Below, one piece after another: positions 1-64,000 of a DNA stretch of 64,000 nucleotides. Origin of the DNA: an uncultured Actinomycetota bacterium (GTDB lineage: Bacteria; Actinomycetota; Thermoleophilia; RBG-16-64-13). The position numbers were made by a program, and so were the translations under genes. A model generated the notes under the pieces. It was not told where the DNA came from. It saw nothing but the letters and a program-made list of their open reading frames with translations, and made no database searches. The stretch is taken from positions 144,048 through 208,047 of the forward strand of contig CAWCLH010000019.1 in assembly GCA_963796315.1 (NCBI GenBank), written 5' to 3'. Numbering within the stretch: the first letter of the stretch is position 1; the number at the start of each line of letters is the position of its first letter.

Positions 1-27
1 GGCGCCCGGAGGATGGTCCTCTGCTCG

Positions 28-873
28 CTACTCGGTCGGGTCCTGGGTCACCTGGATGCAGACGTGCGATCCCGAGTCATGCGTGTACGGCCGGAGCTTC
101 GCGCCCAGATCGCCCTGCACGCCGCGGACCTTGCCGATCTGCGTCTGGCCCGCGACGACGGACTGGCCGATGGTGACGGCGGGTTCGGCCACGAAGAGCA
201 TGGTGACGGTCACGCCGCTGACTTTTGCCGGGCGGATGTCGACCTGGACGTCGTCGTACTTACCCAGCAGGCGATAGCTCTTGACCCCGGTCACCTCGCC
301 ACTGACCGGCGCGGTGATGACCGAACCGGCCGGCGCCCCCACGTCCACCGAACCCGTCGCCGCGACCACCCGACCGGTGCCTTGGAGGGTGTAGTACCGG
401 ACCGAGGAGTCATTCGAGAACACGCGGCGGATGCTCCTCGAGACCACGTCGCCGTTGACCTGGGAGCCGATGGGCTCCAGGGGTACGGCGCGTTCATCGG
501 CCGCGGGCTGGTACGCGATGATGGTGGCGTCCCTGGCGGCGACGGGCAGGGAGAGGTTCTGTCCCTGGAGTCGAGCGAACGACGGCCGGGCCTCGCCGGA
601 CGCTTTCACGGGTCCGTCGGTGGGGGCCGAGACCAGTTGGTCTTGCGTGGGGATGTGGACGGTGGTCTGACGGGCCAGCGCTAGGGTCGCGAAGGAGCCG
701 GTCGTGATGAGGAGGAAGGCGAGCAGGGTGACGAAACGCATCCGACGTCGGCGGATAACCGCCTGGCGGCGTCGCCTCCGGCGCTCGGCCTCGTGTTCGG
801 GCGCGTGCAGGAGCATGACGGACGCTAGGGTAACACCCGGTAGGGTAAATGGCCACACGCCCAAAAGGAGCAT
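28..873 (-). CDS. membrane-anchored protein with degenerate LytM/M23-like C-terminal domain (start uncertain: 873, 816 or 741)
   Basis: 281-aa ORF. Arg-rich N-terminus is followed by a TM helix (FVTLLAFLLITTGSFATLALA). The C-terminal half has a LytM-like layout (APAGSVITAPVSGEVTGV ... GQSVVAGQTQIGKV), but the usual Zn-ligand His positions are not conserved. Confidence 0.45.
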   Translation of the reverse strand: MLLLGVWPFTLPGVTLASVMLLHAPEHEAERRRRRRQAVIRRRRMRFVTLLAFLLITTGSFATLALARQTTVHIPTQDQLVSAPTDGPVKASGEARPSFARLQGQNLSLPVAARDATIIAYQPAADERAVPLEPIGSQVNGDVVSRSIRRVFSNDSSVRYYTLQGTGRVVAATGSVDVGAPAGSVITAPVSGEVTGVKSYRLLGKYDDVQVDIRPAKVSGVTVTMLFVAEPAVTIGQSVVAGQTQIGKVRGVQGDLGAKLRPYTHDSGSHVCIQVTQDPTE

Positions 874-961
874 AATGGCCAGGATGATGCCCTGCCCGGG
901 TCGCGTTGCGGCTGAAGGGGCCGAGCGGATCCGGCCGCCCCGAGAACAAGGACGGTCCTAG

Positions 962-2182
962 GTGACGGATGATAGAGAGGGGTCGGGTACCACAGACGTC
1001 CGATCCTCGCCGGGGCCCAAGTCGGAGGTCTTGATCGTCATCCCCCGGTGGGCTCAGGCGGTGCTTCTGCCCGTGGCCGTCTTCCTGGCTCTGGTGTTCG
1101 GCCGAGCGATGAGTCACGCTCTCTTCGCGCTCTTGATGGCGGTCCTGCTGGCGCTGCTCCTCAATCCGATCGTTCGCAGTCTGCGGCGTCTGCGCATGCC
1201 TCGGGTCGTGGCCGTGCCTCTGGTGTACTTGACCTTCGTCGCGCTGCTGGTCGTGCTGCTCGTCGTCGGCGTCCCCGTCCTCGTCAGCCAGATCCAGGGG
1301 CTTTTCAATCGGGTGCCGGAGTGGGGGAAGGGTCTCGAGGCGGCGGTGGGGGACCTCCAGCGCTACCTGGACCGGACCGGCATCCCGGTGGATGTCGAGG
1401 CCGGACTGGGACAGGCGGTCACCTGGCTCGAGACGCATAGCGTGCAGTCCGTGGGAACGGTGTTCAACGTGGGACTGGGCCTGGCCGGAGGTTTGGCCAC
1501 GCTGCTGGTCGTGGTCATCTCGAGCTTCTACATGTTGATCGACGGGACACGCATCCACCGTTTTCTCATGCGCGTGCTGCCCGGGGACGACGCGGTCATG
1601 GACCGCTACCTCAACGGGCTGCAGGCCTCCTTCACCCGCTACGTCAAGGGGCAGGCGATCGTCGGGTTGAGCATGGGCCTGTTCGCCGGTCTGGGCGTGT
1701 GGTTGCTCGGGGCGATCGGCGTATGGCCGGAGGGGCAGCAGTATGCGCTGCTCTTCGGCGTGTGGGCCGGATTGATGGAACTGGTGCCCTACGTGGGTCC
1801 TTGGCTCGGGGGCGCTCCACCGACCATCCTGGCCCTCTTCTCGTCCCCCGCGACGGCCCTCTGGGTGTTGGTCCTCTTCGTCGTGCTCCAGCAGATCGAA
1901 GGGCACGTCCTGGTCCCCAGCATCATGGGGAGCACGGTGGGGGTCCACCCGCTGGTGGTGATCTTCTCCCTGCTGGCGGCGTTCCAGGTGGCCGGGATCC
2001 TGGGGATGCTGGCGGTCCTGCCTGTGGTGTCGATGATCAAACACACGCTCGACTTCTTCGACTTCAGGCTCTCCCGAGCATCCTGGGCCGCCGATGATCG
2101 GCCGGGCCCGGACCCCCCGGCGGCGATCGGTCCTCCCGAGGGCGCCGCCTGTAGCCCGCGCTCGGGCGGGACGCCGGGGTAG
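962..2182 (+). CDS. AI-2E family transporter (PerM/UPF0118-like permease)
   Basis: 406 aa and polytopic. Blocks ELVPYVGPWLGGAPPTILALF and QQIEGHVLVPSIMG are typical of the AI-2E family. Confidence 0.8.
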   Translation: MTDDREGSGTTDVRSSPGPKSEVLIVIPRWAQAVLLPVAVFLALVFGRAMSHALFALLMAVLLALLLNPIVRSLRRLRMPRVVAVPLVYLTFVALLVVLLVVGVPVLVSQIQGLFNRVPEWGKGLEAAVGDLQRYLDRTGIPVDVEAGLGQAVTWLETHSVQSVGTVFNVGLGLAGGLATLLVVVISSFYMLIDGTRIHRFLMRVLPGDDAVMDRYLNGLQASFTRYVKGQAIVGLSMGLFAGLGVWLLGAIGVWPEGQQYALLFGVWAGLMELVPYVGPWLGGAPPTILALFSSPATALWVLVLFVVLQQIEGHVLVPSIMGSTVGVHPLVVIFSLLAAFQVAGILGMLAVLPVVSMIKHTLDFFDFRLSRASWAADDRPGPDPPAAIGPPEGAACSPRSGGTPG

Positions 2183-2229
2183 ACCTCGTCGCTCGGGTCT
2201 CCGGGCGTGCGCCTTGCGGGAACGCCGTC

Positions 2230-2238
2230 TGTTAGAAT
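2230..2238 (+). promoter_or_regulatory. candidate extended -10 promoter (TGtTAGAAT) upstream of the inositol-lipid genes
   Basis: TG at 2230-2231 and TAGAAT at 2233-2238, in the intergenic gap about 35 nt upstream of the 2274 start. No clear -35. Confidence 0.25.
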
Positions 2239-2273
2239 CGATCGGCCCGTGACCCAGGCAGCGAAACGAGGGA

Positions 2274-2930
2274 GTGGCCCGGGCATCCTTGCCCCCAGCT
2301 ATGCCGCAACTCAGCCAACACAGAGGCGAGAGCCCCCGTGAGGTCATCGCTGTGCGTGCCCGGCAGGCCGCCGCCCCGGTGTCGGCCGGTCTTCGCCGAC
2401 TGCGGATCAGCCCCAATCAGCTCACGGTAGCCGGTGCGGCGCTGCATCTCGTGGTCGCCTGGCTGATCGTCGCCGACCATCTGCTGCTGGGCGGGATCGT
2501 GTTCGTCGCGGCCAGCCTCTTCGACATGCTCGATGGCTCCCTCGCCCGGCTCTCGCAGATGGTGACGCCGTTCGGCGCGTTCCTCGACTCGACCCTGGAC
2601 CGGGTGTCGGAGGGCATCGTCCTCTCGGCCGTGGCGTACCACTTCGCCGAGCAGGGTCACGCGGTCGACGCGGCTCTGGTCGTCCTCGCGCTTCTGGGCT
2701 CGCTCCTGGTGAGTTACACTCGGGCCAGGGCGGAGGCGTTGGGAGTGGAGTGCAAGGTGGGCCTGCTGAGCCGGCCCGAGCGCGTCATCTTGATCGCGAT
2801 CGGGCTGTTCTTCAACGTGCTCCCCTGGGTCGTGTACATCCTCGTGGCGCTGACCGCCTTCACGGTGCTGCAGCGGGTGCTCCATACTCGGCGGATGCTG
2901 CTCGCCCGGGATGGCGGCGTCGAAGACTGA
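2274..2930 (+). CDS. CDP-alcohol phosphatidyltransferase, phosphatidylinositol-phosphate synthase-like
   Basis: 218 aa membrane protein. The family signature D-x2-DG-x2-AR...G-x3-D-x3-D is visible as FDMLDGSLARL...FLDSTLDRVSEG. It lies immediately upstream of ino1. Confidence 0.75.
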   Translation: MARASLPPAMPQLSQHRGESPREVIAVRARQAAAPVSAGLRRLRISPNQLTVAGAALHLVVAWLIVADHLLLGGIVFVAASLFDMLDGSLARLSQMVTPFGAFLDSTLDRVSEGIVLSAVAYHFAEQGHAVDAALVVLALLGSLLVSYTRARAEALGVECKVGLLSRPERVILIAIGLFFNVLPWVVYILVALTAFTVLQRVLHTRRMLLARDGGVED

Positions 2931-3020
2931 CCGTCAAATGCGGACGACCCGGATCGCGCCGCTCGTGAGGTACGACAAGACGATGGGAGACCGCCGAGGG
3001 CGGCTTCCGACACCGGAGAG

Positions 3021-4142
3021 GTGAGGGAGGGTCAGTTGAGCGACAAAGTACGGGTGGCCATCGTCGGGGTGGGCAACTGCGCGTCGTCCTTGGTGCAGGG
3101 CGTGCACTACTACCGGAATGCCCAGGACGACGAGTTCGTGCCCGGCCTGATGCACGTCAATCTCGGCGGCTACCACATCTCCGACATCGAGTTCACCGCC
3201 GCGTTCGACGTGGCGAAGAGCAAGGTGGGCAAGGACCTGTCCGAGGCCATCTTCTCCGGCATGAACAACACCGTGAAGTTCACCGACGTGCCGTTCAGCG
3301 GCGTCAAGGTGCACCGCGGTATGACCCACGACGGGCTGGGCAAGTACCTGTCCGAGGTGATCGAGAAGGCGCCCGGCCCGACCGACGACGTGGTCGGGAT
3401 CCTCCGAAGCACGAAGACCGACGTGGTGGTCAGCTACCTGCCCGTGGGCAGCGAGGCGGCGACCAAGTGGTACGTGGAGCAGGTGCTGGAGGCGGGTTGC
3501 GCCTTCGTCAACTGCATCCCCGTCTTCATCGCCCGCGAGCCGTACTGGCGCAACCGTTTTGAGGAGAAGGGCCTGCCCATCATCGGCGACGACATCAAGT
3601 CGCAGGTGGGCGCCACCATCGTCCACCGGGTGCTCACCCGGCTGATGCGGGAACGCGGGGTCAAGCTCGAGCGCACCAGCCAGCTGAACGTCGGCGGGAA
3701 CACCGACTTCCTCAACATGCTGGAGCGCGAGCGGCTGGAGAGCAAGAAGATCTCCAAGACCAACGCGGTCACCTCGCAGCTGGACTACGACATGGGCGGG
3801 AAGAACGTCCATATCGGCCCGTCGGACTACGTGGAGTGGCTGGACGACCGCAAGTGGGCCTACATCCGGATGGAAGGCCGCACCTTCGGCGACGTGCCCC
3901 TGAATGTGGAGTTGAAGCTCGAGGTCGTCGACTCGCCCAACTCGGCCGGCATCGTGATCGATGCGGTGCGATGCGGCAAGTTGGCCCTGGACCGCGGCAT
4001 CAGCGGCGCTCTCTACGGTCCGTCCTCCTACTTCATGAAGTCTCCGCCCGAGCAGTACAGCGACTCGGACGCTCGTCTGAGGACCGAAGCGTTCATCCAG
4101 AACGTCGGCGTGGAGTCCGTGGAGCTGCCGGCCAAGGAGTAG
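3021..4142 (+). CDS. ino1: myo-inositol-1-phosphate synthase
   Basis: 373 aa. The [23 protein letters not shown]-terminus and overall length match actinobacterial Ino1. An alternative TTG start lies at 3036. Confidence 0.9.
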
Positions 4143-4202
4143 CGAGGAGCCCGCGCCTCTTCCCGGCCGAGCGTGGGAAGAGGTGGGCGGCGGGAGGCTG
4201 CG

Positions 4203-6236
4203 GTGCGCATCGCTCTGGTCACGCCCTTCGCCTGGGGGACACCGAGCGCCGTCAACGACCACGTCGCTCTGCTGGCGCGCGAGTTGGCGCGCCGCGGCCA
4301 TCGACCCTTGATCGTCGCGTCGTCCGACCACCCGGACGAACTCCGGCGCATGCGCCTCTTGACCCGCCGCAAGGAGGACCTGGGCCTGCATCTGCTGCGC
4401 GAATGGCAGGCCGGCGCGCCGCCAGACCCGCGGCTCCTTCCGCCCCCCGATGACCTTCTGGGCCCGGAAGTCGGTATCCCGGTCTATCCGCTCGGCCGGA
4501 GCTTCTCGATCCGGGCGAACGGGGCGGTCGCCAACCTCGGGTTGCCTGTCGACCTGATGGCGCGCTTGGAGCATCTCCTGGCTCACGGCGCCTTCGAGGT
4601 GGTCCACGTCCACGAGCCGTTGGCTCCCTCGCTGAGCTTCACCGCCATCCGCGAGGCCCGCAGCCCGGTGGTCGCCACCTTCCACCTCACGCCGGCGGGG
4701 TTGCGGGGGTACGAGCTCGGCCAGGGTCTGCTTCCCCGGTTCTACGAGCGACTGGACGGACGCATCGTCACCTCTCCGGCCGCCGTGCCGGTGCTGACCC
4801 AGGCGTTCCCGGGAGAGTACACGGCCATCTCGCCGGGGAGTCAGCTGGCCTTCGGCTTGGCCCACCGGATCCAGCGCGGCGCGCATCGGCCGGAACGAGC
4901 GCCGCCCGACCGCTCGCCCCCGAGGGGGGGACGGCTCTCTACGTCTACCGCGGTGACGACCGGCGCGCGCTCCGCGCGCTCCTCCGGTCGCTCGCGGTGG
5001 AGCGCGGTCGCCGCCTGCGGCGGCTGGTGGTCGCGGTGCACCGGGCATCGGCCGATCGCTGGCCGCCCCGCCCCTCGCCCCGCACGCTTGCAGCATCTGG
5101 TCGAGTGGCGGGAGTTCGGCGATGCTCGTGAACTGGCCCCGCTCTACGGGGAGGCGGACGTGGTCGTCCTGCCCTTCCTGGGCGGCGAGTGGCTACTCTC
5201 CGCCGCAGCCGATGCGGTGGTCTCCGGAGTCCCGTTGGCCGGCCCCGACCTCCCGTTGACCCGCGAGGCGTTGCTCGGTGCCTCCGCCGCTCGGCTGTTC
5301 TCTCCCAGCCGGGAGCCCTCGCTGGCCGAGGCGTTGGACGACCTTCTCGAGCAGGCCGCTTCGCATTCCCCTTCGTCGATCGCGGACCGGCACTACCCGT
5401 CTGCAGTGGCGGCGGCGGTGGAGGAGGAGTACCGTCGGGCCGCCCGCTTGGCTCGTCCCTCGCCAGCCGTCTCCCCCGTCGTTCACCCCGGCCGTTTCGG
5501 CGCGGCCCCGCCTTCCCCGCGCCGGGCGGTCCGCCTGCTTGCTCGCGCCGAGGGCGGGTCCCCCGGCGAGGGTTGGATCCATGCGGATCTGCACGTTCAC
5601 ACGAGTCATTCGAAGGATTGCCGCAGCCCGGTGGCGGCCGTCGTGGCGACGGCCGCCGAGGTGGGCCTGGACGCCATCGCCATCGCCGATCACAACACCA
5701 TCACCGGGGCGGTGGAAGCCCGCGACCTGGCGGGCGACGGCCTGTACGTCATCGTGGCGGAGGAGGTCATGACCCAGCAGGGGGAGGTGATCGGCCTCTT
5801 CCTGCAGGAGACGGTCCCGGCCGGGTTGACGTTCGACGCCACTCTCTCCCTCATCAAGCAGCAGGGCGGTTTGGTGTACGTCCCCCATCCCTTCGACCGG
5901 CTGCACACGACGCCCTCCTACCGCTCGCTGGTCGACAACCTGCACCGCATCGACGTGATCGAGACCTACAACGCCCGTCTGGCCTTCTCCGGGTTCAACG
6001 CCAACGCCGAGCGCTTCGCCGCCAAGTACAATCTGGCAGCCGGCGCCGGGAGCGACGCCCACGTGTTGCCCGGGTTGGGAACGGCGATGCTGCGCATGCG
6101 TTCGTTCACGGGACCGGACGACTTCCTCGCCGCCCTTCGGGAAGTCGACATCGTCGCGCGTCGCAAGAGCCTCTTCTACCTGCAGTCCCTCAAACTTCTG
6201 CAGAACACGTTGGACCTGGTGCTCCCGGGAGGCTAG
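4203..6236 (+). CDS. GT4 (PimA-like) glycosyltransferase fused to a C-terminal PHP-domain phosphoesterase; about 250 nt inside appear out of frame as assembled
   Basis: - N-terminus VRIALVTPFAWGTPSAVNDHVALLARELARRGH is a GT4 N-domain; GGGAGG lies 6 nt before GTG 4203.
- GT C-domain: EADVVVLPFLGGEWLL.
- C-terminus HADLHVHTSHSKDC...AIAIADHNTITG...GSDAH is a PHP fold.
- No stop separates the two halves.
- Residues encoded about 4840-5090 look off-frame, while the -1 frame reads GGTALYVYRGDDRRALRALLRSLA..RLVVAVH. Confidence 0.65.
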   Translation: MRIALVTPFAWGTPSAVNDHVALLARELARRGHRPLIVASSDHPDELRRMRLLTRRKEDLGLHLLREWQAGAPPDPRLLPPPDDLLGPEVGIPVYPLGRSFSIRANGAVANLGLPVDLMARLEHLLAHGAFEVVHVHEPLAPSLSFTAIREARSPVVATFHLTPAGLRGYELGQGLLPRFYERLDGRIVTSPAAVPVLTQAFPGEYTAISPGSQLAFGLAHRIQRGAHRPERAPPDRSPPRGGRLSTSTAVTTGARSARSSGRSRWSAVAACGGWWSRCTGHRPIAGRPAPRPARLQHLVEWREFGDARELAPLYGEADVVVLPFLGGEWLLSAAADAVVSGVPLAGPDLPLTREALLGASAARLFSPSREPSLAEALDDLLEQAASHSPSSIADRHYPSAVAAAVEEEYRRAARLARPSPAVSPVVHPGRFGAAPPSPRRAVRLLARAEGGSPGEGWIHADLHVHTSHSKDCRSPVAAVVATAAEVGLDAIAIADHNTITGAVEARDLAGDGLYVIVAEEVMTQQGEVIGLFLQETVPAGLTFDATLSLIKQQGGLVYVPHPFDRLHTTPSYRSLVDNLHRIDVIETYNARLAFSGFNANAERFAAKYNLAAGAGSDAHVLPGLGTAMLRMRSFTGPDDFLAALREVDIVARRKSLFYLQSLKLLQNTLDLVLPGG

Positions 6237-6346
6237 TCTTGTACGAGCGCGGCCGACCCGGTCGCCGCCTCGCAGAGGATTCCCGGCGGCTTCGGCTAAT
6301 ACCTTATCTGCCCGTCTCGCGCGGGCGTTCTGTCCCCGAACGGTGA

Positions 6347-7003
6347 TTGTCGAGGAGCATGACTGCGACCCCTGGCCAGCATCCAGAGCACGAGCCGACG
6401 CCCCCCCGGGTGAGCGACCTCTACAACCGTCTCGAGGAACGGGCCATCGCCGAGAGCAACGAGCTCAACCGGCGGGTGGTCGCCTGTCGCCTCTGCAGGC
6501 GGGGCGACTTCCTGCCCACGGTGGGATCGGGCCATCCTCTCGCCGACATCCTCCTGCTCAAGTACCAGCCTCGCTATCTCGAGGTCAGTGAGGGCGTCTC
6601 CTTCTTCGGCCGTTCCGGCGCCGCGGTCCTCAAGAGCGTGGAGCGGCTGGGCGTCGATCCGCTGCTTCTGTATGGGACCAATCTCCTCAAGTGCGCCGGG
6701 GTGGAGGCGGAGGAGGCGGAGACGGAGTGTCCCGCCTTCCTGTTGGAGGAGTTCGACATCACCCAGCCGAAGCTGATCGTCGTCATGGGTCGGCGGACGC
6801 TGGAGGTCCTCAACGAGCGGCGGGTCGCCGGCATGCGCGCGTTGACCTGGTCCCCGGGCGAACTGCAGGAGTTCACGCCTTTCTGCAAGGCCCTGGTGAC
6901 GCCGGATGTGGACACGTCCCTGGACGACCGGGAGGCGAAGGCGGCGTTCTGGCAGGCGTTCCGGACGCTGGGGGAGTGGTATCGGGACGAGCCTCCGTAC
7001 TGA
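6347..7003 (+). CDS. uracil-DNA glycosylase superfamily protein (family 4-like, atypical motif A)
   Basis: 218 aa. CRLCRRG..., FFGRSGAAVLKSVERLG and LYGTNLLKC blocks resemble family-4 UDG. The GEAPG position reads KYQPR. Confidence 0.6.
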   Translation: MSRSMTATPGQHPEHEPTPPRVSDLYNRLEERAIAESNELNRRVVACRLCRRGDFLPTVGSGHPLADILLLKYQPRYLEVSEGVSFFGRSGAAVLKSVERLGVDPLLLYGTNLLKCAGVEAEEAETECPAFLLEEFDITQPKLIVVMGRRTLEVLNERRVAGMRALTWSPGELQEFTPFCKALVTPDVDTSLDDREAKAAFWQAFRTLGEWYRDEPPY

Positions 7004-7016
7004 GCCCCGGCCGTTC

Positions 7017-7733
7017 GTGACCGCGGGGAAGGGCCCGGCGGGCCGGCTGCTGCTGTTCGGCCTGCTGGTCGCGGTCGTCTACGCCGCGGTCGGCGAGCTG
7101 CCCCACGCCGCATCGTTGAAGTTCGATGTCACCGTGGGCTTCGTCGCCGGTCTGGTCCCCGTGGTCCTGCTCGCCTGGACGCTCGTGCGGTCGTCGCTCT
7201 CTCCGGCACGGCTGGGCCTGCTCCTCGGGCTCGGCCTGGCCGTCGGCTTGGTACTGTCCTGGGCGGGGTGGTTCGGGGCGGCGGCGCCCTTCAAGGTGGC
7301 GGCGGCCGTCTCGCTGGGGTATCTGCTGGGCCTGCAGCTGGACCGGGCCTGGATCCTGGTCCTCGTCGCCGGGTTGGCGTTCGTCGCGGACATCTGGAGC
7401 GTGTTCGCCGGTCCCAGCCGGGTGATCATCGACCGGGCCCCCGGCGTCCTGGACTACGCGCTCATCCATTTCCCGGCGCTGGGCACCGGCGACCCCGGGG
7501 TGGCGCTGGGCATGAGCGACCTGGTCTTCCTGGGTCTGTTCACCGTCGGTAGCGCCGTGAACGGTCTTCGGCCCCGGCTCACCTTCGCGGCCATGGTCGT
7601 GTCGCTGGCGGTCACCTTCGCCGTCACGCTCCTGACCGAGCGGGCGCTCCCCGCCCTGCCGCTCCTGGGCCTGGCCTTCGTCGTCGCCAACGCCGACCTG
7701 TTGTGGAGACGGCTCCGGGAACGGAGGGACTAG
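7017..7733 (+). CDS. polytopic membrane protein with presenilin/SPP-like (A22-type) motifs
   Basis: GTG 7017 follows the UDG stop. There are about 6-7 TM helices. FVADIWSVFAGP (YD-like), ALGMSDLVFLGLF (GxGD-like, with Ser at the third position) and ERALPALPLL (PAL) occur in the expected order. Confidence 0.5.
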   Translation: MTAGKGPAGRLLLFGLLVAVVYAAVGELPHAASLKFDVTVGFVAGLVPVVLLAWTLVRSSLSPARLGLLLGLGLAVGLVLSWAGWFGAAAPFKVAAAVSLGYLLGLQLDRAWILVLVAGLAFVADIWSVFAGPSRVIIDRAPGVLDYALIHFPALGTGDPGVALGMSDLVFLGLFTVGSAVNGLRPRLTFAAMVVSLAVTFAVTLLTERALPALPLLGLAFVVANADLLWRRLRERRD

Positions 7734-9109
7734 GCAGGCTCCAGCAGCCCGACCGCCTCGATATGCGGGGTGTGCGGGAACATGTCGACCGGGGTGACCC
7801 GGACCAGTCGGTACCCCGACTCCTGGAACTGGGCCACGTTGGGTGCCATCGTCCCCGGGTTGCAGGAGACGTAGACGATGCGGCCGGGCTGGAGCGCGGC
7901 CGCCCGCGCCACGACCTTCTTCGCCAGACCGCCCCGCGGAGGGTCGAGGATGACCACGTCGGGGCGATCCAAGCCGGCGGGCAGGGGCCGGCGGCCTTCC
8001 AGGATCTCCTTCAGGACCACGCGGGCGTCGCCTTCCAGGAACGTGGCCGACGTCACGCCGTTGGCCGCCGCGTTCTCGCGGGCATCGGCTACCGCCGCCG
8101 GCACGACCTCGATGCCCAGGACGCCTCGGGCTCGGCCGGCCAGGAAGAGCGCGATGGAGCCGATCCCGCAGTACAGGTCGAACACCACCTCCTCGCCGGT
8201 CAGCCCCGCTTCCGCCGCCGCCGTCCCGTAGAGGACCTCGGCCATGCGGCTGTTGGTCTGGAAGAAGGCGTCGATGGAGATCTTCAGACGCAGAGGCCCC
8301 AGCGTCTCATAGAGGTAGGGCCGGCCCCACAGCGTGACGTACGGCAGCCCGCTCGCCACCTCGGCCGGCCCTTCGTTCACCGCGTGGAGGATGCCCACCA
8401 CGGCCGGATGACGGGAGCGCAGGGCCTCGACCAAGCCCGAGGGCAACGCGCCGGGCGCGGTCACCAGGCTGACCAGCACCTCTCCAGTGCCGTGCGCTTC
8501 CCGGACGGTGAGGTGGCGGGCGAAGCCGGTCAACGCCCGCGGGTCCCAAGGGGCCAGCCCCTGCGATCGCAGCCAGCCTTCGACGGTCGTACGGATCGCT
8601 TCGGTCTCGGCGGGCAGCAGCAGGCATTCGTCGAGCGGCATGACCGCATCCCAACGGCCCGGCGGGTGGAAACCGACCACCAGGTCGCCGTCCGAGTTCC
8701 CGATGGAGAACTCCACCTTGTTGCGGTAGCGCCACGGATCGTCCATCCCGCGGATGGGGCGAAGCTCGAAGCCGGCGAGCCCACCCAGACGTTCCAGCGT
8801 CTCCTGCACCTGCCGGGCCTTGTACTGCAGCTGCACCGCGTAGTCCAGGCTCTGCCAGCGGCAACCACCGCAGCTGCCGGCATGCCGGCAGGAGGCGTCG
8901 CGCCTGTCCGGTGAGGGCTGCAACAACTCCACCATGCGCGCCTCGGCGTACCGCTTCTTGACCTTCGTCAGGACCGCGCGCACCACGTCGCCGGGGACGG
9001 CCCCGGTCACGAAGACGACGAACCCGTCGATGCGGGCCACTCCCTGTCCGCCGAAGGCGAGCGTGGAGATGGTCAGGTCCAGGGTCTGGCCTCGAACGGG
9101 ACGGCTCAT
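7730..9109 (-). CDS. 23S rRNA (uracil-5-)-methyltransferase, RlmD/RumA family (TRAM + Fe-S Cys cluster + SAM MTase)
   Basis: TRAM-like LAFGGQGVARIDGFVVFVTGAVPGDVV, a Cys cluster CRHAGSCGGCRWQ, and SAM-site DLYCGIGSIALFLA. The start is taken at Met63 of the track ORF (ATG 9109), which has GGAG upstream. Confidence 0.85.
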   Translation of the reverse strand: MSRPVRGQTLDLTISTLAFGGQGVARIDGFVVFVTGAVPGDVVRAVLTKVKKRYAEARMVELLQPSPDRRDASCRHAGSCGGCRWQSLDYAVQLQYKARQVQETLERLGGLAGFELRPIRGMDDPWRYRNKVEFSIGNSDGDLVVGFHPPGRWDAVMPLDECLLLPAETEAIRTTVEGWLRSQGLAPWDPRALTGFARHLTVREAHGTGEVLVSLVTAPGALPSGLVEALRSRHPAVVGILHAVNEGPAEVASGLPYVTLWGRPYLYETLGPLRLKISIDAFFQTNSRMAEVLYGTAAAEAGLTGEEVVFDLYCGIGSIALFLAGRARGVLGIEVVPAAVADARENAAANGVTSATFLEGDARVVLKEILEGRRPLPAGLDRPDVVILDPPRGGLAKKVVARAAALQPGRIVYVSCNPGTMAPNVAQFQESGYRLVRVTPVDMFPHTPHIEAVGLLEPA

Positions 9110-9224
9110 GGCTCTCCTTGGAGGCGGGAGTCGGACGGGGCGGTCGCGCTCGTCGGTACCCACTCGGCAGGGGTCCGGAGGCGCGACGGAGGCATGGTAC
9201 ACTACGCCGCCGCGGACGGGCTCG

Positions 9225-10253
9225 ATGTCGTGGAGAGGTGCGGTGAGCGAGCGCAGACAGAGGCTGATCGCGGAGGGCCTCCTCGTCGCCATCACCGCCG
9301 TCTGGGGCTGGACTTTCGTCTTGGTGAAGGACGCGGTCGCCCGCTATCCCGTCCTCCCCTTCCTGGCGCTGCGCTTCGCCGTCGCCACCATCTTGCTGGC
9401 CGGCTTGGCGGCCGTGCTCGCCCGCGGCGGCCGCGGCCGCCGCGGGCGGCGGGATCCATGGACCCGTCCGTTCGGACCTCGCGGCGTGGTCACCGGCGGG
9501 GTGGTCATGGGTCTCTTCCTCGGTGCCGGCTACGTCTTCCAGACGTTCGGGCTGGAGCGGACCACGGCTTCGAACGCCGGGTTCATCACGGGCCTCTTCG
9601 TCGTGTTGGTGCCCCTCTTCGAGTACCTCCTCTGGCGCCGAGGCGGCAGCGCGGGCAGCATGCTCGCCGTCCTGCTGGCCGCGATCGGGCTCTTCCTGCT
9701 CTCCGGCGGGGCGTCGGGTCTGCACGCGCTCGGCGACGGATTGGTCTTCCTCTGCGCGGTGAGCTTCGCCGCCCACATCCTCGCGACCGCCCGCTATGCC
9801 CGCCACCACGATGTGCTGACCCTGACCGCGCTGCAGCTGGGGGTGGTCGCCGCCGTCTGCGGCGCCTTGGCGTTGCTGGCGCCCGCGGTCGGCCTGGGCG
9901 AAGACGGGCTGCGCTGGCCTACCGATCCCCTGGTCCTGGTCGCGCTGGCCGTCACGGCCGTCTTCGCCACCGCGGTGGCCTTCTTCGTCCAGACCTTCGC
10001 GCAGCGCCACGCGCCGCCCGCCCGGGCGGCGGTGATCATGACCATGGAGCCCGTGTTCGCCGGAGCCTTCGGCTACGTGGTGGCGGGCGACCGGCTGGGG
10101 GCCATGGGCTGGGTCGGGGCGGGCCTCATCCTGGCCGGCATGCTGGCGGCCGAACTGTGGCCGCAGGCGCACCACCACGTCGAGTCGGGCCCGGAAGGGC
10201 AGGCCTGGGTGGACCTGGCCCCGGGCGAGGAGCCCGCGAACCCGGCGGTGTGA
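9225..10253 (+). CDS. EamA/DMT family transporter
   Basis: About 10 TM helices in two EamA-like halves (WGWTFVLVKDAV..., ...FAAHILATARY...). Start at ATG 9225 or GTG 9243; the upstream part of the track ORF is antisense to rlmD. Confidence 0.75.
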   Translation: MSWRGAVSERRQRLIAEGLLVAITAVWGWTFVLVKDAVARYPVLPFLALRFAVATILLAGLAAVLARGGRGRRGRRDPWTRPFGPRGVVTGGVVMGLFLGAGYVFQTFGLERTTASNAGFITGLFVVLVPLFEYLLWRRGGSAGSMLAVLLAAIGLFLLSGGASGLHALGDGLVFLCAVSFAAHILATARYARHHDVLTLTALQLGVVAAVCGALALLAPAVGLGEDGLRWPTDPLVLVALAVTAVFATAVAFFVQTFAQRHAPPARAAVIMTMEPVFAGAFGYVVAGDRLGAMGWVGAGLILAGMLAAELWPQAHHHVESGPEGQAWVDLAPGEEPANPAV

Positions 10254-10266
10254 ATCCTTCCGGCGG

Positions 10267-10713
10267 TTACCGGGCGAGCTCCGCCAGCCGCTCCTGGACG
10301 CGCCGGAGCCGCTCCGCGATGATCGCCGACAGATTGTGCAGCAGCAGCCGCCCGAGCTTGTCGTCGTCGGTCATCAGGCGCCGCACGTCCTCGACCTTGA
10401 GGATCGCCAGGCGGCAGTCCTCGGCGCAGACCGCCGTGGTGGTGAACGTGTGCGGGGGGACCAGGCCCGACCACCCCAAGAGGTCGTCGGGCTTCAGCAC
10501 ATCCAGTTCCACGACCTTCCCGCCGGCATCCATCTGCGTCTTCACCGCACCGGAAAGGATGAAGCAGAGGCCGTAGGCCTCCTCACCCTCTTGGAAGATG
10601 ACCTCTCCGGTGTGGTAGTCCCGGACGATCGCCAGGTCCTCCATCAGGCGGATCTGCTCGGGGGCGAGATCGGCCAATCCGGGTGCGCCGGAGAGATCCA
10701 CATTGGCAGCCAC
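10267..10713 (-). CDS. stand-alone cyclic-nucleotide-binding-like domain protein (paralog 1)
   Basis: 148 aa with a CAP/CNB fold pattern FQEGEEAYGLCFILSGAVK. The phosphate-binding cassette is replaced by GWSGLVPPHTFTT. Confidence 0.7.
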   Translation of the reverse strand: MAANVDLSGAPGLADLAPEQIRLMEDLAIVRDYHTGEVIFQEGEEAYGLCFILSGAVKTQMDAGGKVVELDVLKPDDLLGWSGLVPPHTFTTTAVCAEDCRLAILKVEDVRRLMTDDDKLGRLLLHNLSAIIAERLRRVQERLAELAR

Positions 10714-10769
10714 GGTCTCCTCCTAGGTGAGGGGCAGGGACGACACGGGAATGGGGGGCGCCGGCCGCG

Positions 10770-11222
10770 TCACCAGCCGACGATGTTCCGAGCCAGCAGG
10801 GCCTGCGTCTCGTGGAAACGCATGGAGATCAGCTCGGCCAGATTGCGTTCGAAGATGTAGCCCGCGTGCACGTCGTCGTCCAGCATGCGGCGCAGGTCCT
10901 CCATCTTGACGATGGCCACCTTCGTCTTGCTCAGCGCCACCCCACTCCCAGTGAAGGTGTGCGGCGGCACCAGGCCGGACCAGCCCACCAGGTCTCCCGG
11001 GCCGAGGGTCGCGAGCTCGACCAGCCTGCCGGCCACCTTCTCTTGGAGGGCGATGGTGCCGTCCATGATGATGCACAGGCCGAAGGCCTCGTCACCCTGC
11101 TGAAACACGGTCGCGTCTCGGGCGTAGTCCCGTACCAGCACGAGCTCGCCAAGCCGGTCCAGTTGCTCGGGTGAGAAACCCTGGAAGGCCGGAGAGTCCT
11201 TCAACGCCGTGATGGGATCCAT
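10770..11222 (-). CDS. stand-alone cyclic-nucleotide-binding-like domain protein (paralog 2)
   Basis: 150 aa. Shows FQQGDEAFGLCIIMDGTIA and the same GWSGLVPPHTFTG block as its neighbour. Confidence 0.7.
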   Translation of the reverse strand: MDPITALKDSPAFQGFSPEQLDRLGELVLVRDYARDATVFQQGDEAFGLCIIMDGTIALQEKVAGRLVELATLGPGDLVGWSGLVPPHTFTGSGVALSKTKVAIVKMEDLRRMLDDDVHAGYIFERNLAELISMRFHETQALLARNIVGW

Positions 11223-11309
11223 GCGTGTGTTCCTCCTGACAGCCGCTACGCGGCATGGTGAACTCCTTCACAAGATACGCCGTCGGTTGGACAACGACAA
11301 CAATCCTTC

Positions 11310-11340
11310 GGGGGTCCGGCCCTGACCGGGCCGGACCCCC
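11310..11340 (-). terminator. GC-rich hairpin downstream of clpB (13-bp stem, 5-nt loop, no U tract)
   Basis: GGGGGTCCGGCCC-tgacc-GGGCCGGACCCCC lies 18 nt after the clpB stop. Confidence 0.45.
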
Positions 11341-11357
11341 AGACAGACGACTGCGGT

Positions 11358-13973
11358 CTAACGCGCGCCGGCCGTTACGTCGGCCGGCACGTCGGCGAAC
11401 GTCAGCCCCAGATCTCGCGCGTCCACCCGGACGGTGTCGCCGTCTCGGAACTCGCCCGAGAGGATGCCCAGCGCGATCCGGTCTTGGATCTCCTTCTGGA
11501 TCAGGCGTTTCAACGGCCGGGCGCCGTAAGCCGGGTCGTAGCCCTGCTCCGCCAGGTACTGCCGTGCGGCGTCGGTGAGCTCCAGGGTGATGTCCCGCTG
11601 GGCCAGCCGGCGGCGGAGCAGGTCGAGCTGTATCCCGACGATCCGCCGGATGTCCTCGAGCGTCAGGCGCTGGAAGATGACGACGTCGTCCACGCGGTTC
11701 AGGAGCTCCGGCTTGAAGACCGCCCGCAGGGCCTCCATCACGCGATGGGCCATCTCCACCTCGGTCAGATCGGGGTCGAGGATCCACTGGCTGCCCAGGT
11801 TGGAGGTCATGATGATGACGGTGTTCTTGAAGTCGACGGTGTGACCCTGGCCGTCGGTCAGTCGCCCGTCGTCCAGGATCTGCAGGAGCACGTTGAACAC
11901 GTCGGGATGGGCCTTCTCGATCTCGTCCAGCAGCAGCACGCTGTACGGCCGGCGCCGGACCGCCTCGGTGAGGTAGCCCCCCTCCTCGTAGCCCACATAG
12001 CCCGGGGGCGCGCCGATCAGCCGCGAGACCGTGTGCTTCTCCATGAACTCGCTCATGTCGATGCGGACCATGGCCCGCTCGTCGTCGAAGAGGTACTCGG
12101 CCAGAGCTCGGCCCAGCTCGGTCTTCCCCACCCCGGTGGGCCCTAGGAAGATGAAGCTGCCGATGGGGCGATCGGGGTCCTGCAGACCGGCGCGCGCCCG
12201 GCGGATGGCGTTGGCCACGGCGGTGACCGCCTCGTCCTGGCCGATGACCCGCTGGTGGAGCCCCTCCTCCATGTGGACGAGCTTCTCCATCTCGCTCTCC
12301 AGCAGCCGGCTGACCGGGATCCCGGTCCACCGGGCCACCACCTCGGCCACGTCCTCGTCGTCGACCTCTTCCTTCAACATCTTCACCTGGCTCTGGAGCT
12401 CGACCAGCCGCCGGTTCTGCTCGTCCAGTTGCCGTTCCAGATCGGGGATGAGCCCGTAGCGCAGCTCCGCCGCCTGCTGCAGATCGGTCTCGCGCTCGGC
12501 GCGCTCGGCGCGTGCCTTGGCTTCTTCGATCTGCTCCTTGATGCCGCGGATGGCTCCGATGGACTCCTTCTCCGCCTCCCAGTGGGCCTTCATGGCCGCG
12601 GACTCCTCGCGCAGGCCGGCGAGCTCCGCCTCGATGACCCCCCGGCGCTCGTCGGAGGCCGGGTCGGTCTCCTTGGTCAGCGCCTGGCGCTCGATCTCCA
12701 GCTGCTGCATCCGGCGAAGGACCTGGTCCAGCTCGGTGGGCATGGAGTCGATCTCGATGCGCAGGTGGCTCGCCGCCTCGTCGATCAGGTCGATGGCCTT
12801 GTCGGGGAGGAACCGGTCGGTGATGTAGCGGTCGGAGAGGATGGCGGCCGCGATGAGCGCGCTGTCCTGGATCCGGACGCCGTGGTGGACCTCGTACCGT
12901 TCCTTGAGACCGCGCAGGATGGCCACCGTGTCCTCCACGGACGGCTCCCCGACCACGATGGGCTGGAACCGGCGCTCCAGAGCCGCGTCTTTCTCCACGT
13001 ACTTGCGGTACTCGTCCAGCGTGGTCGCGCCCACGACCCGCAGCTCGCCGCGGGCCAGCATGGGTTTGAGCATGTTGGAGGCATCGACCGAGCCCTCGGC
13101 GGCGCCTGCCCCCACCAGGGTATGCATCTCGTCGATGAAGGTGATGATCCGGCCTTCGGACGCGGCGATCTCCTTGAGCACGGCCTTCAACCGCTCTTCG
13201 AACTCCCCCCGGTACTTCGCGCCGGCGACCATCGCCCCGATGTCCAGCGCCATGACTCGCTTGTCCTTCAGCCCCTCGGGCACGTCGCCCGACACGATGC
13301 GCTGGGCCAAGCCCTCCACGATGGCGGTCTTGCCGACGCCGGGGTCCCCGATCAAGACCGGGTTGTTCTTGGTGCGGCGGCTGAGGACCTGGATCACCCG
13401 ACGGATCTCCTCGTCGCGGCCGATGACCGGGTCCAGCCTCCCGCGCGCCGCCAGCTCGGTCAGGTCGCGGCCGAATCGCTCCAGTGCCTCGTACTTGGAT
13501 TCCGCGTCGGGGTCCTCCGCGCGCTGGGCGCCGCGGAGATCACGAAGCACCGCCAGGATGGCGTCGCGGGTCACCCCGTGTCGTTGCAGCAGTTCGGCGG
13601 TCCAGCCGGATCGTTCGCTCAACGCCATGAGCACGTGCTCGGTGGACGTGTAGGTGTCGCGCATCCGGCGCGCCTGCTCTTGGGCGTCCTCCAGCGTCTC
13701 GCGCAGCTGGCGGCTCATCCCGACCTGGGTGCCGCGGACGGTGGAAAGCCGGGAGAGTCGGGCGTCGAGGTCGGCTCGGATGGCGGAGGGGTTCGTGCCC
13801 ATGCGTTCCAGGATGGGTATGGTCAGGCCGCCCTCTTGGTCCAAGAGCGAGGCCATCAAGTGCTCGGGTTCGACTTCGGCGTTGCCTCGGCTGACGGCCA
13901 GCTGCTGAGCTCCTGCCAGGGCTTCCTGCGCCTTCAGGGTGAATGTCTCGAACTGCATCTGCTTCTCCTCCAT
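11358..13973 (-). CDS. clpB: ATP-dependent chaperone ClpB
   Basis: 871 aa with two AAA+ modules ([15 protein letters not shown] and [15 protein letters not shown]) and a middle coiled coil. Full-length ClpB architecture. Confidence 0.95.
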
Positions 13974-14031
13974 CGGTCAGGGCCCACCCGGCCCTCGGCT
14001 CCCCTCTTAATCGAGCCACTACGCGCATAAA

Positions 14032-14060
14032 ATCTTATACGATATGACTCATATCAGCAA
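14032..14060 (-). promoter_or_regulatory. candidate clpB promoter (TTGCTG-17-TAAGAT) with embedded 7-1-7 palindrome
   Basis: On the minus strand, the -35 is at 14060-14055 and the -10 at 14037-14032, overlapping the PBP stop codon. The spacer contains GATATGA-n-TCATATC (14041-14055). Confidence 0.3.
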
Positions 14061-16323
14061 GCCCAGAGGTGCGGGCGAGCCTTCGTCGGGCCGACGGCAG
14101 ATTGAAGCCTTCGTCGGGCCGATGGCGGATCAGAGGAGGCGGGTGCGAGAGATGCGAGACGAAACCCGGCGCGGGTTTCCTGACGAGGTCAGCCCGTCGT
14201 CGGCGGCGCGCGGCCGTCGTCGTGGTCTTCTTGGGCTTGGACGGGTTGGTCGTCGGGGGCTGGGTGGTGGGGCTGGTGGCCGGCGGCTCGCCGGTGACCG
14301 TCGTGGTCGTGGTCCGCCGGGTCGATCGGCGCGTACCCGTGGTGTGCCGCCCGCTGGTCCGCGAAGGAGAGGGACGGGTGGTGGGGGTGGGCCGGTTCGG
14401 GTCGTACGGCGGCTCGGCGAAATCCGTCGGCGTGAAGTCGCGCTCCAGCCGACTCATATACGCTTCCCAGATCATCGCCGGGAAGGTGCCGCCCGCCACG
14501 CGGATGCCATGCACGCTGCGCATCGGGACCTGGCCCTGCGGATAGCCCACCCAGACCGAGGTGGAGAGCTGCGGGATGAACCCGCAGAACCAGGCGTCGG
14601 AGTAGTCGGTCGCGGTGCCGGTCTTGCCCGCGGCCGGTCGGTCCAGCTGCGCTCGGGTGCCGGTGCCCCGGCGCACGTTCTGCTCGAGGATCTTGGTCAC
14701 CGTGTAGGCGGTGTACGCCGAGATCGCCTGGGTCTGCTTGGGTTTGGCCTGGTAGACGACCTTGCCCGTCGAGTCGGTGACCTTCAGGATGAGCGTCGGC
14801 TCGATGTGCTTTCCCTGAGCGGGAAGCGTGGCGTAGGCGGAGGCCATCTCCAGCGGGGAGACCCCGTAGGTCAGACCCCCCAGGACGATGGCCGGGTCCT
14901 CGTTGATGGGACTGGTGATGCCCATGCTGTGGGCCACCTTGACCATGGCGGGGGCTCCCAGATCCATGGCGAGCTGGGCGTACACGGTATTGTCGCTCTT
15001 CAGCGTGGCGTCCACCAGGTTGATCCAGCCGTAGTAGTCGTGGGCGTAGGTCTGGACGCTCCAGGGCTTGCGGCTTCCGGGGATGTCGAAGGTGACGGGC
15101 GCCGACTCGTAGTAGGTGCTCTCGGGATCCATGCCCGCTTCGACCGCGGCGACCAGGGCGAAGGTCTTGAACGCCGACCCCGGCTGCCGGCGACCCTGCA
15201 CGGCGAGGTCGTACTTGAGGTTCTTGAAGTCGGTGCTGCTGGCCATCGCCCGTACCCAACCGGTCCTGGTATCGACGCTGGCCACGGCCGCGGCCGGGTC
15301 GCCCGGTCGGTCGAGGATCGAGCTGATGGCCTGTCTCGCCAGCTGCTGGTAGGCGGGGTTGATGGTGGTCGAGACGGTGAGGCCTCCCTTGAAGACGGCA
15401 TCCTGGCCGAACATGTCGATCAGTTGCTTGCGCACGTAGCTCACCACGTACGGCTCCTGGATGCGGGTGTACGGCGACTCCTTCGCCAGGTTGAGAGGCT
15501 CGGCCAGCGCGGTCAGGTACTGGTCGTAGGTGATGTAGCCGTTGTTGAGCATGGCCTTCAGGACGTCGTTCCGTCGGGCCTTCGCCGCGGCGGGGTGCTG
15601 CCGCGGGGAGTACGCCGTGGGGCGCTGAGGCAGGCCGGCCAGCATCGCCGCTTCCGACAGCGTGAGGTCGGCGGGTTCCTTGTCGAAGTAGGTGCGGGCG
15701 GCCGTCTCGATGCCGTAGGCGTTCGAGCCGTAGTACACCGTGTTGAGGTACTGATTGAGGATCTCGTCCTTCGAGAGCTTCGTCTCTAGCTGGATCGCCA
15801 GGGCGGCCTCATGGATCTTGCGGGTGAACGAGGTGTCCGATCGATCGAGATAGAGGTTGCCCACCAGTTGCTGCGTGATGGTGGAGGCGCCCTCCACCGC
15901 CCTGCCCGCCTCGAGATCCTTGTAGAGCGCGCGCAGGATCCCCTGGGGATCCACGCCCTTGTGCTCGTAGAAGCGCTCGTCCTCGATGGCGACGGTGGCG
16001 TGCTTCATGACCACCGGGATCTGCTCCCCGGGGATCACCGTGCGGTTCTCGGTGGCGTGCAGGTAGGCCAAGAGACTGCCGTCGGCCGCGAAGATCCGGC
16101 TGGTCTGCGCGAGAGGCACCTGCGGCTGGTCCTTGATGTCGGGCAGGTCCTGGCGCACGACATCGGCCGCCGTAAAGCCGAGGGCCAGCGCGCCGCCCAG
16201 GAGCGCCGCCAGGAGCACGGGCGTCAGCACCACGGCGACCAGGATGCCCCGCTTCAGTCCCTTGTGGCCGTTCCGCCGGCGGCGTCTCTCCGCGGCTCGG
16301 ACGCGGCGGTCGTAACTCGTCAT
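14035..16323 (-). CDS. class A penicillin-binding protein (GT51 transglycosylase + transpeptidase) with Thr/Pro-rich tail
   Basis: 762 aa. N-terminal TM helix, GT51 motifs EDERFYEHKGVD and RKIHEAALAIQLE, transpeptidase SAFK...SDN...KTGT, and a T/P/R-rich C-terminus. Confidence 0.9.
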   Translation of the reverse strand: MTSYDRRVRAAERRRRRNGHKGLKRGILVAVVLTPVLLAALLGGALALGFTAADVVRQDLPDIKDQPQVPLAQTSRIFAADGSLLAYLHATENRTVIPGEQIPVVMKHATVAIEDERFYEHKGVDPQGILRALYKDLEAGRAVEGASTITQQLVGNLYLDRSDTSFTRKIHEAALAIQLETKLSKDEILNQYLNTVYYGSNAYGIETAARTYFDKEPADLTLSEAAMLAGLPQRPTAYSPRQHPAAAKARRNDVLKAMLNNGYITYDQYLTALAEPLNLAKESPYTRIQEPYVVSYVRKQLIDMFGQDAVFKGGLTVSTTINPAYQQLARQAISSILDRPGDPAAAVASVDTRTGWVRAMASSTDFKNLKYDLAVQGRRQPGSAFKTFALVAAVEAGMDPESTYYESAPVTFDIPGSRKPWSVQTYAHDYYGWINLVDATLKSDNTVYAQLAMDLGAPAMVKVAHSMGITSPINEDPAIVLGGLTYGVSPLEMASAYATLPAQGKHIEPTLILKVTDSTGKVVYQAKPKQTQAISAYTAYTVTKILEQNVRRGTGTRAQLDRPAAGKTGTATDYSDAWFCGFIPQLSTSVWVGYPQGQVPMRSVHGIRVAGGTFPAMIWEAYMSRLERDFTPTDFAEPPYDPNRPTPTTRPSPSRTSGRHTTGTRRSTRRTTTTTVTGEPPATSPTTQPPTTNPSKPKKTTTTAARRRRRADLVRKPAPGFVSHLSHPPPLIRHRPDEGFNLPSARRRLARTSGLADMSHIV

Positions 16324-16515
16324 GCCGTCCTCTGTCTCTACTGCTCGTAGACTACATAGTGTAGCTGACGCGGGCTGCGCTGGTGCCGTTCCCAGCCCGT
16401 ATTCTGCCTCATCACTTCTTGTTCCGCTGCCCCTGACCCCTCTCCCTGCCGACTCGTCCTGTTCACGCGCCGGAATTGGCTGGAGCTCCGTGGTTCACGA
16501 CGTTGGCATGACATC

Positions 16516-16544
16516 TTGACAACGATGCGCTCAGATTTTATACT
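16516..16544 (+). promoter_or_regulatory. dnaK operon promoter (TTGACA-17-TATACT) overlapping a weak HAIR-like inverted repeat
   Basis: TTGACA at 16516-16521, a 17-nt spacer and TATACT at 16539-16544, about 60 nt upstream of dnaK ATG 16603. CTTGACA-N7-GCTCAGA only partly matches the HspR operator consensus CTTGAGT-N7-ACTCAAG. Confidence 0.55.
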
Positions 16545-16602
16545 GGAGGATGCGCACAGGAAGCAGAGGATGTCCCGTGGACACCGGACCGGAGGCACTT
16601 CA

Positions 16603-18510
16603 ATGGGCAGGATCATAGGCATCGACCTGGGAACCACCAACTCGGCCATGGCCGTCATGGAAGGTGGGGAACCGGTCATCATCCCGAACGCGGAGGGAGG
16701 GCGCACCACGCCGTCCGTCGTCGCGTTCTCCAAGACCGGGGAGCGTCTGGTCGGCGTCGTCGCCAAGCGCCAGGCCGTCACGAACCCCGAGAGCACCATC
16801 TTCTCGATCAAGCGGTTCATGGGACGCAAGTTCCGCGACGTGAGCGAGGAGATGAAGATCGTCCCCTACAAGGTGGTCGAAGGACCCAGCAGCGACGTCC
16901 GCGTGGAGGCCAAGGGGGATCAGTACAGCCCGCCGGAGATCTCGGCCATGATCCTGCAGAAGCTCAAGCGGGACGCCGAGGCCTTCCTGGGCACCGAGAT
17001 CACCGATGCGGTCATCACGGTCCCCGCCTACTTCGACGACGCGCAGCGCCAAGCGACCAAGGACGCCGGCCAGATCGCCGGCCTGAACGTCCGGCGCATC
17101 GTCAACGAGCCGACGGCGGCCTCCCTGGCCTACGGTCTCGAGAAAGAGCACGAGCAGACGATCCTGGTCTTCGACCTGGGCGGCGGCACCTTCGACGTCT
17201 CCATCCTGGAGCTGGGTGAGGGCGTGTTCGAGGTCAAGTCCACCAACGGCGACACCCACCTGGGTGGCGACAACTTCGACAAGGCCGTGGTCGATTGGAT
17301 CGTGGCCGAGTTCAAACGGGAGAAGGGCACGGACCTCTCCAAGGACCGCGCGGCTCTGCAGCGCCTCTACGAGGCGGCGGAGAAGGCCAAGGTCGAGCTC
17401 TCCTCCATGATGGAGACCAACGTCAACCTGCCGTTCATCACCATGGACTCCAGCGGCCCGCTGCACCTGGAGATGACCTTGACCCGGGCCAAGCTCGAGG
17501 AGTTGACCCGCGAACTGATCGAGCGCACGGTGGGACCGACCCGGCGCGCCATCGAGGACGCGGGCCTGTCCGCGGGCGACATCGATCAGGTGATCCTGGT
17601 CGGCGGCATGACCCGGATGCCTGCCGTGCAGGCCAAGGTCGCCGATCTGACCGGCAAGGAGCCGCACAAGGGGATCAACCCGGACGAGGTCGTGGCCTTG
17701 GGCGCCGCTATCCAGGGTGCCGTGCTGTCCGGCGACGTCAAGGACATCATCCTGCTGGACGTCACGCCGCTGTCCCTGGGTATCGAGACCAAGGGCGGCG
17801 TGTTCACGCGCCTGATCGAGCGGAACACCACCATCCCCACCCGCAAGAGCGAGATCTTCTCGACGGCGGAGGACGGGCAGACATCGGTGGAGATCCACGT
17901 GCTGCAGGGCGAACGGGACATGGCCGCGTACAACAAGACCCTGGGACGCTTCCAGCTGATGGGCATCCCGCCGGCCCCGCGGGGCATCCCGCAGATCGAG
18001 GTCACCTTCGACATCGACGCCAACGGCATCACCCACGTGTCGGCCAAGGATCTCGCCACCGGCAACGAGCAACGCATCGAGATCAAGAGCTCGAGCGGGC
18101 TCTCTGACGAGGAGATCAAGCAGATGGTGCGCGACGCGGAGTCGCACGCCGACGACGACGCCAGGAAGCGCGAGTTGGTCGAGGCCAAGAACCAGGCCGA
18201 GAACCTGGTCTACTCCACGCGCAAGTCCATGAAGGACCTGGGCGACAAGGTGGACGGAGCCACTCGCGGCGCCATCGAGAGCGCGATCAACGACGTGGAG
18301 GAATCGCTCAAGGGCGACGACCTGACGGCGATCCAGACGCGCATGACCGCGCTCCAAGAGGCGGCGTACAAGTTGTCCGAGGCGGCCTATCAGCAGGCGC
18401 AGTCCGCGGCCGGCGGTCCGGGTGCCGGACAGGGTCCCAGCGCCGACGGAGGCGCCGAGGACGAGGTCGTCGAGGAAGCTGAGTACGAGGTCATCGACGA
18501 GGACAAGTAG
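16603..18510 (+). CDS. dnaK: molecular chaperone DnaK (Hsp70)
   Basis: [18 protein letters not shown]..., [10 protein letters not shown], and a C-terminal [12 protein letters not shown]. Start is Met30 of the track ORF. Confidence 0.97.
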
Positions 18511-18527
18511 CAAAGGAGGATGCGACC

Positions 18528-19007
18528 ATGGCGATCGTGCGATTCGATCCGTTCCGGGAGCTGTCGGGCCTGCAGAACGAGGTCAACCGGATGTTGAGCC
18601 GGTTCAGCGGAGAGTCGTCGGTGCAGCGGGAGTCCTGGATGCCGTCCGTGGACGTCATCGAGACCGACGGTGCGATCAAGCTGAAGGCCGACCTGGCCGG
18701 CATGGACCCGGAAGACATCAAGCTCGAGGTCCAGGACAACGTCTTGACCGTGAGCGGGGAGCGCAAGTTCGAGGAGGAGGTGAAGGACGACAAGTACTAC
18801 CGCATCGAGCGGCGGTACGGTTCCTTCAGCCGCTCGCTGGCGCTGCCCCAGGGCGTGGATGCCGACAAGATCGAGGCGAGCTACGAGAACGGGGTCCTCG
18901 AGGTCACCGTGCCCAAGGTCGAGGTGCCTAAAGCCAAGCGGATCTCGGTAGGCAAGGCCGAGGGAGGCCAGCCCACGACCGTCGAAGCGAAGGCCACCGA
19001 GCAGTAA
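18528..19007 (+). CDS. Hsp20/alpha-crystallin family small heat-shock protein
   Basis: 159 aa. Alpha-crystallin domain: WMPSVDVIETDGAIKLKADLAGMDPEDIKLEVQDNVLTVSGERK ... ENGVLEVTVPK. Confidence 0.9.
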   Translation: MAIVRFDPFRELSGLQNEVNRMLSRFSGESSVQRESWMPSVDVIETDGAIKLKADLAGMDPEDIKLEVQDNVLTVSGERKFEEEVKDDKYYRIERRYGSFSRSLALPQGVDADKIEASYENGVLEVTVPKVEVPKAKRISVGKAEGGQPTTVEAKATEQ

Positions 19008-19018
19008 CCGGAGACGAG

Positions 19019-19046
19019 GCCGGCCGGGCCTTCAGGCCCGGCCGGC
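19019..19046 (+). terminator. perfect 12-bp GC hairpin between hsp20 and grpE (attenuator or processing site candidate)
   Basis: GCCGGCCGGGCC-ttca-GGCCCGGCCGGC lies 12 nt after the hsp20 stop. No U tract. Confidence 0.4.
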
Positions 19047-19072
19047 GCCTCGAGTGGGAGACACTACTGACC

Positions 19073-19714
19073 ATGTCAGACAAGAAGAAGATCCCGATCA
19101 GGCCGGGCAACGGAGCCGACGTACCCGAGAACGACGAGGGCCGCAACCCGGATCCGGGCGAGGACGGACCCTTCGACGAGGTCTCGGATCCGTTCGCGCC
19201 TGGCCCTTCCGCCGTGGCCGGACCGGTGCTCGCGGCCGACGAGGGCGGGCCGGCCACGGTGGAGGAGTTGACCGCGGAGCGCGATGCCTACCGCGACAGC
19301 CTGCTCCGTCTCAAGGCCGAGTTCGAGAACTACCGCAGGCGGTCCCAGCGTGAACTGGCCGAGTCGGGGAGCCGGGCCCGCGCGGCGGTCCTGGCCGAGT
19401 TCCTGCCGGTCATCGACAATCTGGACCGTGCGCTCAACGCCGCCGAACACCACGAGCAGAGCAAGGTGCTGGAAGGCGTCCACTTGACCCATTCTCTGTT
19501 CGCCCAGCTCTTGCGGCGAGAGGGCGTGGAGTCGGTGGACCCTCTGGGGCAACCGTTCGACCCGCACGTCCACGAGGCGATGATGGCCGCTCCGTCTGAC
19601 GAGCCGGAAGGCGTGATCACGGCGGTGCTGGAGCCGGGCTACGTCATGGGCGACCAGGTCCTTCGCCCGGCGAAGGTGGCGGTCTCCTCCGGCCCGTCGG
19701 AGGCGGGGGAGTAG
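19073..19714 (+). CDS. grpE: nucleotide exchange factor GrpE
   Basis: 213 aa. RLKAEFENYRRRSQRE and the GrpE C-terminal beta domain ...LEPGYVMGDQVLRPAKVAV. Confidence 0.92.
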   Translation: MSDKKKIPIRPGNGADVPENDEGRNPDPGEDGPFDEVSDPFAPGPSAVAGPVLAADEGGPATVEELTAERDAYRDSLLRLKAEFENYRRRSQRELAESGSRARAAVLAEFLPVIDNLDRALNAAEHHEQSKVLEGVHLTHSLFAQLLRREGVESVDPLGQPFDPHVHEAMMAAPSDEPEGVITAVLEPGYVMGDQVLRPAKVAVSSGPSEAGE

Positions 19715-19717
19715 ACG

Positions 19718-20848
19718 ATGGCCGCCACGAAGGACCTGTACGACGTCCTCGGAGTCAAGAAGTCGGCCAGCGCGGACGAGATCAAGAAGGCGTACCGCAA
19801 GCTGGCTCGGAAGTACCACCCCGACGCCAACCCCGACGATCCGAAGGCCGAGGAGCGCTTCAAGGACATCTCCACCGCGTACGAGGTGCTGTCCGACGCG
19901 GAGAAGCGGCGCCAGTACGATGCAGGTCCGCAGACCTTCTTTGGCGGCGGCGGGCCGGGATCGCAGGGCTTCGACCCGCGCGCCTCCGGCAGAGGCTTCG
20001 GCGGGGGTCAGGGGTTCGGCGGCGATTTCGCCGACCTGTTCGGCAACCTCTTCGGCGGGGCCATGGGGTCTCGCGGCCGTCGTCGCCCGGCGGCCGAGGC
20101 GGGTCAGGACCTGCTGGTCGATGTCACCCTCTCGTTCGAGGACGCGTTGAAGGGAGTGACCACCCGGCTCAACGTGCCGAAGACGCAGCAGTGTCCGACG
20201 TGTGGCGGGTCCGGCGCCGCGCCCGGTACGTCGCCGGTCACCTGTCCCGTCTGCCAGGGCCGAGGCGTGGTCAGCCAGTCGCAAGGCGTGTTCGCGCTGT
20301 CGCAGCCCTGTCCCCGCTGCCACGGCAATGGCACGATCATCGAGACGCCCTGCCCCACCTGTCAGGGGACCGGCGTCACTCAGACGGTCAAGAAGTACAG
20401 CGTGCCGATCCCGGCCGGCGTCAAGGACGGCACCAAGCTGCGGCTGAAGGGCAAGGGTGGGGCGGGCGTCCGCGGCGGTCGTCCCGGCGACCTGTTCGTC
20501 GTCATCCACGTCGAGGACAGCCCGCTGTACGATCGGCGGGGCAGCGACCTGCTGATCGACGTGCCGGTCTCCCTGTCCGAGGCCGCCCTGGGGACCACCG
20601 TCCCGGTGCCCACGCCCAATGGTAGAGTGGCGCTCAAGATCCCGGCGGGAGTGAACACCGGGACCATGTTGCGTATCAAGGGCAAGGGGGCGCCCAAGGT
20701 CGGAGACCAAGGCCGAGGAGACCTCCTCGCTCGGGTACACGTGACGACTCCCAAGAACCTGTCCCCCGAGGAGCGCGAGCTGTTAGAGCGATTCGCCGAG
20801 TTGCACCAGGAGGACCCCCGGGTCGGCCTGGAGGGCTGGGCGGTCTGA
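19718..20848 (+). CDS. dnaJ: molecular chaperone DnaJ
   Basis: J domain (KDLYDVLGV...YHPDAN), a G/F-rich region, and four CxxCxGxG zinc motifs. Confidence 0.95.
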
Positions 20849-20892
20849 GGAACGAACGAGAGGAGTCCCGCGCGACCTGCGTGTGAGCCACC

Positions 20893-21312
20893 ATGACATC
20901 CGACGAGAGAACACGACCACTCTTCATGATCTCGATAGCGGCGGAGCTTGCGGACATGCACCCGCAGACCCTGCGTCTCTACGAGCGCCGAGGTCTGATA
21001 CGGCCGCGTCGGTCGCTCAAGAAGACGCGACTCTACTCGATGGAGGATGTGGACCGGCTGCGCATCATCCAGCGGCTGACCACGGACATGGGGCTCAACC
21101 TGGCGGGTGTCGAGCGCGTGCTGGAACTGCAGGACGAGGTGGAACGTCTGCAGAAGCGGGTGGCGGCGCTGGAAGCCGACCTGCTCGCCGTTTCTCGGGA
21201 AGCGGAGAAGAAGGCCGAGGAGATCCATCGGTCGTACCGCCGGGAGCTCGTGCCGGTGCCGCGCCGGGAGATCGTGGTGCACATGACCCGGAGCCGGCAG
21301 AAGCGGCGCTGA
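20893..21312 (+). CDS. hspR: MerR-family heat-shock repressor HspR
   Basis: 139 aa. The MerR HTH reads [29 protein letters not shown]. It is the last gene of the dnaK operon, as in actinobacteria. Confidence 0.85.
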
Positions 21313-21361
21313 CGCGGCGGGCTCCCGTTGCTTGATCTGAATCACGGAAGCAGGTAGTCAC

Positions 21362-21931
21362 GTGGCAGACCGTCCCATCCTGGCCGAGCCCGACGAGAGT
21401 CGCTGGCCGGATCCCTACCACTGCGCCAACCACCCCTCGCGGGAGACCCGCGTCAGGTGTAGCTCCTGCGGTAAACCCATCTGCCCCGACTGCATGGTCT
21501 ACTCGGCCGTGGGCATCAAGTGCCGCGAGTGCGCCAAGCTGCCCCGATCCGCGCTGATCACCCTCAAGCCGGAGCGGGCGGCCCGGGCAGTCGGGGCCGC
21601 CCTGCTCGTGGGGACGGCGGCGGGTTTCGGCTACTACGTGCTGCTCTCCGGGGTCGGGTTCTTCTTCTTCGCGTATTTCGTGGCGATCGGCATCGGCTAC
21701 CTGGTGGGCGAGGCCGTCTTCCGAGCGAGTGGCTACTACCACGGCAAGGCCACTGCCTGGATCGCGGTGGCCGGCACGGCTTGGGCTTTTCTCTTCCCGC
21801 CGCTGCTGGCGGCGGCCGCGTCCTTCGGTCTCCGTTGGCAGGCCTTCCTGTTCAGCGTGACCGGCCGGGGGATCATGGGCTGGCTCATCCTCGGCATCGC
21901 GGCGTATTTCGCTTACCAGCGCAACCGCTAG
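21362..21931 (+). CDS. B-box-type zinc-finger membrane protein
   Basis: N-terminal CANHPSRETRVRCSSCGKPICPDCMV...KCRECAK is followed by about 4 TM helices. Confidence 0.6.
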   Translation: MADRPILAEPDESRWPDPYHCANHPSRETRVRCSSCGKPICPDCMVYSAVGIKCRECAKLPRSALITLKPERAARAVGAALLVGTAAGFGYYVLLSGVGFFFFAYFVAIGIGYLVGEAVFRASGYYHGKATAWIAVAGTAWAFLFPPLLAAAASFGLRWQAFLFSVTGRGIMGWLILGIAAYFAYQRNR

Positions 21932-21947
21932 GGTAAGGAGACCATCC

Positions 21948-22127
21948 ATGAAGTGGCAGAAGATCAGGGGCTTCGTGTGGGGAGGGCTGCTCGGCGGCCT
22001 CCTGGGCGCCGTGTTGGCCCCGGGTCGACGGCGTCCCCTGAGGCTGGACCCCTCGCTCCGGCACCTGGAGGAGACGCACGCGTTCTCCAGCGCGCCCTGC
22101 TACCGGCCGGACGACCGCTTCACCTAG
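21948..22127 (+). CDS. 59-aa glycine-zipper membrane peptide (below the ORF-track size cutoff)
   Basis: AAGGAG lies 7 nt upstream of ATG 21948. Translation is MKWQKIRGFVWGGLLGGLLGAVLAPGRRRPLRLDPSLRHLEETHAFSSAPCYRPDDRFT, ending at TAG 22125-22127. Confidence 0.45.
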   Translation: MKWQKIRGFVWGGLLGGLLGAVLAPGRRRPLRLDPSLRHLEETHAFSSAPCYRPDDRFT

Positions 22128-22138
22128 GGAGCACCGTC

Positions 22139-22856
22139 ATGGCCGCGACCTTTCACTGGGACCTCCTCGTGCCGACCCACCGGTTCATCTTCGCGCTGGA
22201 GGACGGGCGCGTGGTGGACCTGGGTCTTCCCGGAAGATCTGCCGGCCGACCGCTTCTCGCGCTATCAGGAGAGCAAGGCGCGCTACCCGGTCCACGGCAT
22301 GGTCACCTGGCCGAACACGGTGCTGCTCCGCGGACCGCAGACCGTGGTGGTGGACCCCGGCCTGGACCTCCAGGGCCCGCCGTTGTTGCTGGCGCTGGAA
22401 CGGCTGGGACTGGGCGCCGGTGACGTGGACCTGATCGTCAACACCCACCACCATGGGGACCATACCCAGGCCAACCGTTACTTCCCCGATCGTCCGGTCG
22501 CCGTGCACCGCCTGGAATGTGAACGGTACGGCCAAGAGTGGCTGGGCGCCGAACCTCCACCCTTGCGCCTGCTGGATGGCGACGAGGGCGAGGTGGTCCC
22601 CGGGTTGCGCTTCCTGCTGACCCCCGGCCACACGGACGGCTCGGTCTCGCTGGTGGTCGACTCTCAGGACGGTCGGCTGATCCTGGCCGGGGACACCGTC
22701 GGTCCGCTGCCGCGGTACTTCGAACAGATGGAACTGCCCGCGGGCTTCCCGGGCCGGACGGACCTGCTGCGCAGTTGGCGGCGCATCCGCGAGTGGGCCC
22801 CCGCCCTCCTGGTGCCCGGCCACAACCCTCCTCTCACTTTGGCACTCTCGGAGTAA
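22139..22856 (+). CDS. MBL-fold metallo-hydrolase; +1 frame change needed near 22217-22221 as assembled
   Basis: ATG 22139 (GGGAG upstream) reads MAATFHWDLLVPTHRFIFALEDGRVV. The next frame then continues WVFPEDLPADRF...VTWPNTVLLRGPQTVVVDPGL...NTHHHGDHTQAN (HxHxDH). Confidence 0.7.
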
Positions 22857-22945
22857 GAGTGCCAAAGTCCGCGCCGCGATGATGTTCCCTTTGACGGCCC
22901 GGAACGGTATACTCCTTGTCGACGCCCGATGAGGAGGTGGAGCGC

Positions 22946-23260
22946 GTGCCGACCTACGAGTACCGCTGCGAAGACTGTAACCATCAGTTCGAGCGGTTCC
23001 AGAAGATGTCCGACGAGCCCGTGACCGAGTGCGAGACCTGCGGGGGCAAGGTGCAGCGCGTGTTGTTCCCCGTCGCGGTGCACTTCAAGGGCAGCGGGTT
23101 CTATACCACGGACTATGCCCGCAAGAAGACCCTGGCCGCATCCAGTAACGGCAATGGCAACGGCAACGGTGGGAGCAGCTCCACCGCGGATTCGAGCGAG
23201 AGCTCGTCCTCTGCCAAGAAGGAAGCCACCGTCACCACGCCCGCAGCCAGCAAGGACTGA
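22946..23260 (+). CDS. FmdB-family zinc-ribbon protein with Asn/Gly/Ser-rich tail
   Basis: VPTYEYRCEDCNHQFERFQKMSDEPVTECETCGGKVQRV. GAGGAGGTGG lies upstream of GTG 22946. Confidence 0.8.
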   Translation: MPTYEYRCEDCNHQFERFQKMSDEPVTECETCGGKVQRVLFPVAVHFKGSGFYTTDYARKKTLAASSNGNGNGNGGSSSTADSSESSSSAKKEATVTTPAASKD

Positions 23261-23263
23261 CCC

Positions 23264-29257
<5,994 letters not shown>

Positions 29258-29261
<4 letters not shown>

Positions 29262-30169
29262 GGGACCGCGTATCGTACCAGTCCCCTTGCATCACGACAA
29301 TGACAGCTTCTTCCGAAACGAAAGTGAAGGATGGCTACTGCGGAGGCTGCTCCGCGTCGTGCTCCTCGAAGCAGTAGGCTCCCCTCGGCGGCCGAGACCT
29401 GCACGATGCGGGTGAGACGGGGGAGACCCAGGCGGTCGCGTTCCATGTGCACCACTACCGGCCCGACCCGCTCGATCTCGCCGATGCGGTCCCGGTCGTC
29501 GGCCGCCCACTCCCGCAACGCTTCCTCGGGTCCGGAGGCCTCCAGGGAGGCCAGGGCGCAGAGATGGTCCTTCTGCATCCGCAGGAAGCCGGAGAGGTCC
29601 GCCGGGCGCACGGGTCCGGCCACCACCCAGTCCGGCCGCATGGCGGCGGCCTTCTGGAGCGCCTGGTCGAGGGACGGGTCCGTCTCTCCCGCGGTCAGCC
29701 GCACGCTGAAGCTGCGGTTGGCCAGCCCGGGTAGTTCCTCGCCCCGCTCGACGGCCACGATGCGCTCGTCGATGGGGATCAGCTGGACCACGGCATTGAG
29801 GAGCGTCGATTTGCCCGCCTTGGCCGCGCCGGTCAGCAACAGGCTTCTCTTGGCACCGAGCAGCTGGTTGAGCAACCGGGCCTGCGCCACACTGAGGGAG
29901 CCCGCATCGACCAGGCTTCGGAGCGGTACGTCGAGGATGCGGTCTGGACTCTGTGCGATGGCGTACATGACCGAGGTGCTGGTATCCAGGCTCGAGCTCT
30001 CGCGGAGGTGGTGGGCACCGTACGCCCGGACGAGGGAGCGGATCAACTCGTCCAGCAGGCCCAGGTGGTGCCGTTCCTCCGGCGACGGCTGCAGTTCCTC
30101 CGCGACCTCCGCCGTCATGCGCCCCAGGGCGGCCTCATACGCCAACAGGATGCGTTCGTAGTCGATCAA
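29258..30169 (-). CDS. CpaF/VirB11-like P-loop secretion ATPase homolog (orphan, short)
   Basis: 303 aa. Walker A LLLTGAAKAGKSTLLNAVV followed by IVAVERGEEL. The last 40 or so residues look off-frame, and an alternative frame ends ...AYCFEEHDAEQPPQ. Confidence 0.5.
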
Positions 30170-30260
30170 TTCCCGTCCTTTCCGCCCGCATCGGCTCCGC
30201 CCCTGAGGGCTCGGTGGCCCGGCTACGGCATTCTAACGGTCCGGCTGCGCGAAAGTCCCG

Positions 30261-30647
30261 TCACTCGCGGGCGGCGATACCCTCGATCTCGACCAGGGCG
30301 CCCTTGGGGAGACTCGCCACTCCGACGGTCGACCGGGCGGGACGATTGGTGCCCAGGGCCGCCTCGTAGACGGCGTTCACCTCGGGGAATGACGCCATGT
30401 CCGTCAGGAAGATCGTCGTCTTGACCAGCTCCGCGAGGGAGCTGCCGGCCGCCACCAGGACCGCCCGCAGGTTGTCCAGGGCCTGTCGTGTCTGCTCGGC
30501 GGCCGTCTCGCCGGCCAGCTGCCCGGTGGCGGGGATCAGGCCCAGCTGTCCTGAGGTGAAGACGAGCTTGCCATGGGTCATCGCCTGGCTGTATGGCCCG
30601 ATGGCCGCCGGCGCGTGTGGTGTATGGATGGGGGCCGGTCGCTCCAT
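30261..30647 (-). CDS. ridA: RidA/YjgF family reactive-intermediate deaminase
   Basis: 128 aa from Met89 of the track ORF: APAAIGPYSQAMTHGKLVFTSGQLG...TTIFLTDMASFPEVNAVY...ARSTVGVASLPKGALVEIE. Confidence 0.88.
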   Translation of the reverse strand: MERPAPIHTPHAPAAIGPYSQAMTHGKLVFTSGQLGLIPATGQLAGETAAEQTRQALDNLRAVLVAAGSSLAELVKTTIFLTDMASFPEVNAVYEAALGTNRPARSTVGVASLPKGALVEIEGIAARE

Positions 30648-30713
30648 GGAGAGTCCCTTCGCTCGACTGCCGCGCGGCAGCCCTGCTGTTCGCTGCATGC
30701 TCCCTTTGATACC

Positions 30714-30896
30714 ATGCGCTGCATGGATATGGAGCAGGTGAAGAGCGAAGTGGAGCGGGCGGCTGAAGCGGGTCGGCTGAGCTGTCATGAGGCGCGGGCC
30801 CTCGCCGAGAAGCTGGACGTCGAGTACCGCGAGGTCGGCCAGGCCTGCGACGAGCTCAACGTGAAGATCCAGGCGTGCGAGCTCGGGTGCTTCTGA
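30714..30896 (+). CDS. small Cys-containing protein of unknown function (55-60 aa), ends ...KIQACELGCF
   Basis: In-frame ATGs at 30714, 30723 and 30729. Helical, charged sequence MEQVKSEVERAAEAGRLSCHEARALAEKLDVEYREVGQACDELNVKIQACELGCF. It sits directly upstream of the Moco leader. Confidence 0.4.
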   Translation: MRCMDMEQVKSEVERAAEAGRLSCHEARALAEKLDVEYREVGQACDELNVKIQACELGCF

Positions 30897-30920
30897 CCGT
30901 ACGCTCCGCATCGTGACATA

Positions 30921-30938
30921 GGCGCGCCTAGGCGCGCC
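30921..30938. repeat. perfect 18-bp palindrome GGCGCGCCTAGGCGCGCC
   Basis: Read directly from the sequence; it lies 25 nt after the stop of the small ORF. Could form a hairpin on either strand. Confidence 0.6.
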
Positions 30939-30946
30939 GTCTTATC

Positions 30947-31049
30947 GTCTCCGAGCCCACGCGGCCTACGGACGGTTCCACGTCTATGGTTCTTCGGGCC
31001 GGTAGGGTACAGCCGGAAACGGCCGTGTCTCCCAATGCGGAAAGGAGAC
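30947..31049 (+). promoter_or_regulatory. Moco (molybdenum cofactor) riboswitch-like aptamer
   Basis: - P1 candidate: GTCTCC (30947-30952) pairs with GGAGAC (31044-31049).
- Internal blocks remembered from the Moco RNA motif: CCGAGCC (30951-30957), GCCGGAAAC (31012-31020), CTCCC (31029-31033), AAAGGAG (31041-31047).
- Followed by an intrinsic terminator and by Mo/W transport and Moco biosynthesis genes. Confidence 0.6.
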
Positions 31050-31066
31050 CTCTTTGTGGAGAAGAG

Positions 31067-31092
31067 ACCCGCGCCCCTGGTGCGGGTTTTTT
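31067..31092 (+). terminator. intrinsic terminator (expression platform of the Moco leader)
   Basis: An 8-bp stem CCCGCGCC/GGTGCGGG with a 3-nt loop is followed by TTTTTT (31087-31092). Confidence 0.65.
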
Positions 31093-31176
31093 GCTTCCCT
31101 GCGTCCGAGGCGTCCCCGCCTCGATGCTCGGTCGCTCTCCCGGAGAGCGCTCGACGAGAGGAAGGGATGATTCGCG

Positions 31177-31899
31177 GTGCAGTTCCTCTGGGACTCATTT
31201 CGGGAAGCGCTGCAGCAACTCTTCGCGTTCAACGCGTCCGTCTTCGAGGTCATCGCGCTCTCGCTGCGCGTGTCGGGCATCGCCACCCTGATCTCCACGG
31301 TGATCGGTATGCCGTTCGGCCTGTGGCTCGGACTGACCCACAGCCGGGTCCGTCCGTTGCTGGGGGCGGTGGTCAATACGGGACTCGGTCTGCCTCCCGT
31401 CGTCGTCGGCCTGGCGCTCTTCCTGTTCCTCTCGAGCCGCGGCCCTCTGTCGTCCCTTGACCTTCTCTTCACGCCGCAGGCCATGATCATCGCCCAGGTC
31501 GTCATCGCCTCTCCATACGTGATCGCTCTGACCATGTCGGCCGTGGCCTCCGTCCCCAAGGACGTCCGTCTGCAGGCGTACGGCCTGGGGGCCTCCCGAG
31601 TGCAGGCGCTGTGGCTGGTGGTCAAGTCGGCCCGCGTCTCGTTGATGTCCGCGGTAGCGGCCGGTTTCGGCGCCGTGATCAGCGAGGTGGGCGCGGTGAT
31701 GATCGTCGGAGGCAACATCGCCCAGACCGACCGGAACGTCACCCGGGTGATGACCACCGACATCGTCCGCCGGATGAGCGCCGGCGACTACGGCGGCGCG
31801 CTGGCGCTGGGCATCGTCCTCATCGCCATCGCGTTCCTCATCAACCTGGTCCTGACTCGGCAGCAGTTGGGGCCACGAGGCAGGTGGGTCAACTCGTGA
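31177..31899 (+). CDS. ABC transporter permease, tungstate/molybdate (TupB/ModB-like) type
   Basis: 240 aa with about 5-6 TM helices. Shows ...ALSLRVSGIATLISTVIGMPFGLWL... and ...EVGAVMIVGGNIAQTDRNVTRVMTT.... Located downstream of the Moco leader. Confidence 0.7.
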   Translation: MQFLWDSFREALQQLFAFNASVFEVIALSLRVSGIATLISTVIGMPFGLWLGLTHSRVRPLLGAVVNTGLGLPPVVVGLALFLFLSSRGPLSSLDLLFTPQAMIIAQVVIASPYVIALTMSAVASVPKDVRLQAYGLGASRVQALWLVVKSARVSLMSAVAAGFGAVISEVGAVMIVGGNIAQTDRNVTRVMTTDIVRRMSAGDYGGALALGIVLIAIAFLINLVLTRQQLGPRGRWVNS

Positions 31900-33062
31900 G
31901 CTCGGTCGTCGCCTCGGGAGCGGCCGCCGAGGCGGGGGATACGGCGCCGGCCCTTGAAGGGGAGGGCCTGGTCAAGGCGTACGACGGCCGCACCGTCGTC
32001 GATGTCGAGCACGTGGCGGTGGCGGTGGGCGAGGTCTACGCTCTGTTGGGGCCGAATGGGGCTGGGAAGAGCACGCTCTTTCGGATGCTCGCCCTCTTGG
32101 AGCGTCCCGACGGCGGCCGGATCCGGCATTTCGGTCGGGAGACGCGTGTCCGGGACAGGCAGGCCCGGCGGCGCATCGCCGCCGTGTTCCAACGCCCGGT
32201 CTTCTTCGCCGGCACCGTCAGGGACAACGTGGCCTACGGGCTTCGTCTGCGGCACGAGCACGGGAGCGGGGCTCAGGAACGCGTGGTCTCCGCCCTCGAG
32301 ATGCTCGGGATGGAGGATTTCCTGGAGTCGGACGTCCGCACCCTCTCCGGAGGGGAGCTGCAGCGGGTCGCCTTGGCCCGGGCGTTCGTGCTCGACCCGC
32401 AGCTGCTCTTCCTGGACGAACCCACCAGCAACCTGGATCCCAGTGCCCGCCGCCAGCTGCGCGAGGAGCTGCGCGACATCGTGAGACGGCTGGACATGAC
32501 CGTCGTCCTGATCACCCACGACCAGAACGAGGCCTTCAACCTGGCCGACCGCGTGGGCGTGGTGCGGGCCGGGCGCATCGTGCAGGAAGGGGTGCCGGAC
32601 CAGGTCTTCCGGCAGCCCACGGACAGTTTCGTCGCGGAGTTCATGGGTCTGGAGACGATCTGGGACGGCCGGGTGGAGCGCGTGGAGGAAGGACTCTGTC
32701 TGGTGCGGACGGATGCGGGGGTGCTGGCCGAGGTGGTGGGGGAGGCGCATCCGGGCGAACGGGTCAAGCTGACCATGAGGCCGGAAGACGTCACCCTGGC
32801 CGTCCCCTCCTCCGACGGTCCCCGGTCCAGCGTGCGCAACCGCTGGCGCGGACAGGTGGAGGCGCTGTCGCTGGCGGGCCCGCTGGTGCGCGTCCGCCTG
32901 AGGCTCCGCGACGTGGCCGCGGGGGTCGATCCCCGGGATGCGCTGCTGGTGGCGCTCGTGACCCGTCCCTCCGCCGAGGCGTTGGGCTTGGCCCCGGACG
33001 TGGAGATCGAGGCGCAGGTCAAGGCCACCGCCCTCCACCTGCTGGCCGGAAGCGGACGATGA
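31896..33062 (+). CDS. ABC transporter ATP-binding protein with C-terminal TOBE-like domain
   Basis: GTG 31896 overlaps the permease stop (GTGA). Walker A GPNGAGKST, signature LSGGELQR, Walker B LLFLDEP. The C-terminal NRWRGQVEALSLAGPLVRVRLRL is TOBE-like. Confidence 0.8.
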   Translation: MSSVVASGAAAEAGDTAPALEGEGLVKAYDGRTVVDVEHVAVAVGEVYALLGPNGAGKSTLFRMLALLERPDGGRIRHFGRETRVRDRQARRRIAAVFQRPVFFAGTVRDNVAYGLRLRHEHGSGAQERVVSALEMLGMEDFLESDVRTLSGGELQRVALARAFVLDPQLLFLDEPTSNLDPSARRQLREELRDIVRRLDMTVVLITHDQNEAFNLADRVGVVRAGRIVQEGVPDQVFRQPTDSFVAEFMGLETIWDGRVERVEEGLCLVRTDAGVLAEVVGEAHPGERVKLTMRPEDVTLAVPSSDGPRSSVRNRWRGQVEALSLAGPLVRVRLRLRDVAAGVDPRDALLVALVTRPSAEALGLAPDVEIEAQVKATALHLLAGSGR

Positions 33063-33078
33063 GCGGCGGCATTCCGGA

Positions 33079-34251
33079 GTGGCCCTGGCGATACAGGCCG
33101 GCGGCCTCTCCCGCCGCATGGGCGCGGACAAGGCGTTCGTGCCCTTCGGAGACGGGACCCTCCTGCAGTGGGTGCACGACCGGCTGGCCCCCGCCTTCCG
33201 ACATACGTTCATCGTGGCCAACGACCCGTCCCGCTTCCGGTCGTTCGGACTTCCCGTGGTCACCGATGCGGTCGACCAGGGAGGACCGGCGGTCGGTATC
33301 TACTCGGCGGTGCTGGCCGCTCCGGTCGAACGGGTGCTCTGCGTGGCCTGCGACATGCCGTTCGTCACCGCCCGGTTCCTGCACTGTCTGGCCGAGAGGT
33401 CGGCCGGGTTCGAGGTGTTCCTCCCCCGTCACGGCGGGTTGGTGGAGCCGCTGTGCGCCGTCTACGCCCGTTCCACACTGCCCGCGTTCGAGGCACTCTT
33501 CGCGGAGGGCGAGCGGCGCATCGGCCGTATCTTCCCTCACCTGCGGGTCGGCCATCTCGAGATGGACGGTGGAGCCTTCGGCGATCCGGCCCGGCTGTTC
33601 GCCAACATCAACACGCCCGACGAACTCGCCGCCGCCCGCGCGCTGGCCGCCGGCCGCGATCCCGGTCCGGGCGGGGCCGGCGTGGAGTCAGGCCTTGCTC
33701 TGAACCCGCGGGTGCGGCGGTTCATGGACCGGACGCCGGTGCCGGTGGTGTCCTTCGTCGGCAAGAAGAACTCCGGGAAGACCACGGTGCTGCTCAGGGT
33801 CCTGCGCGAGCTGGTCGCGCGGGGCCATCGCGTCGCGGCCTTGAAGCACGACACGCACGGCTTCGACATCGACCGGCCGGGTACCGACTCCTATCGGCTG
33901 CGCCGGACGGGGGCGGTCGTCACCGGCATCTCCTCACCGGAGACGTACCTCTGGATCAACGACGTCGAGCGCGAACGGACCATCCAAGAACTGGTCCGCT
34001 CGCTGTCCGAACCGGTCGACCTGCTGATCACCGAAGGCTTCAAGCTACAGGACGCTCCCAAGATCGAGGTGTCGCGCCGGGAGCGGAGCACGACGCTGGT
34101 CTGCCGGGAGGACGAGCTGGTGGGGATCGTGAGCGACCAGACGTTCCCCGCCTACGCCGTGCCTCGATTCGAGATGGACGATGCCTCCGGCATCGCCGAC
34201 CTCGTGGAGAGGCGTATCCTTGGTGTCTGTAGGCCAGGAGAACAGGCATGA
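33079..34251 (+). CDS. molybdenum cofactor guanylyltransferase MobA fused to MobB
   Basis: The N-terminus LAIQAGGLSRRMGADKAFVPF is MobA. The C-terminal half VVSFVGKKNSGKTTVLLRVLRELVARGHRVAALKHDTHGFD is the MobB P-loop. Confidence 0.85.
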   Translation: MALAIQAGGLSRRMGADKAFVPFGDGTLLQWVHDRLAPAFRHTFIVANDPSRFRSFGLPVVTDAVDQGGPAVGIYSAVLAAPVERVLCVACDMPFVTARFLHCLAERSAGFEVFLPRHGGLVEPLCAVYARSTLPAFEALFAEGERRIGRIFPHLRVGHLEMDGGAFGDPARLFANINTPDELAAARALAAGRDPGPGGAGVESGLALNPRVRRFMDRTPVPVVSFVGKKNSGKTTVLLRVLRELVARGHRVAALKHDTHGFDIDRPGTDSYRLRRTGAVVTGISSPETYLWINDVERERTIQELVRSLSEPVDLLITEGFKLQDAPKIEVSRRERSTTLVCREDELVGIVSDQTFPAYAVPRFEMDDASGIADLVERRILGVCRPGEQA

Positions 34252-35243
34252 CCCCGTCCCGCGTCATCGTGGATCCCAGCTCGAAGACCCCGCCCCGTCA
34301 GGTGGATTACCTTCGCCTGTCGGTCACCGACCGGTGCAATTTCCGCTGCGTGTACTGCATGCCGCCCGAGGGGGTGCCGTTCAAGGCCTCGCCGGAGATC
34401 CTCCGCTATGAGGAGATGGCCTTCTTCGTCAGGGTGGCCACGAGTATGGGCATCTCCAAGATCCGTCTGACCGGCGGCGAACCGCTGGTCAGAAAGGACC
34501 TACCCAGTCTGGTGGGCATGCTGAAGGCGATCCCCGGTGTCACCGATGTGTCGTTGACCACCAACGGCACCCTGCTGCCGCAGTTCGCCTCCCAACTGGT
34601 CGAGGCCGGACTCGACCGGGTCAACATCAGCCTGGACACGCTCGATCCCGAGCGTTTTCGTCAGCTGACCCGCGGGGGCTCGCTGACCCGGGCTCTGGCC
34701 GGCGTCGAAGCCGCGCTGGCCCACCACCTGGACCCGGTCAAGCTGAACGCCGTCCTTCTCCCGGAGACGCTGGCCGAGCTCGACGCCTTCGTCGCGCTGG
34801 TCCGAGAGCGACCCCTGCACCTGCGCTTCATCGAGTGGATGCCGGTCGGGGGCTGTGGACCGCGGACGGCGGGCGAGTCCGTCAGCAAGGCGGACGTCAC
34901 CGCGGCTCTGGCCCGGCACGGCGAGCTCGAGGCGGTGGCCTCGCCGGGGGGATGGGGACCGGCTGAGTACTTCCGGGTGGCGGGGCATGCCGGCACCATC
35001 GGCTTCATCAGCTCCATGTCCGACCACTTCTGCAGCCGCTGCAACCGGCTGCGGCTGACCGCCGACGGCCGCCTGAAGAGCTGTCTCTTCTCGAGCGAGG
35101 AGATCGACGTGCGACCGGCCATCCGGGCCCACGACGAGGACGAGACGCTGGCGGCCATCCGGCGGTCGCTCGAGGGCAAGACCTACGACAAACGCGTGCT
35201 CCCCGGGCTGACCCGGCGGGGCATGTCCCAGATAGGAGGCTAG
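34248..35243 (+). CDS. moaA: GTP 3',8-cyclase MoaA (radical SAM)
   Basis: [18 protein letters not shown], a C-terminal [20 protein letters not shown], and an ATGA overlap with the upstream gene. Confidence 0.93.
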
Positions 35244-35247
35244 ATCG

Positions 35248-36810
35248 GTGGAGCATGACTCGACCGGCTACGGCGGCGGACGTCTCTCCCACGTCGACGA
35301 GCAGGGGACCGCTCGGATGGTCGACGTCGGGGGCAAGGACGCGACGCGCCGGGTGGCGCGGGCCGGAGCCCGGGTGTGGATGGCTCCGGCCACGATGCGG
35401 TTGCTGCGGGAGCAGGCCCTGCCCAAGGGGGACGTGCTGGCGGTGGCCCGGGTGGCGGGCATCATGGCGGCGAAGAAGACGTCCGAGCTGATCCCGCTCT
35501 GTCACCCCCTGGCCCTGGATCAGGTCCAGATCTCGTTCTCACCGGCTATGGACGAGCCCCGGGTGGACATCGAGTGCACCGCCCGCACCGAAGGGCGGAC
35601 CGGGGTGGAGATGGAGGCGCTGACCGGGGCCTCCGTGGCCGCCCTGACCATCTACGACATGTGCAAGGCCGTCGACCGAGAGATGGTCATCGGCGACATC
35701 CGCCTGCTGGAGAAGCGGGGCGGCAAGGAGGACTACGTGCGCGAGGAGCAGGAAGGCACCCCGGTCGTGACGCCGACCGCGTCGGTCGTCTCGGTCAACG
35801 TCAGCCCCGGCAAGGGCGAGCGGAAGAAGCCGGTCCCTTCGGTCACCTTCCGGGAGGGACACGGCATCGAGGGCGACGGCCACGCCGGGCCCTGGCACCG
35901 GCAGGTGAGCCTGCTGGCCGAGGAATCCATCGACACCATGGTGGCCAAGGGTCTGGACGTGGGACCGGGCGACTTCGCCGAGAACGTGACGACCCGAGGC
36001 ATCGAGCTCCCCAGCTTGCCCATCGGGACCCGCCTCCGCATCGGCCCCGCCCTGGTCGAGGTCACCCAGATCGGCAAGGTGTGCCACGACCGATGCGCCA
36101 TCTTCTACCAGGCGGGCGATTGCGTGATGCCGCGGGAAGGGATCTTCGTCCGGGTGTTGGAGGGTGGCCGGGTCGCCGCCGGCGCCTCCATCGCGGTGGT
36201 CGAGCTGGGGTCCGGCGAGCCGCGCGGCCGACGAGCCGGCCGCCGCGGGCGCCGTCGGCTCGTGAGCGGCATGCCTTCGGGCTGTCGCTTCGCGGCGGCC
36301 GTCGTCACCGTCAGCGACAAGGGCGCGGCCGGCATCCGACCGGACGGGTCGGGGCCGGTGCTCCGGGACCTCCTGCGCGCCGCGGGAGCCGAGGTCGGTG
36401 ACCCCCACATCGTCCCCGACGAGCAGGACCAGCTGGAGGCGCTGCTGCGTGAGTTGGCGGACAGCGGCGACGTGGACCTGGTCCTGACCACCGGCGGCAC
36501 GGGGCTGGCCCCCCGAGACCGGACGCCGGAGGCCACCCTCGCGGTGGTGGATCGGCTCGCGCCCGGGTTCGCCGAAGCCATGAGGGCGGCGTCGCTGCTG
36601 GTCACGCCTCACGCCATGCTCAGCCGAGCCGTCGCCGGGGTGCGGGGCCGCACCCTGATCATCAACCTCTCCGGGAGCCCCAAGGCGTGTCGCGAGCAGT
36701 TCGCCGTCATCGCGCCCGCGCTTCCCCACGCGGTGGAGACGGTGGCCGGTCAGGCCTACGAGTGCGCGACGCCGGCCGGCGGCTCTCCCTCCCCGGACGG
36801 GGGGACGTAG
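35248..36810 (+). CDS. MoaC - MOSC - MoaB/Mog triple-domain fusion protein
   Basis: - MoaC: [19 protein letters not shown]...ELIPLCHPL.
- Central MOSC-like segment: [17 protein letters not shown]...[18 protein letters not shown]...
- C-terminal MoaB/Mog: [13 protein letters not shown]...[15 protein letters not shown]. Confidence 0.8.
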
Positions 36811-36945
36811 GAGGACCGGCGGAGCCGAGGCGTTGGGTCCGACCGACGGCGCGCATCGGCCCTTCGGCTCGGCGCGCGGCTTTGTTCCCCCGCTCGGCGT
36901 GGCGGTCCCCCAGGGGTTCGTGGGGCCCGGGCGGATGCGGTCAAC

Positions 36946-36954
36946 TGGTATACT
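36946..36954 (+). promoter_or_regulatory. candidate extended -10 promoter (TGgTATACT) for the ccsA-hem operon
   Basis: TG at 36946-36947 and TATACT at 36949-36954, about 70 nt upstream of ATG 37027. Followed by the hairpin CCGCCG-cgtt-CGGCGG. Confidence 0.3.
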
Positions 36955-37026
36955 TCCGCCGCGTTCGGCGGCCGTCCGGCCTCGCCGCCGGCCGCCGGCC
37001 CGGCTGTCTTTCGAGGGAACGGTCTG

Positions 37027-38067
37027 ATGCTCGAGCAGGTCTTCATCGGCGTGACGCTGTTCGCCTTCCTGGCGGTGGCCGTGCTGCTTGCCGTGGCGCT
37101 CTCGTACCGGCGTTCCCCGTTCGAGTCCTTGGCCCACGTCGTCCTGGCGTGCGGCTTCGTCGCGTTGACCGCGGCGATCGTGACCCGCTGGGTCGTGGCC
37201 GGCCGTCCGCCGCTGGCCGACCTCTACGAGACGCTGGTCTTCCTCGCCTGGGGGACGACCCTGCTGTTCATCGCGGTCGAGCGGCTCTACCACGTCCCCG
37301 CGGCCGGGCTCATCCTGGTGCCGGTCTCCTTCTTCCTGGTGGCGGTGGCGGCCGTGATCTACGAAGGCCCTCGCAGCCTGATCGACGAGCTGCAGAGCTA
37401 CTGGCTGGCCATCCACGTCGGGGTGAGCCTCATGGGGTACGCGGCGTTCGCGTTGGCCTTCGCCACCGGGTTCTTCTACGTGGTGCAGGAGGACCTCGTC
37501 CGGAAGCGGTACGCGCAGGTCCGCCGGCTGATCATGGGCCTCGTCGTCGCCCTGGGCACCGGGTTGGGGGCGTACATCGGCTATCTGGTGGCCGACCCCA
37601 CGCTCTTCGAGGACGCGGCCGGACACCGGGTCTACGCCTACGCGCGCTCCGACTGGATGCTGATCGCCATCGGCGCCATCGTCGGGCTGACCGCCTCGGT
37701 GTTCTTGGGGTGGATCGCCGCCCGGGGAGCGTCCCGCCCCAGCTTCGCCAACCGACTGCCGGCGCTTTCCCTGCTCGACCGGCTGAGCTTCCGCAGCGTG
37801 CTGCTCGGCTTGGGGCTTCTGGCCCTCAGCATCGTCAGCGGAGCCGTCTGGTCGCGGCAGGCGTGGGGGCAGTGGTGGGCGTGGGACCCGAAACAGACCT
37901 GGGCGGCGATCGCCTTCTGCTTCTATGGCGGCTACCTGGCCCTCCGGGAGTGGGCCAATTGGAGGGGCCGCCACTCGGCCATGCTGGCCATGGTCGGCCT
38001 CTTTCTGATCCTGTTCACCTTCCTGGGGGTCAAGCTCCTCGTCCCCGGCCAGCATGACTTCAACTAG
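37027..38067 (+). CDS. cytochrome c assembly protein, CcsA/ResC/HemX family
   Basis: 346 aa and polytopic. Carries the Trp-rich haem-handling motif WGQWWAWDPKQTWA. It leads the hem operon in the same way as Bacillus hemX. Confidence 0.8.
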   Translation: MLEQVFIGVTLFAFLAVAVLLAVALSYRRSPFESLAHVVLACGFVALTAAIVTRWVVAGRPPLADLYETLVFLAWGTTLLFIAVERLYHVPAAGLILVPVSFFLVAVAAVIYEGPRSLIDELQSYWLAIHVGVSLMGYAAFALAFATGFFYVVQEDLVRKRYAQVRRLIMGLVVALGTGLGAYIGYLVADPTLFEDAAGHRVYAYARSDWMLIAIGAIVGLTASVFLGWIAARGASRPSFANRLPALSLLDRLSFRSVLLGLGLLALSIVSGAVWSRQAWGQWWAWDPKQTWAAIAFCFYGGYLALREWANWRGRHSAMLAMVGLFLILFTFLGVKLLVPGQHDFN

Positions 38068-38725
38068 CGAGACAGAGGACACCCACGCCCTCTACCCGCT
38101 CGCCCTTCGGTTGAGCGGCCGGTCTTGCCTGGTCGTGGGCGGAGGATCGGTGGCGGCGAGGAAGACGGCCTCGCTGCTCGAGGCCGGCGCGCGGCTGCGG
38201 GTGGTCGCGCCCGAACTCGGGCCCGAACTGGCGGCGGATCCCGGACTGGGGGCCCGCTGGGGATGGCTGGAGCGGCCGTTCCTGAGCGAGGACGTCGACG
38301 GCTGCCTCTTGGTCGTCGCGGCCACCGACGACCGGGAGACCAACCGGCGGGTCGCCGAGGCTGCACGGGCGGCCGGGGCGCTGGCCAACGTCGTGGACGA
38401 CCCCGACGGGTCCGATTTCCACGTGCCCTCGGTCGTCCAGCGCGGCTCCCTCCAGTTGACCGTCTCCACCGGCGGCCGGGCGCCCTCCGTCTCCGCCCGT
38501 CTGCGTCGCCGCTTGGAGGAGGACTTCCCGCCCGTCTGGGCCGAGGTCGTGCGCGAGTTCGGGCGGGCGCGGGACGTGGCCCGCTCCGCCGGACTGGACC
38601 AGGCCTCGCGGCGGCAGCTCTCGCGGGCCCTGGCCGACCTGGACGTGGAGCGGCTGTTGTCGGAAGGCGGCCTGAACCGAGTCAAGGAAGCGGTGCGGGC
38701 ATGCACATCGCCGTACTCGGCGTAA
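38054..38725 (+). CDS. precorrin-2 dehydrogenase / sirohydrochlorin ferrochelatase (SirC / CysG N-domain-like)
   Basis: 223 aa with the Rossmann motif CLVVGGGSVAARKTASLLEAGARLRVVAPE. Confidence 0.8.
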   Translation: MTSTSETEDTHALYPLALRLSGRSCLVVGGGSVAARKTASLLEAGARLRVVAPELGPELAADPGLGARWGWLERPFLSEDVDGCLLVVAATDDRETNRRVAEAARAAGALANVVDDPDGSDFHVPSVVQRGSLQLTVSTGGRAPSVSARLRRRLEEDFPPVWAEVVREFGRARDVARSAGLDQASRRQLSRALADLDVERLLSEGGLNRVKEAVRACTSPYSA

Positions 38726-40023
38726 ACCACAAGACCGCATGTATCGAGGTCAGGGAGCAGGTCGCCCTGACGGACGACGGCTGCCGCGACCTCGTCCGAG
38801 AGCTGACGGCGCAGCCCGGGGTCCACGAGGCCGTGGCGGTCAGCACGTGCAATCGCACCGAGCTGTACGTGGCCGGCTCGGACCTCCCCCTCGATGAGCT
38901 CGCGGTCGCCGGCCTCTGCAGCGCGACCGAGACCTGTCGCAGCGAGCTGCTCGACAGCACGTACTACCTGGAGGACCGGGAGGCCGTCCGGCACCTCTTC
39001 ACCGTGGCCAGCTCGCTGGACTCGATGGTCCTGGGCGAGGCCCAGATCCTCCACCAGCTGAAGACCTCCTACGGGCTGGCGGAGCAGGCGGGGGCGACGG
39101 GCACGGTCCTCAACAAGCTGCTGCGCCGTTCGTTCGAGGTGGGGAAGCGGGTCCGCACGGAGACGAAGATCGGTGAGAGCTCCCTGTCCATCGCGTCGGT
39201 GTCCGTGGACCTCGCCCGGAACGTCTTCGGCGAGCTGGGCGACCGCGTGGTCCTGGTCATCGGCGCGGGGGAGATGGCCGAGCTTGTGGTCACTCACCTC
39301 CAAGGCCACGGCATCCGCCGGATCATGGTCGCCAACCGCACGTTCGAGCGCGCCGTGGAGCTGGCCGCCCGGTTCGGCGGCGAGGCCGTCCCCTACGAGG
39401 GACTGGAAGACCACTTGACCCAGGCGGACATCGTCATCAGCTCGACTGCGGCGCAGGAGCCCATCATCCGCAAGGCGGACATGGACCGGGCCATGCGCCG
39501 GCGCAAGAATCGGCCCGTCTTCCTGATCGACATCGCCGTCCCGCGAGACATCGCCGCCGACGTCAGCAAGGTCTACAACGCCTACCTCTACGACATCGAC
39601 GACCTGCAGGACGTGGTGGCCTCCAACCTGGACGACCGGCAGCGCGAGGCGGTCGTCGCGCGCGAGATCGTGATGCAGGAGGTGGACCTGTTCGAGGAGT
39701 GGCTGAAGAGCCTCTCGGTCGTCCCCACGTTGGTCTCCTTCCGGGAGTGGGCCACGGCGGTCAAGGACGAGGAGCTGGAGAAGTACCTCGCCAAGATGCC
39801 GGAGCTCACCGAGGACCAGCGCAAGAAGATCGGCGCCCTGGCCCACTCCCTGGTCAACAAGTTCCTGCATCCGCCCACGGTCCGGATCAAGGAGATGGCG
39901 ACCGACGCCGAGGGGTACCGCTACGCGGAATCCCTGCAGGTCCTGTTCGACCTGGGCGCGGACGACCTCGACAAGACGCCGGCCATCGACCCGTCCATGC
40001 CGGCGGCCACCCGCCGCGACTAG
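38701..40023 (+). CDS. hemA: glutamyl-tRNA reductase
   Basis: MHIAVLGVNHKTACIEVREQVAL, catalytic-region STCNRTELY, and NAD site VLVIGAGEMAELV. Confidence 0.93.
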   Translation: MHIAVLGVNHKTACIEVREQVALTDDGCRDLVRELTAQPGVHEAVAVSTCNRTELYVAGSDLPLDELAVAGLCSATETCRSELLDSTYYLEDREAVRHLFTVASSLDSMVLGEAQILHQLKTSYGLAEQAGATGTVLNKLLRRSFEVGKRVRTETKIGESSLSIASVSVDLARNVFGELGDRVVLVIGAGEMAELVVTHLQGHGIRRIMVANRTFERAVELAARFGGEAVPYEGLEDHLTQADIVISSTAAQEPIIRKADMDRAMRRRKNRPVFLIDIAVPRDIAADVSKVYNAYLYDIDDLQDVVASNLDDRQREAVVAREIVMQEVDLFEEWLKSLSVVPTLVSFREWATAVKDEELEKYLAKMPELTEDQRKKIGALAHSLVNKFLHPPTVRIKEMATDAEGYRYAESLQVLFDLGADDLDKTPAIDPSMPAATRRD

Positions 40024-40039
40024 CCCAAGGAGCCCGGCC

Positions 40040-41000
40040 ATCGACCAGCGACAGATCGTCATCGGTTCCCGCAAGAGTCCCCTGGCCATGACGCAGACCC
40101 ACCTGGTGCGGGACCTGCTGTTGAGCCTAGACCCCACGATCGAGGTCCGTGTCGAGCAGATCGTGACCTCCGGAGACAAGATCCTCGACTCGCCGCTGTC
40201 CCGCATCGGCGACCGCGGGCTGTTCGTCAAGGAGATCGAGCAGGCCCTGCTCGACGGCAGCATCGACCTGGCGGTCCACAGCGCCAAGGACGTCCCCACC
40301 GAACTGCCGCCCGGCCTCTCCCTGCTGGCGTTCCCCGAGCGGGAGGACCCCAGCGACGTGTTCGTCGGCCGCCTGAGCGGCCCCGCACGAGCTGGGGGCG
40401 GGACGGGTGATCGGTACCAGCAGTCTCCGGCGCCGCTCGCAGCTCTTGGCGGTCTACCCCGGTCTGGAGACGGTGGACATCCGCGGCAACGTCGAGACCC
40501 GCATCCGCAAGATCGAGGAGGAGGGGTTGGACGGCACCATCTTGGCGGCGGCCGGTCTTCGCCGGCTCGGCCGTCCACAGGACGCCGCGTTCGTCTTCCC
40601 GCTGGAGGTCATGGTCAGCGCCGTGGGGCAGGGGTCTCTGGCCCTGGAAGGCCGGGACGACGACGCGGTGGTCGGCCCGCTCCTCGCGGCGCTCGACCAC
40701 GCGCCCACCCGGACCGCGGTCCTGGCCGAGCGCGCCTTGATGCGTCGTCTGGAAGGGGGCTGCCAGGTACCCATCGGTGCCCGAGGGGTGCTGGAGGACG
40801 GGCGGCTGCGTCTGGTCGCCTACATCGGCAGCGTGGACGGCACCAAGCACGTGCGCATGGAACGCGTGGGTCCGGCGGCCGACCCCGAGGCTCTGGGGGA
40901 AGCCCTGGCAGAGGTCATGCTCGCCGCCGGCGGCGACGAGATCCTACAAGCGGTGAGGGGAGGGACCTCGTGGGGCGATCCGAACCCGAGTCTGACGTGA
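40040..41000 (+). CDS. hemC: hydroxymethylbilane synthase (porphobilinogen deaminase) HemC; +1 frame change at about 40381-40384 and non-canonical start as assembled
   Basis: - The conserved N-terminus IVIGSRKSPLAMTQT lies upstream of the first ATG (40088).
- AAGGAG at 40027-40032 precedes ATC 40040.
- The first frame is lost after DVFVGRLSG at a C4 run.
- The next frame continues ELGAGRVIGTSSLRRRSQLL...GGCQVPIG. Confidence 0.85.
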
Positions 41001-42568
41001 GCTCGGCGGCTCCGGGGCCCTACCGGCCGCCGCGCGTCTTCCTGGTGGGCGCGGGACCGGGCGACCCGGACCTGATCGCGGTCCGGGGACTGCGGCTCTT
41101 GCAGACGGCCGACGTCGTCCTCTACGACCGGTTGGTCGACCCCAGCCTGCTCGAGCACGCGCCGGCGGGCGCGGAGCTCATCTACGTGGGCAAGCGGACC
41201 GCCGAGCACACCCTGCCTCAGGACGAGATCAACCGGCTGATCGTGGAGCACGCCCGTCGGGGCAAGCTGGTCGTCCGGCTGAAGGGAGGCGACCCCTACG
41301 TCTTCGGGCGGGGCGGCGAAGAGGGAGCCACGCTGCACGAGGCCGGCATCCCCTTCGAGGTGGTCCCGGGCATCACCGCCGGCATCGGTGCGACGGCGTA
41401 CGCGGGCATCCCGGTGACCTACCGGGGCATCACCTCGCACGTCACGTTCGTCACCGGTCACGAGGATCCGTTGAAAGACTCGGCCCAGCTCGATTGGGAC
41501 AAGTTGGCCTCGGGGGTCGGCACCCTGGTCATGTACATGGGCGTGAAGAACCTGCCCAACGTGGTGGCGAAGCTGATGGACCGCGGCCGCCCCGCGGACA
41601 CGCCGGTGGCGCTGGTCCGCTACGGCACGCTGCCCAGCCAGCAGTCGGTGGTCGGCACCCTGGCGGACATCGTCGAGAAGGTGGCCGCCGCGAAGCTGCG
41701 GCCACCGGCCATCACCGTGGTGGGCGACGTGGTGGGCCTGCGGGAGCGGCTTTCCTGGTTCGAGGAGCGCCCTCTCTTCGGCCGCCGCGTGGTGGTCACC
41801 CGCCCCCGCGGGCAGGCGGGCCCGCAGATCCAGGCGCTTCGCGACCTGGGGGCGGAGGTGGTCGCTTTTCCCACCATCCGGATCCAGCCGGTCACCGACA
41901 CGCCGGAGATCGACGCCATGATCGGCGCCCTGGCGGACTACCGGCTGGTGGTCTTCACCAGCGTCAACGGGGTCGAGTGCTTCTTCGATCGACTCCGGGC
42001 CGCCGGCCTGGACGTCCGTCGACTCCATGCGGCCACCGTGGCGGCGGTCGGACCGAAGACCGCGGCCGCCTGCCGAAAGCACGGCCTCCTGCCCGATGTG
42101 GTCCCCGACACGTTCGTGGCCGAAGGGGTGCTCGAAGCCCTCTCCGGGTTCGATCTCGCCGGCGCGCGCGTGCTCCTACCGGTCGCGCGGGAAGCCCGGG
42201 CGCTCCTGCCGCAGGCCTTCTCCGCGGCGGGGGCCACGGTGGACGCGGTGCCGCTCTACGATACGCTGCTCGACGACCGGGACGCGGACGAGATCGAGGC
42301 GGTGCTGGACGCCGACTTCGTCACGTTCACGTCGAGCTCGACCGTCGAGCACTTCGCCGCCCTGCTGCGCCGGGAAGGGCACGAATCGGAGTTGACGCGC
42401 GTGCGTGCCGTGTCGATCGGCCCGCTGACCACCGAGAGCGTCCGCGCCCTCGGGATGGACCTGGTGCTCGAGGCCGAGGAGTACACCGTGGAGGGGATGG
42501 TGTCCGCGCTGGCGGCGCACTGCCTGGTCACGAGCAGCGGCCCAGACGTAGGGACCTGCATCGCTGAT
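40997..42568 (+). CDS. uroporphyrinogen-III C-methyltransferase (CobA/SUMT) fused to uroporphyrinogen-III synthase (HemD); 3' end uncertain
   Basis: - GTG 40997 overlaps the hemC stop.
- SUMT: VFLVGAGPGDPDLIAVRGLRLLQTADVVLYD...GGDPYVFGRGGEE.
- HemD: LFGRRVVVTRPRGQAG...
- As assembled, the frame runs into hemB without a stop. Both other frames stop at about 42548-42568. Confidence 0.8.
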
Positions 42569-42596
42569 ATACTGCCTGCACCCGTGGGGGTGCAGG
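42565..42596 (+). promoter_or_regulatory. TGaTATACT extended -10-like element followed by a 9-bp stem-loop, between the HemD and HemB coding parts
   Basis: TG at 42565-42566, TATACT at 42568-42573, and hairpin CCTGCACCC-gtgg-GGGTGCAGG at 42575-42596. Confidence 0.3.
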
Positions 42597-42652
42597 ACCC
42601 GGCCCCGTGCCCTTGTGAGCGGATGCGCAACATCTCTGGAGGCGTACAGACC

Positions 42653-43714
42653 ATGTACTTCCCTCAATACCGGCCACGCCGGATGCGTCAGACAGATACC
42701 CTCCGGTCCATGGTCCGCGAGACCCATCTTCATCCCCACGTCCTCGTCTACCCTCTGTTCGTCATCCACGGCGAGGACGTCAAGAACCCGGTGCGGTCGA
42801 TGCCCGGCGTGTATCAGCTCTCCATCAACAACCTCATCGAAGAGGCCAAGGAAGTCTTCGCCCTGGGCGTCCGCACCGTCCTGCTCTTCGGGATCCCCAG
42901 CGTCAAGGACTCGGTGGGCTCCGGAGCCTACGATCCGGAGGGCGTCGTTCAGATGGCCATCCGGGCGCTGAAGGAGCAGGTGCCCGGCCTGACGATCATC
43001 GCCGACGTGTGCATGTGTGAGTACACCGACCACGGGCACTGCGGCATCGTCAAGGGCGGGTGCATCGACAACGACCTGACCCTGGAGCTCTTGGCGAAGA
43101 GCTCGGTCAGCTTCGCCGAAGCGGGCGTCGACGTCGTGGCCCCGTCCGACATGATGGACGGGCGGATCTCGGCCATCCGCTCCGCGCTCGACCAGGACGG
43201 GTTCAGCAACGTGCCCATCTTCTCCTACAGCACCAAGTACGCGTCCACCTTCTACGGCCCTTTCCGCGACGCCGCCGAGTCGCCTCCGGCCTTCGGCGAC
43301 CGCCGCTCCTACCAGATGGACCCGGCCAACTCGGACGAAGGACTGCGCGAAGCGCTCATGGACATCGAAGAGGGCGCGGACATGGTCATGGTCAAACCCG
43401 CCCTGCCGTACCTGGACGTGATCTACCGGCTGAAGAGCGAGACGCGGTTCCCGGTGGCCGCCTACAACGTCAGCGGCGAGTACGCCATGATCAAGGCCGC
43501 GGCAGCTGCGGGGTGGTTGGACGAGAAGGCGGCGGTGATGGAAGCGCTCCTGTCGATCAAGCGTGCGGGTGCCGACCTGATCATCACCTATCACGCCAAG
43601 GACGCGGCCCGCTGGATGGCGGAACGGATGTTGGGAAAGGCGGAGGCGGGACTGTCGCCGGAGTCCGCCGCCTCCCTGTCCGGCACGCAGACGGTGATGC
43701 CGCATGAGGTCTGA
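42653..43714 (+). CDS. hemB: porphobilinogen synthase (delta-aminolevulinate dehydratase)
   Basis: GGAGG lies 9 nt upstream of ATG 42653. MYFPQYRPRRMRQ, Zn-type site DVCMCEYTDHGHCG, and active-site region MVKPALPYLD. Confidence 0.92.
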   Translation: MYFPQYRPRRMRQTDTLRSMVRETHLHPHVLVYPLFVIHGEDVKNPVRSMPGVYQLSINNLIEEAKEVFALGVRTVLLFGIPSVKDSVGSGAYDPEGVVQMAIRALKEQVPGLTIIADVCMCEYTDHGHCGIVKGGCIDNDLTLELLAKSSVSFAEAGVDVVAPSDMMDGRISAIRSALDQDGFSNVPIFSYSTKYASTFYGPFRDAAESPPAFGDRRSYQMDPANSDEGLREALMDIEEGADMVMVKPALPYLDVIYRLKSETRFPVAAYNVSGEYAMIKAAAAAGWLDEKAAVMEALLSIKRAGADLIITYHAKDAARWMAERMLGKAEAGLSPESAASLSGTQTVMPHEV

Positions 43715-43716
43715 TC

Positions 43717-44892
43717 ATGGGGTCTGAGTCTGAGATGATGCCTACCGGTCCCGAGCCGGTCGGCGAAAGCCGGCCCGCCGTCGAGTACCTGCCGAAGCTG
43801 ATCGCCTGGGAGGTGACCCGCTCCTGCAACCTCGCCTGCCGGCACTGCCGGGCTTCGGCGGAGAAGGGTCCCTACCCGGGAGAGCTCACCACCGAGCAGG
43901 GTAAGGCCCTGCTGGACGACATCGCCTCGTTCGCCAACCCGGTGCTGATCATGACCGGCGGCGACCCTTTGATGCGCGCGGACATCTGGGAGCTCGCCGA
44001 GCACGGCATCAACGAGGCCGGCCTGCGTGTGGTGATGTCTCCCAACGGCACCTTGGTCACCCCCGAGGTCGCCCGGAAGATGAAGCAGATCGGCATCCCC
44101 CGCATCTCCATCTCCATCGACTTCCCCACCGCCGAGCTGCACGACGCGTTCCGCGGCGTGCCGGGCGCCTTCGAGGGCGCCGTGCGCGGGGTGCGTCACG
44201 CCATCGAGGCCGGCGTGCAGGTCCAGATCAACGCCACCATCACCAAGTTGAACGTGGACTACCTGGACGAACTGCTCGCGCTCTCCGTGGAGCTGGGCGC
44301 AGTGGCCTTCCACCCGTTCCTGCTGGTCCCCACCGGTCGCGGGAAGGAACTGGGTCCCGAGGAGCTGCCGCCGGAAGACTACGAGCGCACCCTGAACTGG
44401 GTCTACGACCGCCAGAAGACCTCGGACATCTTCTTCAAGCCTACCGACGCTCCGCACTACCATCGCATCATGCGTCAGCGGGCCAAGGAGGACGGCACCG
44501 ACCTGTCCGAGCTGAAGATGCATCCCCACTCGCACGCCATGATGACCGGGGGCGTCGGTAAGGCCCGCGGCCACGGAGACATGGACTCCCACTCGAAGGG
44601 GTGCCTGGCCGGTACCGGCTTCTGCTTCATCAGCCACGTCGGGCGAGTCCAGCCGTGCGGCTACTTCGACGTGGAGGCAGGCGACGTCAAGACGCAGCCC
44701 TTCTCGGAGATCTGGCGCACGTCGCCCCTCTTCCAGGACCTGCGCGACGTCTCCCTGCTCAAGGGGAAATGTGGGTACTGTGAGTACCGCAGGGTCTGCG
44801 GCGGCTGCCGGGCCAGGGCCTACGAGGTCACCGGCGACTACCTGGCGGAGGAGCCGTACTGCATGTACGAGCCGGTCCGCTGCGCCGTCTGA
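43717..44892 (+). CDS. radical SAM/SPASM protein, AhbD/NirJ-like (candidate haem synthase of the sirohaem-dependent route)
   Basis: 391 aa. The CNLACRHC radical SAM site, GGDPLMR, and a C-terminal Cys-rich SPASM-like CGYCEYRRVCGGCRARAY. Last gene of the hem cluster. Confidence 0.6.
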   Translation: MGSESEMMPTGPEPVGESRPAVEYLPKLIAWEVTRSCNLACRHCRASAEKGPYPGELTTEQGKALLDDIASFANPVLIMTGGDPLMRADIWELAEHGINEAGLRVVMSPNGTLVTPEVARKMKQIGIPRISISIDFPTAELHDAFRGVPGAFEGAVRGVRHAIEAGVQVQINATITKLNVDYLDELLALSVELGAVAFHPFLLVPTGRGKELGPEELPPEDYERTLNWVYDRQKTSDIFFKPTDAPHYHRIMRQRAKEDGTDLSELKMHPHSHAMMTGGVGKARGHGDMDSHSKGCLAGTGFCFISHVGRVQPCGYFDVEAGDVKTQPFSEIWRTSPLFQDLRDVSLLKGKCGYCEYRRVCGGCRARAYEVTGDYLAEEPYCMYEPVRCAV

Positions 44893-44991
44893 GGAGCACT
44901 GAGTCCGCAAAGAGCGGAAAACGCAACTCGGGGTGGTTTGCCGCCCGCGAAGTCCGGTAGACTGAGGGAGCACGAACCAGTGAGAGGTGGC

Positions 44992-46518
44992 ATGGCGAGC
45001 AACTCGAGGTCCGCGCGCAGGAGCTGTCGGCGACGCCTGGTGGCGCCGGTCGCCGGCATGTGCCTTCTGCTGGGCCTGTCCGGCAGCGGGGTCGCCTTCG
45101 CTCAGGACATGACCGCTCACCTCGGATACCGTCACCACCGTGCCGGCCTCCACGACCACCCTGGCCGACTTCATCGACAGCACCACGCTGCCTCCCACCA
45201 CGCTCTCGTCCGCGGTCGATTCGTCCACCACGGTCCCGTCGACCACGGAGCCGACCCCACCACGGCCCCCGCCACCACCTCCACAGCAGGACCCGCGTCC
45301 ACCACCGGGACGACGGCGGGCCCGACGACGACGGGCTCCACGACGACGGCGACGACGGGCTCGACGACGACGCGGACCACCGCTCCCACCACCACGACGG
45401 GTACGACGTCGCGCCCGCGCACGACCCTGCCGCCGACCACGGCCACGAGCGCTCGGTCCGCCGGCACGAACGCGGCTCCCGCCGCCCCCCTGGTGCCCGT
45501 GGTCCCCGGACCGACGATCACCCCGGACCTCTCCGCCGAACTGGCCGCGCGCCAGCTCGAGGTGTTCCAGGTGGCGGCGGAGCTCGACCGGATGGACGCG
45601 CAGCTGGGCGCGCTGGTGGAGGAGTACAACCTGCTGCAGCTGAAGCTGCAGATCGCCAAGCAGGCGGTCGTGCAGATGCAGGGCGACTTGGATGTGACCG
45701 AAGGGGAGCTCGCCAACGCCAACGAGGCTCTTCGGGCGCGCGTCGTGGGCACGTACAAGAGCGAGGGGTCCGCGCTTGCCGTCATCCTGAACACGACGGA
45801 CATGGCGGACTTCGTCAAGCGGATCGGTCTGCTGGTTACCATTGCCCGCAGCGACCGCAGCCGGATCGACGAGGTCGGCTCGCTACGCTCACGGGCGGAC
45901 CGGCAACTGGACGAGCTGTCCCGGCAGATCTACGACCTCACTTTGGCCGCCCAACGCCTGGCCGTCCAGCGGCGGTTGATCGAGTCTCAACTCGCCGAAC
46001 GCAAGGCCTACCTTGCCCGCCTGGGCGCCGAGGTGCAGGCGCTGGTCGAGCAACAACGGGGGACCGCCCGCAACCTGGTCCCTGCCGGGGTCGACCTGGC
46101 CGCCTACGCCTCGGCCGACGGTCAGGGCATCGTCAAGACCGCGCTGACCTACCTGGGCGTGCCCTACGTCTGGGGCGGGGCCACGCCCAGCGGGTTCGAC
46201 TGCTCCGGCCTGGTCCAGTACGTGTACCTGCAGCACGGCATCTACCTGCCGCACTACTCGGGCTTCCAGGCCCAGATGGGCATCGAGGTCCCGCTCGCCC
46301 AGATCGCCGCCGGGGACCTCGTGGCGTTCCGGGCGCCGGTCAGCCACATCGGCATCTACATCGGCAACGGCCTCTTCATCCAGGCGCCGCGCACGGGGGA
46401 CGTCGTCAAGGTCAGCCGGCTGGCCGATCGCAGCGATCTCACGCACATCCGCAGGATCCTGGTGTCGCCCGCAGCGGTGGTCGCGACGGCCGGGGGCCAG
46501 CCCAGCACCACTCCCTGA
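44992..46518 (+). CDS. secreted coiled-coil NlpC/P60 peptidoglycan endopeptidase (RipA-like) with Thr-rich linker; two compensating frame changes (about 45113-45125 and 45254-45258)
   Basis: - Signal peptide VAPVAGMCLLLGLSGSGVAFA.
- The Thr-rich region reads sensibly only in the alternate frame (VPASTTTLADFIDSTTLPPTT).
- Long coiled coil.
- NlpC/P60 core: YVWGGATPSGFDCSGLVQYVY...SHIGIYIGNGLFIQAP. Confidence 0.8.
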   Translation: MASNSRSARRSCRRRLVAPVAGMCLLLGLSGSGVAFAQDMTAHLGYRHHRAGLHDHPGRLHRQHHAASHHALVRGRFVHHGPVDHGADPTTAPATTSTAGPASTTGTTAGPTTTGSTTTATTGSTTTRTTAPTTTTGTTSRPRTTLPPTTATSARSAGTNAAPAAPLVPVVPGPTITPDLSAELAARQLEVFQVAAELDRMDAQLGALVEEYNLLQLKLQIAKQAVVQMQGDLDVTEGELANANEALRARVVGTYKSEGSALAVILNTTDMADFVKRIGLLVTIARSDRSRIDEVGSLRSRADRQLDELSRQIYDLTLAAQRLAVQRRLIESQLAERKAYLARLGAEVQALVEQQRGTARNLVPAGVDLAAYASADGQGIVKTALTYLGVPYVWGGATPSGFDCSGLVQYVYLQHGIYLPHYSGFQAQMGIEVPLAQIAAGDLVAFRAPVSHIGIYIGNGLFIQAPRTGDVVKVSRLADRSDLTHIRRILVSPAAVVATAGGQPSTTP

Positions 46519-46592
46519 GCACGGACGACACCGAGATGAGGGATTCTTCGTCGTAAAAGGCGAGGAATTCGCTGTGTTACCATCGGTGCACC

Positions 46593-47684
46593 ATGCTGCT
46601 CCCCCACAAAGTCTACGTCGTCGATACCAACGCGTTGCTGAACGACCCGGAGGTCCTCTACTCCTTCTCGGGGGGCGAGGTCGTGGTGCCGTCGGTCGTG
46701 CTCAACGAGCTCGACCGGCTGAAGCGGCGGCGGACCGACCGGCGCGTGCGCTACCACGGCAGGAAGGCGACCCGGCTCCTCTTCGAGATCTCCCAGAACG
46801 GCAGGCTGCTTGACGGCGTGAGCCTGGCGAACGGGTCCGTGCTCCGGGTGGACGCGCGCGAGGAGTTCGGCGACCTGCCGGCAGAGCTGGACCTTCAGCG
46901 GACCGACGACCAGATCCTGGCGCTCGCCTACGCGATCAACCGAAAACCCGGTGTCCATACCACCCTGGTGACGAACGACCTCAACATGCTGTTGCGGGGA
47001 GAGGCGATCGGACTCGACGCCTACCGGTTCGAGGGCAAGCTGGATCAGCTCAAGGAGCAGCGCCGGACTCCGATGGAATGGTTCCGAGAGAAGGGCCTCG
47101 CTCTCGTGCTGGGCCTGCTCGCGCTCGCCTTCGCGATCAGTACGGCCTACCTCTACAGCACCCGGCCCGCGAACAGCGGCGTCTCGTCACTGCCTATCTC
47201 CGACAACCCCATCGCCATGCAGGCGTTGGGCGTCAGCCCCGAGGTGCTGGAGAAGCACTACCACGAGCTCCTGGCCAAGCAGCCCAAAGATGTCAAGACC
47301 CTGGTCAACCTGGCCGACCTGCTCTCGTACGAGCAGCGCTACCTGGAGGCCGTCGACTACTACCGCAAGGTCCTGGAGATACAGCCGTCCAACCCGATCG
47401 TGCGCACCGATCTGGGGATCTCACTCATGCGCCTGGACCGCTATCAGGAGGCCATCGAATCCTTCAGACAGGCGGTCGTCTACTCTCCCGAGGACGCGGT
47501 GATCCGCTACAACCTGGGCGTGGCCCTGGCCGTGCCCCGGCTCGGCGACCCGAAGGCGGCTATCGTCGAGCTCCAGCAGGCCCTTGCCCTCGCGGGTCAG
47601 GGCAGGGGCAGCATCCCCGTGGGGGACGCGCAGACGCTGATCAAGGAGCTCCAGACCCAGCTGGGGACCTCAAAGGGGACGTAG
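46593..47684 (+). CDS. PIN-domain (PhoH/YlaK N-terminal type) - TM helix - TPR repeat protein
   Basis: PIN: VYVVDTNALLNDPEVL...VVLNELD...TDDQILALAY...VTNDLNMLLRG. TM helix: GLALVLGLLALAFAISTAYLY. Followed by three or more TPR-like repeats. Confidence 0.7.
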   Translation: MLLPHKVYVVDTNALLNDPEVLYSFSGGEVVVPSVVLNELDRLKRRRTDRRVRYHGRKATRLLFEISQNGRLLDGVSLANGSVLRVDAREEFGDLPAELDLQRTDDQILALAYAINRKPGVHTTLVTNDLNMLLRGEAIGLDAYRFEGKLDQLKEQRRTPMEWFREKGLALVLGLLALAFAISTAYLYSTRPANSGVSSLPISDNPIAMQALGVSPEVLEKHYHELLAKQPKDVKTLVNLADLLSYEQRYLEAVDYYRKVLEIQPSNPIVRTDLGISLMRLDRYQEAIESFRQAVVYSPEDAVIRYNLGVALAVPRLGDPKAAIVELQQALALAGQGRGSIPVGDAQTLIKELQTQLGTSKGT

Positions 47685-47701
47685 CCCCCCAAGGAGCTCG
47701 T

Positions 47702-48178
47702 TCAGCGGGCGGTGACGACGATGGTCAGCGCTCCCACCCCCGGCTTTGGTTCTCCGACCTGGATCGTGGCCCGCAGCGGTCCGACCTCTCGGCTGGCCCC
47801 CTGCAGCCGCGGCGGGTCGGACCCGGCCAGCGTCCAGCCCCGTGACTTCATGAAGCGGGCGACGGCGGCAGTCGTGTCCCCGGCGACGAGCGTGTCTCCA
47901 CGCTTCACCCGCAGGGTGCCCAAGGCGACCGCCCGAGCCCGCTCCTCGGCCGACAGAGAGCCGTCGGCCCGAAGTGCCGGCAGTCCGCCGGGCTCCCACG
48001 CGTAGCCGCGGTCGGCGAGCTCCGTCACGAGGGCCCCCATGTCCTCGGCGATCGCACGCAGCGGCGCCCGGTAGGCCTGCTGGATCGCGTCCAGCCCGGA
48101 GACCTTGACGTTGGTGACGTAGGTGACGTCGCGCGTGAACCACCACGCGAGAGAGAGCACCAGCAGCACACCGGCCAC
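47702..48178 (-). CDS. hypothetical membrane-anchored protein (N-terminus probably extends upstream without a canonical start)
   Basis: 158 aa; TM helix AGVLLVLSLAWWF comes right at the called start. The upstream in-frame sequence ...RRLPRRWSLYFRI looks like the missing positive N-region. Confidence 0.4.
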   Translation of the reverse strand: MAGVLLVLSLAWWFTRDVTYVTNVKVSGLDAIQQAYRAPLRAIAEDMGALVTELADRGYAWEPGGLPALRADGSLSAEERARAVALGTLRVKRGDTLVAGDTTAAVARFMKSRGWTLAGSDPPRLQGASREVGPLRATIQVGEPKPGVGALTIVVTAR

Positions 48179-48317
48179 GATGCGGAAGTACAGGCTCCAG
48201 CGACGCGGCAGCCGGCGGCCGAAGACGATCCAGGCGGACGTGTCGAGCCGGGGAGACGGCGCGTTCGGCCCGCTATCCTCCGGGCCGAGAGGGGTGTTGC
48301 TCAGAGCGGGTCCTGTC

Positions 48318-48506
48318 TCAGCGCGTGCCCGGCGGCTTCAGGAGGTGTCCGCCGATGATCGCCGCGGCGAAGCCCAGGACCGTGTAGAGAAGGAACTTCA
48401 GCAGCAGCACCTCGAGGAAGGCGAACACCGCGAGCACCCACAGGCTGATGCCCGCCAGGAGAAAGATCAGCCCGATGACGTTGGTGAAGTCGAATCGCGT
48501 GCTCAA
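48318..48506 (-). CDS. 62-aa two-TM membrane peptide
   Basis: This is the C-terminal part of an otherwise antisense 394-aa track ORF. The TTG 48506 start gives STRFDFTNVIGLIFLLAGISLWVLAVFAFLEVLLLKFLLYTVLGFAAAIIGGHLLKPPGTR. Confidence 0.4.
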   Translation of the reverse strand: MSTRFDFTNVIGLIFLLAGISLWVLAVFAFLEVLLLKFLLYTVLGFAAAIIGGHLLKPPGTR

Positions 48507-48547
48507 GATTCCTCGTCCCCTCCATGAGAAATGCCCGGTAGCCGGGG

Positions 48548-48575
48548 TGGACAGCCCTTGATTGGATGCTATAGT
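48548..48575 (+). promoter_or_regulatory. candidate promoter of the cytochrome operon (TGGACA-16-TATAGT with TGc extended -10)
   Basis: TGGACA at 48548-48553 and TATAGT at 48570-48575, in the divergent intergenic region about 200 nt upstream of ORF A. Confidence 0.3.
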
Positions 48576-48779
48576 AGCAAACTGCAGCTGGCTTGTGAAA
48601 AGTGGTGCTACGGACTCGGATGCGGGCCGCTGCGGTGCAGTACGAGGAAAGAGGAGACCCTGCCAGTGCGAGGGTCGAAGCCCGCGCGACACGCTCGGTG
48701 TCCCGGTCAGTAGACTCGCTGTCTTCCTTCCAGCGAACATGCGCGTCACGGACACGTCAGGCGAGTGGTGAAAGGCGGC

Positions 48780-49562
48780 ATGGCGAGCAAGCAACCCCTG
48801 CGGTTCAGGGTCTACGATGCCAGAGGACGCGCGGTCCGGGTCAAGAAGCGGTACCTCATCCTTCTTCTGGTCGGTCTGGCGACGGTCGGCGGAGCGTTCC
48901 TGTTCGTCCCGTTCTACGTGACGTCCACCCCGAGCTTCTGTTCCAACTGCCACGTGATGGACCCGTTCATCACGTCGTGGGAGCACAGCACTCACGCGAA
49001 GTTCCCGTGTGACAAATGCCATGTCAAACCGGGGGTCGTCAATCGCGTGGTCAACCAGTTCGCGGTGACCAAGAACGTCTATCTCGACGTCTTCGGCCAG
49101 GCCGAGATGCCGCACGAGATCCGGTCCGCCACGAATCAGAACTGCCTGCAATCGGGGTGCCACACCACGAACCGCATGGCGTCCACCTCGGGTGACCTCC
49201 TCATCCCGCACCGCGACCATGTGGAGATGCGGGGGCTGCAGTGCAAGGACTGCCACTTCAACGTGGTGCACACGCCGGAGGGAGGCACCCCGGTGCCGCC
49301 GATGGGCGTCTGCGCCATGTGCCACGACGGCAAGAAGGCGCCCAACGACTGTAAGACCTGTCACAAGAACCCACCCACGGCCTCCGAAGCGCACCCGAAC
49401 CTGGCCCTCGAGCAGCACGGAGCGCTGGCCAAGGGTCGCGAACGCGACTGCCTGCGCTGCCATCACGCCGACGCGTCCTTCTGCGAACGCACCGGCTGCC
49501 ACCCACAGGGGACGTTCCAGAAGCTGACGGATGAAGAGCGGATGCAGGAAAGGTTCCAGTAG
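48780..49562 (+). CDS. multihaem cytochrome c A: NapC/NirT/NrfH-like, N-terminal TM anchor, 6 CxxCH + 2 Cx4CH
   Basis: TM helix LILLLVGLATVGGAFLFVPFYV is followed by TSTPSFCSNCHVM...W..STHA..PCDKCH, the NapC/NirT hallmark. Variant sites are CLQSGCH and CERTGCH. An alternative GTG start lies at 48765. Confidence 0.85.
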   Translation: MASKQPLRFRVYDARGRAVRVKKRYLILLLVGLATVGGAFLFVPFYVTSTPSFCSNCHVMDPFITSWEHSTHAKFPCDKCHVKPGVVNRVVNQFAVTKNVYLDVFGQAEMPHEIRSATNQNCLQSGCHTTNRMASTSGDLLIPHRDHVEMRGLQCKDCHFNVVHTPEGGTPVPPMGVCAMCHDGKKAPNDCKTCHKNPPTASEAHPNLALEQHGALAKGRERDCLRCHHADASFCERTGCHPQGTFQKLTDEERMQERFQ

Positions 49563-49564
49563 TC

Positions 49565-50536
49565 GTGAAGTGGCCTCGTTTCCTCGCTATCCAGGACGAG
49601 TCGGGCCGCGCGGTCCGGGTCCGCTGGCGCTACCTTCTTCTGATCGCCGCGGCGCTGGTGGTGATCGGGGTGGCCGCCGTCTACCTGCCGGTCGCCATGA
49701 CCTCCACCCCCAGCTTCTGTCAGAACTGCCACCTCATGAAGGAGCCCACCGCCTTGTGGGAGGAGTCGACCCACGCCAACGTGAACTGCGTGCAGTGTCA
49801 CGTCGAGCCCGGCATCCTGAAGACGCTCGAGCACAAGGCCCTGTCGTACAAGGAGATCTACTTCAACTTCTTCGGCGAGGGCCGCATGCCGGAGGACATC
49901 GCGTTGCCGACCAACGCGGCCTGCCTCCAATGCCACAACCTGGACCGCACGGTATCCCCGGGCGGCGACATCAAGATCCCCCACCGGGAGCACGTGGAGA
50001 TGCGTAACCTCAAGTGCGCCGATTGCCACTTCAACGTGGTGCATACCCGGCGGGGCACTCCCGGTGGCGCGCCGCCCATGGACATCTGCTACATGTGCCA
50101 CGACGGCAAGCGGGCGCCGAACGCCTGCGACACTTGCCACACCACGCCGGTCAAGGACCTGCAGAAGCAGGGTCACCCGACCGACGCCCTCCAGAACCAC
50201 GGCAAGCTCGCCCAGGACCGGAGCGAAGACTGCAAGCGGTGCCACAGCGACCGCTCCCGCTTCTGTGAGAACTGCCACAACAAACCTCCCGCCAGCCACA
50301 AGGCGGCCACGTGGCGGTACACCCACAAGACCGTGGTCGAGACGAGCGGTCGCGCGACGTGCGAGGGTTGCCACAAACCCGAGTTCTGCCAGAAGTGCCA
50401 CAAGGTGCAGCATCCGCCCAACTGGAAGCAGGTGCATAAGGAGTTCGCGCAGGGTGGCGGCGATGCGTGCCAGGTATGCCATTCGCCCAACTTCTGTCAG
50501 GATTGTCACAAGGCCTCCGGAGTCACGACCAAGTAG
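49565..50536 (+). CDS. multihaem cytochrome c B: NapC/NirT-like paralog of A with C-terminal dihaem-repeat extension, 12 CxxCH
   Basis: TM anchor followed by TSTPSFCQNCHLM...STHANVNCVQCH. Collinear with A through CKRCH..FCENCH, then has two extra CxxCH-x4-CxxCH units. Confidence 0.88.
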   Translation: MKWPRFLAIQDESGRAVRVRWRYLLLIAAALVVIGVAAVYLPVAMTSTPSFCQNCHLMKEPTALWEESTHANVNCVQCHVEPGILKTLEHKALSYKEIYFNFFGEGRMPEDIALPTNAACLQCHNLDRTVSPGGDIKIPHREHVEMRNLKCADCHFNVVHTRRGTPGGAPPMDICYMCHDGKRAPNACDTCHTTPVKDLQKQGHPTDALQNHGKLAQDRSEDCKRCHSDRSRFCENCHNKPPASHKAATWRYTHKTVVETSGRATCEGCHKPEFCQKCHKVQHPPNWKQVHKEFAQGGGDACQVCHSPNFCQDCHKASGVTTK

Positions 50537-50549
50537 AGGGAGGATCGGC

Positions 50550-51515
50550 GTGCTTGGCAACAGGAAAAGTGCGGGCCCGCTAGCGAAAAGATTCACGCGC
50601 TCGACTGCGCGTGCGGTCGGGCTCGTGGTCGGCGCGCTCGTCGCCCTCCTCGTGCTGACCGGGACGGCCCTCGCGCAGGACGCGACCACCACCTCGGCCT
50701 CGACCACCACGACCACGGCCGCCGCCCCGGAGACGGACAACACGGCTCAGTGCCTGACCTGCCATCAGGAGACGTACCTGGGCAGCGTGAAGGACAGCAC
50801 GGGCACGAAGAACCTGCATATCGACGGCGCCGCCTACAAGGACTCCGCCCACGGGCTGCTCCCCTGCAACTCCTGCCACATCAACTTCAGCCACAATCCG
50901 CACCAGATGGTGAAGAACGCCGAGTTCTTCGCCAAGACCGCGGGAGAGGCGTGCCGCAATTGTCACGACGACCAGTTCGAGATGTACAAGCAGAGCTACC
51001 ACGGGAAGCTGACCAAGGGCGGCGTGGCGGACGGCACGGCGGCCCCCCTCTGCGTGGATTGCCACGGCGCGCACGCCGTGAAGAAGGTCAAGAGCACCGA
51101 GTACCGCCGGGAACTGCAGGATATCTGCGGAAAATGCCACGGTGGCCGCGAGTCCAGCTTCCTGGACACATACCATGGTAAGGCCATCACGCTCGGCCGC
51201 GACGCCGCCGCCACCTGCGTCGATTGCCACGGTTCCCACAGCATCCTGCCGGTCGCCGATCCCAAGTCCACTCTCTCCCAGGCGAACATCCTGCCAACGT
51301 GCCAGAAGTGTCACCCACAGGCTGAGAAGGGTTTCACCACCTTCCTGGTCCACGTCAAGCCCACGTCTCCCAAGGCCCCGCTGATCGTGTTCGTCGTGGC
51401 CATCTTCTACATCAGCATGATCGTGGCCGTGTTCGTCTTCGGGGGCACGCACACCCTGCTGTACATCTACCGCGGGCTGAAAGACGGGCTGTACTTCAAG
51501 AAGGGAGGGCACTGA
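50550..51515 (+). CDS. multihaem cytochrome c C: 7 CxxCH, signal peptide, Thr-rich linker, C-terminal TM helix
   Basis: GAGGGAGGA upstream of GTG 50550. Signal peptide AVGLVVGALVALLVLTGTALA-QD. Repeated (S/Y)xHG...CxxCHGxH pattern. C-terminal helix LIVFVVAIFYISMIVAVFVFGG. Confidence 0.85.
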   Translation: MLGNRKSAGPLAKRFTRSTARAVGLVVGALVALLVLTGTALAQDATTTSASTTTTTAAAPETDNTAQCLTCHQETYLGSVKDSTGTKNLHIDGAAYKDSAHGLLPCNSCHINFSHNPHQMVKNAEFFAKTAGEACRNCHDDQFEMYKQSYHGKLTKGGVADGTAAPLCVDCHGAHAVKKVKSTEYRRELQDICGKCHGGRESSFLDTYHGKAITLGRDAAATCVDCHGSHSILPVADPKSTLSQANILPTCQKCHPQAEKGFTTFLVHVKPTSPKAPLIVFVVAIFYISMIVAVFVFGGTHTLLYIYRGLKDGLYFKKGGH

Positions 51516-52393
51516 TGTCGACGGTCAGCGCCACCGCCACCAAGGTGGAGACCACGCACGCCGGAGTCGACACCCACCTGGTCTACCGCCGGTTCAGCGC
51601 CTTCCACCGGTTCAATCACTACCTGGTCATGATCAGCTTCTTCGGCCTGGTGCTGACCGGCATCCCGCTGAAGTTCAAGACCAGCTATTGGTCCGAGGTC
51701 ATCATGAACGCCGTAGGCGGCGTCTCGAACGCCGGCTTCGCCCACCGCACCTTCGCCGTGGTCAACATCCTGTACTTCGTGCTGGAAGGCGGCTACATGC
51801 TGTTGTACGTCGTGCGGAGGAGGGGCCCCGTCTTCGGTGCGGACTCCATCGTGCCCAGCCTGAAGGACTGGGAGGACCTCAAGGGCATGTTCAAGTGGTT
51901 CTTCGGTCGCGGCCCCAAGCCCCGCTTCAACCGGTTCACCTACTGGGAGAAGTTCGACTTCTGGGCTCTCTTCGCCGGGACCGTCTTGATCGGTGGCTCC
52001 GGCCTGATGATGTGGTTCCCCGAGCTCACCACGCGGTACCTGCCGGGGATCACGCTCAACGTGGCTTTGGTGCTCCACTCGAACGAGGCGTTCCTCGCCA
52101 CCGGAGTCATCTTCATCTTCGTGCACTTCTTCTCGGCGCACGGACGTCCCGAATCGTTCCCCGCCGACGAGGTCATCTTCTCGGGCTACCTTCCGCTGGA
52201 GCACTACATCGAGGACCGGCCGGCCGAGTACGTCAACCGGCTGAAGGCCGGCACCCTGGAGGAAGTGGTCACTACCCTTCCGGCGGAGGGTCGTCGCCGC
52301 GTGTTCAGCTGGGTGACGGCGGTGTTCACGGTCTTCGCCTTCCTGGCCTCGGCGTTCACCTTGCTCCTGATCATCTGGCCGCTCTTCTTCTAG
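51515..52393 (+). CDS. dihaem cytochrome b membrane subunit D (FdnI/HydC/PhsC-like)
   Basis: The start overlaps the stop of C (TGATG). RFSAFHRFNHYLVMISFFGLVLTG, FTYWEKFDFWALFAG and LHSNEAFLATGVIFIFVHFF carry the conserved His positions. Confidence 0.8.
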   Translation: MSTVSATATKVETTHAGVDTHLVYRRFSAFHRFNHYLVMISFFGLVLTGIPLKFKTSYWSEVIMNAVGGVSNAGFAHRTFAVVNILYFVLEGGYMLLYVVRRRGPVFGADSIVPSLKDWEDLKGMFKWFFGRGPKPRFNRFTYWEKFDFWALFAGTVLIGGSGLMMWFPELTTRYLPGITLNVALVLHSNEAFLATGVIFIFVHFFSAHGRPESFPADEVIFSGYLPLEHYIEDRPAEYVNRLKAGTLEEVVTTLPAEGRRRVFSWVTAVFTVFAFLASAFTLLLIIWPLFF

Positions 52394-52412
52394 GCGGAGC
52401 CGGCACGACGTT

Positions 52413-53444
52413 ATGAAAGACCGATTCCAGAGGCAGAAGGGGGATCTCATGGTGGGAACTTGCTCGGCCACGCGCGGCAAGACCGGGCATAGGCGTCATC
52501 GACATGAACGGGTGGCAGGGCTACTCGTCGTGACGCTGGCGCTGTTCCTGGCGATGACCGGCTCGGCGCTGGCCCTCGACCCGGAAGGCTGTCTGATCTG
52601 CCACGGCGATCCCAACTTCACCAATCCCAACCCCCGTGAGGGATATCCGACCTCCCTCTACGTCGACCCGGCCGCCTTCTCGAAGTCGGTCCACGGCAAG
52701 AACAAGTGTTCGAGCTGCCACAAGGGTTTCACCCTGTCGATGCCGCAGCATCAGACCGACCCCAGCAAGGACTACAAAGCGGTCGCCATCGAGGCCTGCG
52801 AGGGATGCCACAAGAAGGAGTTCATGGCCTACCAGACCTCGGCGCACGCGAAGATGTACTTCGGATCGGACACCGGTCCCATCTGCATCTCCTGCCACGG
52901 GTCGCACGAGATCAGGAAGGTGCAGCTGGGCCACGAGTCGGCGGAATTCAAGATGAGTATGGCCCGCGATTCCTGCGGCCGTTGCCATCAGGACAAGTTC
53001 GAGAAGGCGAAGAACGAGTTCCACTTCAAGGCGCTGTCCCTCGGCTATGCCCGGGCCGCCACGTGCTTCGACTGTCACGGTGCCCACGAGAACCTGGCGC
53101 TGAAGTCGGGTCAGGAAGAGACCGTAAAGCAGTGCCAGCAGTGCCATCCCGGCGCGACGAAGTCTTTCACCTACTTCCAGATGCACCTCGCCGACAACTT
53201 CGGCAACGCCTGGTGGGGCGTGCGTCTGGTCTACCGCTTCTTCAGCACGCTGCTCCTGGTGGTGCTGGTGACCGGCATCGCCTATACCACGGTCCACTTC
53301 CAGAAAGAGGTCCGCGAGGTCCTCGGCGTGTTCGGACGCGGAATGGGCCGGATGTTCGGCTACATCCGGGCGCTGGAAGACGAGTCGGTCCGCGAGAAAG
53401 TCAGCGACGAGCCGAGCCCGCAAACAGGACGCGCCGGGACGTGA
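52413..53444 (+). CDS. multihaem cytochrome c E: paralog of C, 7 CxxCH, signal peptide and C-terminal TM helix
   Basis: Signal peptide LLVVTLALFLAMTGSALA-LD, with the same SxHG...CxxCHGxH spacing as C. C-terminal helix FFSTLLLVVLVTGIAYTTV. An alternative start at 52449 has a better RBS. Confidence 0.85.
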   Translation: MKDRFQRQKGDLMVGTCSATRGKTGHRRHRHERVAGLLVVTLALFLAMTGSALALDPEGCLICHGDPNFTNPNPREGYPTSLYVDPAAFSKSVHGKNKCSSCHKGFTLSMPQHQTDPSKDYKAVAIEACEGCHKKEFMAYQTSAHAKMYFGSDTGPICISCHGSHEIRKVQLGHESAEFKMSMARDSCGRCHQDKFEKAKNEFHFKALSLGYARAATCFDCHGAHENLALKSGQEETVKQCQQCHPGATKSFTYFQMHLADNFGNAWWGVRLVYRFFSTLLLVVLVTGIAYTTVHFQKEVREVLGVFGRGMGRMFGYIRALEDESVREKVSDEPSPQTGRAGT

Positions 53445-53462
53445 TGAGAAGGGGGACAGCTG

Positions 53463-54227
53463 ATGGTCGACGTGACCCATTCCTTCGCGGAGCCGACCGC
53501 TGCCACGGCCGTGACGGTCGAGAAGCCGACGACCCACTACGTCCGCTTCTCCCCGTACCTCCGCCTCAGTCACTTCATCATGATGACCACCTTCATCGGG
53601 TGTGCGCTCACCGGCCCTCCGCTCAAGTACAGCTACGACGTGTGGGCCCAGACGCTGATGGGCTTCTGGGGCGGCGTGCAGAACGCGGGACTCATCCACC
53701 GCATCATGGCCGGGTTCATGATGGGCGACTTCTTCGTCCATGCCCTCTACCTGGGTTACTGGATCGTCATCAGGAAGGCCAAGGTATTCGGCCCGGACTC
53801 GATCATGTTCCGCAAGAAGGACCTGAAGGATTTCCTCGGGATGGTGCTGTGGTTCTTCGACCGAGGCCATCGGCCTCGGTTCGAACGGTTCACCTTCTGG
53901 GAGAAGTTCGACTGGTTCGCCGTCTTCTGGGGCATCGCGATGATCGGCACTTCGGGGTTCATGCTCTGGTTTCCGACGATCACCACCACCGTGCTCTCGG
54001 GCATCTTCCTCAACGTCGCCCGAGTCATTCACGGGGACGAGGCGATCCTGGCCATCGGCTGGATCCTGTTCGTCCATCTCTACAACTCCCATCTCCGGAT
54101 GAACGTCTTCCCGATGGACCCGGTCATCTTCACCGGGAAGATGCCGATCGAGCACCTCAAGCACGACAAGCGCGCCTGGTACGACCGGCTGGTGGCCGAA
54201 GGCAAGATCAGGCCGGAGGAGCAATGA
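53463..54227 (+). CDS. dihaem cytochrome b membrane subunit F (paralog of D)
   Basis: RFSPYLRLSHFIMMTTFIGCALTG, FTFWEKFDWFAVFWG and IHGDEAILAIGWILFVHLY. Confidence 0.8.
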   Translation: MVDVTHSFAEPTAATAVTVEKPTTHYVRFSPYLRLSHFIMMTTFIGCALTGPPLKYSYDVWAQTLMGFWGGVQNAGLIHRIMAGFMMGDFFVHALYLGYWIVIRKAKVFGPDSIMFRKKDLKDFLGMVLWFFDRGHRPRFERFTFWEKFDWFAVFWGIAMIGTSGFMLWFPTITTTVLSGIFLNVARVIHGDEAILAIGWILFVHLYNSHLRMNVFPMDPVIFTGKMPIEHLKHDKRAWYDRLVAEGKIRPEEQ

Positions 54228-55136
54228 TCCCGCGCCTCATCAGGCTCGGGCGCGCGAGGCTTCACGACCGGCCGGTGCGGCGAGGCTCGACGCTGGGCCC
54301 CGCTCGCGGTCCTCGTGGGTCTGGTGTTCGTCGCCCTCGTGCTGGCGGGCTGCAGCTCTGCCAACTCGCAGACGGGCACGACTGTCGACTTGACGAAGAA
54401 CGTCACCGCGGCCGAGCAGCAGACGCCCGGCGCCCCGTCCCCGAAGAATCCGTCGGAGTTCATCTCACTGTGTGCCAACTGCCACGACCGCCTGGACACG
54501 CCGCTCGCCTGGCGCCAAGAGCGCAAGCTGGTGTTCAACCACGCGGCTCATTTCGCGAAAGGTATCCGCTGCGTGGCCTGTCACCAGGAATTCCCCCATA
54601 AGCCGGGGAAGACCCTCCACGTCTCCGTCGAAACGTGCTTCATGTGCCACGGCGCCATGCACGGCGCGGAGGGCATTCTGGCGCCGACGAGTTGCGACAC
54701 CTGCCACACCCGCGACATCGCCACCATCACGCCCGATCACCAGCGGGCGGATTGGCTGTTGGTCGGCGGCTCCAAGCTGGCTTTGCACAGCGTCGAGGGC
54801 AAGCAGCGCCCGCTCTACTGCCGCATGTGTCACGAGCAGAGTTTCTGCAGCGACTGCCACAAGATCGAGATGCCGCATCCGGCCGGTTGGGTCACGTCCG
54901 GCCATCAACCGGTGGCCACTTCCGACCGGACCTCTTGCGTCCGGTGCCATCCCGAGAAGAACTTCTGCAACGACTGCCATCACAAGGCTCTGCCGAAGCT
55001 CGCCGATTGGAGCCAGCAGCACAAGGTGGTCGCGGTCAGCAAGGGTCCCGAGAGCTGCTACACGTGCCACAAGCCGCTGTTCTGCTCCGCCTGCCACGTG
55101 AAGGTGGGCCAGCACCGCGGAACGCTCGGGAAGTAG
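54224..55136 (+). CDS. multihaem lipoprotein cytochrome c G: 10 CxxCH; +1 frame change in the signal-peptide n-region (about 54270-54295) as assembled
   Basis: ATG 54224 overlaps the stop of F (ATGA) and reads MIPRLIRLGRARL.... The main frame continues RRWAPLAVLVGLVFVALVLAGC (lipobox LAGC). A c3/c7-like FNHAAH..CVACH module is followed by three CxxCH-x4-5-CxxCH units. The intact part alone is 54315-55136. Confidence 0.8.
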
Positions 55137-55169
55137 TCGCGCAGATCGTGGAGGGAAGGGGAGCGCACA

Positions 55170-56006
55170 GTGGATAGACGAGGACGCGCTACAGGCCTCG
55201 GTCTCACAGTCAGCCTGGTGCTGCTGCTCCTTCTGCTTGTCCTGGTGAGTGGGTGCGGAAGCGGACCCTCCGACGCCACGGCCGCGGCCACCACGACGAC
55301 CACGGGGTTGGTGGTACCCCTCAAGAACTCGACCTGCCTCTCGTGCCACAAGGACTTCGAGCAGGTGGTCGCACGAGAGGACCAGAAGAAGTTCTCGCAC
55401 TCGCTCCATCTGCAGCAGCGCCTGGACTGCGTCACCTGTCACGCGGATGTGGGTCATGCCGGGGGGGTGCTGCCGCCACAGTCGCTCTGCGACGACTGCC
55501 ACGGCCTGCCCATGCCGCATCCGGCTGATTTTCAGACGACACACGGCAAGATCGTGGTCAAGAACGGCGACGCGCTCTGCGCTCGTTGCCACAACGTCTA
55601 TCTTCACTGTCAGGAGTGTCACGGGCTGCAGATGCCTCACCCGGCCAACTGGAAGCAGAAGCACGGCACCATCGCTCAGCCGGAGATGGAGACCTGCGTC
55701 ACCTGCCACCCGAAGACCTTCTGTCTCTCGTGCCACCCGGTGGAGATGCCCCACCCGACCAACTGGACGGCGAAACACGGCCTGACCGTGAACGCCAAAG
55801 GGTCGGCCACCTGCACCATGTGTCACGAGCCGAAGGATTGCACCGCGTGCCACGGTCTTCCCATGCCACACCCTCAGGACTGGGGGACCGGACACCAGAG
55901 CGCAGCCGCCAAGGACCGTGAGGGATGCATGCTGTGCCACGACCGGAAGGACTGCGAGCAGTGCCACGCACTCCATAAGACCCACGTCCAGGGAGGAGGT
56001 GCCTGA
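55170..56006 (+). CDS. multihaem lipoprotein cytochrome c H: 11 CxxCH, four MPHP repeats
   Basis: Lipobox LVSGC, Thr-rich linker AAATTTTTG, and a FSHSLH..CVTCH module. It also has four dihaem units and four CH-x3-MPHP-x2-(W/F) tails. Confidence 0.88.
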   Translation: MDRRGRATGLGLTVSLVLLLLLLVLVSGCGSGPSDATAAATTTTTGLVVPLKNSTCLSCHKDFEQVVAREDQKKFSHSLHLQQRLDCVTCHADVGHAGGVLPPQSLCDDCHGLPMPHPADFQTTHGKIVVKNGDALCARCHNVYLHCQECHGLQMPHPANWKQKHGTIAQPEMETCVTCHPKTFCLSCHPVEMPHPTNWTAKHGLTVNAKGSATCTMCHEPKDCTACHGLPMPHPQDWGTGHQSAAAKDREGCMLCHDRKDCEQCHALHKTHVQGGGA

Positions 56007-56947
56007 TGACCTCCACGCCCAAGCGTCGGATCGCCGGGCTCATCGGCGCCGTCCTTCTCCTGGCGGTCCTGGTCCTCGTCCTGGGCATCGTCACGGGACG
56101 CGCCGACCTTCGGGCGGCCACCTCATCGACGAAGGGTCAGAAAGGGGACAGCCTGACCGCCCTCCCCACCGATACCGCCAACAGCAAGGCGGGCGCCCCG
56201 ACGGAATCCGGAGGGGAGCCGTTCCGCACCTGTATCGCCTGCCACCCGACGTACGAGCGCAAGCCCGACCCGACCGGCGACCTGATCTTCTCGCACCAGC
56301 GGCACACCCTGCAGGGCATAGCCTGCGCCACCTGCCACAAGCCACCGCTGGGCCACTTCGGCCAGCCCGCGCCGCTCATGACCACCTGCCTCTCCTGCCA
56401 CCAGGGAGACACAGCGCCGAACGACTGCAAGAAGTGCCACCGCAACTTGGAGGCGATCGCTCCGGGCTTGGGCAAGCAGGTGGTGCACCTGAAGCCGGAC
56501 GCCAAGACCCGTCGCACGTGCGAGAAGTGCCACGACGTCAACGTCTGGTGCGAACAGTGCCATGGAGTGGCCATGCCCCACCCGGTGGCCTGGAAGCAGA
56601 TCCACGGCGGCTACGCGCTGAAGGACCCGCAGGTCTGCGAGAAATGCCATCAGAGCAAGGACAAGACCTTCTGCGTGCGGTGCCACGGCGTGGAGATGCC
56701 GCACCCGGCGTACTGGTACTCCAACCATGGCGACATCGCCCGCACCAACAGCCAGACCTGCACGACCTGCCATCCGAACCGTTCGTTCTGCCAGGATTGT
56801 CACCATGCCGGCTTCTCGCCCACCGCGGCCTGGGCTTCCTCTCAGCACGGGCAGGCGGTAGCCAAGAAGGGGACCCAAGCGTGCTTCGTCTGCCACGACC
56901 AGACGTTCTGCGAGCGCTGCCATCCGACCGGCAAGTACAAGAAGTAG
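56006..56947 (+). CDS. multihaem cytochrome c I: N-terminal TM anchor, 12 CxxCH
   Basis: The start overlaps the stop of H (TGATG). TM helix LIGAVLLLAVLVLVLGIV, a FSHQRH..CATCH module, and four dihaem units, two of them with an MPHP tail. Confidence 0.88.
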   Translation: MTSTPKRRIAGLIGAVLLLAVLVLVLGIVTGRADLRAATSSTKGQKGDSLTALPTDTANSKAGAPTESGGEPFRTCIACHPTYERKPDPTGDLIFSHQRHTLQGIACATCHKPPLGHFGQPAPLMTTCLSCHQGDTAPNDCKKCHRNLEAIAPGLGKQVVHLKPDAKTRRTCEKCHDVNVWCEQCHGVAMPHPVAWKQIHGGYALKDPQVCEKCHQSKDKTFCVRCHGVEMPHPAYWYSNHGDIARTNSQTCTTCHPNRSFCQDCHHAGFSPTAAWASSQHGQAVAKKGTQACFVCHDQTFCERCHPTGKYKK

Positions 56948-57069
56948 ACCGACGGGCGGCAGAATGGGTGATCCGGCGGCCCGCCTGACGGTTTGCGACC
57001 GCCGAGAGAATCGTGGACAATCGACGCCGTCATCGAGGAGGGATTGGAATGAGGGAAGGAGGTGAGTTC

Positions 57070-58025
57070 ATGCTGCACAAGCGAGTGACGTTCCTAGGGC
57101 TGTTGCTCACGGTGGGCCTGATCGTCGCCCTGGTCGTAGCCCTAGGTGGCTGCACCTCGGCGAACGAGACGAGCACCACGACGGAGCAGTCCTCGACCAC
57201 CGCGCCGGGCGAGACCGTGACGACGACGCCGGCAGTCACGGGCACGACGACGGCGCCGACAGGCACGACGACGGCCAGGCGGCGGGGGAGAGACCACCAG
57301 TACTCCCGGCACCGGAGAGTCCGTCGCGCCCGTGTCGGACAACTTCAAGATCTGCACGCAGTGCCACAGCGATTTCAACGCTTTCCTGGCCACCAGTAAG
57401 GTGCTGACGAAGAACTTCAGCCACGCGGTGCACCTGAACAAGGGGTACAAGTGCGAGGACTGCCACGTGGTCCCCACGCATCAACCCGATCGGATCGTGC
57501 CACCCACCCATGCTGAAATGCTTCCAGTGTCACAGCCAGGAAGCCGGAGCCAAGGCACCCGGTGCGTGCGGTACCTGCCATCCTCCCAGCTTCCCGCTGG
57601 TGCCCGCCAACCATAATCAGCAGACGTGGTTGCCGGTGAACGTGACGACTCCGACCAAGACGGTGGATTCCAATCACTCAGCCGAAGCGAAGAAGAACCG
57701 GGACTACTGCGCGATGTGTCATGCGGCGAAGTTCTGCAACGACTGCCACAAGACCCAGATGCCGCACCCGGCTGACTGGCAGCAGGTCCACCCGCAGCAG
57801 GTGAAGTCGTCGGGATCCGCGAGCTGCACTCGTTGCCACCCGGCCAAGTACATCTGCGAAGACTGCCACCACACCGGTTACAAGCCCGGTACGCCGTGGA
57901 CGCAGCAGCATCCGCCCATCGTGAAGACGAACGGCGCCGACGGATGCTTCAAGTGCCATAACCCGCTGACCTGCGCCCACTGCCATGTCACGGGTCAGTT
58001 CAAGGACATCGCGCCGAGCGGCTAG
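57070..58025 (+). CDS. multihaem lipoprotein cytochrome c J: 10 CxxCH; split over three frames as assembled (changes near 57277-57289 and 57500-57509)
   Basis: - GGAGG lies 8 nt upstream of ATG 57070.
- Lipobox ALGGC and a long Thr-rich linker.
- Second frame: GETTSTPGTGESVAPVSDNFKICTQCH...FSHAVH..CEDCH.
- Third frame: MLKCFQCH...CGTCH..., followed by three dihaem units. Confidence 0.75.
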
Positions 58026-58068
58026 CACGCTCGACGGTGCTCGATCTTCCGCGCTCCCACGGGAGCGA

Positions 58069-58104
58069 ACGAAGGGGCGGGGCCGCAAGGCCCCGCCCCT
58101 TCGT
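58069..58104. terminator. strong bidirectional hairpin (16-bp perfect stem, GCAA loop) between the cytochrome operon and the convergent GGDEF gene
   Basis: ACGAAGGGGCGGGGCC-gcaa-GGCCCCGCCCCTTCGT lies 44 nt after the stop of J and 63 nt after the stop of the minus-strand gene. Confidence 0.7.
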
Positions 58105-58166
58105 CGTTCTGTCGGGTGTGGGGGAAAGGTCGCGCCGGCGCTCGGACCTCGCCGAGTGCCGCGGTT

Positions 58167-59159
58167 CTACTCCCCGCTGGCGATCGCCTTGTGCTGCTTC
58201 GCGCGGTAGAGGCTGGCGTCCGCCTCTTGGAGAAGCTGCTCTGTCTCCCGCCCATCCTCGGGGCAGGCGGCACAGCCGGCGCTGAGGCGCAGCGTCAGCA
58301 ACGAGGAGTCCACCTTGAGCTTGGTGGTCAGGAGGGACTCGGCGATCCGGTCGCCGACGACTCTGACCACGTCCTTCGACGTCTCCGGCATGAGGATGAT
58401 GAACTCGTCACCCCCGAAGCGCGCGCAGATGTCGACGTCCCGCACGTTCAGCCCCATCATGGTGGCCGCGTGGCGCAGCGCGAGATCCCCCGCGCTGTGG
58501 CCGTAGGTGTCGTTGATGCCCTTCAAGTTGTCCAGGTCGATCATCAGGAGGGCGAACGTGTGGCGGTACCGCTTGTAGAGCTCGATGTGCCGTTCCAGCT
58601 CCTGGAGCATGTAGCGGCGGTTGGAGAGGCCGGTCAGCGCGTCCGTGTGGGCCAGACGGTCGAGCTCGCTGCTGGCGGACTTGTAGTACGTCTCCATGGA
58701 GGACTGGGTCACGGCCTGCAGGCCCTGCCGCAGACGCATCACCAGAAGCAGGAGCTCTCGATCCTCTTTCCGCAGGCTCTCGATCAGCAGGCTCCAGATG
58801 GCGTCTTCGAGCGCGAGCATGCTCTGGGACAGGGTGATCAGACCCTGAGAGCCGCTGGCCTGGATCTCCCCCAGGCTGGCGGCTTGGTGGTAGAAGGATC
58901 CGCCCGGGGAGAACTCGGCGAGCGTGTCGTCGTCGACCAGGGCGTTCGCCAGCCCGCCCACGAGATCGACCGACAGCCGGATGCTCTCCTGGGTGGGAAA
59001 ACGCTCGAGCGTCCCCAGATCCTCGATCTGCGCGATAATGCGAGCCAGCCAGCTCTTGGTGATGCGGAGACGGTGCTCTTCCAGGACCCGGCGTCCCTTC
59101 AGGAAGAGGGGCGAAGCGAGGGGGGAGGTCTCCTCATCGCGGATCGCGTTATCGCTCAC
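58167..59159 (-). CDS. diguanylate cyclase (GGDEF domain) with N-terminal helical sensor region
   Basis: 330 aa. DALTGLSNRRYM...FALLMIDLDNLKGINDTYGHSAGDLAL...ICARFGGDEFIILMPE. Confidence 0.88.
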   Translation of the reverse strand: MSDNAIRDEETSPLASPLFLKGRRVLEEHRLRITKSWLARIIAQIEDLGTLERFPTQESIRLSVDLVGGLANALVDDDTLAEFSPGGSFYHQAASLGEIQASGSQGLITLSQSMLALEDAIWSLLIESLRKEDRELLLLVMRLRQGLQAVTQSSMETYYKSASSELDRLAHTDALTGLSNRRYMLQELERHIELYKRYRHTFALLMIDLDNLKGINDTYGHSAGDLALRHAATMMGLNVRDVDICARFGGDEFIILMPETSKDVVRVVGDRIAESLLTTKLKVDSSLLTLRLSAGCAACPEDGRETEQLLQEADASLYRAKQHKAIASGE

Positions 59160-59233
59160 TCGTCTACCTTTGCGTCAAGATTAAAAATATGCACTCACAC
59201 TATAAGCGATTGGAGTGCGGCGACGCAAACACT

Positions 59234-59431
59234 ATGAGAATCCTTCATGTGAACAAACGGTACCCTCCACACGTCGGCGGGGTGGAGGTCCACGTGCGAG
59301 ATCTGGCTCGCGCCCAGTCGCGCTTCGACGGTATCACGGTGGAGGTCCTGACGGTATCGGAGGGCGCTCGTGGGCGGGGACCGGCGGACCACGCGGCCCT
59401 CGTCAAGACGTGGGCGGGGCCGTGCCGATAG
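59234..59431 (+). pseudogene. 5' remnant of a GT4 glycosyltransferase gene (about 65 codons, then stop)
   Basis: MRILHVNKRYPPHVGGVEVHVRDLARAQ is a typical GT4 N-terminus. The ORF stops at 59431, no continuation was found in other frames, and the next gene starts at 59503. Confidence 0.5.
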
Positions 59432-59502
59432 GCTTGGTGCACGAGAGCGGAGCATCTGGCCACCGGGCCGGCCGCTTCCACGGGCTGGGAGGCCTGTCAC
59501 TG

Positions 59503-60295
59503 ATGACCGCGTCCGGTTCCCTTGCGACCTTGAGCGTCGCCGAGCTTCTGCAGATCGCCGCCCTCTCCCGCAAGCGGGGGACGCTGCGCCTGCGCTTCTC
59601 CACCGGGCGGAGGATCGTCGTGTACGTCCACGACGGCAATCTGGGCGGACTCACCGACACGGCCCGCACCTGGCACCTGGGCGATCTGCTGGCTTCCACC
59701 GGCCGTCTGGCCGACGACGAGAGGAAGCGGCTTCTGATCGACGCCCGTCTCCGTGGCAAACGGCTGGGCCAGCTGCTGGTCGAGCGGGGGCATGTCTCCC
59801 GCGACGAGTTGGAGGGACTGCTCCGCAGGCTGATCCTGCATTCGCTTCTCTACGCCGTCGAGAACGAGTCCCAGGGGGAGTTCGAGCTTGAGGTCGGCCA
59901 CGTGCAGGCGACGTCGGTCACCTTCCCCATCGCCGACTTCCTGATCGAGATCAGCTCCTGCATCGACGAGTTCGCCCGACTGCGAGCCGAGCTCGGCGCC
60001 GGTTCGGGGGCCATCGCTCTGGAGCCGGGACTGGACCTGGCGGACACGCTCCACCGCTTGAGCTACCGCCAAGTCCAGGTGGTCGCCCAGGTAGACGGCC
60101 GCAAGACGCCCATGCAGAGTCGCGGCGGCCGTCGACCTCTCACCGGGCGAGACCCTCGAGCTGCTGGGCGGGCTCGCCGCCGAGGGACTGATCGTGTGGG
60201 CGAGCTGGGCCGGAAACAGGCCCGTCCGTCCGTTGGCCGATATCGCCCGCCTCCCCCGCCCCGCACCCGCGGCGGCGCGGGGAGCCCTGCCCTGA
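59503..60295 (+). CDS. DUF4388-domain protein; +1 frame change near 60110-60130 as assembled
   Basis: The N-terminus GSLATLSVAELLQIAALSRKRGTLRL is the DUF4388 hallmark. The C-terminal winged-helix-like part reads in the next frame (AAAVDLSPGETLELLGGLAAEGLIVW), with its stop at 60293-60295. Confidence 0.65.
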
Positions 60296-60367
60296 CCGAT
60301 CGCCCAGGGTCCGTCTGCTACACTGCAGGAGAGGCGGCAGCGTCGGGCACGTGGGGGTGCTCGGGCT

Positions 60368-61517
60368 GTGGGGCCGTCCTCTGGCGCGGTCAGCGGCGGC
60401 TCGGGCGAGGGACCTTTGCGGGTCGGATTTGACGCACGGACCATAGAATCAAGTGGGATCGGGACCTACTCCCGCAATCTCCTGCTTCACTTCGCCGAGA
60501 CGGACGTCGACCTGGTCGTCTTCTGCCAGGACTCCAACCGTCGCTTGGTGCCCGCGGGGAAGAACTTCTCCTTCGTCACCGCCAACCTGAGCCCGCGTTC
60601 TCGCAGCAGCAGCGGCGCGTTCGGCTCGGTCGTCCGCGATGCCCAGGTCGACCTGCTGCACGTCCCCAGCCACCTGGGCCCGACGGGCGCGCAGGTGCCG
60701 TTGGTGGCCACCATCCATGACGTCATCCCGCTGATCTACCCCCGAAGCATCCGCAACCCGCTGGAGCGGAGGCGATACCGGCGGCAGGTCGAGCAGACGG
60801 TGAACGAAGCGTTCAGGGTGATCACCCCGTCGCAGATCTCGAAGTCGACCCTCACCGCGTACGCGGGGGTGGCGCCGGGCAAGGTGCGCGTGATCCACAA
60901 CGGCGTCTCCCGGACCTTCCGGCCCGTCGAGGAGGACGCCGTGCTGGAGGAGGTGCGGCACCGCTACGGCCTGCCCGAGCGGTTCGCGCTGTGGATCGGT
61001 GAGTTCCGCCCCCAGAAGAACCTGGAATTCCTGCTGGCTGCCTGGGCGTGACGTCGGCCGCTCGTCTTCGCAGGCACCGGCCCTTGTCCTCGCCGGCACC
61101 CAGGATGGGGAGTTCCGCAAGATCCGGCGGGAAGTCACCCGCCGCGGTCTCGATGGTCGGGTGATGTTTCCGGGCTTCATCAAGGAAGTCGACCTGGCTG
61201 CGGTGTACTCGGCGGCATCGGTCTTCGTGTTCCCGTCGCTCTACGAGGGCTTCGGCCTGCCGCCACTCGAAGCCATGGCCTGCGGTACCCCCTGCGTCGT
61301 CTCCAACTCCTCGTCGCTCCCCGAGGTGACGGGCCGGGCGGCGATGCTCTTCAACCCCACGTCGGTGGAGCAGTTCGTGGAGTGCATGACCCGGGTGATG
61401 GAGGACGAGGACCTCTATGAGAAGCTGCGCCGCGAAGGTCTGCGGCAGTCGGCGCTCTTCAGCTGGAACAAGGCGGCCGCGCAGACGCTCGAGGTGTACC
61501 GAGCCGCACTGGCGTGA
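60368..61517 (+). CDS. GT4 family glycosyltransferase; +1 frame change near 61040-61050 as assembled
   Basis: N-domain: [23 protein letters not shown]...ATIHDVIPL. The C-domain is in the next frame: [10 protein letters not shown]...[35 protein letters not shown]. Confidence 0.8.
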
Positions 61518-62871
61518 ACAGGACCACGTGGCGGATCGTGAGCCTGGCCGCCGACGCAGTCGCCGTCAACGTCGCCATCGTCCTCGCATTCATCATCCGC
61601 TTCGGGTGGCCCATCCCAGCGTTCAACTTCGGCGCGTACCAGCGCGTGATCGTGCCGCTGACGGTCGTCCAGATCCTGGTCTTCTTCGTCGTCGACCTGT
61701 ACGACCCGATGGCGAGCCGCTCCGGTCCGGAACTCCTGGGGACGGTGGCGAAGGGGGTCTTCCTGGGGACCTTCGTGTTGGTGACCCTCAGCTTCTTCCT
61801 TCGCGCGTTCGCCTTCCCCCGGACGGTCATCCCGCTTGTCTTCGTGGCCCAAGTAGTGTTGGTGTGGGGCTGGCGGCGGATCGCGGCCAAGCTGTTCCAC
61901 GTCCACTGGCCGGAACGCCGCGTGGTCCTGGTCGGGTCGTCCCGCGACGCCCTGGCGGTGGCCGAGCGACTGGGAGAGCTGTCGTCCTGGGGGTACCGCC
62001 TGGTGGGCGTCGTCTGCGACGACTGCGACGTGCCGCGGTGGGCTGCGGACGGGGTCGAGTGGCTCCCGTCTCGGGCGGAGCTGCCGGAGCACCTGGAGCG
62101 GCTCTCGCCGGACCAGATCATCGTCACCACGCCTTCCCAGCACCGCGAGATCCTGGAGGAGATCACCCTCAGCCATCGTTTCGAGGGAGATATCTTCGTC
62201 ATCCCCCAGGTCTACGAGATCCACCTGGGGGAGGTGAACTTCTCGCTGCTGCAGGATGTTCCGCTGCTTCGGTTGACCCGTCCCGCCCGTCCGGCGTGGC
62301 AGCAGGGAGTCAAGGTGGTCGTGGAGCGGGTGATGGCCGCACTGCTCCTGGTGCTTCTGTCGCCGCTGCTGTTGGTGATAGCTCTGGGCGTGCGCCTGAC
62401 CTCTGGGGCACCGGTCTTCTACGCGCAGGAGAGGCTGGGAAAGGACTTCCGTTCGTTCCGGTTGTTCAAGTTCCGGACGATGGTGCCCGACGCGGAGGAG
62501 GACGGCCCGGCCCTCGCCAGGGAGGACGACCCGCGGGTGACCCCATCGGGCGGCTGCTGCGTTCCGCCCGGCTGGACGAGCTCCCGCAGTTCCTCAACGT
62601 CGCTCGCGGTGAGATGAGCTTCGTGGGGCCGCGCCCGGAGCGCGGTACTTTCGTGGAGCGGTTCCTGCGGGAGGACCCGCTCTACGAGGAGCGGTTCCGA
62701 GTCAGGCCGGGTATCACCGGCTTGGCTCAGGTGAGCGGTTCGTACGGGACCACGCCGGCGGTCAAGCTCCGGTTCGATCTCATGTACGTCTACCATCAGT
62801 CGCTCGCGCTCGACCTGCGCATCCTTGCGCGGACGATGCAGGTCGTGCTGACCGGCCGAGGGTCCAGGTAG
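61514..62871 (+). CDS. polyprenyl-phosphate hexose-1-phosphate transferase (WbaP/EpsB-type priming sugar transferase); -1 frame change at the C run 62541-62544
   Basis: N-terminal TM bundle followed by a Rossmann-like VVLVGSSRDA. Catalytic domain: LLLVIALGVRLTSGAPVFYAQERLGKDFRSFRLFKFRTM. The other frame then reads IGRLLRSARLDELPQFLNVARGEMSFVGPRP. Confidence 0.85.
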
Positions 62872-62950
62872 CGTGTGGAGGCTCCCCTCTACTGCCGCCT
62901 CGACGTGATGAGAGTAGACCATGCCCCACGGCGGCTCGGATCGCTAGTGC

Positions 62951-63953
62951 TTGGTCTCCGAAGAGTCTCTCGTCGGCGGCTGTCTGCTCCTGCTGGGCGT
63001 CGTCCTGGGTCTGTCCCTGGTCGGGGTACTCGTCCTCTTCTCCGCCACCCGAGGTCCGTCCGAGACGGGCAAAACGCCGCCCGCCTCCGGTCCCCCCGGT
63101 GCCCCGGTCTTCGCCTTCGCCGTGGAGGCCACCGGCAGCGGGTCGTTCCGCCCGCGAGGCGGGGTGCTGGTGGGCGACCGGCTCTTCGTCGCGGACAGCG
63201 AAGGAGCTCGCCTGGCGGTGGTCGACATGACTCGCGGGGAAGACGCCACCTTCGAGTTCATCCCCATCGCGTTCGACCGGCCCGGCGTCGGCTTTCCCGC
63301 CCGGCCCCAACCGGTCGGCGTGGCCGTGATCCGCGACGGCTCCCTCCTGGTCACCGATCCGGCCAACGGACGCCTCTGGAAGATCACCCAGGACGGGACC
63401 CTGTTGGGAGAGTTCCCCGATCAGGCGGAGCGCGAGCGTTCCGAGCTTCGCAAACCGGTCGGGATCGCGGTGCGGGGCGATCAAGTCTACGTCACCGACG
63501 TCGCCGATCAACGGATCAAGGTCTACTCCGACACCGGCCGTTTCCTGCGGACGCTGGGTGGTCCCGGGTACCTGCCCGGACAGTTGGCGTATCCGAACGG
63601 GGTCGCCGTGGACAAGCCAGGGGCGCGTCTGGGTGGCCGACAGCAACAACCGGCGCGTCCAGCTGCTCGATACCGACGGTCAGCCACTTCGCGTCATCGA
63701 AAGGGTCCAGCCCACCGTCCCCTTCGACCTGCCGCGTTCGGTCGCGCTCGATCGGTACGGCCGGATCCACGTGGTGGACACCTTCGGCCAGGCCGTTCAC
63801 GTCTTCGACCCCGACGGCCGCCTGGTGCTGAGCTACGGACAGCGCTCCGGTACACCCGACCGCGTCCGGCTACCGGAGGGGGTGGCCATCGATGCAGATC
63901 ACCTGGTGGTCAGCGACACCGGCAATCATCGCGTCCTCGTCTACACGTACTAG
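62951..63953 (+). CDS. membrane-anchored NHL-repeat (six-bladed beta-propeller) protein; +1 frame change at 63617-63618
   Basis: - TTG 62951; TM helix LVGGCLLLLGVVLGLSLVGVLVLF.
- NHL-like repeats: RPRGGVLVGDRLFVADS, PVGVAVIRDGSLLVTDPANGRLWKI, PVGIAVRGDQVYVTDVADQRIKVY.
- The next frame then reads GRVWVADSNNRRVQLLD...HLVVSDTGNHRVLVYTY. Confidence 0.75.
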
Positions 63954-64000
63954 CTACTCCACGTTCAGGCCGAGGATCAGCAGCTGGTCGCTGGCGCGGG

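Follow-up and report, generated by a model that had tools for sequence, protein, structure and literature searches.

A ten-gene operon at positions 48780-58025 of the window (the whole 64-kb stretch of DNA analyzed) is made up solely of cytochromes. Eight co-directional genes carry 75 CxxCH and 2 CxxxxCH motifs, for a total of 77 heme c sites, and two genes encode diheme cytochromes b (Table 1). We consider it probable that the operon encodes a cytochrome-only conduit from the menaquinone pool to partners outside the cytoplasmic membrane. Insoluble or macromolecular acceptors, for example Fe(III)/Mn(IV) minerals or humic matter, are the most probable.

Table 1. Operon genes, candidate promoter, and upstream context (positions in the window; TM, transmembrane)
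Feature	Position	Strand	CxxCH sites	Basis
ccsB (System II cytochrome c biogenesis), hemA, hemC, cobA-hemD, hemB, ahbD (heme b synthase)	36811..44892	+		TIGRFAM models
Candidate sigma-70-like promoter, TGGACA-16-TATAGT with TG extension	48548..48575	+		~200 nt 5′ of gene A; consensus match only
A, NapC/NirT/NrfH-type membrane cytochrome, 8 hemes	48780..49562	+	6 (+ 2 CxxxxCH)	PF03264, TM helix, CSNCHVM motif
B, NapC/NirT/NrfH-type membrane cytochrome	49565..50536	+	12	PF03264, NrfH 2j7a_C match
C, heptaheme cytochrome c, N-terminal signal/anchor, C-terminal TM helix with invariant His	50550..51515	+	7	Motif count, TM prediction, orthologues
D, FdnI-type diheme cytochrome b, four-helix core plus fifth C-terminal TM helix	51515..52393	+		PF01292, His pattern, AF2/Foldseek
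E, heptaheme cytochrome c, C-terminal TM helix with invariant His (H295), paralogue of C	52413..53444	+	7	Motif count, alignment
F, diheme cytochrome b, paralogue of D, without fifth helix	53463..54227	+		Alignment to D, His pattern
G, decaheme lipoprotein, lipobox LAGC, linker ~39 residues	54224..55136	+	10	Motif count, anchor/linker prediction; 5′ frame break
H, undecaheme lipoprotein, lipobox VSGC, linker ~26 residues	55170..56006	+	11	Motif count, anchor/linker prediction
I, dodecaheme protein, N-terminal TM anchor, linker ~44 residues	56006..56947	+	12	Motif count, anchor/linker prediction
J, decaheme lipoprotein, lipobox LGGC, 66-residue Thr-rich linker	57070..58025	+	10	Read in three frames; orthologues intact

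In a six-frame scan of the window, the 75 CxxCH motifs of the operon lay on the plus strand between 48939 and 57972; the rest of the window, in any frame, held only 3. Our recount matched the heme-site number that the original prediction had given for each gene. The junctions also range as predicted, from a 4-nt ATGA overlap (F/G) to a 122-nt gap (I/J). Each of the ten starts has a Shine-Dalgarno-like sequence. The consensus search that yielded the promoter candidate returned 2 matches, with 1.1 expected; a divergent promoter candidate lies on the minus strand.

The order A to J was identical in loci L001 to L016, which include at least 11 species-level metagenome-assembled genomes (MAGs). The carriers are labeled Thermoleophilia, Gaiellales, or Actinomycetota, and all the close ones are uncultured. 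The heme counts (6+2/12/7/7/10/11/12/10) recur in the orthologous MAG loci. That of A did not change across orthologues, G has 10 hemes in every orthologue, and B has 12 in 8 of 10 loci, with fewer in L015 and L016, both of which have frame breaks. About half of the alignment columns are invariant in A and B and about a third in G to J. Invariant His residues outside the motifs are about as numerous as the hemes, which fits bis-His electron-transfer hemes.

A and B each have one N-terminal TM helix (residues 30 to 48 in A) and an invariant CxxCHxM motif (CSNCHVM in A), and both scored above the PF03264 cutoff of 24.1 bits (49.2 bits for A and 65 bits for B). The two proteins are 49% identical. 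A matched the NCBIfam NrfH model, with the scores of both A and B far under the NrfH and NapC equivalog cutoffs. Residues 20 to 163 of B matched NrfH (2j7a_C; E value, 2.3e-11), and B consists of an NrfH-like tetraheme N terminus followed by paired-CxxCH diheme repeats. The CxxxxCH pair of A aligns with canonical CxxCH motifs of B and is kept in an orthologue. The NrfH-like N terminus, the TM helix, and the invariant CxxCHxM support the NapC-type reading of A and B as a putative entry module.

C to F form two pairs, each with a heptaheme cytochrome c and a diheme cytochrome b. The invariant His in the C-terminal helix of C is H294, numbered from 50571 (the gene start is 50550). E and C are 32% identical across 301 residues, and both showed a weak, partial resemblance to the DmsE/MtrA family (for C, 42.9 bits against a DmsE cutoff of 192.2). 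C also matched OcwA (6i5b), restricted to ~40 residues (E value, 4e-5). D and F, which are 46% identical, both matched Ni_hydr_CYTB and formate dehydrogenase gamma subunit models, in agreement with their prediction as cytochromes b; against PF01292, D scored 32.2 bits and F scored 18.7 bits, the latter under the cutoff. Four His residues are invariant in D (35, 77, 188, and 204; 60 sequences) and in F (37, 79, 190, and 205; 9 sequences compared). The AF2 model of D (pLDDT, 86.8) had a single Foldseek match, FdnI (1kqf_C; E value, 1.4e-5; TM score, 0.77), and its four invariant His residues are positioned as in FdnI, in a 1+1+2 pattern for two stacked b hemes. In other Thermoleophilia, C and D occur as one protein of 595 to 606 amino acids (e.g., P0343, a C with a D-like domain). 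The fold of D and this natural fusion uphold the proposal of a C-D module.

G to J were predicted to be tethered, and their anchors (lipobox or TM) and linkers are conserved in kind among orthologues; the linkers are disordered or of low complexity and 24 to 66 residues long. All four proteins are 30 to 32% identical to residues 117 to 319 of B, and the sequence similarity suggests that they derive from the heme-repeat part of B. I and H are 35% identical. H has four tandem diheme modules (CxxCH-x4-5-CxxCH-x3-MPHP-x2-W-x3-H), three of which have the PHP...W tail, and is 36% identical to a 459-amino-acid NapC/NirT cytochrome from Carboxydothermus ferrireducens, which reduces Fe(III). The AF2 model of H (pLDDT, 77) had no fold match in the PDB, a counterpoint to the conduit, in which H would have a wire-like geometry. 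Profile searches of the operon proteins found no match to S-layer, SH3, or NHL-propeller families, and wall-binding domains (SLH, LPxTG, or SH3) are absent from all four large cytochromes. Because all four are membrane tethered and lack such a domain, their contact with the cell exterior is itself conjectural.

The genes upstream of the operon (TIGR04545, 502.8 bits; TIGR03144, 201.8 bits) share the hemA-to-ahbD order with L001 and L002, the flanks of both of which end before ccsB. We counted AhbD, an O2-independent heme synthase, and CcsB, encoded in the operon's neighborhood, as anaerobic context. The window holds no oxidase genes. The predicted flanking genes ino1, dnaK, dnaJ, and a GT4 gene were all found, and on taxonomy the host is presumably monoderm.

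In the proposed conduit, the NrfH/NapC-type proteins A and B would act as quinol oxidases on the outer side of the cytoplasmic membrane. In the CbcBA/CbcL-like pairs C-D and E-F, a heptaheme c on its C-terminal helix would act with an FdnI-fold diheme b that moves electrons across the membrane. All four membrane modules (A, B, C-D, and E-F) would contact the quinone pool, and G to J would receive their electrons, serving as mostly bis-His-ligated relays. The four relays would be fixed to the exterior face of this membrane by lipid or TM anchors on flexible tethers of ~25 to 66 residues, and the graded tether lengths may give a heme chain or layer reaching into the wall zone. The link to menaquinone comes from sister clusters (B-C-D, a 10- to 16-heme protein, B′, and a 13- to 15-heme protein), which are flanked by menaquinone biosynthesis genes, UbiD/UbiA on one side and UbiX/MqnC/MqnA-type genes on the other. 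The original prediction of two kinds of quinol entry module feeding a G-to-J relay is backed in part by A/B, D, the C-D fusion, and the anchors; we infer that quinol is oxidized, that the flow is outward, and that the conduit extends to the surface, as well as the nature of its acceptor.

The same anatomy could carry electrons inward, which we regard as unlikely. A syntrophic partner, cathode-like surfaces, or reduced minerals and humics would then supply G to J with electrons; the C-D and E-F pairs would be FdnI-like redox loops that reduce menaquinone on the cytoplasmic side, with a gain in proton-motive force, and A and B might run the other way. In Fdn-N, electrons enter FdnI from the periplasm and reach menaquinone at a site near the cytoplasm, and D has both the fold and the His pattern of FdnI; such a site would suit inward flow, with energy conservation, equally well. 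Bis-His multiheme chains are reversible, so the anatomy fits either direction. Against inward flow, Fe(II) at neutral pH would be too oxidizing a donor for menaquinone unless energy were put in, proteins of the NrfH/NapC type usually act as quinol oxidases, and AhbD together with the lack of oxidase genes in the window suits an anaerobic respirer. A study of the Soudan iron formation reported one actinobacterial MAG with RuBisCO (PMC8042283), in line with inward flow; a Soudan MAG has the operon and may or may not be that MAG.

NapC/NirT proteins are the classical partners of soluble-substrate reductases, and the operon could be a general extracytoplasmic distribution network, like that of CymA in Shewanella, for reductases encoded elsewhere that act on sulfur compounds, nitrite, DMSO/TMAO, or metalloids. 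The window encodes molybdenum cofactor (Moco) biosynthesis and has a Moco riboswitch, which implies molybdoenzymes in the genome, and a terminal reductase could lie elsewhere in it, a counterpoint to the conduit. One Parvivirga multiheme cluster includes a molybdopterin oxidoreductase (PMC9686372). Nevertheless, this alternative seems improbable. In line with the original prediction of nothing catalytic in or beside the operon, the annotated relatives have no reductase gene within 10 kb (molybdopterin, NrfA, HAO-type, and Cu subunits were all absent, as was a porin), and none of the operon's heme-site motifs is CxxCK. In addition, 77 hemes and four tethered 10- to 12-heme proteins would far exceed the needs of a hub for soluble reductases.

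G and J are broken in this assembly, as predicted, a counterpoint to the conduit. J is read in three frames, with shifts beside GGGGG (57284 to 57288) and inside ccacccaccc (57500 to 57509), each shift behaving as one extra base in or beside a G/C run. In G, the frame of the Shine-Dalgarno-preceded ATG at 54224 changes before ~54297. We read these breaks as probable assembly indels rather than decay, because the window also contains a broken hemC and a broken GT4 gene and the orthologues of all are intact (in L002, hemC, the GT4 gene, and a 317-amino-acid J). It is very improbable that the three breaks mark an operon decaying in this organism, with a nonfunctional conduit, given that hemC is essential for any heme synthesis, that frame-corrected J keeps 10 of 10 CxxCH motifs and every orthologue-invariant His without internal stops, that J is no more diverged from the closest relative, L001, than are G, H, and I (72% versus 65 to 72%), and that L001, an ENA metagenome contig, is similarly fragmented.

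Compared by published architecture, C-D and E-F resemble CbcBA of Geobacter sulfurreducens, in which a heptaheme c with a C-terminal TM helix and conserved His pairs with an adjacent four-helix diheme b (bioRxiv 10.1101/2021.04.15.440034). CbcB is described with three heme-ligand His residues, whereas D supplies all four itself. Geobacter CbcL has c and b parts fused, as do the C-D fusions of sister lineages. G. sulfurreducens likewise has several parallel quinol modules, with ImcH as the NapC/NirT-like counterpart; here, in contrast, all modules share one operon, and the host is presumably monoderm and so would have no periplasmic triheme shuttles or porin-cytochrome complex.

A and B resemble NrfH/NapC/NirT/CymA in the N-terminal TM helix, the PF03264 match, and the CxxCHxM first heme motif. 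Those proteins carry 4 or 5 hemes, whereas A has 8 and B has 12 through a C-terminal diheme-repeat extension, and A and B have no NrfA, Nap, or Tor partner. D shares its predicted fold with E. coli FdnI, and the partner has a C-terminal TM helix in both systems (FdnH in E. coli). Unlike in Fdn-N, a heptaheme cytochrome c takes the place of the Fe-S partner, a catalytic molybdoenzyme is missing, and D has a fifth helix.

With Shewanella MtrCAB and the Geobacter porin-cytochrome conduits, the operon shares decaheme-class bis-His wires, which here would carry electrons beyond the cytoplasmic membrane. It differs in envelope type, in having no beta-barrel porin gene at the locus, and in its distant DmsE/MtrA match (42.9 versus 192.2 bits). 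The Gram-positive systems of Thermincola potens, C. ferrireducens, and Parvivirga/Anaerosoma also use multiheme cytochromes without a porin. The 459-amino-acid match of H appears, judged by its length, to be the constitutively produced putative quinol oxidase of C. ferrireducens (PMC7829351), of a NapC-plus-paired-CxxCH family common to H and B; it has relatives in the Parvivirga and Anaerosoma clusters, and Parvivirga is a cultured actinomycetotal obligate Fe(III) reducer (PMC9686372). Multiheme clusters are also reported in actinobacterial MAGs (PMC7399161), so the original claim that no characterized heme wire of this size and layout was known in such organisms overstated the novelty. Gene content and order differ from those of the Gram-positive systems; here all the large cytochromes are lipid or TM tethered, and there are two bc modules. 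If our reading is correct, the operon is a Gram-positive counterpart of the metal-respiring "wires" of Geobacter and Thermincola.

We scanned the window in six frames for haem c attachment motifs. The + strand held 75 CxxCH motifs between 48939 and 57972, and only 3 lay in the rest of the 64-kb window in any frame. Translation of the ten cytochrome genes (A to J) gave 6 CxxCH motifs in A (plus 2 CxxxxCH), 12 in B, 7 in C, 7 in E, 10 in G, 11 in H, 12 in I, and 10 in J, and these counts are identical to those of the original prediction. CxxCK and CxxxCH motifs were absent from the translated operon ORFs. In alignment with its paralogue B, the two CxxxxCH sites of A fall on canonical ones, and an orthologue retains them; hence, 77 haem c sites is a fair count. 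All ten genes encode cytochromes, with no CxxCK protein or molybdoenzyme among them, as expected for an operon predicted to lack a catalytic gene. Gene coordinates were set by start codons with Shine-Dalgarno-like sequences. Rfam gave no known RNA element in the operon leader of ~200 nt. The G+C content of the operon (window 48001-58000) was 62.5-65%, compared with 68-71% in the flanks, and this may stem from a composition rich in Cys, His, and Lys or from a history of its own.

Coordinates of the ten cytochrome genes and of the promoter-like site (SD, Shine-Dalgarno)
Feature	Position	Strand	Basis
A	48780-49562	+	SD-supported start
B	49565-50536	+	SD-supported start
C	50550-51515	+	SD-supported start
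D	51515-52393	+	SD-supported start
E	52413-53444	+	SD-supported start
F	53463-54227	+	SD-supported start
G	54224-55136	+	SD-supported start
H	55170-56006	+	SD-supported start
I	56006-56947	+	SD-supported start
J	57070-58025	+	SD-supported start
promoter-like site	48548-48575		consensus match only

Both A and B exceeded the cut-off of the PF03264 profile (49.2 and 65 bits, respectively; cut-off, 24.1). Each has a single N-terminal TM helix (residues 30-48 in A and 26-44 in B) directly followed by a first haem motif of the form CxxCHxM (CSNCHVM and CQNCHLM), the Met of which is invariant among orthologues. Residues 20-163 of B matched Desulfovibrio NrfH (2j7a_C; E = 2e-11). Judged by sequence, A and B are members of the NapC/NirT superfamily, consistent with the NapC-type membrane module originally proposed; their activity as quinol oxidases is putative. 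They were rejected as orthologues of NrfH, NapC, or TorC, since the NrfH model scored 55.9 and 59.3 bits against a cut-off of 134.2, scores were far below the NapC and TorC NCBIfam equivalog cut-offs, and no cognate reductase partner is encoded in the operon. Similarly, an NrfHA nitrite reductase was rejected because the operon lacks both a CxxCK site and a Cytochrom_C552 domain. Only 82 homologues of B were detectable in a collection of 5.8 billion proteins. Those with names belong to MAGs of Thermoleophilia, Actinobacteria, Coriobacteriia, and Candidatus Aquicultorales; one more is labelled simply "bacterium."

D and F are 46% identical to each other. D exceeded the cut-off for PF01292 (Ni_hydr_CYTB; 32.2 bits; cut-off, 30.1), with F below it at 18.7 bits, and D also matched the formate dehydrogenase gamma model. 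A sequence search of the PDB with D gave no match. An AlphaFold (AF2) model of D, built from 60 sequences, had a pLDDT of 86.8, and its only significant Foldseek match in the PDB was FdnI (1kqf_C; E = 1.4e-5; target-normalised TM, 0.77). In Fdn-N, the two stacked b haems of FdnI are ligated by four His residues, two of them in helix 4 and one each in helices 1 and 2. The corresponding His residues of D (35 in helix 1, 77 in helix 2, and 188 and 204 in helix 4) were invariant in 60 of 60 sequences, and those of F (H37, H79, H190, and H205) were invariant in all 9 sequences compared. We concluded that D and F belong to the FdnI-type cytochrome b superfamily; the fold of the D model and the four invariant His residues of both proteins substantiate the dihaem pattern that had been predicted for them. 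A role as the anchor of a formate dehydrogenase or hydrogenase was rejected because such catalytic genes are absent in and beside the operon, both here and in relatives.

C and E, which are 32% identical, each have seven haems, an N-terminal signal or anchor, and a C-terminal TM helix with an invariant His. In architecture, C-D and E-F resemble the published description of Geobacter CbcBA, in which a seven-haem c subunit with a C-terminal TM domain giving a conserved His lies beside a four-helix dihaem cytochrome b (bioRxiv 10.1101/2021.04.15.440034). A full HMMER search with C identified 3553 family representatives at E <=0.001 and 420 at <=1e-30; none of the top representatives could be traced through its cluster to a cultured or named organism. 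Proteins of 557-606 aa were among the top matches. One of these, P0343 (606 aa), from a Thermoleophilia MAG on the contig of locus L037, can be aligned end to end, its first part to C (41% identity) and its second to D (43%), and a 595-aa ORF with 7 haem motifs at another locus (L030 10825-12612) is also a fusion of C-like and D-like parts. These fused proteins of other Thermoleophilia (595-606 aa) are similar in architecture to CbcL, whose c and b parts are fused, and their natural occurrence indicates that C and D work as one unit. Thus, the earlier view of C-D as a paired module gains from both the Cbc-like architecture and the fusions. The best PDB sequence match of C was a "Cytochrome c" entry, 28pb (E = 1.6e-7).

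The remaining four proteins, G, H, I, and J, are paralogues with mutual identities of 27-36%. Residues 117-319 of B are 30-32% identical to all four, which are in effect copies of B that lack the first two haems and the membrane helix. The C-terminal half of each consists of tandem modules of ~39 residues with two haems each (~20 residues per haem), the fullest form being CxxCH-x4-7-CxxCH-x3-MPHP-x2-W-x3-H. Across the eight c-type proteins, invariant His residues outside the motifs are about as numerous as the haems, which fits bis-His electron-transfer haems. G, H, and J carry a lipobox and I carries an N-terminal TM anchor; in all four, a low-complexity linker separates the anchor from the first haem. 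The length class of each linker is kept over eleven genomes (24-39 residues in H, 34-58 in G, 44-52 in I, and 44-66 in the Thr-rich linker of J). Anchors and conserved linkers agree with the predicted tethering of these 10-12-haem proteins, which may be exposed at the surface. A model of H (pLDDT, 77) gave no Foldseek match in the PDB with an E value below 1, and a PDB sequence search with H gave only weak matches to ActA of alternative complex III. An Hmc/Tmc-type sulfate-respiration complex was rejected because the only HmcA match was a weak one (G; E = 6e-4) and Fe-S and NrfD subunits are missing from the operon. We concluded that the operon products are electron carriers only, comprising four membrane modules of two kinds and four tethered 10-12-haem proteins.

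We determined the distribution of the operon by scanning one genome per GTDB species. The original prediction had called for a search for the same ten-gene synteny in related genomes, and the complete A-to-J order was found at loci L006-L016, in MAGs labelled Thermoleophilia, Gaiellales, Actinomycetes, or Actinomycetota; carriers include Soudan_30, LH_M23/24, FR_37, and SKS1.bin6. Haem counts were identical among carriers, except for lower counts in a few genes of the frame-broken loci L015 and L016. The flanks are also conserved, with hemA-hemC-cobA/hemD-hemB-ahbD-NlpC/P60-PIN/TPR upstream and GGDEF and GT4 genes downstream. We concluded that the whole ten-gene set is under strong conservation. 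An exact look-up of the window's own proteins gave no recorded match.

Several neighbouring genes deserve description. The radical SAM/SPASM gene after hemB (43708-44892, +) encodes AhbD, a haem b synthase (TIGR04545, 502.8 bits; cut-off, 500). Together with the cobA-hemD fusion, AhbD points to a sirohaem-dependent, O2-independent haem pathway in an actinobacterium, and its proximity to the operon fits an anaerobic lifestyle. The PIN-TPR gene (46557-47684, +) and two genes for small membrane proteins without a family match (47702-48337 and 48321-48545, both -) are conserved directly upstream of the operon in MAGs. The TPR part has a weak likeness to the TPR of the CcmH/CycH apocytochrome chaperones. 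Downstream, the GGDEF diguanylate cyclase gene (58167-59174, -, in the window) is kept at L001, L002, and L086, followed at L002-type loci by a DUF4388/PatA_N gene (59215-60432, +, in the window); an EAL gene lies further upstream (23261-24649, +). A c-di-GMP link to surface attachment is possible. The window also contains a Moco riboswitch (30937-31063, +; 55.4 bits; gathering score, 36) with a tungstate/molybdate-type ABC permease gene (31171-31899) directly downstream and genes for MobA-MobB, MoaA, and a MoaC-MOSC-MoaB fusion nearby (32962-36810).

Other Thermoleophilia have a reduced cluster consisting of B, C, D, a 10-16-haem protein, a second B-like protein, and a 13-15-haem protein, which is sometimes duplicated and in which C and D are sometimes fused. 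By their names, these MAGs appear to derive from Lac Pavin sediment, palsa, permafrost, and Danish soils. At L018 (6988-20753), the cluster (B, C, D, a 16-haem protein, B', and a 13-haem protein) has UbiD/UbiA genes on one side and UbiX/MqnC/MqnA-D-type genes on the other; this position amid genes of menaquinone synthesis (futalosine pathway) ties the cluster directly, at the genome level, to the quinone pool. In one lineage that has the full operon (L086), A to J are immediately preceded by genes (5048-7966) for a NapC/NirT multihaem protein of 420 aa, a Rieske protein, and a split cytochrome b; the three form a bc-type complex with a multihaem protein in the place of cytochrome c1. At L088, a more distant relative, B-like proteins are combined with a 4Fe-4S/NrfD pair. 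In cultured Neobacillus species, a SecA-like gene precedes genes for a NapC-like pair of 10 and 12 haems (A'/B'; 26-37% identity), and after these come a TPR protein, an NHL beta-propeller, and 6- and 7-haem proteins; such clusters lie in Neobacillus novalis (L045 8535-16464) and at ~35 other Neobacillus/Bacillus loci (L043-L085). We found no paper mentioning multihaem cytochromes in Neobacillus.

The original prediction held that consistent linkage to a soluble-substrate reductase or oxidase would argue against a conduit. At loci with annotated neighbours, no molybdopterin, NrfA-type, HAO-type, or copper catalytic subunit was associated with the clusters. In Carboxydothermus, an NrfH-NrfA pair lies ~5 kb away as a separate unit. 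Similarly, no porin was found at loci with annotated neighbours, including the gene tables of L002 and L086.

Both kinds of membrane module, NapC-type and FdnI-type, exchange electrons with menaquinone elsewhere. In the mechanism we propose, menaquinol would be oxidised at the outer face by A and B, and electrons would cross the membrane in C-D and E-F via the two b haems to the heptahaem c. All four modules would feed G to J, and these would pass the electrons out across the wall zone to acceptors that are insoluble or macromolecular. FdnI-type modules would spend membrane potential on export and build it on import, so that parallel modules would allow respiration over a range of acceptor potentials, as has been argued for ImcH, CbcL, and CbcBA in Geobacter (bioRxiv 10.1101/2021.04.15.440034). 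We infer the surface reach, direction, acceptor, and envelope type, taking a monoderm envelope from the Actinomycetota/Thermoleophilia labels of relatives. Inward electron uptake with the same parts is possible, since the same anatomy would serve. It is also possible that the operon is a distribution hub for soluble-substrate reductases encoded elsewhere; the Moco biosynthesis genes and riboswitch in the window would suit such a hub, whereas the absence of a linked reductase in annotated relatives and the sheer haem load speak against it. A bolder reading is that of a complete, bidirectional, wall-spanning "tethered cytochrome ladder" specific to monoderm Actinomycetota and working without a porin, pilus, or secreted filament. 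Here, the four B-derived dihaem-repeat proteins would stand at graded distances from the membrane, on linkers of ~25, 40, 45, and 66 residues, as a stacked relay through the wall, with NrfH-type modules for electroneutral export and FdnI-type modules for pmf-generating import or pmf-consuming export. We regard this reading as rather improbable; if true, it would add a structurally new way of extracellular electron transfer, with a new dihaem-repeat fold (~20 residues per haem) that has no solved counterpart.

Frame breaks in G and J had raised the possibility of gene decay, and we compared both genes with orthologues. J is read in three frames, with breaks that adjoin GGGGG (57284-57288) and fall within ccacccaccc (57500-57509), each acting as one extra base relative to the intact 317-aa orthologue at L002. 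Programmed frameshifting in J was ruled out because orthologues use a single frame. In G, an SD-preceded ATG at 54224 overlaps the stop codon of F (ATGA), and the lipoprotein signal shifts to another frame before 54297. Two further genes, hemC (at 40335-40399) and the GT4 glycosyltransferase gene (at ~60894-61051), are each split over two frames, and their L002 counterparts are intact. The region 39707-43714 is one stop-free frame of 1335 codons. These observations suggest that indel errors are spread through the assembly. Pseudogenisation of the operon in this organism is unlikely, since hemC is also broken and a cell making 77 c-haems needs hemC, frame-corrected J retains all ten CxxCH motifs and every His invariant among orthologues, the identity of J to its nearest relative (L001, an ENA metagenome contig; 72%) is within the range for G, H, and I (65-72%), and L001 is similarly fragmented in D-F. 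The breaks are therefore probably indels of the assembly and not signs of decay.

Thermoleophilia abound in soil, sediment, and subsurface habitats, but hardly any have been cultured and little is known of how they respire. Electron transfer across the thick monoderm wall is still poorly understood. A strictly conserved 77-haem operon without a catalytic subunit would make part of the Thermoleophilia participants in the cycling of iron, manganese, or humics, or in electron uptake; the names of the relatives' MAGs point to iron formation, ferruginous lake sediment, peat, and aquifers. Tethered cytochromes of graded reach, derived by NapC-type duplication, are a concrete, testable model, and the distant A/B-like pairs of cultured Neobacillus and Carboxydothermus offer tractable hosts for studying this family. 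In the literature on Thermoleophilia/Gaiellales multihaem cytochromes, we found no description of this operon, and we found no paper on the ten-gene conservation in Thermoleophilia, the C-D fusions, or graded tethers; the Soudan paper does not discuss the operon. The modular interpretation in the original prediction was strengthened, but its novelty was overstated: multihaem cytochromes in Actinomycetota are on record (PMC7399161, PMC9686372), and the finding is thus not a new category.

Lastly, we compared the operon with known systems. P0241, a 459-aa NapC/NirT cytochrome of Carboxydothermus ferrireducens, shares 36% identity with H over 77% of the length of H. By its length, P0241 appears to be Ga0395992_02_135863_137242, a putative quinol oxidase produced constitutively by this Fe(III) reducer (PMC7829351). 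Relatives of that protein have been reported from multihaem clusters of two cultured Actinomycetota, Anaerosoma tenue and the obligate Fe(III) reducer Parvivirga hydrogeniphila (PMC9686372), and the likeness of H to P0241 further supports the conduit. OcwA (6i5b) matched C over ~40 residues only. A porin-cytochrome (Mtr/Pcc) conduit was rejected because all ten genes encode cytochromes and the DmsE match was <=42.9 bits against a cut-off of 192.2. The operon is not a member of the Nrf, Nap, Tor, Fdn, Mtr, or Hmc systems, whose defining partners are absent or whose cut-offs are not reached. Its split heptahaem-c/dihaem-b modules and their fused relatives carry the CbcBA/CbcL principle beyond Desulfuromonadia. 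By analogy, the system would act as the Gram-positive equivalent of the inner-membrane entry gates of Geobacter, joined to a tethered relay.

Follow-up and report, generated by a model that had tools for sequence, protein, structure and literature searches.

What kind of respiratory module is encoded by two neighbouring gene pairs, each coupling a seven-haem cytochrome c to a dihaem cytochrome b, in an uncultured member of the Thermoleophilia? The pairs, C-D and E-F, lie within a ten-gene operon of multihaem cytochromes in the 64,000-nt stretch of DNA analysed here (the window), which belongs to a metagenome-assembled genome (MAG) that is 78% complete. A first-pass annotation had described them as a tandem duplication of a split CbcL-like module. 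CbcL, a membrane cytochrome that hands electrons from menaquinol on to extracellular haem chains, is one of the three known gates by which Geobacter matches respiration to mineral redox potential. The features of the locus are as follows.

37027..44892, + strand: haem supply block upstream of the operon, encoding a CcsA-type cytochrome c assembly protein, HemA, a fused HemC-SUMT-HemD-HemB, and a radical SAM/SPASM protein
48548..48575, + strand: promoter-like site upstream of A (TGGACA, 16-nt spacer, TATAGT, TG extension)
48765..50536, + strand: A and B, NapC/NirT/NrfH-type membrane-anchored multihaem cytochromes of the same operon
50550..51515, + strand: C, seven-haem cytochrome c subunit with signal peptide, Thr-rich linker, and C-terminal anchor helix
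51515..52393, + strand: D, CbcL-type dihaem cytochrome b with five transmembrane (TM) helices
52413..53444, + strand: E, second seven-haem cytochrome c subunit with C-terminal anchor; probable true start ATG 52449
53463..54227, + strand: F, second CbcL-type dihaem cytochrome b with four TM helices, lacking the fifth helix of D
54315..58025, + strand: G, H, I, and J, downstream multihaem cytochromes

Architecture of the two gene pairs

C starts at a GTG (50550) with the ribosome-binding site GAGGGAGGA ahead of it and encodes 321 residues. The likelier start of E is probably ATG 52449 rather than ATG 52413, because AAGGGGGA lies 7 nt ahead of the former, the same ribosome-binding site that precedes F, and the latter has no good site. 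Both proteins carry the cleavable-looking signal peptide (ending ALA-QD in C and ALA-LD in E), the seven CxxCH motifs, and the C-terminal TM helix (residues 278–296 in C and 272–290 in E) that had been ascribed to them. Each b-type gene follows closely on its c-type partner, also as first described: the stop codon of C and the start codon of D overlap as TGATG, and 18 nt separate the stop of E from the start of F. The pairs are paralogous, with 32% identity between C and E over 301 aa (E 2e-47) and 45% between D and F over 247 aa (E 2e-70).

The anchor helix of C contains a conserved His (FGGTHTLLY). The equivalent His of E is displaced by three residues (AYTTVHF), and the helix of E is followed by a conserved cytoplasmic tail, LGVFGRGxGRLFGFIRALEEES. 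The recurring S/Y-x-H-G...CxxCH pattern noticed at first pass is real. An alignment of 21 sequences shows no variation in any of the seven CxxCH motifs or at six additional His residues (H101, H151, H175, H209, H230, and H268 in C numbering).

Reference sequences from Geobacter

A published fragment of Geobacter sulfurreducens CbcL, taken from the noisy machine-read supplement of PMC9129911, was run as a probe against 401 genomes of the phylum Thermodesulfobacteriota and led to a Geobacter-type genome (G105). The CbcL orthologue encoded there agrees with the fragment at 94%, has 618 aa and nine CxxCH motifs, and carries V at position 205, a residue reported for CbcL (10.1101/2022.08.31.506072). 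The CbcL, CbcA, and CbcB assignments in this genome rest on the fragment match, V205, the nine and seven haems, and gene order (an OmcQ-like neighbour). At the CbcA/CbcB locus (L082), the alignment of CbcA with PDB entry 28pb_A spans the complete periplasmic domain (E 1e-150), with identical residues at most aligned positions, and CbcB scores strongly against PF01292 (90.6 bits).

The b-type subunits group with CbcL

D consists of an FdnI-like four-helix core plus one C-terminal helix. It scores 32.2 bits against PF01292, and F, at 18.7 bits, falls under the cut-off. In direct comparison by BLASTP, the b domain of the CbcL orthologue (GSU0274 in G. sulfurreducens) is homologous to both proteins, with 47–48% identity to D (E 1e-71) and 40–43% to F (E 2e-53). 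CbcL, D, and F share the loop motif FGPDS..KD..GM..WF.GRGPKP.F.R.TYWEKFD, and the His pattern of CbcL is matched here, with a single His in the anchor helix and in each of the two helices that follow it, and a pair in the fifth. A phylogenetic tree places D, F, and CbcL in one clade (support 95/98), leaving FdnI, CbcB, and the genome's own PF01292 paralogues outside it.

Retention of the haem b ligands had been named beforehand as a check, and all four His residues are kept in both D and F. In D numbering, no variation is seen at H77, H188, or H204 across 26 sequences, and H35 is kept in at least 90% of them; in a profile alignment, the four coincide with H18, H57, H155, and H169 of FdnI, the cytochrome b of Escherichia coli formate dehydrogenase-N (H35 with H18, and so on in order). 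A PDB search with the single D sequence found nothing, and FdnI (1KQF_C) was reached by the D/F family profile alone, as its sole match (E 4.3e-10). An AF2 model of D (pLDDT 83.7) likewise gave 1kqf_C as the only significant Foldseek match (TM 0.74), the two having the same four-helix fold. FdnH, the partner of FdnI, also supplies a C-terminal TM helix, like C and E; FdnH, however, is an iron-sulfur protein working with a molybdoenzyme, whereas the partner here is a multihaem cytochrome c. Further differences from FdnI are the extra fifth helix of D, a longer and conserved TM2–TM3 loop, and a quinone-site loop that reads T-Y-W-E-K here and N-A-G-Q-K in FdnI, such that a nearly invariant Glu145, next to an invariant Lys146, occupies the position of FdnI Gln113.

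Two other family assignments were weighed against these data. CbcBA (GSU0593–0594), a Geobacter system in use near −0.21 V and below, was considered first because its architecture fits: a seven-haem cytochrome c with a His-bearing anchor is followed by a separate dihaem cytochrome b, in the same c-first gene order as C-D and E-F, and the best match of C among solved structures is the CbcA periplasmic domain orthologue 28pb_A (E 1.6e-7). That the pairs are of CbcBA rather than CbcL type is nonetheless very improbable. The CbcB of the same Geobacter-type genome has no significant BLASTP similarity to D or F (E 0.2 and 6.9), is unrelated to them in sequence beyond the PF01292 superfamily, is described with three conserved His rather than four, and falls in the outgroup of the tree; CbcBA is accompanied by a BccR-like sigma-54 regulator, and no sigma-54 activator domain was seen among the flanking genes scanned here (PIN-TPR, NlpC/P60, radical SAM, and GGDEF). 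BLASTP and the tree thus rule out CbcBA membership for the b subunit. Hardly credible, too, is a role for D and F as formate dehydrogenase or hydrogenase gamma subunits, even though JGI names their relatives 'cytochrome b subunit of formate dehydrogenase', the fold resembles FdnI, and both proteins weakly match TIGR01583. Those matches (38 and 26.9 bits) lie far under the cut-off of 115.85, genes for FdnG/FdnH or a hydrogenase are absent from the neighbourhood, where the adjoining genes encode only multihaem cytochromes, the partner conserved beside D and F is a multihaem c, and D and F stand apart from FdnI in the tree. The FdnI/HydC label is therefore ruled out by NCBIfam cut-offs, gene context, and phylogeny together.

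The c-type subunits

C aligns with residues 79–316 of CbcL, anchor helix included, at 31% identity (BLASTP, E 1.6e-32). The two c domains are homologous and bis-His, and the alignment covers all CbcL haems but 3 and 4, whose absence accounts for seven haems c here against nine in CbcL. The affinity of E is less specific, its match to the CbcL c domain (E 1e-17) being no better than that to CbcA (5e-17); C resembles CbcA weakly (E 1e-11). A Foldseek search with the C model (pLDDT 75) returned no significant match, the best being HAO (E 0.15), and C is thus placed by fold in no solved enzyme family. Grouping with subunits of a known enzyme complex, raised at first pass as an outcome that would speak against a CbcL-like module, was accordingly seen for neither type of subunit, the b subunits siding with CbcL.

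A split in the cytoplasmic loop, and the age of the paralogy

Members of the CbcL/MtrH/MtoC family have an N-terminal periplasmic multihaem c domain with 3–23 CX2CH motifs (nine in Geobacter) and carry the c and b domains in one polypeptide, mostly with six TM helices. C/D and E/F, in contrast, are separate genes, cut relative to CbcL in the cytoplasmic loop after the anchor helix. C and D together have six TM helices (1+5), as in CbcL; E and F differ from it in having five (1+4) and in the shifted anchor His. Also unlike CbcL, the modules stand as two copies side by side, in a thermoleophilian host in whose MAG no outer-membrane Omp85 was detected. The first reading of the locus, CbcL logic distributed over two polypeptides in two diverged copies, is thus supported by direct comparison with CbcL.

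Both pairs are intact, with separate c and b parts, in all 11 related genomes that have this operon, so the split is not an assembly frameshift; the orthologues of C and E in these genomes have seven CxxCH motifs in every case and the same C-termini. The same two parts are fused as one ORF in Thermodesulfobacteriota, Syntrophales, Gammaproteobacteria, Pirellulaceae, Victivallales, and many Thermoleophilia. Within the Thermoleophilia, split and fused forms alternate, and stand-alone CbcL-type b genes adjoining multihaem c genes are found in other phyla; stand-alone b subunits of this type are numerous elsewhere. The closest fused relatives of D are seven-haem CbcL-like proteins of other Thermoleophilia (for example, L013 and L017; b domain ∼52% identity), which resemble the present locus in haem number and in the NapC-type gene ahead of them but hold the c and b parts in a single ORF of ∼600 aa. 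These loci have a second, split copy after another NapC-type gene, which is not the orthologue of F.

The term 'tandem duplication' holds only in that the paralogous pairs are neighbours. In the tree, the F clade lies outside the clade that joins D with other Thermoleophilia copies; F is not sister to D, and a recent tandem duplication is ruled out. The paralogy is old and does not stem from a recent local event.

Operon and genome context

A has six CxxCH and two CX4CH motifs and B has 12 CxxCH; both are further candidate quinol dehydrogenases. Downstream, G, H, I, and J have 10, 11, 12, and 10 CxxCH motifs, respectively, with lipoboxes on G, H, and J and a TM anchor on I. In this assembly, the final cytochrome, J, is broken by frameshifts into three reading frames, and its count combines two motifs in piece J1 and eight in piece J. 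The only terminator-like site on the + strand within the operon is a weak five-pair site at 55584–55596, inside H. Molybdenum cofactor genes also lie upstream of the operon. The quinone pathway, which the first-pass annotation had proposed to look up, is the futalosine route to menaquinone: MqnA/D are present in the genome, MenD gave no match at cut-off, and no other quinone synthesis was detected. The negative results for MenD and Omp85 carry little weight in a MAG that is 78% complete. The ten-gene multihaem operon, the futalosine genes, and the lack of an Omp85 match fit outward electron transfer.

Proposed electron path

We consider it more likely than not that C-D and E-F are paralogous two-subunit inner-membrane bc-cytochromes of the CbcL/MtrH/MtoC family that feed an outward electron path. 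D and F would each form an FdnI-like four-helix bundle holding two haems b, one ligated by His35/His204 towards the cytoplasm and the other by His77/His188 towards the outside (D numbering). C and E would be exported by their signal peptides and tethered by the C-terminal helix, which may pack on the b subunit as the counterpart of the first helix of fused CbcL, placing the seven haems c, all bis-His, on the outside of the membrane; each pair would assemble into a complex. Menaquinol would be oxidised beside the cytoplasmic-side haem b, and electrons would pass through the two haems b across the membrane to the seven-haem chain, on to the lipoprotein and anchored cytochromes G–J, and finally to an acceptor outside the cell, for instance Fe(III), Mn(IV), or humic substances. 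The two modules and the NapC/NrfH-type A and B would jointly offer several parallel exits from the quinone pool, probably differing in working potential or partner. Direction and acceptor, like any difference in redox window between the copies, are inferred. CbcL itself oxidises menaquinol at low potential during extracellular electron transfer (10.1101/2021.04.15.440034, 10.1101/2022.08.31.506072, PMC9129911). The earlier suggestion that the two copies are tuned to different redox windows or quinones is conjectural.

Since CbcL/MtoC homologues occur in Fe(III) reducers and Fe(II) oxidisers alike, with no sequence feature that separates the directions, direction cannot be read from sequence (PMC6295460). 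Electrons might instead enter from outside, with Fe(II), reduced humics, or a syntrophic partner as their source, and menaquinone would then be reduced at the cytoplasmic-side site, in a redox loop like that of FdnI, generating proton-motive force as has been suggested for MtoC; the b subunits do have the fold and ligand set of FdnI, itself a quinone reductase. Such reverse flow is nevertheless unlikely, given that CbcL, the closest characterised relative, is a quinol oxidase and that Glu145, at the FdnI Gln113 position and next to Lys146, might suit the removal of protons from quinol. Less likely again is that the pairs are membrane quinol dehydrogenases serving the ordinary extracytoplasmic respiration of soluble compounds such as nitrite, hydroxylamine, or sulfur oxyanions, with a downstream multihaem protein as terminal reductase and electrons staying in the cell. 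The resemblance of A and B to NrfH/NapC, the usual anchors of such reductases, would suit this role, as would the molybdenum cofactor genes and the weak, non-significant likeness of the C model to the haem core of HAO. The operon cytochromes, however, have no CxxCK or other catalytic-haem motif; neither NrfA, HAO, nor a molybdopterin subunit was found in the operon; and every cytochrome is tethered, in several cases by a Thr-rich linker of the kind typical of proteins that span the cell wall.

An extension of the preferred reading, outward flow through CbcL-type modules, is that the operon supplies a monoderm actinomycete with its entire chain for extracellular electron transfer, in which A, B, C-D, and E-F would be four parallel points of quinol oxidation and the two split modules non-redundant. 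This is a speculative and, taken whole, rather doubtful proposal. Non-redundancy would be reflected in the six helices and CbcL-like anchor His position of C-D on the one hand, and in the five helices, anchor His shifted by one helical turn, and conserved E tail of E-F on the other. If it is true, two split modules active in different redox windows would be an actinobacterial counterpart of the Geobacter ImcH/CbcL/CbcBA relay, and the cytoplasmic-loop split could be what allows c and b partners to be re-paired in evolution.

Implications for the CbcL family

Two split CbcL-type modules are a genuine, if modest, variant of a respiratory module that is already known and widespread; the old paralogy, the alternation of fused and split forms in Thermoleophilia, and the stand-alone b genes of other phyla all lower their novelty. 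The finding extends the family and overturns no current ideas. A published survey counted fused proteins only and found none in Actinobacteria (PMC6295460), whereas here the CbcL-type machine is found as two subunits, twice, in Thermoleophilia. Databases label such b subunits as formate dehydrogenase gamma subunits or leave them unnamed, and F falls under the Pfam cut-off, so surveys that use fused CbcL as a marker are likely to miss them. The b-to-c junction is implicated in the redox gating of CbcL. The natural two-piece form is convenient experimentally: either part, c or b, can be produced by itself, and the roles of that junction and of the anchor-helix His can be tested.

Two neighbouring gene pairs encode cytochromes c and b

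Genes C to F, in which C is paralogous to E and D to F, lie in tandem on the + strand:

50550–51515, + strand: C, cytochrome c, GTG start at 50550 with GAGGGAGGA upstream
51515–52393, + strand: D, cytochrome b
52413–53444, + strand: E, cytochrome c, likelier start ATG 52449
53463–54227, + strand: F, cytochrome b, preceded by AAGGGGGA

Both C and E contain exactly seven CxxCH motifs and no CxxCK motif, and each has a signal-type helix at the N-terminus and a hydrophobic helix at the C-terminus. C and E share 32% identity over 301 residues (E 2e-47), and D and F share 45% over 247 residues (E 2e-70). The stop codon of C overlaps the start codon of D as TGATG, and 18 nt separate E from F. Motif counts, alignments and junction sequences thus confirm the first-pass annotation as to the four genes, their paralogy, the seven CxxCH sites, the signal peptides and the junctions. 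The ribosome-binding site of F, AAGGGGGA, recurs 7 nt before ATG 52449, which is probably the true start of E in place of ATG 52413. At its C-terminus (window 53300–53444), E continues past the anchor helix into a cytoplasmic tail. Within this tail the segment LGVFGRGxGRLFGFIRALEEES is conserved: 10 of the 10 listed E orthologues have it, and C, CbcL and CbcA lack it.

The pairs are related to CbcL by descent and resemble CbcBA in architecture

[quoted passage not shown] A second candidate relative is CbcBA, in which CbcA carries seven haems and a C-terminal anchor bearing a His, and CbcB has four helices and three conserved His; its authors deny sequence homology to CbcL (10.1101/2021.04.15.440034). 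For comparison, a stretch of G. sulfurreducens CbcL from the machine-read supplement of PMC9129911 was used as a probe and matched 135 of 401 Thermodesulfobacteriota-phylum genomes. The best match (94%) was in G105, a Geobacter-type genome whose 618-aa CbcL ORF carries nine CxxCH. Its residue 205 is V, the residue highlighted in 10.1101/2022.08.31.506072. Another G105 locus (L082) encodes a cytochrome that has seven CxxCH and a C-terminal anchor bearing a His, then a 230-aa PF01292 cytochrome b (90.6 bits) and, after it, a c7-polymer cytochrome; this order of seven-haem c and PF01292 b is the CbcA–CbcB arrangement.

In BLASTP comparisons, D matched the CbcL b domain at 47–48% identity (E 1e-71) and CbcB at E 0.2, and F gave 40–43% identity (E 2e-53) and E 6.9, respectively. 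C matched CbcL residues 79–316, including the anchor helix, at E 1.6e-32 and CbcA at E 1e-11, whereas E matched the CbcL c domain (E 1e-17) and CbcA (E 5e-17) about equally. In a maximum-likelihood tree the b domain of CbcL groups with D and F (ultrafast bootstrap 95, SH-aLRT 98), and FdnI, CbcB and two PF01292 paralogues from the window's own genome fall outside this clade. BLASTP and the tree thus assign C–D and E–F to the CbcL type by descent; in architecture the pairs are like CbcBA. The original proposal of a CbcL split into two polypeptides and present in two diverged copies is therefore essentially right, given the b-domain matches and the support for the clade, and the pairs represent a known, widespread family in split and doubled form. 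This assignment has uses in annotation and in the dissection of CbcL, and will not surprise a specialist.

Among solved structures, the nearest sequence relative of C is PDB 28pb_A (E 1.6e-7); G105 CbcA (L082 272–1411) matches it across the full periplasmic domain (E 1e-150). This recent entry (278 aa), titled just 'Cytochrome c', is an orthologue of the Geobacter CbcA periplasmic domain.

D and F retain the haem b ligands of FdnI

Against PF01292, D scores weakly (32.2 bits, just above the cut-off) and F falls under the 30.1-bit gathering cut-off (18.7 bits). Databases name relatives of D and F formate dehydrogenase gamma subunit or leave them unnamed; both proteins score far under the cut-off of the NCBIfam model of that subunit, and we rejected the assignment. 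The CbcL-type b family is therefore under-annotated in a systematic way.

Across 26 aligned relatives, H77, H188, H204 and H209 (D numbering) are invariant and H35 nearly so. The sole PDB family matched by the profile of this alignment was E. coli FdnI of formate dehydrogenase-N (1kqf_C, E 4.3e-10), and the match pairs H35/H77/H188/H204 of D with FdnI H18/H57/H155/H169, which in FdnI are the four axial ligands to both haems b. As modelled by AlphaFold2 (mean pLDDT 83.7), D comprises five long helices, and the model's only significant structural neighbour is again 1kqf_C (TM 0.74 on target). Lack of these four histidines in D and F would have refuted the reading of the first-pass annotation; all four ligand positions are kept when aligned to FdnI and the model of D is FdnI-like, so they do not speak against it.

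The split was located by aligning C and E with CbcL, CbcA and fused relatives. C and E correspond to the c domain of CbcL minus haems three and four, and C's anchor helix (..FGGTHTLLYIYRGLKDGLYFKKGGH) aligns with the first transmembrane helix of CbcL (..FWVHTLLWMFRGF..). The C polypeptide stops in the cytoplasmic loop that follows, and D begins a little ahead of the YRRF..H conserved in the helix after that loop. The six helices of CbcL are matched by the sum of C and D, whereas E and F together have five; the anchor His of E lies three residues later than that of C. Five helices have also been reported in a few fused homologues (PMC6295460).

A proposed model for quinol oxidation

The topology of FdnI guided our reading of D, whose N-terminus would lie on the cytoplasmic side, with the cytoplasmic-side haem b held by H35/H204 and the outer haem b by H77/H188. 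The anchor helix of C would run from outside to inside, a direction that would place its His close to both the cytoplasmic haem and the quinone site presumed here. Residues 142–146 of D (window ~51938–51952), T-Y-W-E-K, align with N-A-G-Q-K of FdnI, the loop that makes up its quinone site. In the family, K146 of this loop is invariant and E145 nearly so, with Gln retained at the latter position in L059 and L060, the most distant of the split relatives. E145 would be a plausible proton acceptor in quinol oxidation. Were quinol oxidised on the cytoplasmic side and the electrons passed outward, little energy would be conserved, which fits the low measured yield of growth that depends on CbcL (10.1101/2022.08.31.506072). 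We infer the direction of electron flow, as well as the partners and any difference between C–D and E–F.

Distribution and age of the two copies

CbcL homologues had already been noted in 8 of 19 Thermoleophilia MAGs (preprint 10.1101/2022.03.26.485925); a 2018 family survey covered fused proteins only and found none in Actinobacteria (PMC6295460). Among 201 evenly drawn Thermoleophilia genomes representing 87 genera, we found a CbcL-type b domain in 28 genomes and 10 genera. Within the window's own family, all genomes that carry the domain have it in two adjacent copies. Genomes of the other family with the domain show a unit ordered NapC-type gene, c, b that often occurs twice, the first copy frequently being fused into a 600-aa seven-haem ORF. 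Relatives retrieved with D from other phyla are mostly fused, with 9–13 haems, and the fused family is very large (>4,000 clusters). With F as query and only similar lengths admitted, 1,532 stand-alone relatives were retrieved, with 45–51% identity beyond its own orthologues. The two that were inspected, from Gemmatimonadota and Bacteroidetes, each have a multihaem c gene on one side and a NapC-type multihaem gene on the other.

The adjacent paralogous pairs had been read as a tandem duplication. The pairing itself stands, but a fresh duplication is ruled out: neither tree places the F clade within the well-supported clade of D and the other Thermoleophilia copies. This position implies that C–D and E–F are old paralogues or, alternatively, that E–F was gained separately.

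The surrounding operon and host genome

C to F sit within ten co-directional cytochrome genes, A to J (48765–58025), in an operon that is syntenic throughout 11 related genomes. The neighbouring features are:

34248–36810: MoaA and MoaC-MOSC-MoaB, just before the haem supply block
37027–44892: haem supply block, 4 kb upstream of the operon
48548–48575: promoter-like site upstream of A
A and B: NapC/NirT/NrfH-type cytochromes
G, H and I: cytochromes with 10, 11 and 12 CxxCH, respectively
J: cytochrome with 10 CxxCH, pieces J1 and J summed

The haem supply block encodes a CcsA-type assembly protein, HemA, a 1208-aa HemC-SUMT-HemD-HemB fusion and a radical SAM/SPASM protein. No terminator-like site was found on the + strand within the operon except one weak 5-pair site inside H. 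In A (48765–49562), two haem sites, CLQSGCH and CERTGCH, are of the form CX4CH; the corresponding sites of its paralogue B are CxxCH. G to J are tethered by lipoboxes or anchors. J (57013–58025) is split into three overlapping frames (57013–57399, 57332–57616 and 57510–58025), and its counterpart in a relative (L002 9505–10542) is a single 345-aa ORF with a lipobox, a Thr-rich linker and 10 haems; the three frames reflect either two real frameshifts or assembly errors. Relatives carry an extra multihaem gene (439 aa) downstream of J (L002 10706–12025), a place occupied in the window by a convergent GGDEF gene (58167–59159).

The host assembly (3.13 Mb, 78% complete) has uncultured Thermoleophilia/Actinomycetota as relatives. 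It contains three CcsA/ResC-type genes and, at this completeness, no Omp85, for which diderm controls were positive in 7/7 cases. Two MqnA/D loci score above the cut-off and no MenD does in the 78% complete genome, which points to the futalosine route as the source of menaquinone. One MqnA/MqnD locus is on the same contig (222953–223733), ~15 kb past the window end and near the cytochrome operon.

Follow-up and report, generated by a model that had tools for sequence, protein, structure and literature searches.

The window analysed here, a 64,000-nucleotide stretch of DNA from an uncultured Thermoleophilia-like bacterium, carries a respiratory gene cluster in which five multihaem cytochromes have outer halves composed of a repeat. 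Every open reading frame of at least 60 amino acids with at least two CxxCH lies between 48.7 and 58.0 kb, and together these frames hold 75 canonical motifs. The entire cluster from A to J is syntenic in a Thermoleophilia MAG. It consists of the following genes:

A, 48765..49562, + strand: membrane cytochrome of the NapC/NirT type; its motifs are 6 CxxCH and 2 variants, among them CLRCH-x6-CERTGCH
B, 49565..50536, + strand: NapC/NirT-type N-terminus (TM helix and 6 haems) fused to three dihaem units starting at 50231, 50360 and 50468; 12 CxxCH in total
C, 50550..51515, + strand: 7-haem c-type cytochrome (7 CxxCH) with a presumed GTG start at 50550, a signal peptide and a His-bearing C-terminal TM helix (CbcA-like)
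D, 51515..52393, + strand: membrane b-type cytochrome (FdnI/cytochrome b561-like), partner of C
E, 52413..53444, + strand: paralog of C, likewise a 7-haem cytochrome (7 CxxCH) with a TM helix at its C-terminus
F, 53463..54227, + strand: second membrane b-type cytochrome, paralog of D
G, 54315..55136, + strand: 10-haem lipoprotein of uncertain start, with lipobox LAGC, a c7-like N-terminal module and three units starting at 54819, 54936 (CHH type) and 55056 (terminal)
H, 55170..56006, + strand: 11-haem lipoprotein with lipobox VSGC, a Thr-rich linker, a c7-like N-terminal module, a leading half-unit from Cys107 (nt 55488) and four units from 55578, 55695, 55812 and 55926
I, 56006..56947, + strand: 12-haem cytochrome with an N-terminal TM anchor and four units starting at 56519, 56636, 56759 (CHH type) and 56882 (terminal)
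J, 57070..58025, + strand: gene of a 10-haem lipoprotein in three reading frames (57070-57282, 57284-57508 and 57510-58025), with three units starting at 57708, 57825 (CHH type) and 57945 (terminal)

Only the heads of A and B can be placed in the NapC/NirT family by profile (Pfam PF03264 Cytochrom_NNT, E 6.8e-13 and 9.2e-18, respectively, both over profile positions 7-170 of 174)—a placement that does not extend to the repeat. Scores with the NrfH, NapC and TorC equivalog models all stay far under the cutoffs. A shares 47% identity with the ortholog region of B, E 33% with the ortholog of C, and F 45% with the ortholog of D. For D, Pfam Ni_hydr_CYTB scores above its cutoff (32.2 versus 30.1 bits) and TIGR01583 under its own (E 1.6e-9); for F, Ni_hydr_CYTB remains under the cutoff (E 0.0016). 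The CbcBA complex of Geobacter sulfurreducens combines a seven-haem c-type cytochrome bearing a C-terminal TM anchor with a dihaem b-type membrane subunit (bioRxiv 10.1101/2021.04.15.440034). C/D and E/F share this layout, which is a likeness in architecture that concerns the context genes and not the repeat. The cluster is read as encoding four putative quinol dehydrogenases: two of NapC/NirT type (A and B) and two CbcBA-like pairs (C/D and E/F).

G to J are membrane-tethered—G, H and J by a lipobox with Thr-rich linkers, which in J extend for about 45 residues past the lipobox, and I by its TM anchor. In all four, the repeat array comes after a c7-like module of three or four haems, and the N-terminal CxxCH...F(S/N)HxxH...CxxCH pattern that an earlier note on this DNA had pointed out is indeed common to them. 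Two of the genes bear frame problems. In G, the ATG at 54224 is not in frame with the haem-binding frame, and the first in-frame start is the GTG at 54315, with which the signal peptide would have only 13 residues. J is not a single open reading frame; its ortholog in a related genome (L001) is an intact gene of 302 amino acids, whose tblastn match spans all three frames in the window. J and perhaps also the 5' end of G are frame-broken, most likely through assembly indels.

The repeat unit consists of CxxCH, a spacer of 4-8 residues, a second CxxCH, a short His-bearing loop (MPHP, PxSH or CHH), a W, F or Y as the aromatic residue, three further residues and a final His, mostly with Gly right after it. 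The earlier note had counted 17 close CxxCH pairs with 4-7 residues in between, and we arrive at the same number: three in B (at residues 223, 266 and 302), three in G (169, 208 and 248), four in H (137, 176, 215 and 253), four in I (172, 211, 252 and 293) and three in J. Its further descriptions of the motif could likewise be reproduced, namely the variant pair in A (residues 229-246), the eight copies of MPHP (one in G, four in H, two in I and one in J), the degenerate tails QHPPNW, ALPKLADW, GFSPTAAW and GYKPGTPW, and the aromatic-type residue ahead of the second Cys (F, W or H in 13 of the 17 pairs). Its period of 42-48 residues has to be corrected to a unit length of 36-43 residues, mostly 39-41, and the range it gave, 54224-58025, takes in G to J alone, whereas B sits at 49565-50536. 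A tail-less last unit, which it assigned to each protein, is found in B; the last unit of H is not fully tail-less and carries two invariant His, H269 and H272.

To assess the repeat beyond the window, a profile built from 12 window units was searched against 1.84 billion proteins. It matches 1,106 clusters (50% identity) at E <= 1e-3, 397 at E <= 1e-10 and 52 at E <= 1e-30. Matched stretches reach 15-22 per protein, and the number of units, counted in 263 proteins, ranges from 2 to about 15; high-copy examples are P0121 (725 amino acids, 32 CxxCH) and P0122 (542 amino acids, 24 CxxCH). Both CxxCH are kept across 1,166 unit matches, and the carriers span genomes of Actinomycetota, Bacillota and Armatimonadota. 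The repeat is, hence, a genuine and conserved protein module of about 39 residues and a distinct family with variable copy number, in line with its earlier description as modular and tandemly expandable.

A chance or low-complexity artefact, or a recent duplication of DNA, can be given practically no probability. In a six-frame translation of all 64 kb (127,996 residues), MPHP occurs eight times, every time in the frames of G to J, so that it is confined, together with the CxxCH-rich reading frames, to one cluster; a search for tandem repeats at the DNA level in the window found none, the identity from unit to unit is only 21-50%, and the family is kept across the three phyla.

The repeat might be merely a divergent form of a described domain—Paired_CXXCH_1 or TIGR01905, or the c7-type modules—with nothing new apart from annotation. 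Paired_CXXCH_1 (PF09699) resembles the unit in its length of about 41 residues, its two CxxCH and its multiple copies in multihaem cytochromes. At the protein level, B (33.0 bits) and H (32.8 bits) score above its cutoff of 20.6 bits, and in a shifted register, going from the second CxxCH to the first of the next unit, 14 of 16 window segments match at E <= 1, with 2.4e-4 as the best value. However, G (14.4 bits), I (18.6 bits) and J (19.0 bits) fall under this cutoff, as does the single segment with a score shown (14.9 bits). In the best stretches, only positions 9-39 of the 41-position profile are covered, and H shows one such stretch despite its four units. These partial matches in a different register are no better than the generic ones: all 16 segments match Cytochrome_C7 equally weakly, 8 match NapC/NirT, and hhalign gives like probabilities between any two types of CxxCH...His...CxxCH segments (94%, 88% and 94%), which marks the resemblance to Paired_CXXCH_1 as generic. 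Four repeat-rich relatives with 22-32 haems (P0121, P0122, P0124 and P0126) lack a Paired_CXXCH_1 match, and the unit profile reaches 178 bits on an H ortholog, whereas H itself scores about 33 bits with the Pfam model. TIGR01905, the doubled CXXCH domain (cutoff 25.2 bits), leaves B, G, H, I and J unmatched at E <= 0.1; it matches C alone, with 15.8 bits. We regard this explanation as unlikely.

The c7- and c3-type models PF14522 (Cytochrome_C7) and PF14537 (Cytochrom_c3_2) score above their cutoffs at the protein level, with 31-47 bits. Their best stretches fall on the N-terminal module in H (74-142) and I (94-176) and on the repeat region in G (216-253), where none passes singly; the best E-value of a single repeat segment is 1.3e-4. 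The N-terminal module, thus, appears c7/c3-like, and the repeat not demonstrably so. The model for c7-type triheme 'nanowire' cytochromes, TIGR04257 (cutoff 40 bits), has no match in G to J and reaches only 16.4 bits in A and 17.3 bits in C, and the MtrA/DmsE decahaem model TIGR03508 (cutoff 192.2 bits) stays at 43 bits for the best of B, C, E, H and I. The view that no named family fits is borne out, as Pfam and NCBIfam models match neither end-to-end nor strongly but only in a weak and generic manner.

The His after the Trp had been proposed as a likely distal ligand. Its conservation is consistent with this role: column 29 is His in 1,096 of 1,096 aligned residues, and 1,097 of the 1,108 residues aligned in column 25 are aromatic. 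A second obligatory His, which the first reading of the sequence overlooked, precedes the aromatic residue and is located within MPHP. In its MPHP, PxSH or CHH form, it is kept in 972 of 973 complete units: 872 have it in the MPHP column, 58 in a shifted position, 41 carry CHH instead, one bears both CHH and the shifted form, and one has none. The window units that lack the MPHP His are G2, I3 and J2, and exactly these three have CHH. Since the family sequences are mutually related, such conservation counts, as well as the Fisher p-value of 8e-35, overstate independence.

Every complete unit (972 of 973), thus, bears two CxxCH and two further His and qualifies by its sequence as a bis-His multihaem c-type module. 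As the four His required by two bis-His haems are supplied, each unit should bind two haems via these four His. Conservation suggests that both sites—only 4 residues apart—are occupied by haem; the pairing of each His with a given haem and the geometry of the chain are presumptive. For whole proteins, the His present can be compared with the His required for all-bis-His ligation: G has 22 of 20 needed, H 25 of 22, J 20 of 20, B 23 of 24 and I 22 of 24. B and I fall short, and, hence, some of their haems must have another ligand or be five-coordinate. In 32 sequences of H orthologs, 24 His never vary, nor do any of the 22 haem-binding Cys, and G28 and C29 of the lipobox are kept in at least 90%.

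No solved structure resembles the repeat in PDB searches by sequence and by profile or in Foldseek searches with haem-less models. A phmmer search of H against the PDB matches only the N-terminal module of ActA (E 1.6e-5 to 9e-4). Among solved structures, only this pentahaem subunit of Alternative Complex III (PDB 6lod, 8k9e and 6f0k) is similar to H in sequence; the match comprises the CxxCH...FSHxxH...CxxCH module at H residues ~63-115 and stops short of the dihaem repeat. The unit profile finds nothing in the PDB better than E 0.17. Foldseek with two models (pLDDT 66 and 83) gives no match at E <= 0.001, which has to be read with the models being haem-less and Foldseek being weak on folds of low secondary structure. 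The AF2 model of H has a pLDDT of 83 overall and of 80-93 in the repeats. The kind of protein is already known—a multihaem c-type cytochrome with an expected role, and not a new kind of system. New is an undescribed repeat variant without a well-fitting family model or a similar solved structure. The principle has a counterpart in the c7-type triheme 'nanowire' cytochromes of Geobacter (GSU1996 type), where a small module in tandem creates a long intramolecular haem chain; their module is triheme with about 75 residues, whereas the unit in the window is dihaem with about 39.

The homolog P0039 is built like B, in that a NapC/NirT head is followed by tandem CxxCH-x4-CxxCH-MPHP-W-x3-HG units (459 amino acids, 19 CxxCH and one variant motif; 8 units compared with three in B). 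We equate it with Ga0395992_02_135863_137242 of Carboxydothermus ferrireducens, a thermophile of the Bacillota, because the length of the gene (1,380 nt) and the number of haems (20) agree, not via accession. The Carboxydothermus protein is described as a constitutively produced 'putative Q-oxidase', encoded adjoining the secreted cytochrome SmhA of this Fe(III)-reducing and electrode-active organism, in a study that counts haem motifs and proposes quinol oxidation while leaving the repeat itself undescribed (PMC7829351). ImdcA and PdcA of Thermincola are decahaem proteins that resemble the window proteins in a NapC/NirT-like N-terminal haem motif (PMC7911101). Their C-terminal halves bear 1-2 degenerate half-units, CxxCH...LPPSH...W...H (supplement of PMC7911101), which differ from the window units by scoring 16-17 bits per half-unit against the window profile and by lacking both MPHP and a clean tandem array. 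Purified, each contains ten low-spin six-coordinate haems; their proposed role is electron transport from the membrane in the direction of the cell wall, and their homology to known structures was found too low for modelling (PMC7911101).

The best reading, and in our judgement a likely one, is that of a bis-His haem chain that carries menaquinol electrons outward from the membrane via G to J. At about 20-24 residues per haem, the polypeptide would do little beyond wrapping the haems, and, hence, tandem units should build up a haem chain that conducts electrons. The menaquinol pool would feed electrons in through the putative quinol dehydrogenase modules A, B, C/D and E/F, with the array in B fused to the NapC/NirT-type head. 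G to J would then relay them out from the cytoplasmic membrane, in what we infer to be the direction of flow, to an acceptor within the cell envelope or outside it, in the manner of extracellular electron transfer; the terminal partner is likewise a presumed one. That a thick wall is crossed remains an assumption, as one preprint describes Thermoleophilia as Gram-negative and the envelope type of the class is not settled.

Alternatively, the arrays might not lead out of the cell but act within the envelope, storing electrons as a capacitor or relaying them from the quinol dehydrogenases to soluble-substrate reductases encoded elsewhere. G, H, I and J are all membrane-tethered rather than secreted, the cluster encodes no surface-exposed cytochrome and no obvious terminal reductase, and a branched internal network would be in keeping with four parallel paralogs next to four putative quinol dehydrogenase modules. 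On the other hand, the long Thr-rich linkers after the lipobox hint at a reach away from the membrane. A second hint against this role is dissimilatory Fe(III) reduction in the closest cultured organisms that carry the repeat—Carboxydothermus with clear units and Thermincola with only degenerate half-units (PMC7829351, PMC7911101). We consider a role inside the envelope rather unlikely. The chain could also run in reverse, with Fe(II), a cathode, a syntrophic partner or another external donor feeding electrons into the quinone pool. NapC/NirT-type and CbcBA-type modules as well as bis-His multihaem chains are reversible in principle, and the sequence sets no direction. However, an iron-oxidation marker such as Cyc2 was not noticed in a non-exhaustive look at the window, and the characterised relatives work in the reduction of external acceptors (PMC7829351). 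A reversed flow, thus, appears quite improbable.

For the outward chain, a more far-reaching version can be formulated, which we hold only tentatively and at less than even confidence: the unit might represent a structurally new minimal dihaem fold with about 20 residues per haem—a length-tunable intramolecular haem wire that could provide the main envelope-crossing route in Thermoleophilia and other Actinomycetota and in some Bacillota and Armatimonadota. If true, this would be among the densest haem packings in proteins, with a wire lengthened simply by the addition of units, from 3-4 per protein in the window to as many as about 14, with 32 haems, in relatives. How respiratory electrons pass the envelope of Gram-positive and actinobacterial cells is poorly understood, and according to one survey, searches may be biased against electron-transfer proteins of Gram-positives (bioRxiv 10.1101/2022.03.26.485925). 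The repeat provides a specific signature to search with, covering about 1,100 protein clusters whose present labels say no more than 'cytochrome c3 family' or 'hypothetical', together with a prediction of exactly which four His per unit should bind iron. As a compact modular scaffold, it might also be of use for structural work and for engineered protein wires.

The dihaem unit that recurs in cytochromes B, G, H, I, and J is a real, undescribed repeat variant inside a known protein class. Each unit consists of two CxxCH motifs, a loop that provides a His (MPHP, PxSH, or CHH type), an aromatic residue and, four residues on, a further His. It thus forms a conserved module of two haem-attachment motifs and two spare His residues in variable copy number—joined to a quinol dehydrogenase head in B and to membrane-tethered c7-like modules in G–J.

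The ten genes A–J occupy 48.7 to 58.0 kb of the window, all on the + strand and in head-to-tail order. They contain 75 canonical CxxCH motifs, and all ORFs of at least 60 aa with at least two CxxCH in the whole window are confined to this cluster.

Genes of the multihaem cytochrome cluster
A: 48765–49562, + strand, NapC/NirT-type cytochrome (domain search)
B: 49565–50536, + strand, NapC/NirT-type head followed by three repeat units
C: about 50550–51515, + strand, seven CxxCH and a C-terminal TM helix
D: 51515–52393, + strand, membrane b-type cytochrome of the FdnI/b561 kind
E: 52413–53444, + strand, seven CxxCH and a C-terminal TM helix
F: 53463–54227, + strand, membrane b-type cytochrome of the FdnI/b561 kind
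G: 54315–55136, + strand, 10 CxxCH
H: 55170–56006, + strand, 11 CxxCH
I: 56006–56947, + strand, 12 CxxCH
J: 57070–58025, + strand, 10 CxxCH

The cluster comprises four putative quinol-oxidising modules: A, B, and the CbcBA-like pairs C/D and E/F. These pairs are a duplication (50550–54227) of a seven-haem cytochrome followed by an FdnI/b561-like cytochrome b, and the C-terminal TM helices of C and E each bear a His. Their architecture matches that of Geobacter CbcBA (bioRxiv 10.1101/2021.04.15.440034), a likeness in layout. Lipoprotein signals stand at the start of G (LAGC), H (VSGC), and J (GGC), each followed by a Thr-rich linker, and I is anchored by an N-terminal TM segment. The lipobox Gly and Cys are kept in at least 90% of the H orthologs.

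A haem biosynthesis block (38125–44892) lies just upstream of the cluster, and a GGDEF diguanylate cyclase gene (58167–59159, − strand) directly downstream on the opposite strand, a position it also holds in both related contigs.

Genes of the haem biosynthesis block
38125–40023: glutamyl-tRNA reductase
40088–43714: read-through ORF of 1,208 codons with porphobilinogen deaminase (N-terminal half only), a uroporphyrinogen methylase/synthase fusion, and ALA dehydratase
43717–44892: radical SAM/SPASM protein

Two gene models had to be revised relative to the earlier note. J runs through three frames (57070–57282, 57284–57508, and 57510–58025), with breaks near 57283 and at about 57500–57510 in the sequence ccacccaccc, and its ortholog in a Thermoleophilia MAG is an intact gene of 302 aa. 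The ATG at 54224 overlaps the stop codon of F (ATGA) and lies outside the haem-binding frame of G. In that frame, no ATG, GTG, or TTG was found upstream of 54315, which leaves a signal peptide of 13 residues; a further indel or a noncanonical start is likely at this 5′ end. Relative to their orthologs in a related Thermoleophilia genome (L001), the genes for a GT4 glycosyltransferase, a Bac_transf sugar transferase, and an NHL-repeat protein (60416–61514, 61514–62868, and 63107–63950) each switch frame once, and another glycosyltransferase (59234–59374) is represented by its first 47 residues only. Since at least three unrelated neighbour genes are frame-broken and hemC upstream of the cluster is garbled as well, assembly indels are the likeliest cause of the frame breaks in J and probably in G, and the window probably carries such errors.

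Within the repeat proteins, recounting reproduced the 17 CxxCH pairs with 4 to 7 residues of spacing (three in B, three in G, four in H, four in I, and three in J) and the eight MPHP motifs (one in G, four in H, two in I, and one in J); a six-frame translation of the whole window contains eight MPHP, every one in the G–J frames of the cluster. The variant pair in A, the degenerate tails, and the N-terminal CxxCH...F(S/N)HxxH...CxxCH module common to G–J were likewise found as described, while the claimed period of 42 to 48 residues gave way to a measured 36 to 43.

A unit profile was built from an alignment of 12 internal window units, in which both CxxCH are invariant, as are the Trp and the His four positions on from it. 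Run on 263 family proteins, this profile yielded 1,166 unit matches. At the column of the His that follows the aromatic residue, all 1,096 aligned residues are His; W, F, or Y occupies the aromatic position in 1,097 of 1,108, and the MPHP His was found in 1,000 of the unit matches. The state of this second His was classified for complete units.

State of the second His among 973 complete units
His at the MPHP column: 872
Shifted His, PxSH type: 58
CHH only: 41
CHH and shifted His: 1
None: 1

From these counts, each unit offers four His for two haems, with the second distal His drawn from three alternative sources. In the window, CxxCHH is present in each unit that lacks the MPHP His—the second unit of G, the third of I, and the second of J. 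CxxCHH motifs whose second His ligates a neighbouring haem are known in tetrahaem cytochrome c3. Whole-protein His counts mostly fit bis-His ligation, with a shortfall of one His in B and two in I. In the AF2 model, each CxxCH forms a helical turn, MPHP lies in a loop, and a helix bearing the His starts from the Trp. In H, the candidate ligands include H157, H195, and H234 of the MPHP type and H165, H203, and H242 of the W-x3-H type.

A pair-less tail stands ahead of each array (H 55488–55577, G 54693–54818, J 57567–57707, and B 50126–50230): the same PH...W...H tail comes after the final CxxCH of the N-terminal module, and the last pair of each protein bears none. Judged from sequence, a tail may serve the pair that follows it rather than its own. 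Counted by hand over B and G–J, the preceding-tail register leaves four haems unmatched versus seven in the own-tail register, and it also accounts for the presence of a tail before the first pair and the absence of one after the last. Such His counting is not decisive for the assignment of distal ligands and is kept as a lead only.

In a mechanistic reading, all sites would bind haem with the spare His as distal ligands, and the units would form one continuous chain that takes electrons outward from menaquinol.

No Pfam or NCBIfam family matches the unit strongly or over its full length: the matches obtained (Cytochrome_C7, Cytochrom_c3_2, MtrC/MtrF domain, and Paired_CXXCH_1) are weak and generic. 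For Paired_CXXCH_1, only B and H score above the cutoff, through matches that are shifted in register and cover part of the profile; on single segments it performs no better than c7 or NapC/NirT, and it gave no match in four repeat-rich relatives. Pfam NNT positions 36 to 75 match 8 of 16 shifted window segments, and a separate hhalign comparison gave a probability of 94%, to be read against controls of 88% for the c7-like N-terminal module and 94% for NNT versus c7. An origin of the unit from the NapC/NirT segment between haem 1 and haem 2 was dropped, as this test has no discriminating power; hhalign scores are about equal for any two CxxCH...His...CxxCH segment types.

A PDB sequence search with H matched in the N-terminal module only, to ActA of Alternative Complex III, and the best PDB E-value for the unit profile was 0.17. 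A first AF2 run with 32 orthologs reached a mean pLDDT of 66, and an alignment of 124 sequences raised this to 83; Foldseek returned no PDB match at E ≤ 0.001 for the latter model and none for the former. In the literature, no paper joining MPHP with multihaem cytochromes was found. The interest of the unit is moderate and lies chiefly in its use as a marker for searches and in the structural work it invites.

Searched against 1.84 billion proteins, the unit profile delineates a distinct family of 1,106 clusters at 50% identity, 397 of them at E ≤ 1e-10, with up to 15 to 22 matched stretches in some proteins. A separate word-index search, weak for so short a query, matched only two proteins with a shifted profile of 46 residues. 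Copy number ranges from 2 to 15 across the 263 family proteins. One homolog (P0121), with 32 CxxCH in 725 aa, has about 14 units behind a NapC/NirT head, and another (P0122) is a lipoprotein with 24 CxxCH in 542 aa. Along the array of the latter, MPHP-type and RKPxSH-type units alternate, a sequence pattern that points to a four-haem super-repeat in some relatives.

The window units are 21 to 50% identical to one another, and no DNA-level tandem repeats were found in 49.5 to 58.1 kb; the arrays are therefore old. The CHH-type units without MPHP His are penultimate in G (54936–55055), I (56759–56881), and J (57825–57944), which suggests whole-gene duplication after array formation.

A Thermoleophilia MAG (JAOSKU010000001.1) shares synteny with the window over all of A–J, the GGDEF gene downstream, and the glycosyltransferase genes, at protein identities of 55 to 86%, which places the source of the window in a related actinobacterium; the G+C content of the window is about 65 to 70%. 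A genome scan by ortholog alignment, biased to proteins with CHPVxMPHP or G[LV]QMPHPxxW, recovered 62 loci—most in Thermoleophilia, Gaiellales, and other Actinomycetota MAGs, and the remainder in Coriobacteriia, Aquicultor, Armatimonadota, and Bacillota including Carboxydothermus islandicus. A further unit-carrying homolog (P0039) is apparently the "putative Q-oxidase" with 20 haems from Carboxydothermus ferrireducens, an iron reducer; this oxidase is constitutively produced, and its gene adjoins SmhA (PMC7829351). Thermincola ImdcA and PdcA bear degenerate half-units only (PMC7911101). A few kilobases upstream of the cluster, L001 (1–2030) encodes a 428-aa NapC/NirT cytochrome together with Rieske and cytochrome b genes; the corresponding region in the window holds NlpC/P60 and PIN-TPR genes instead.
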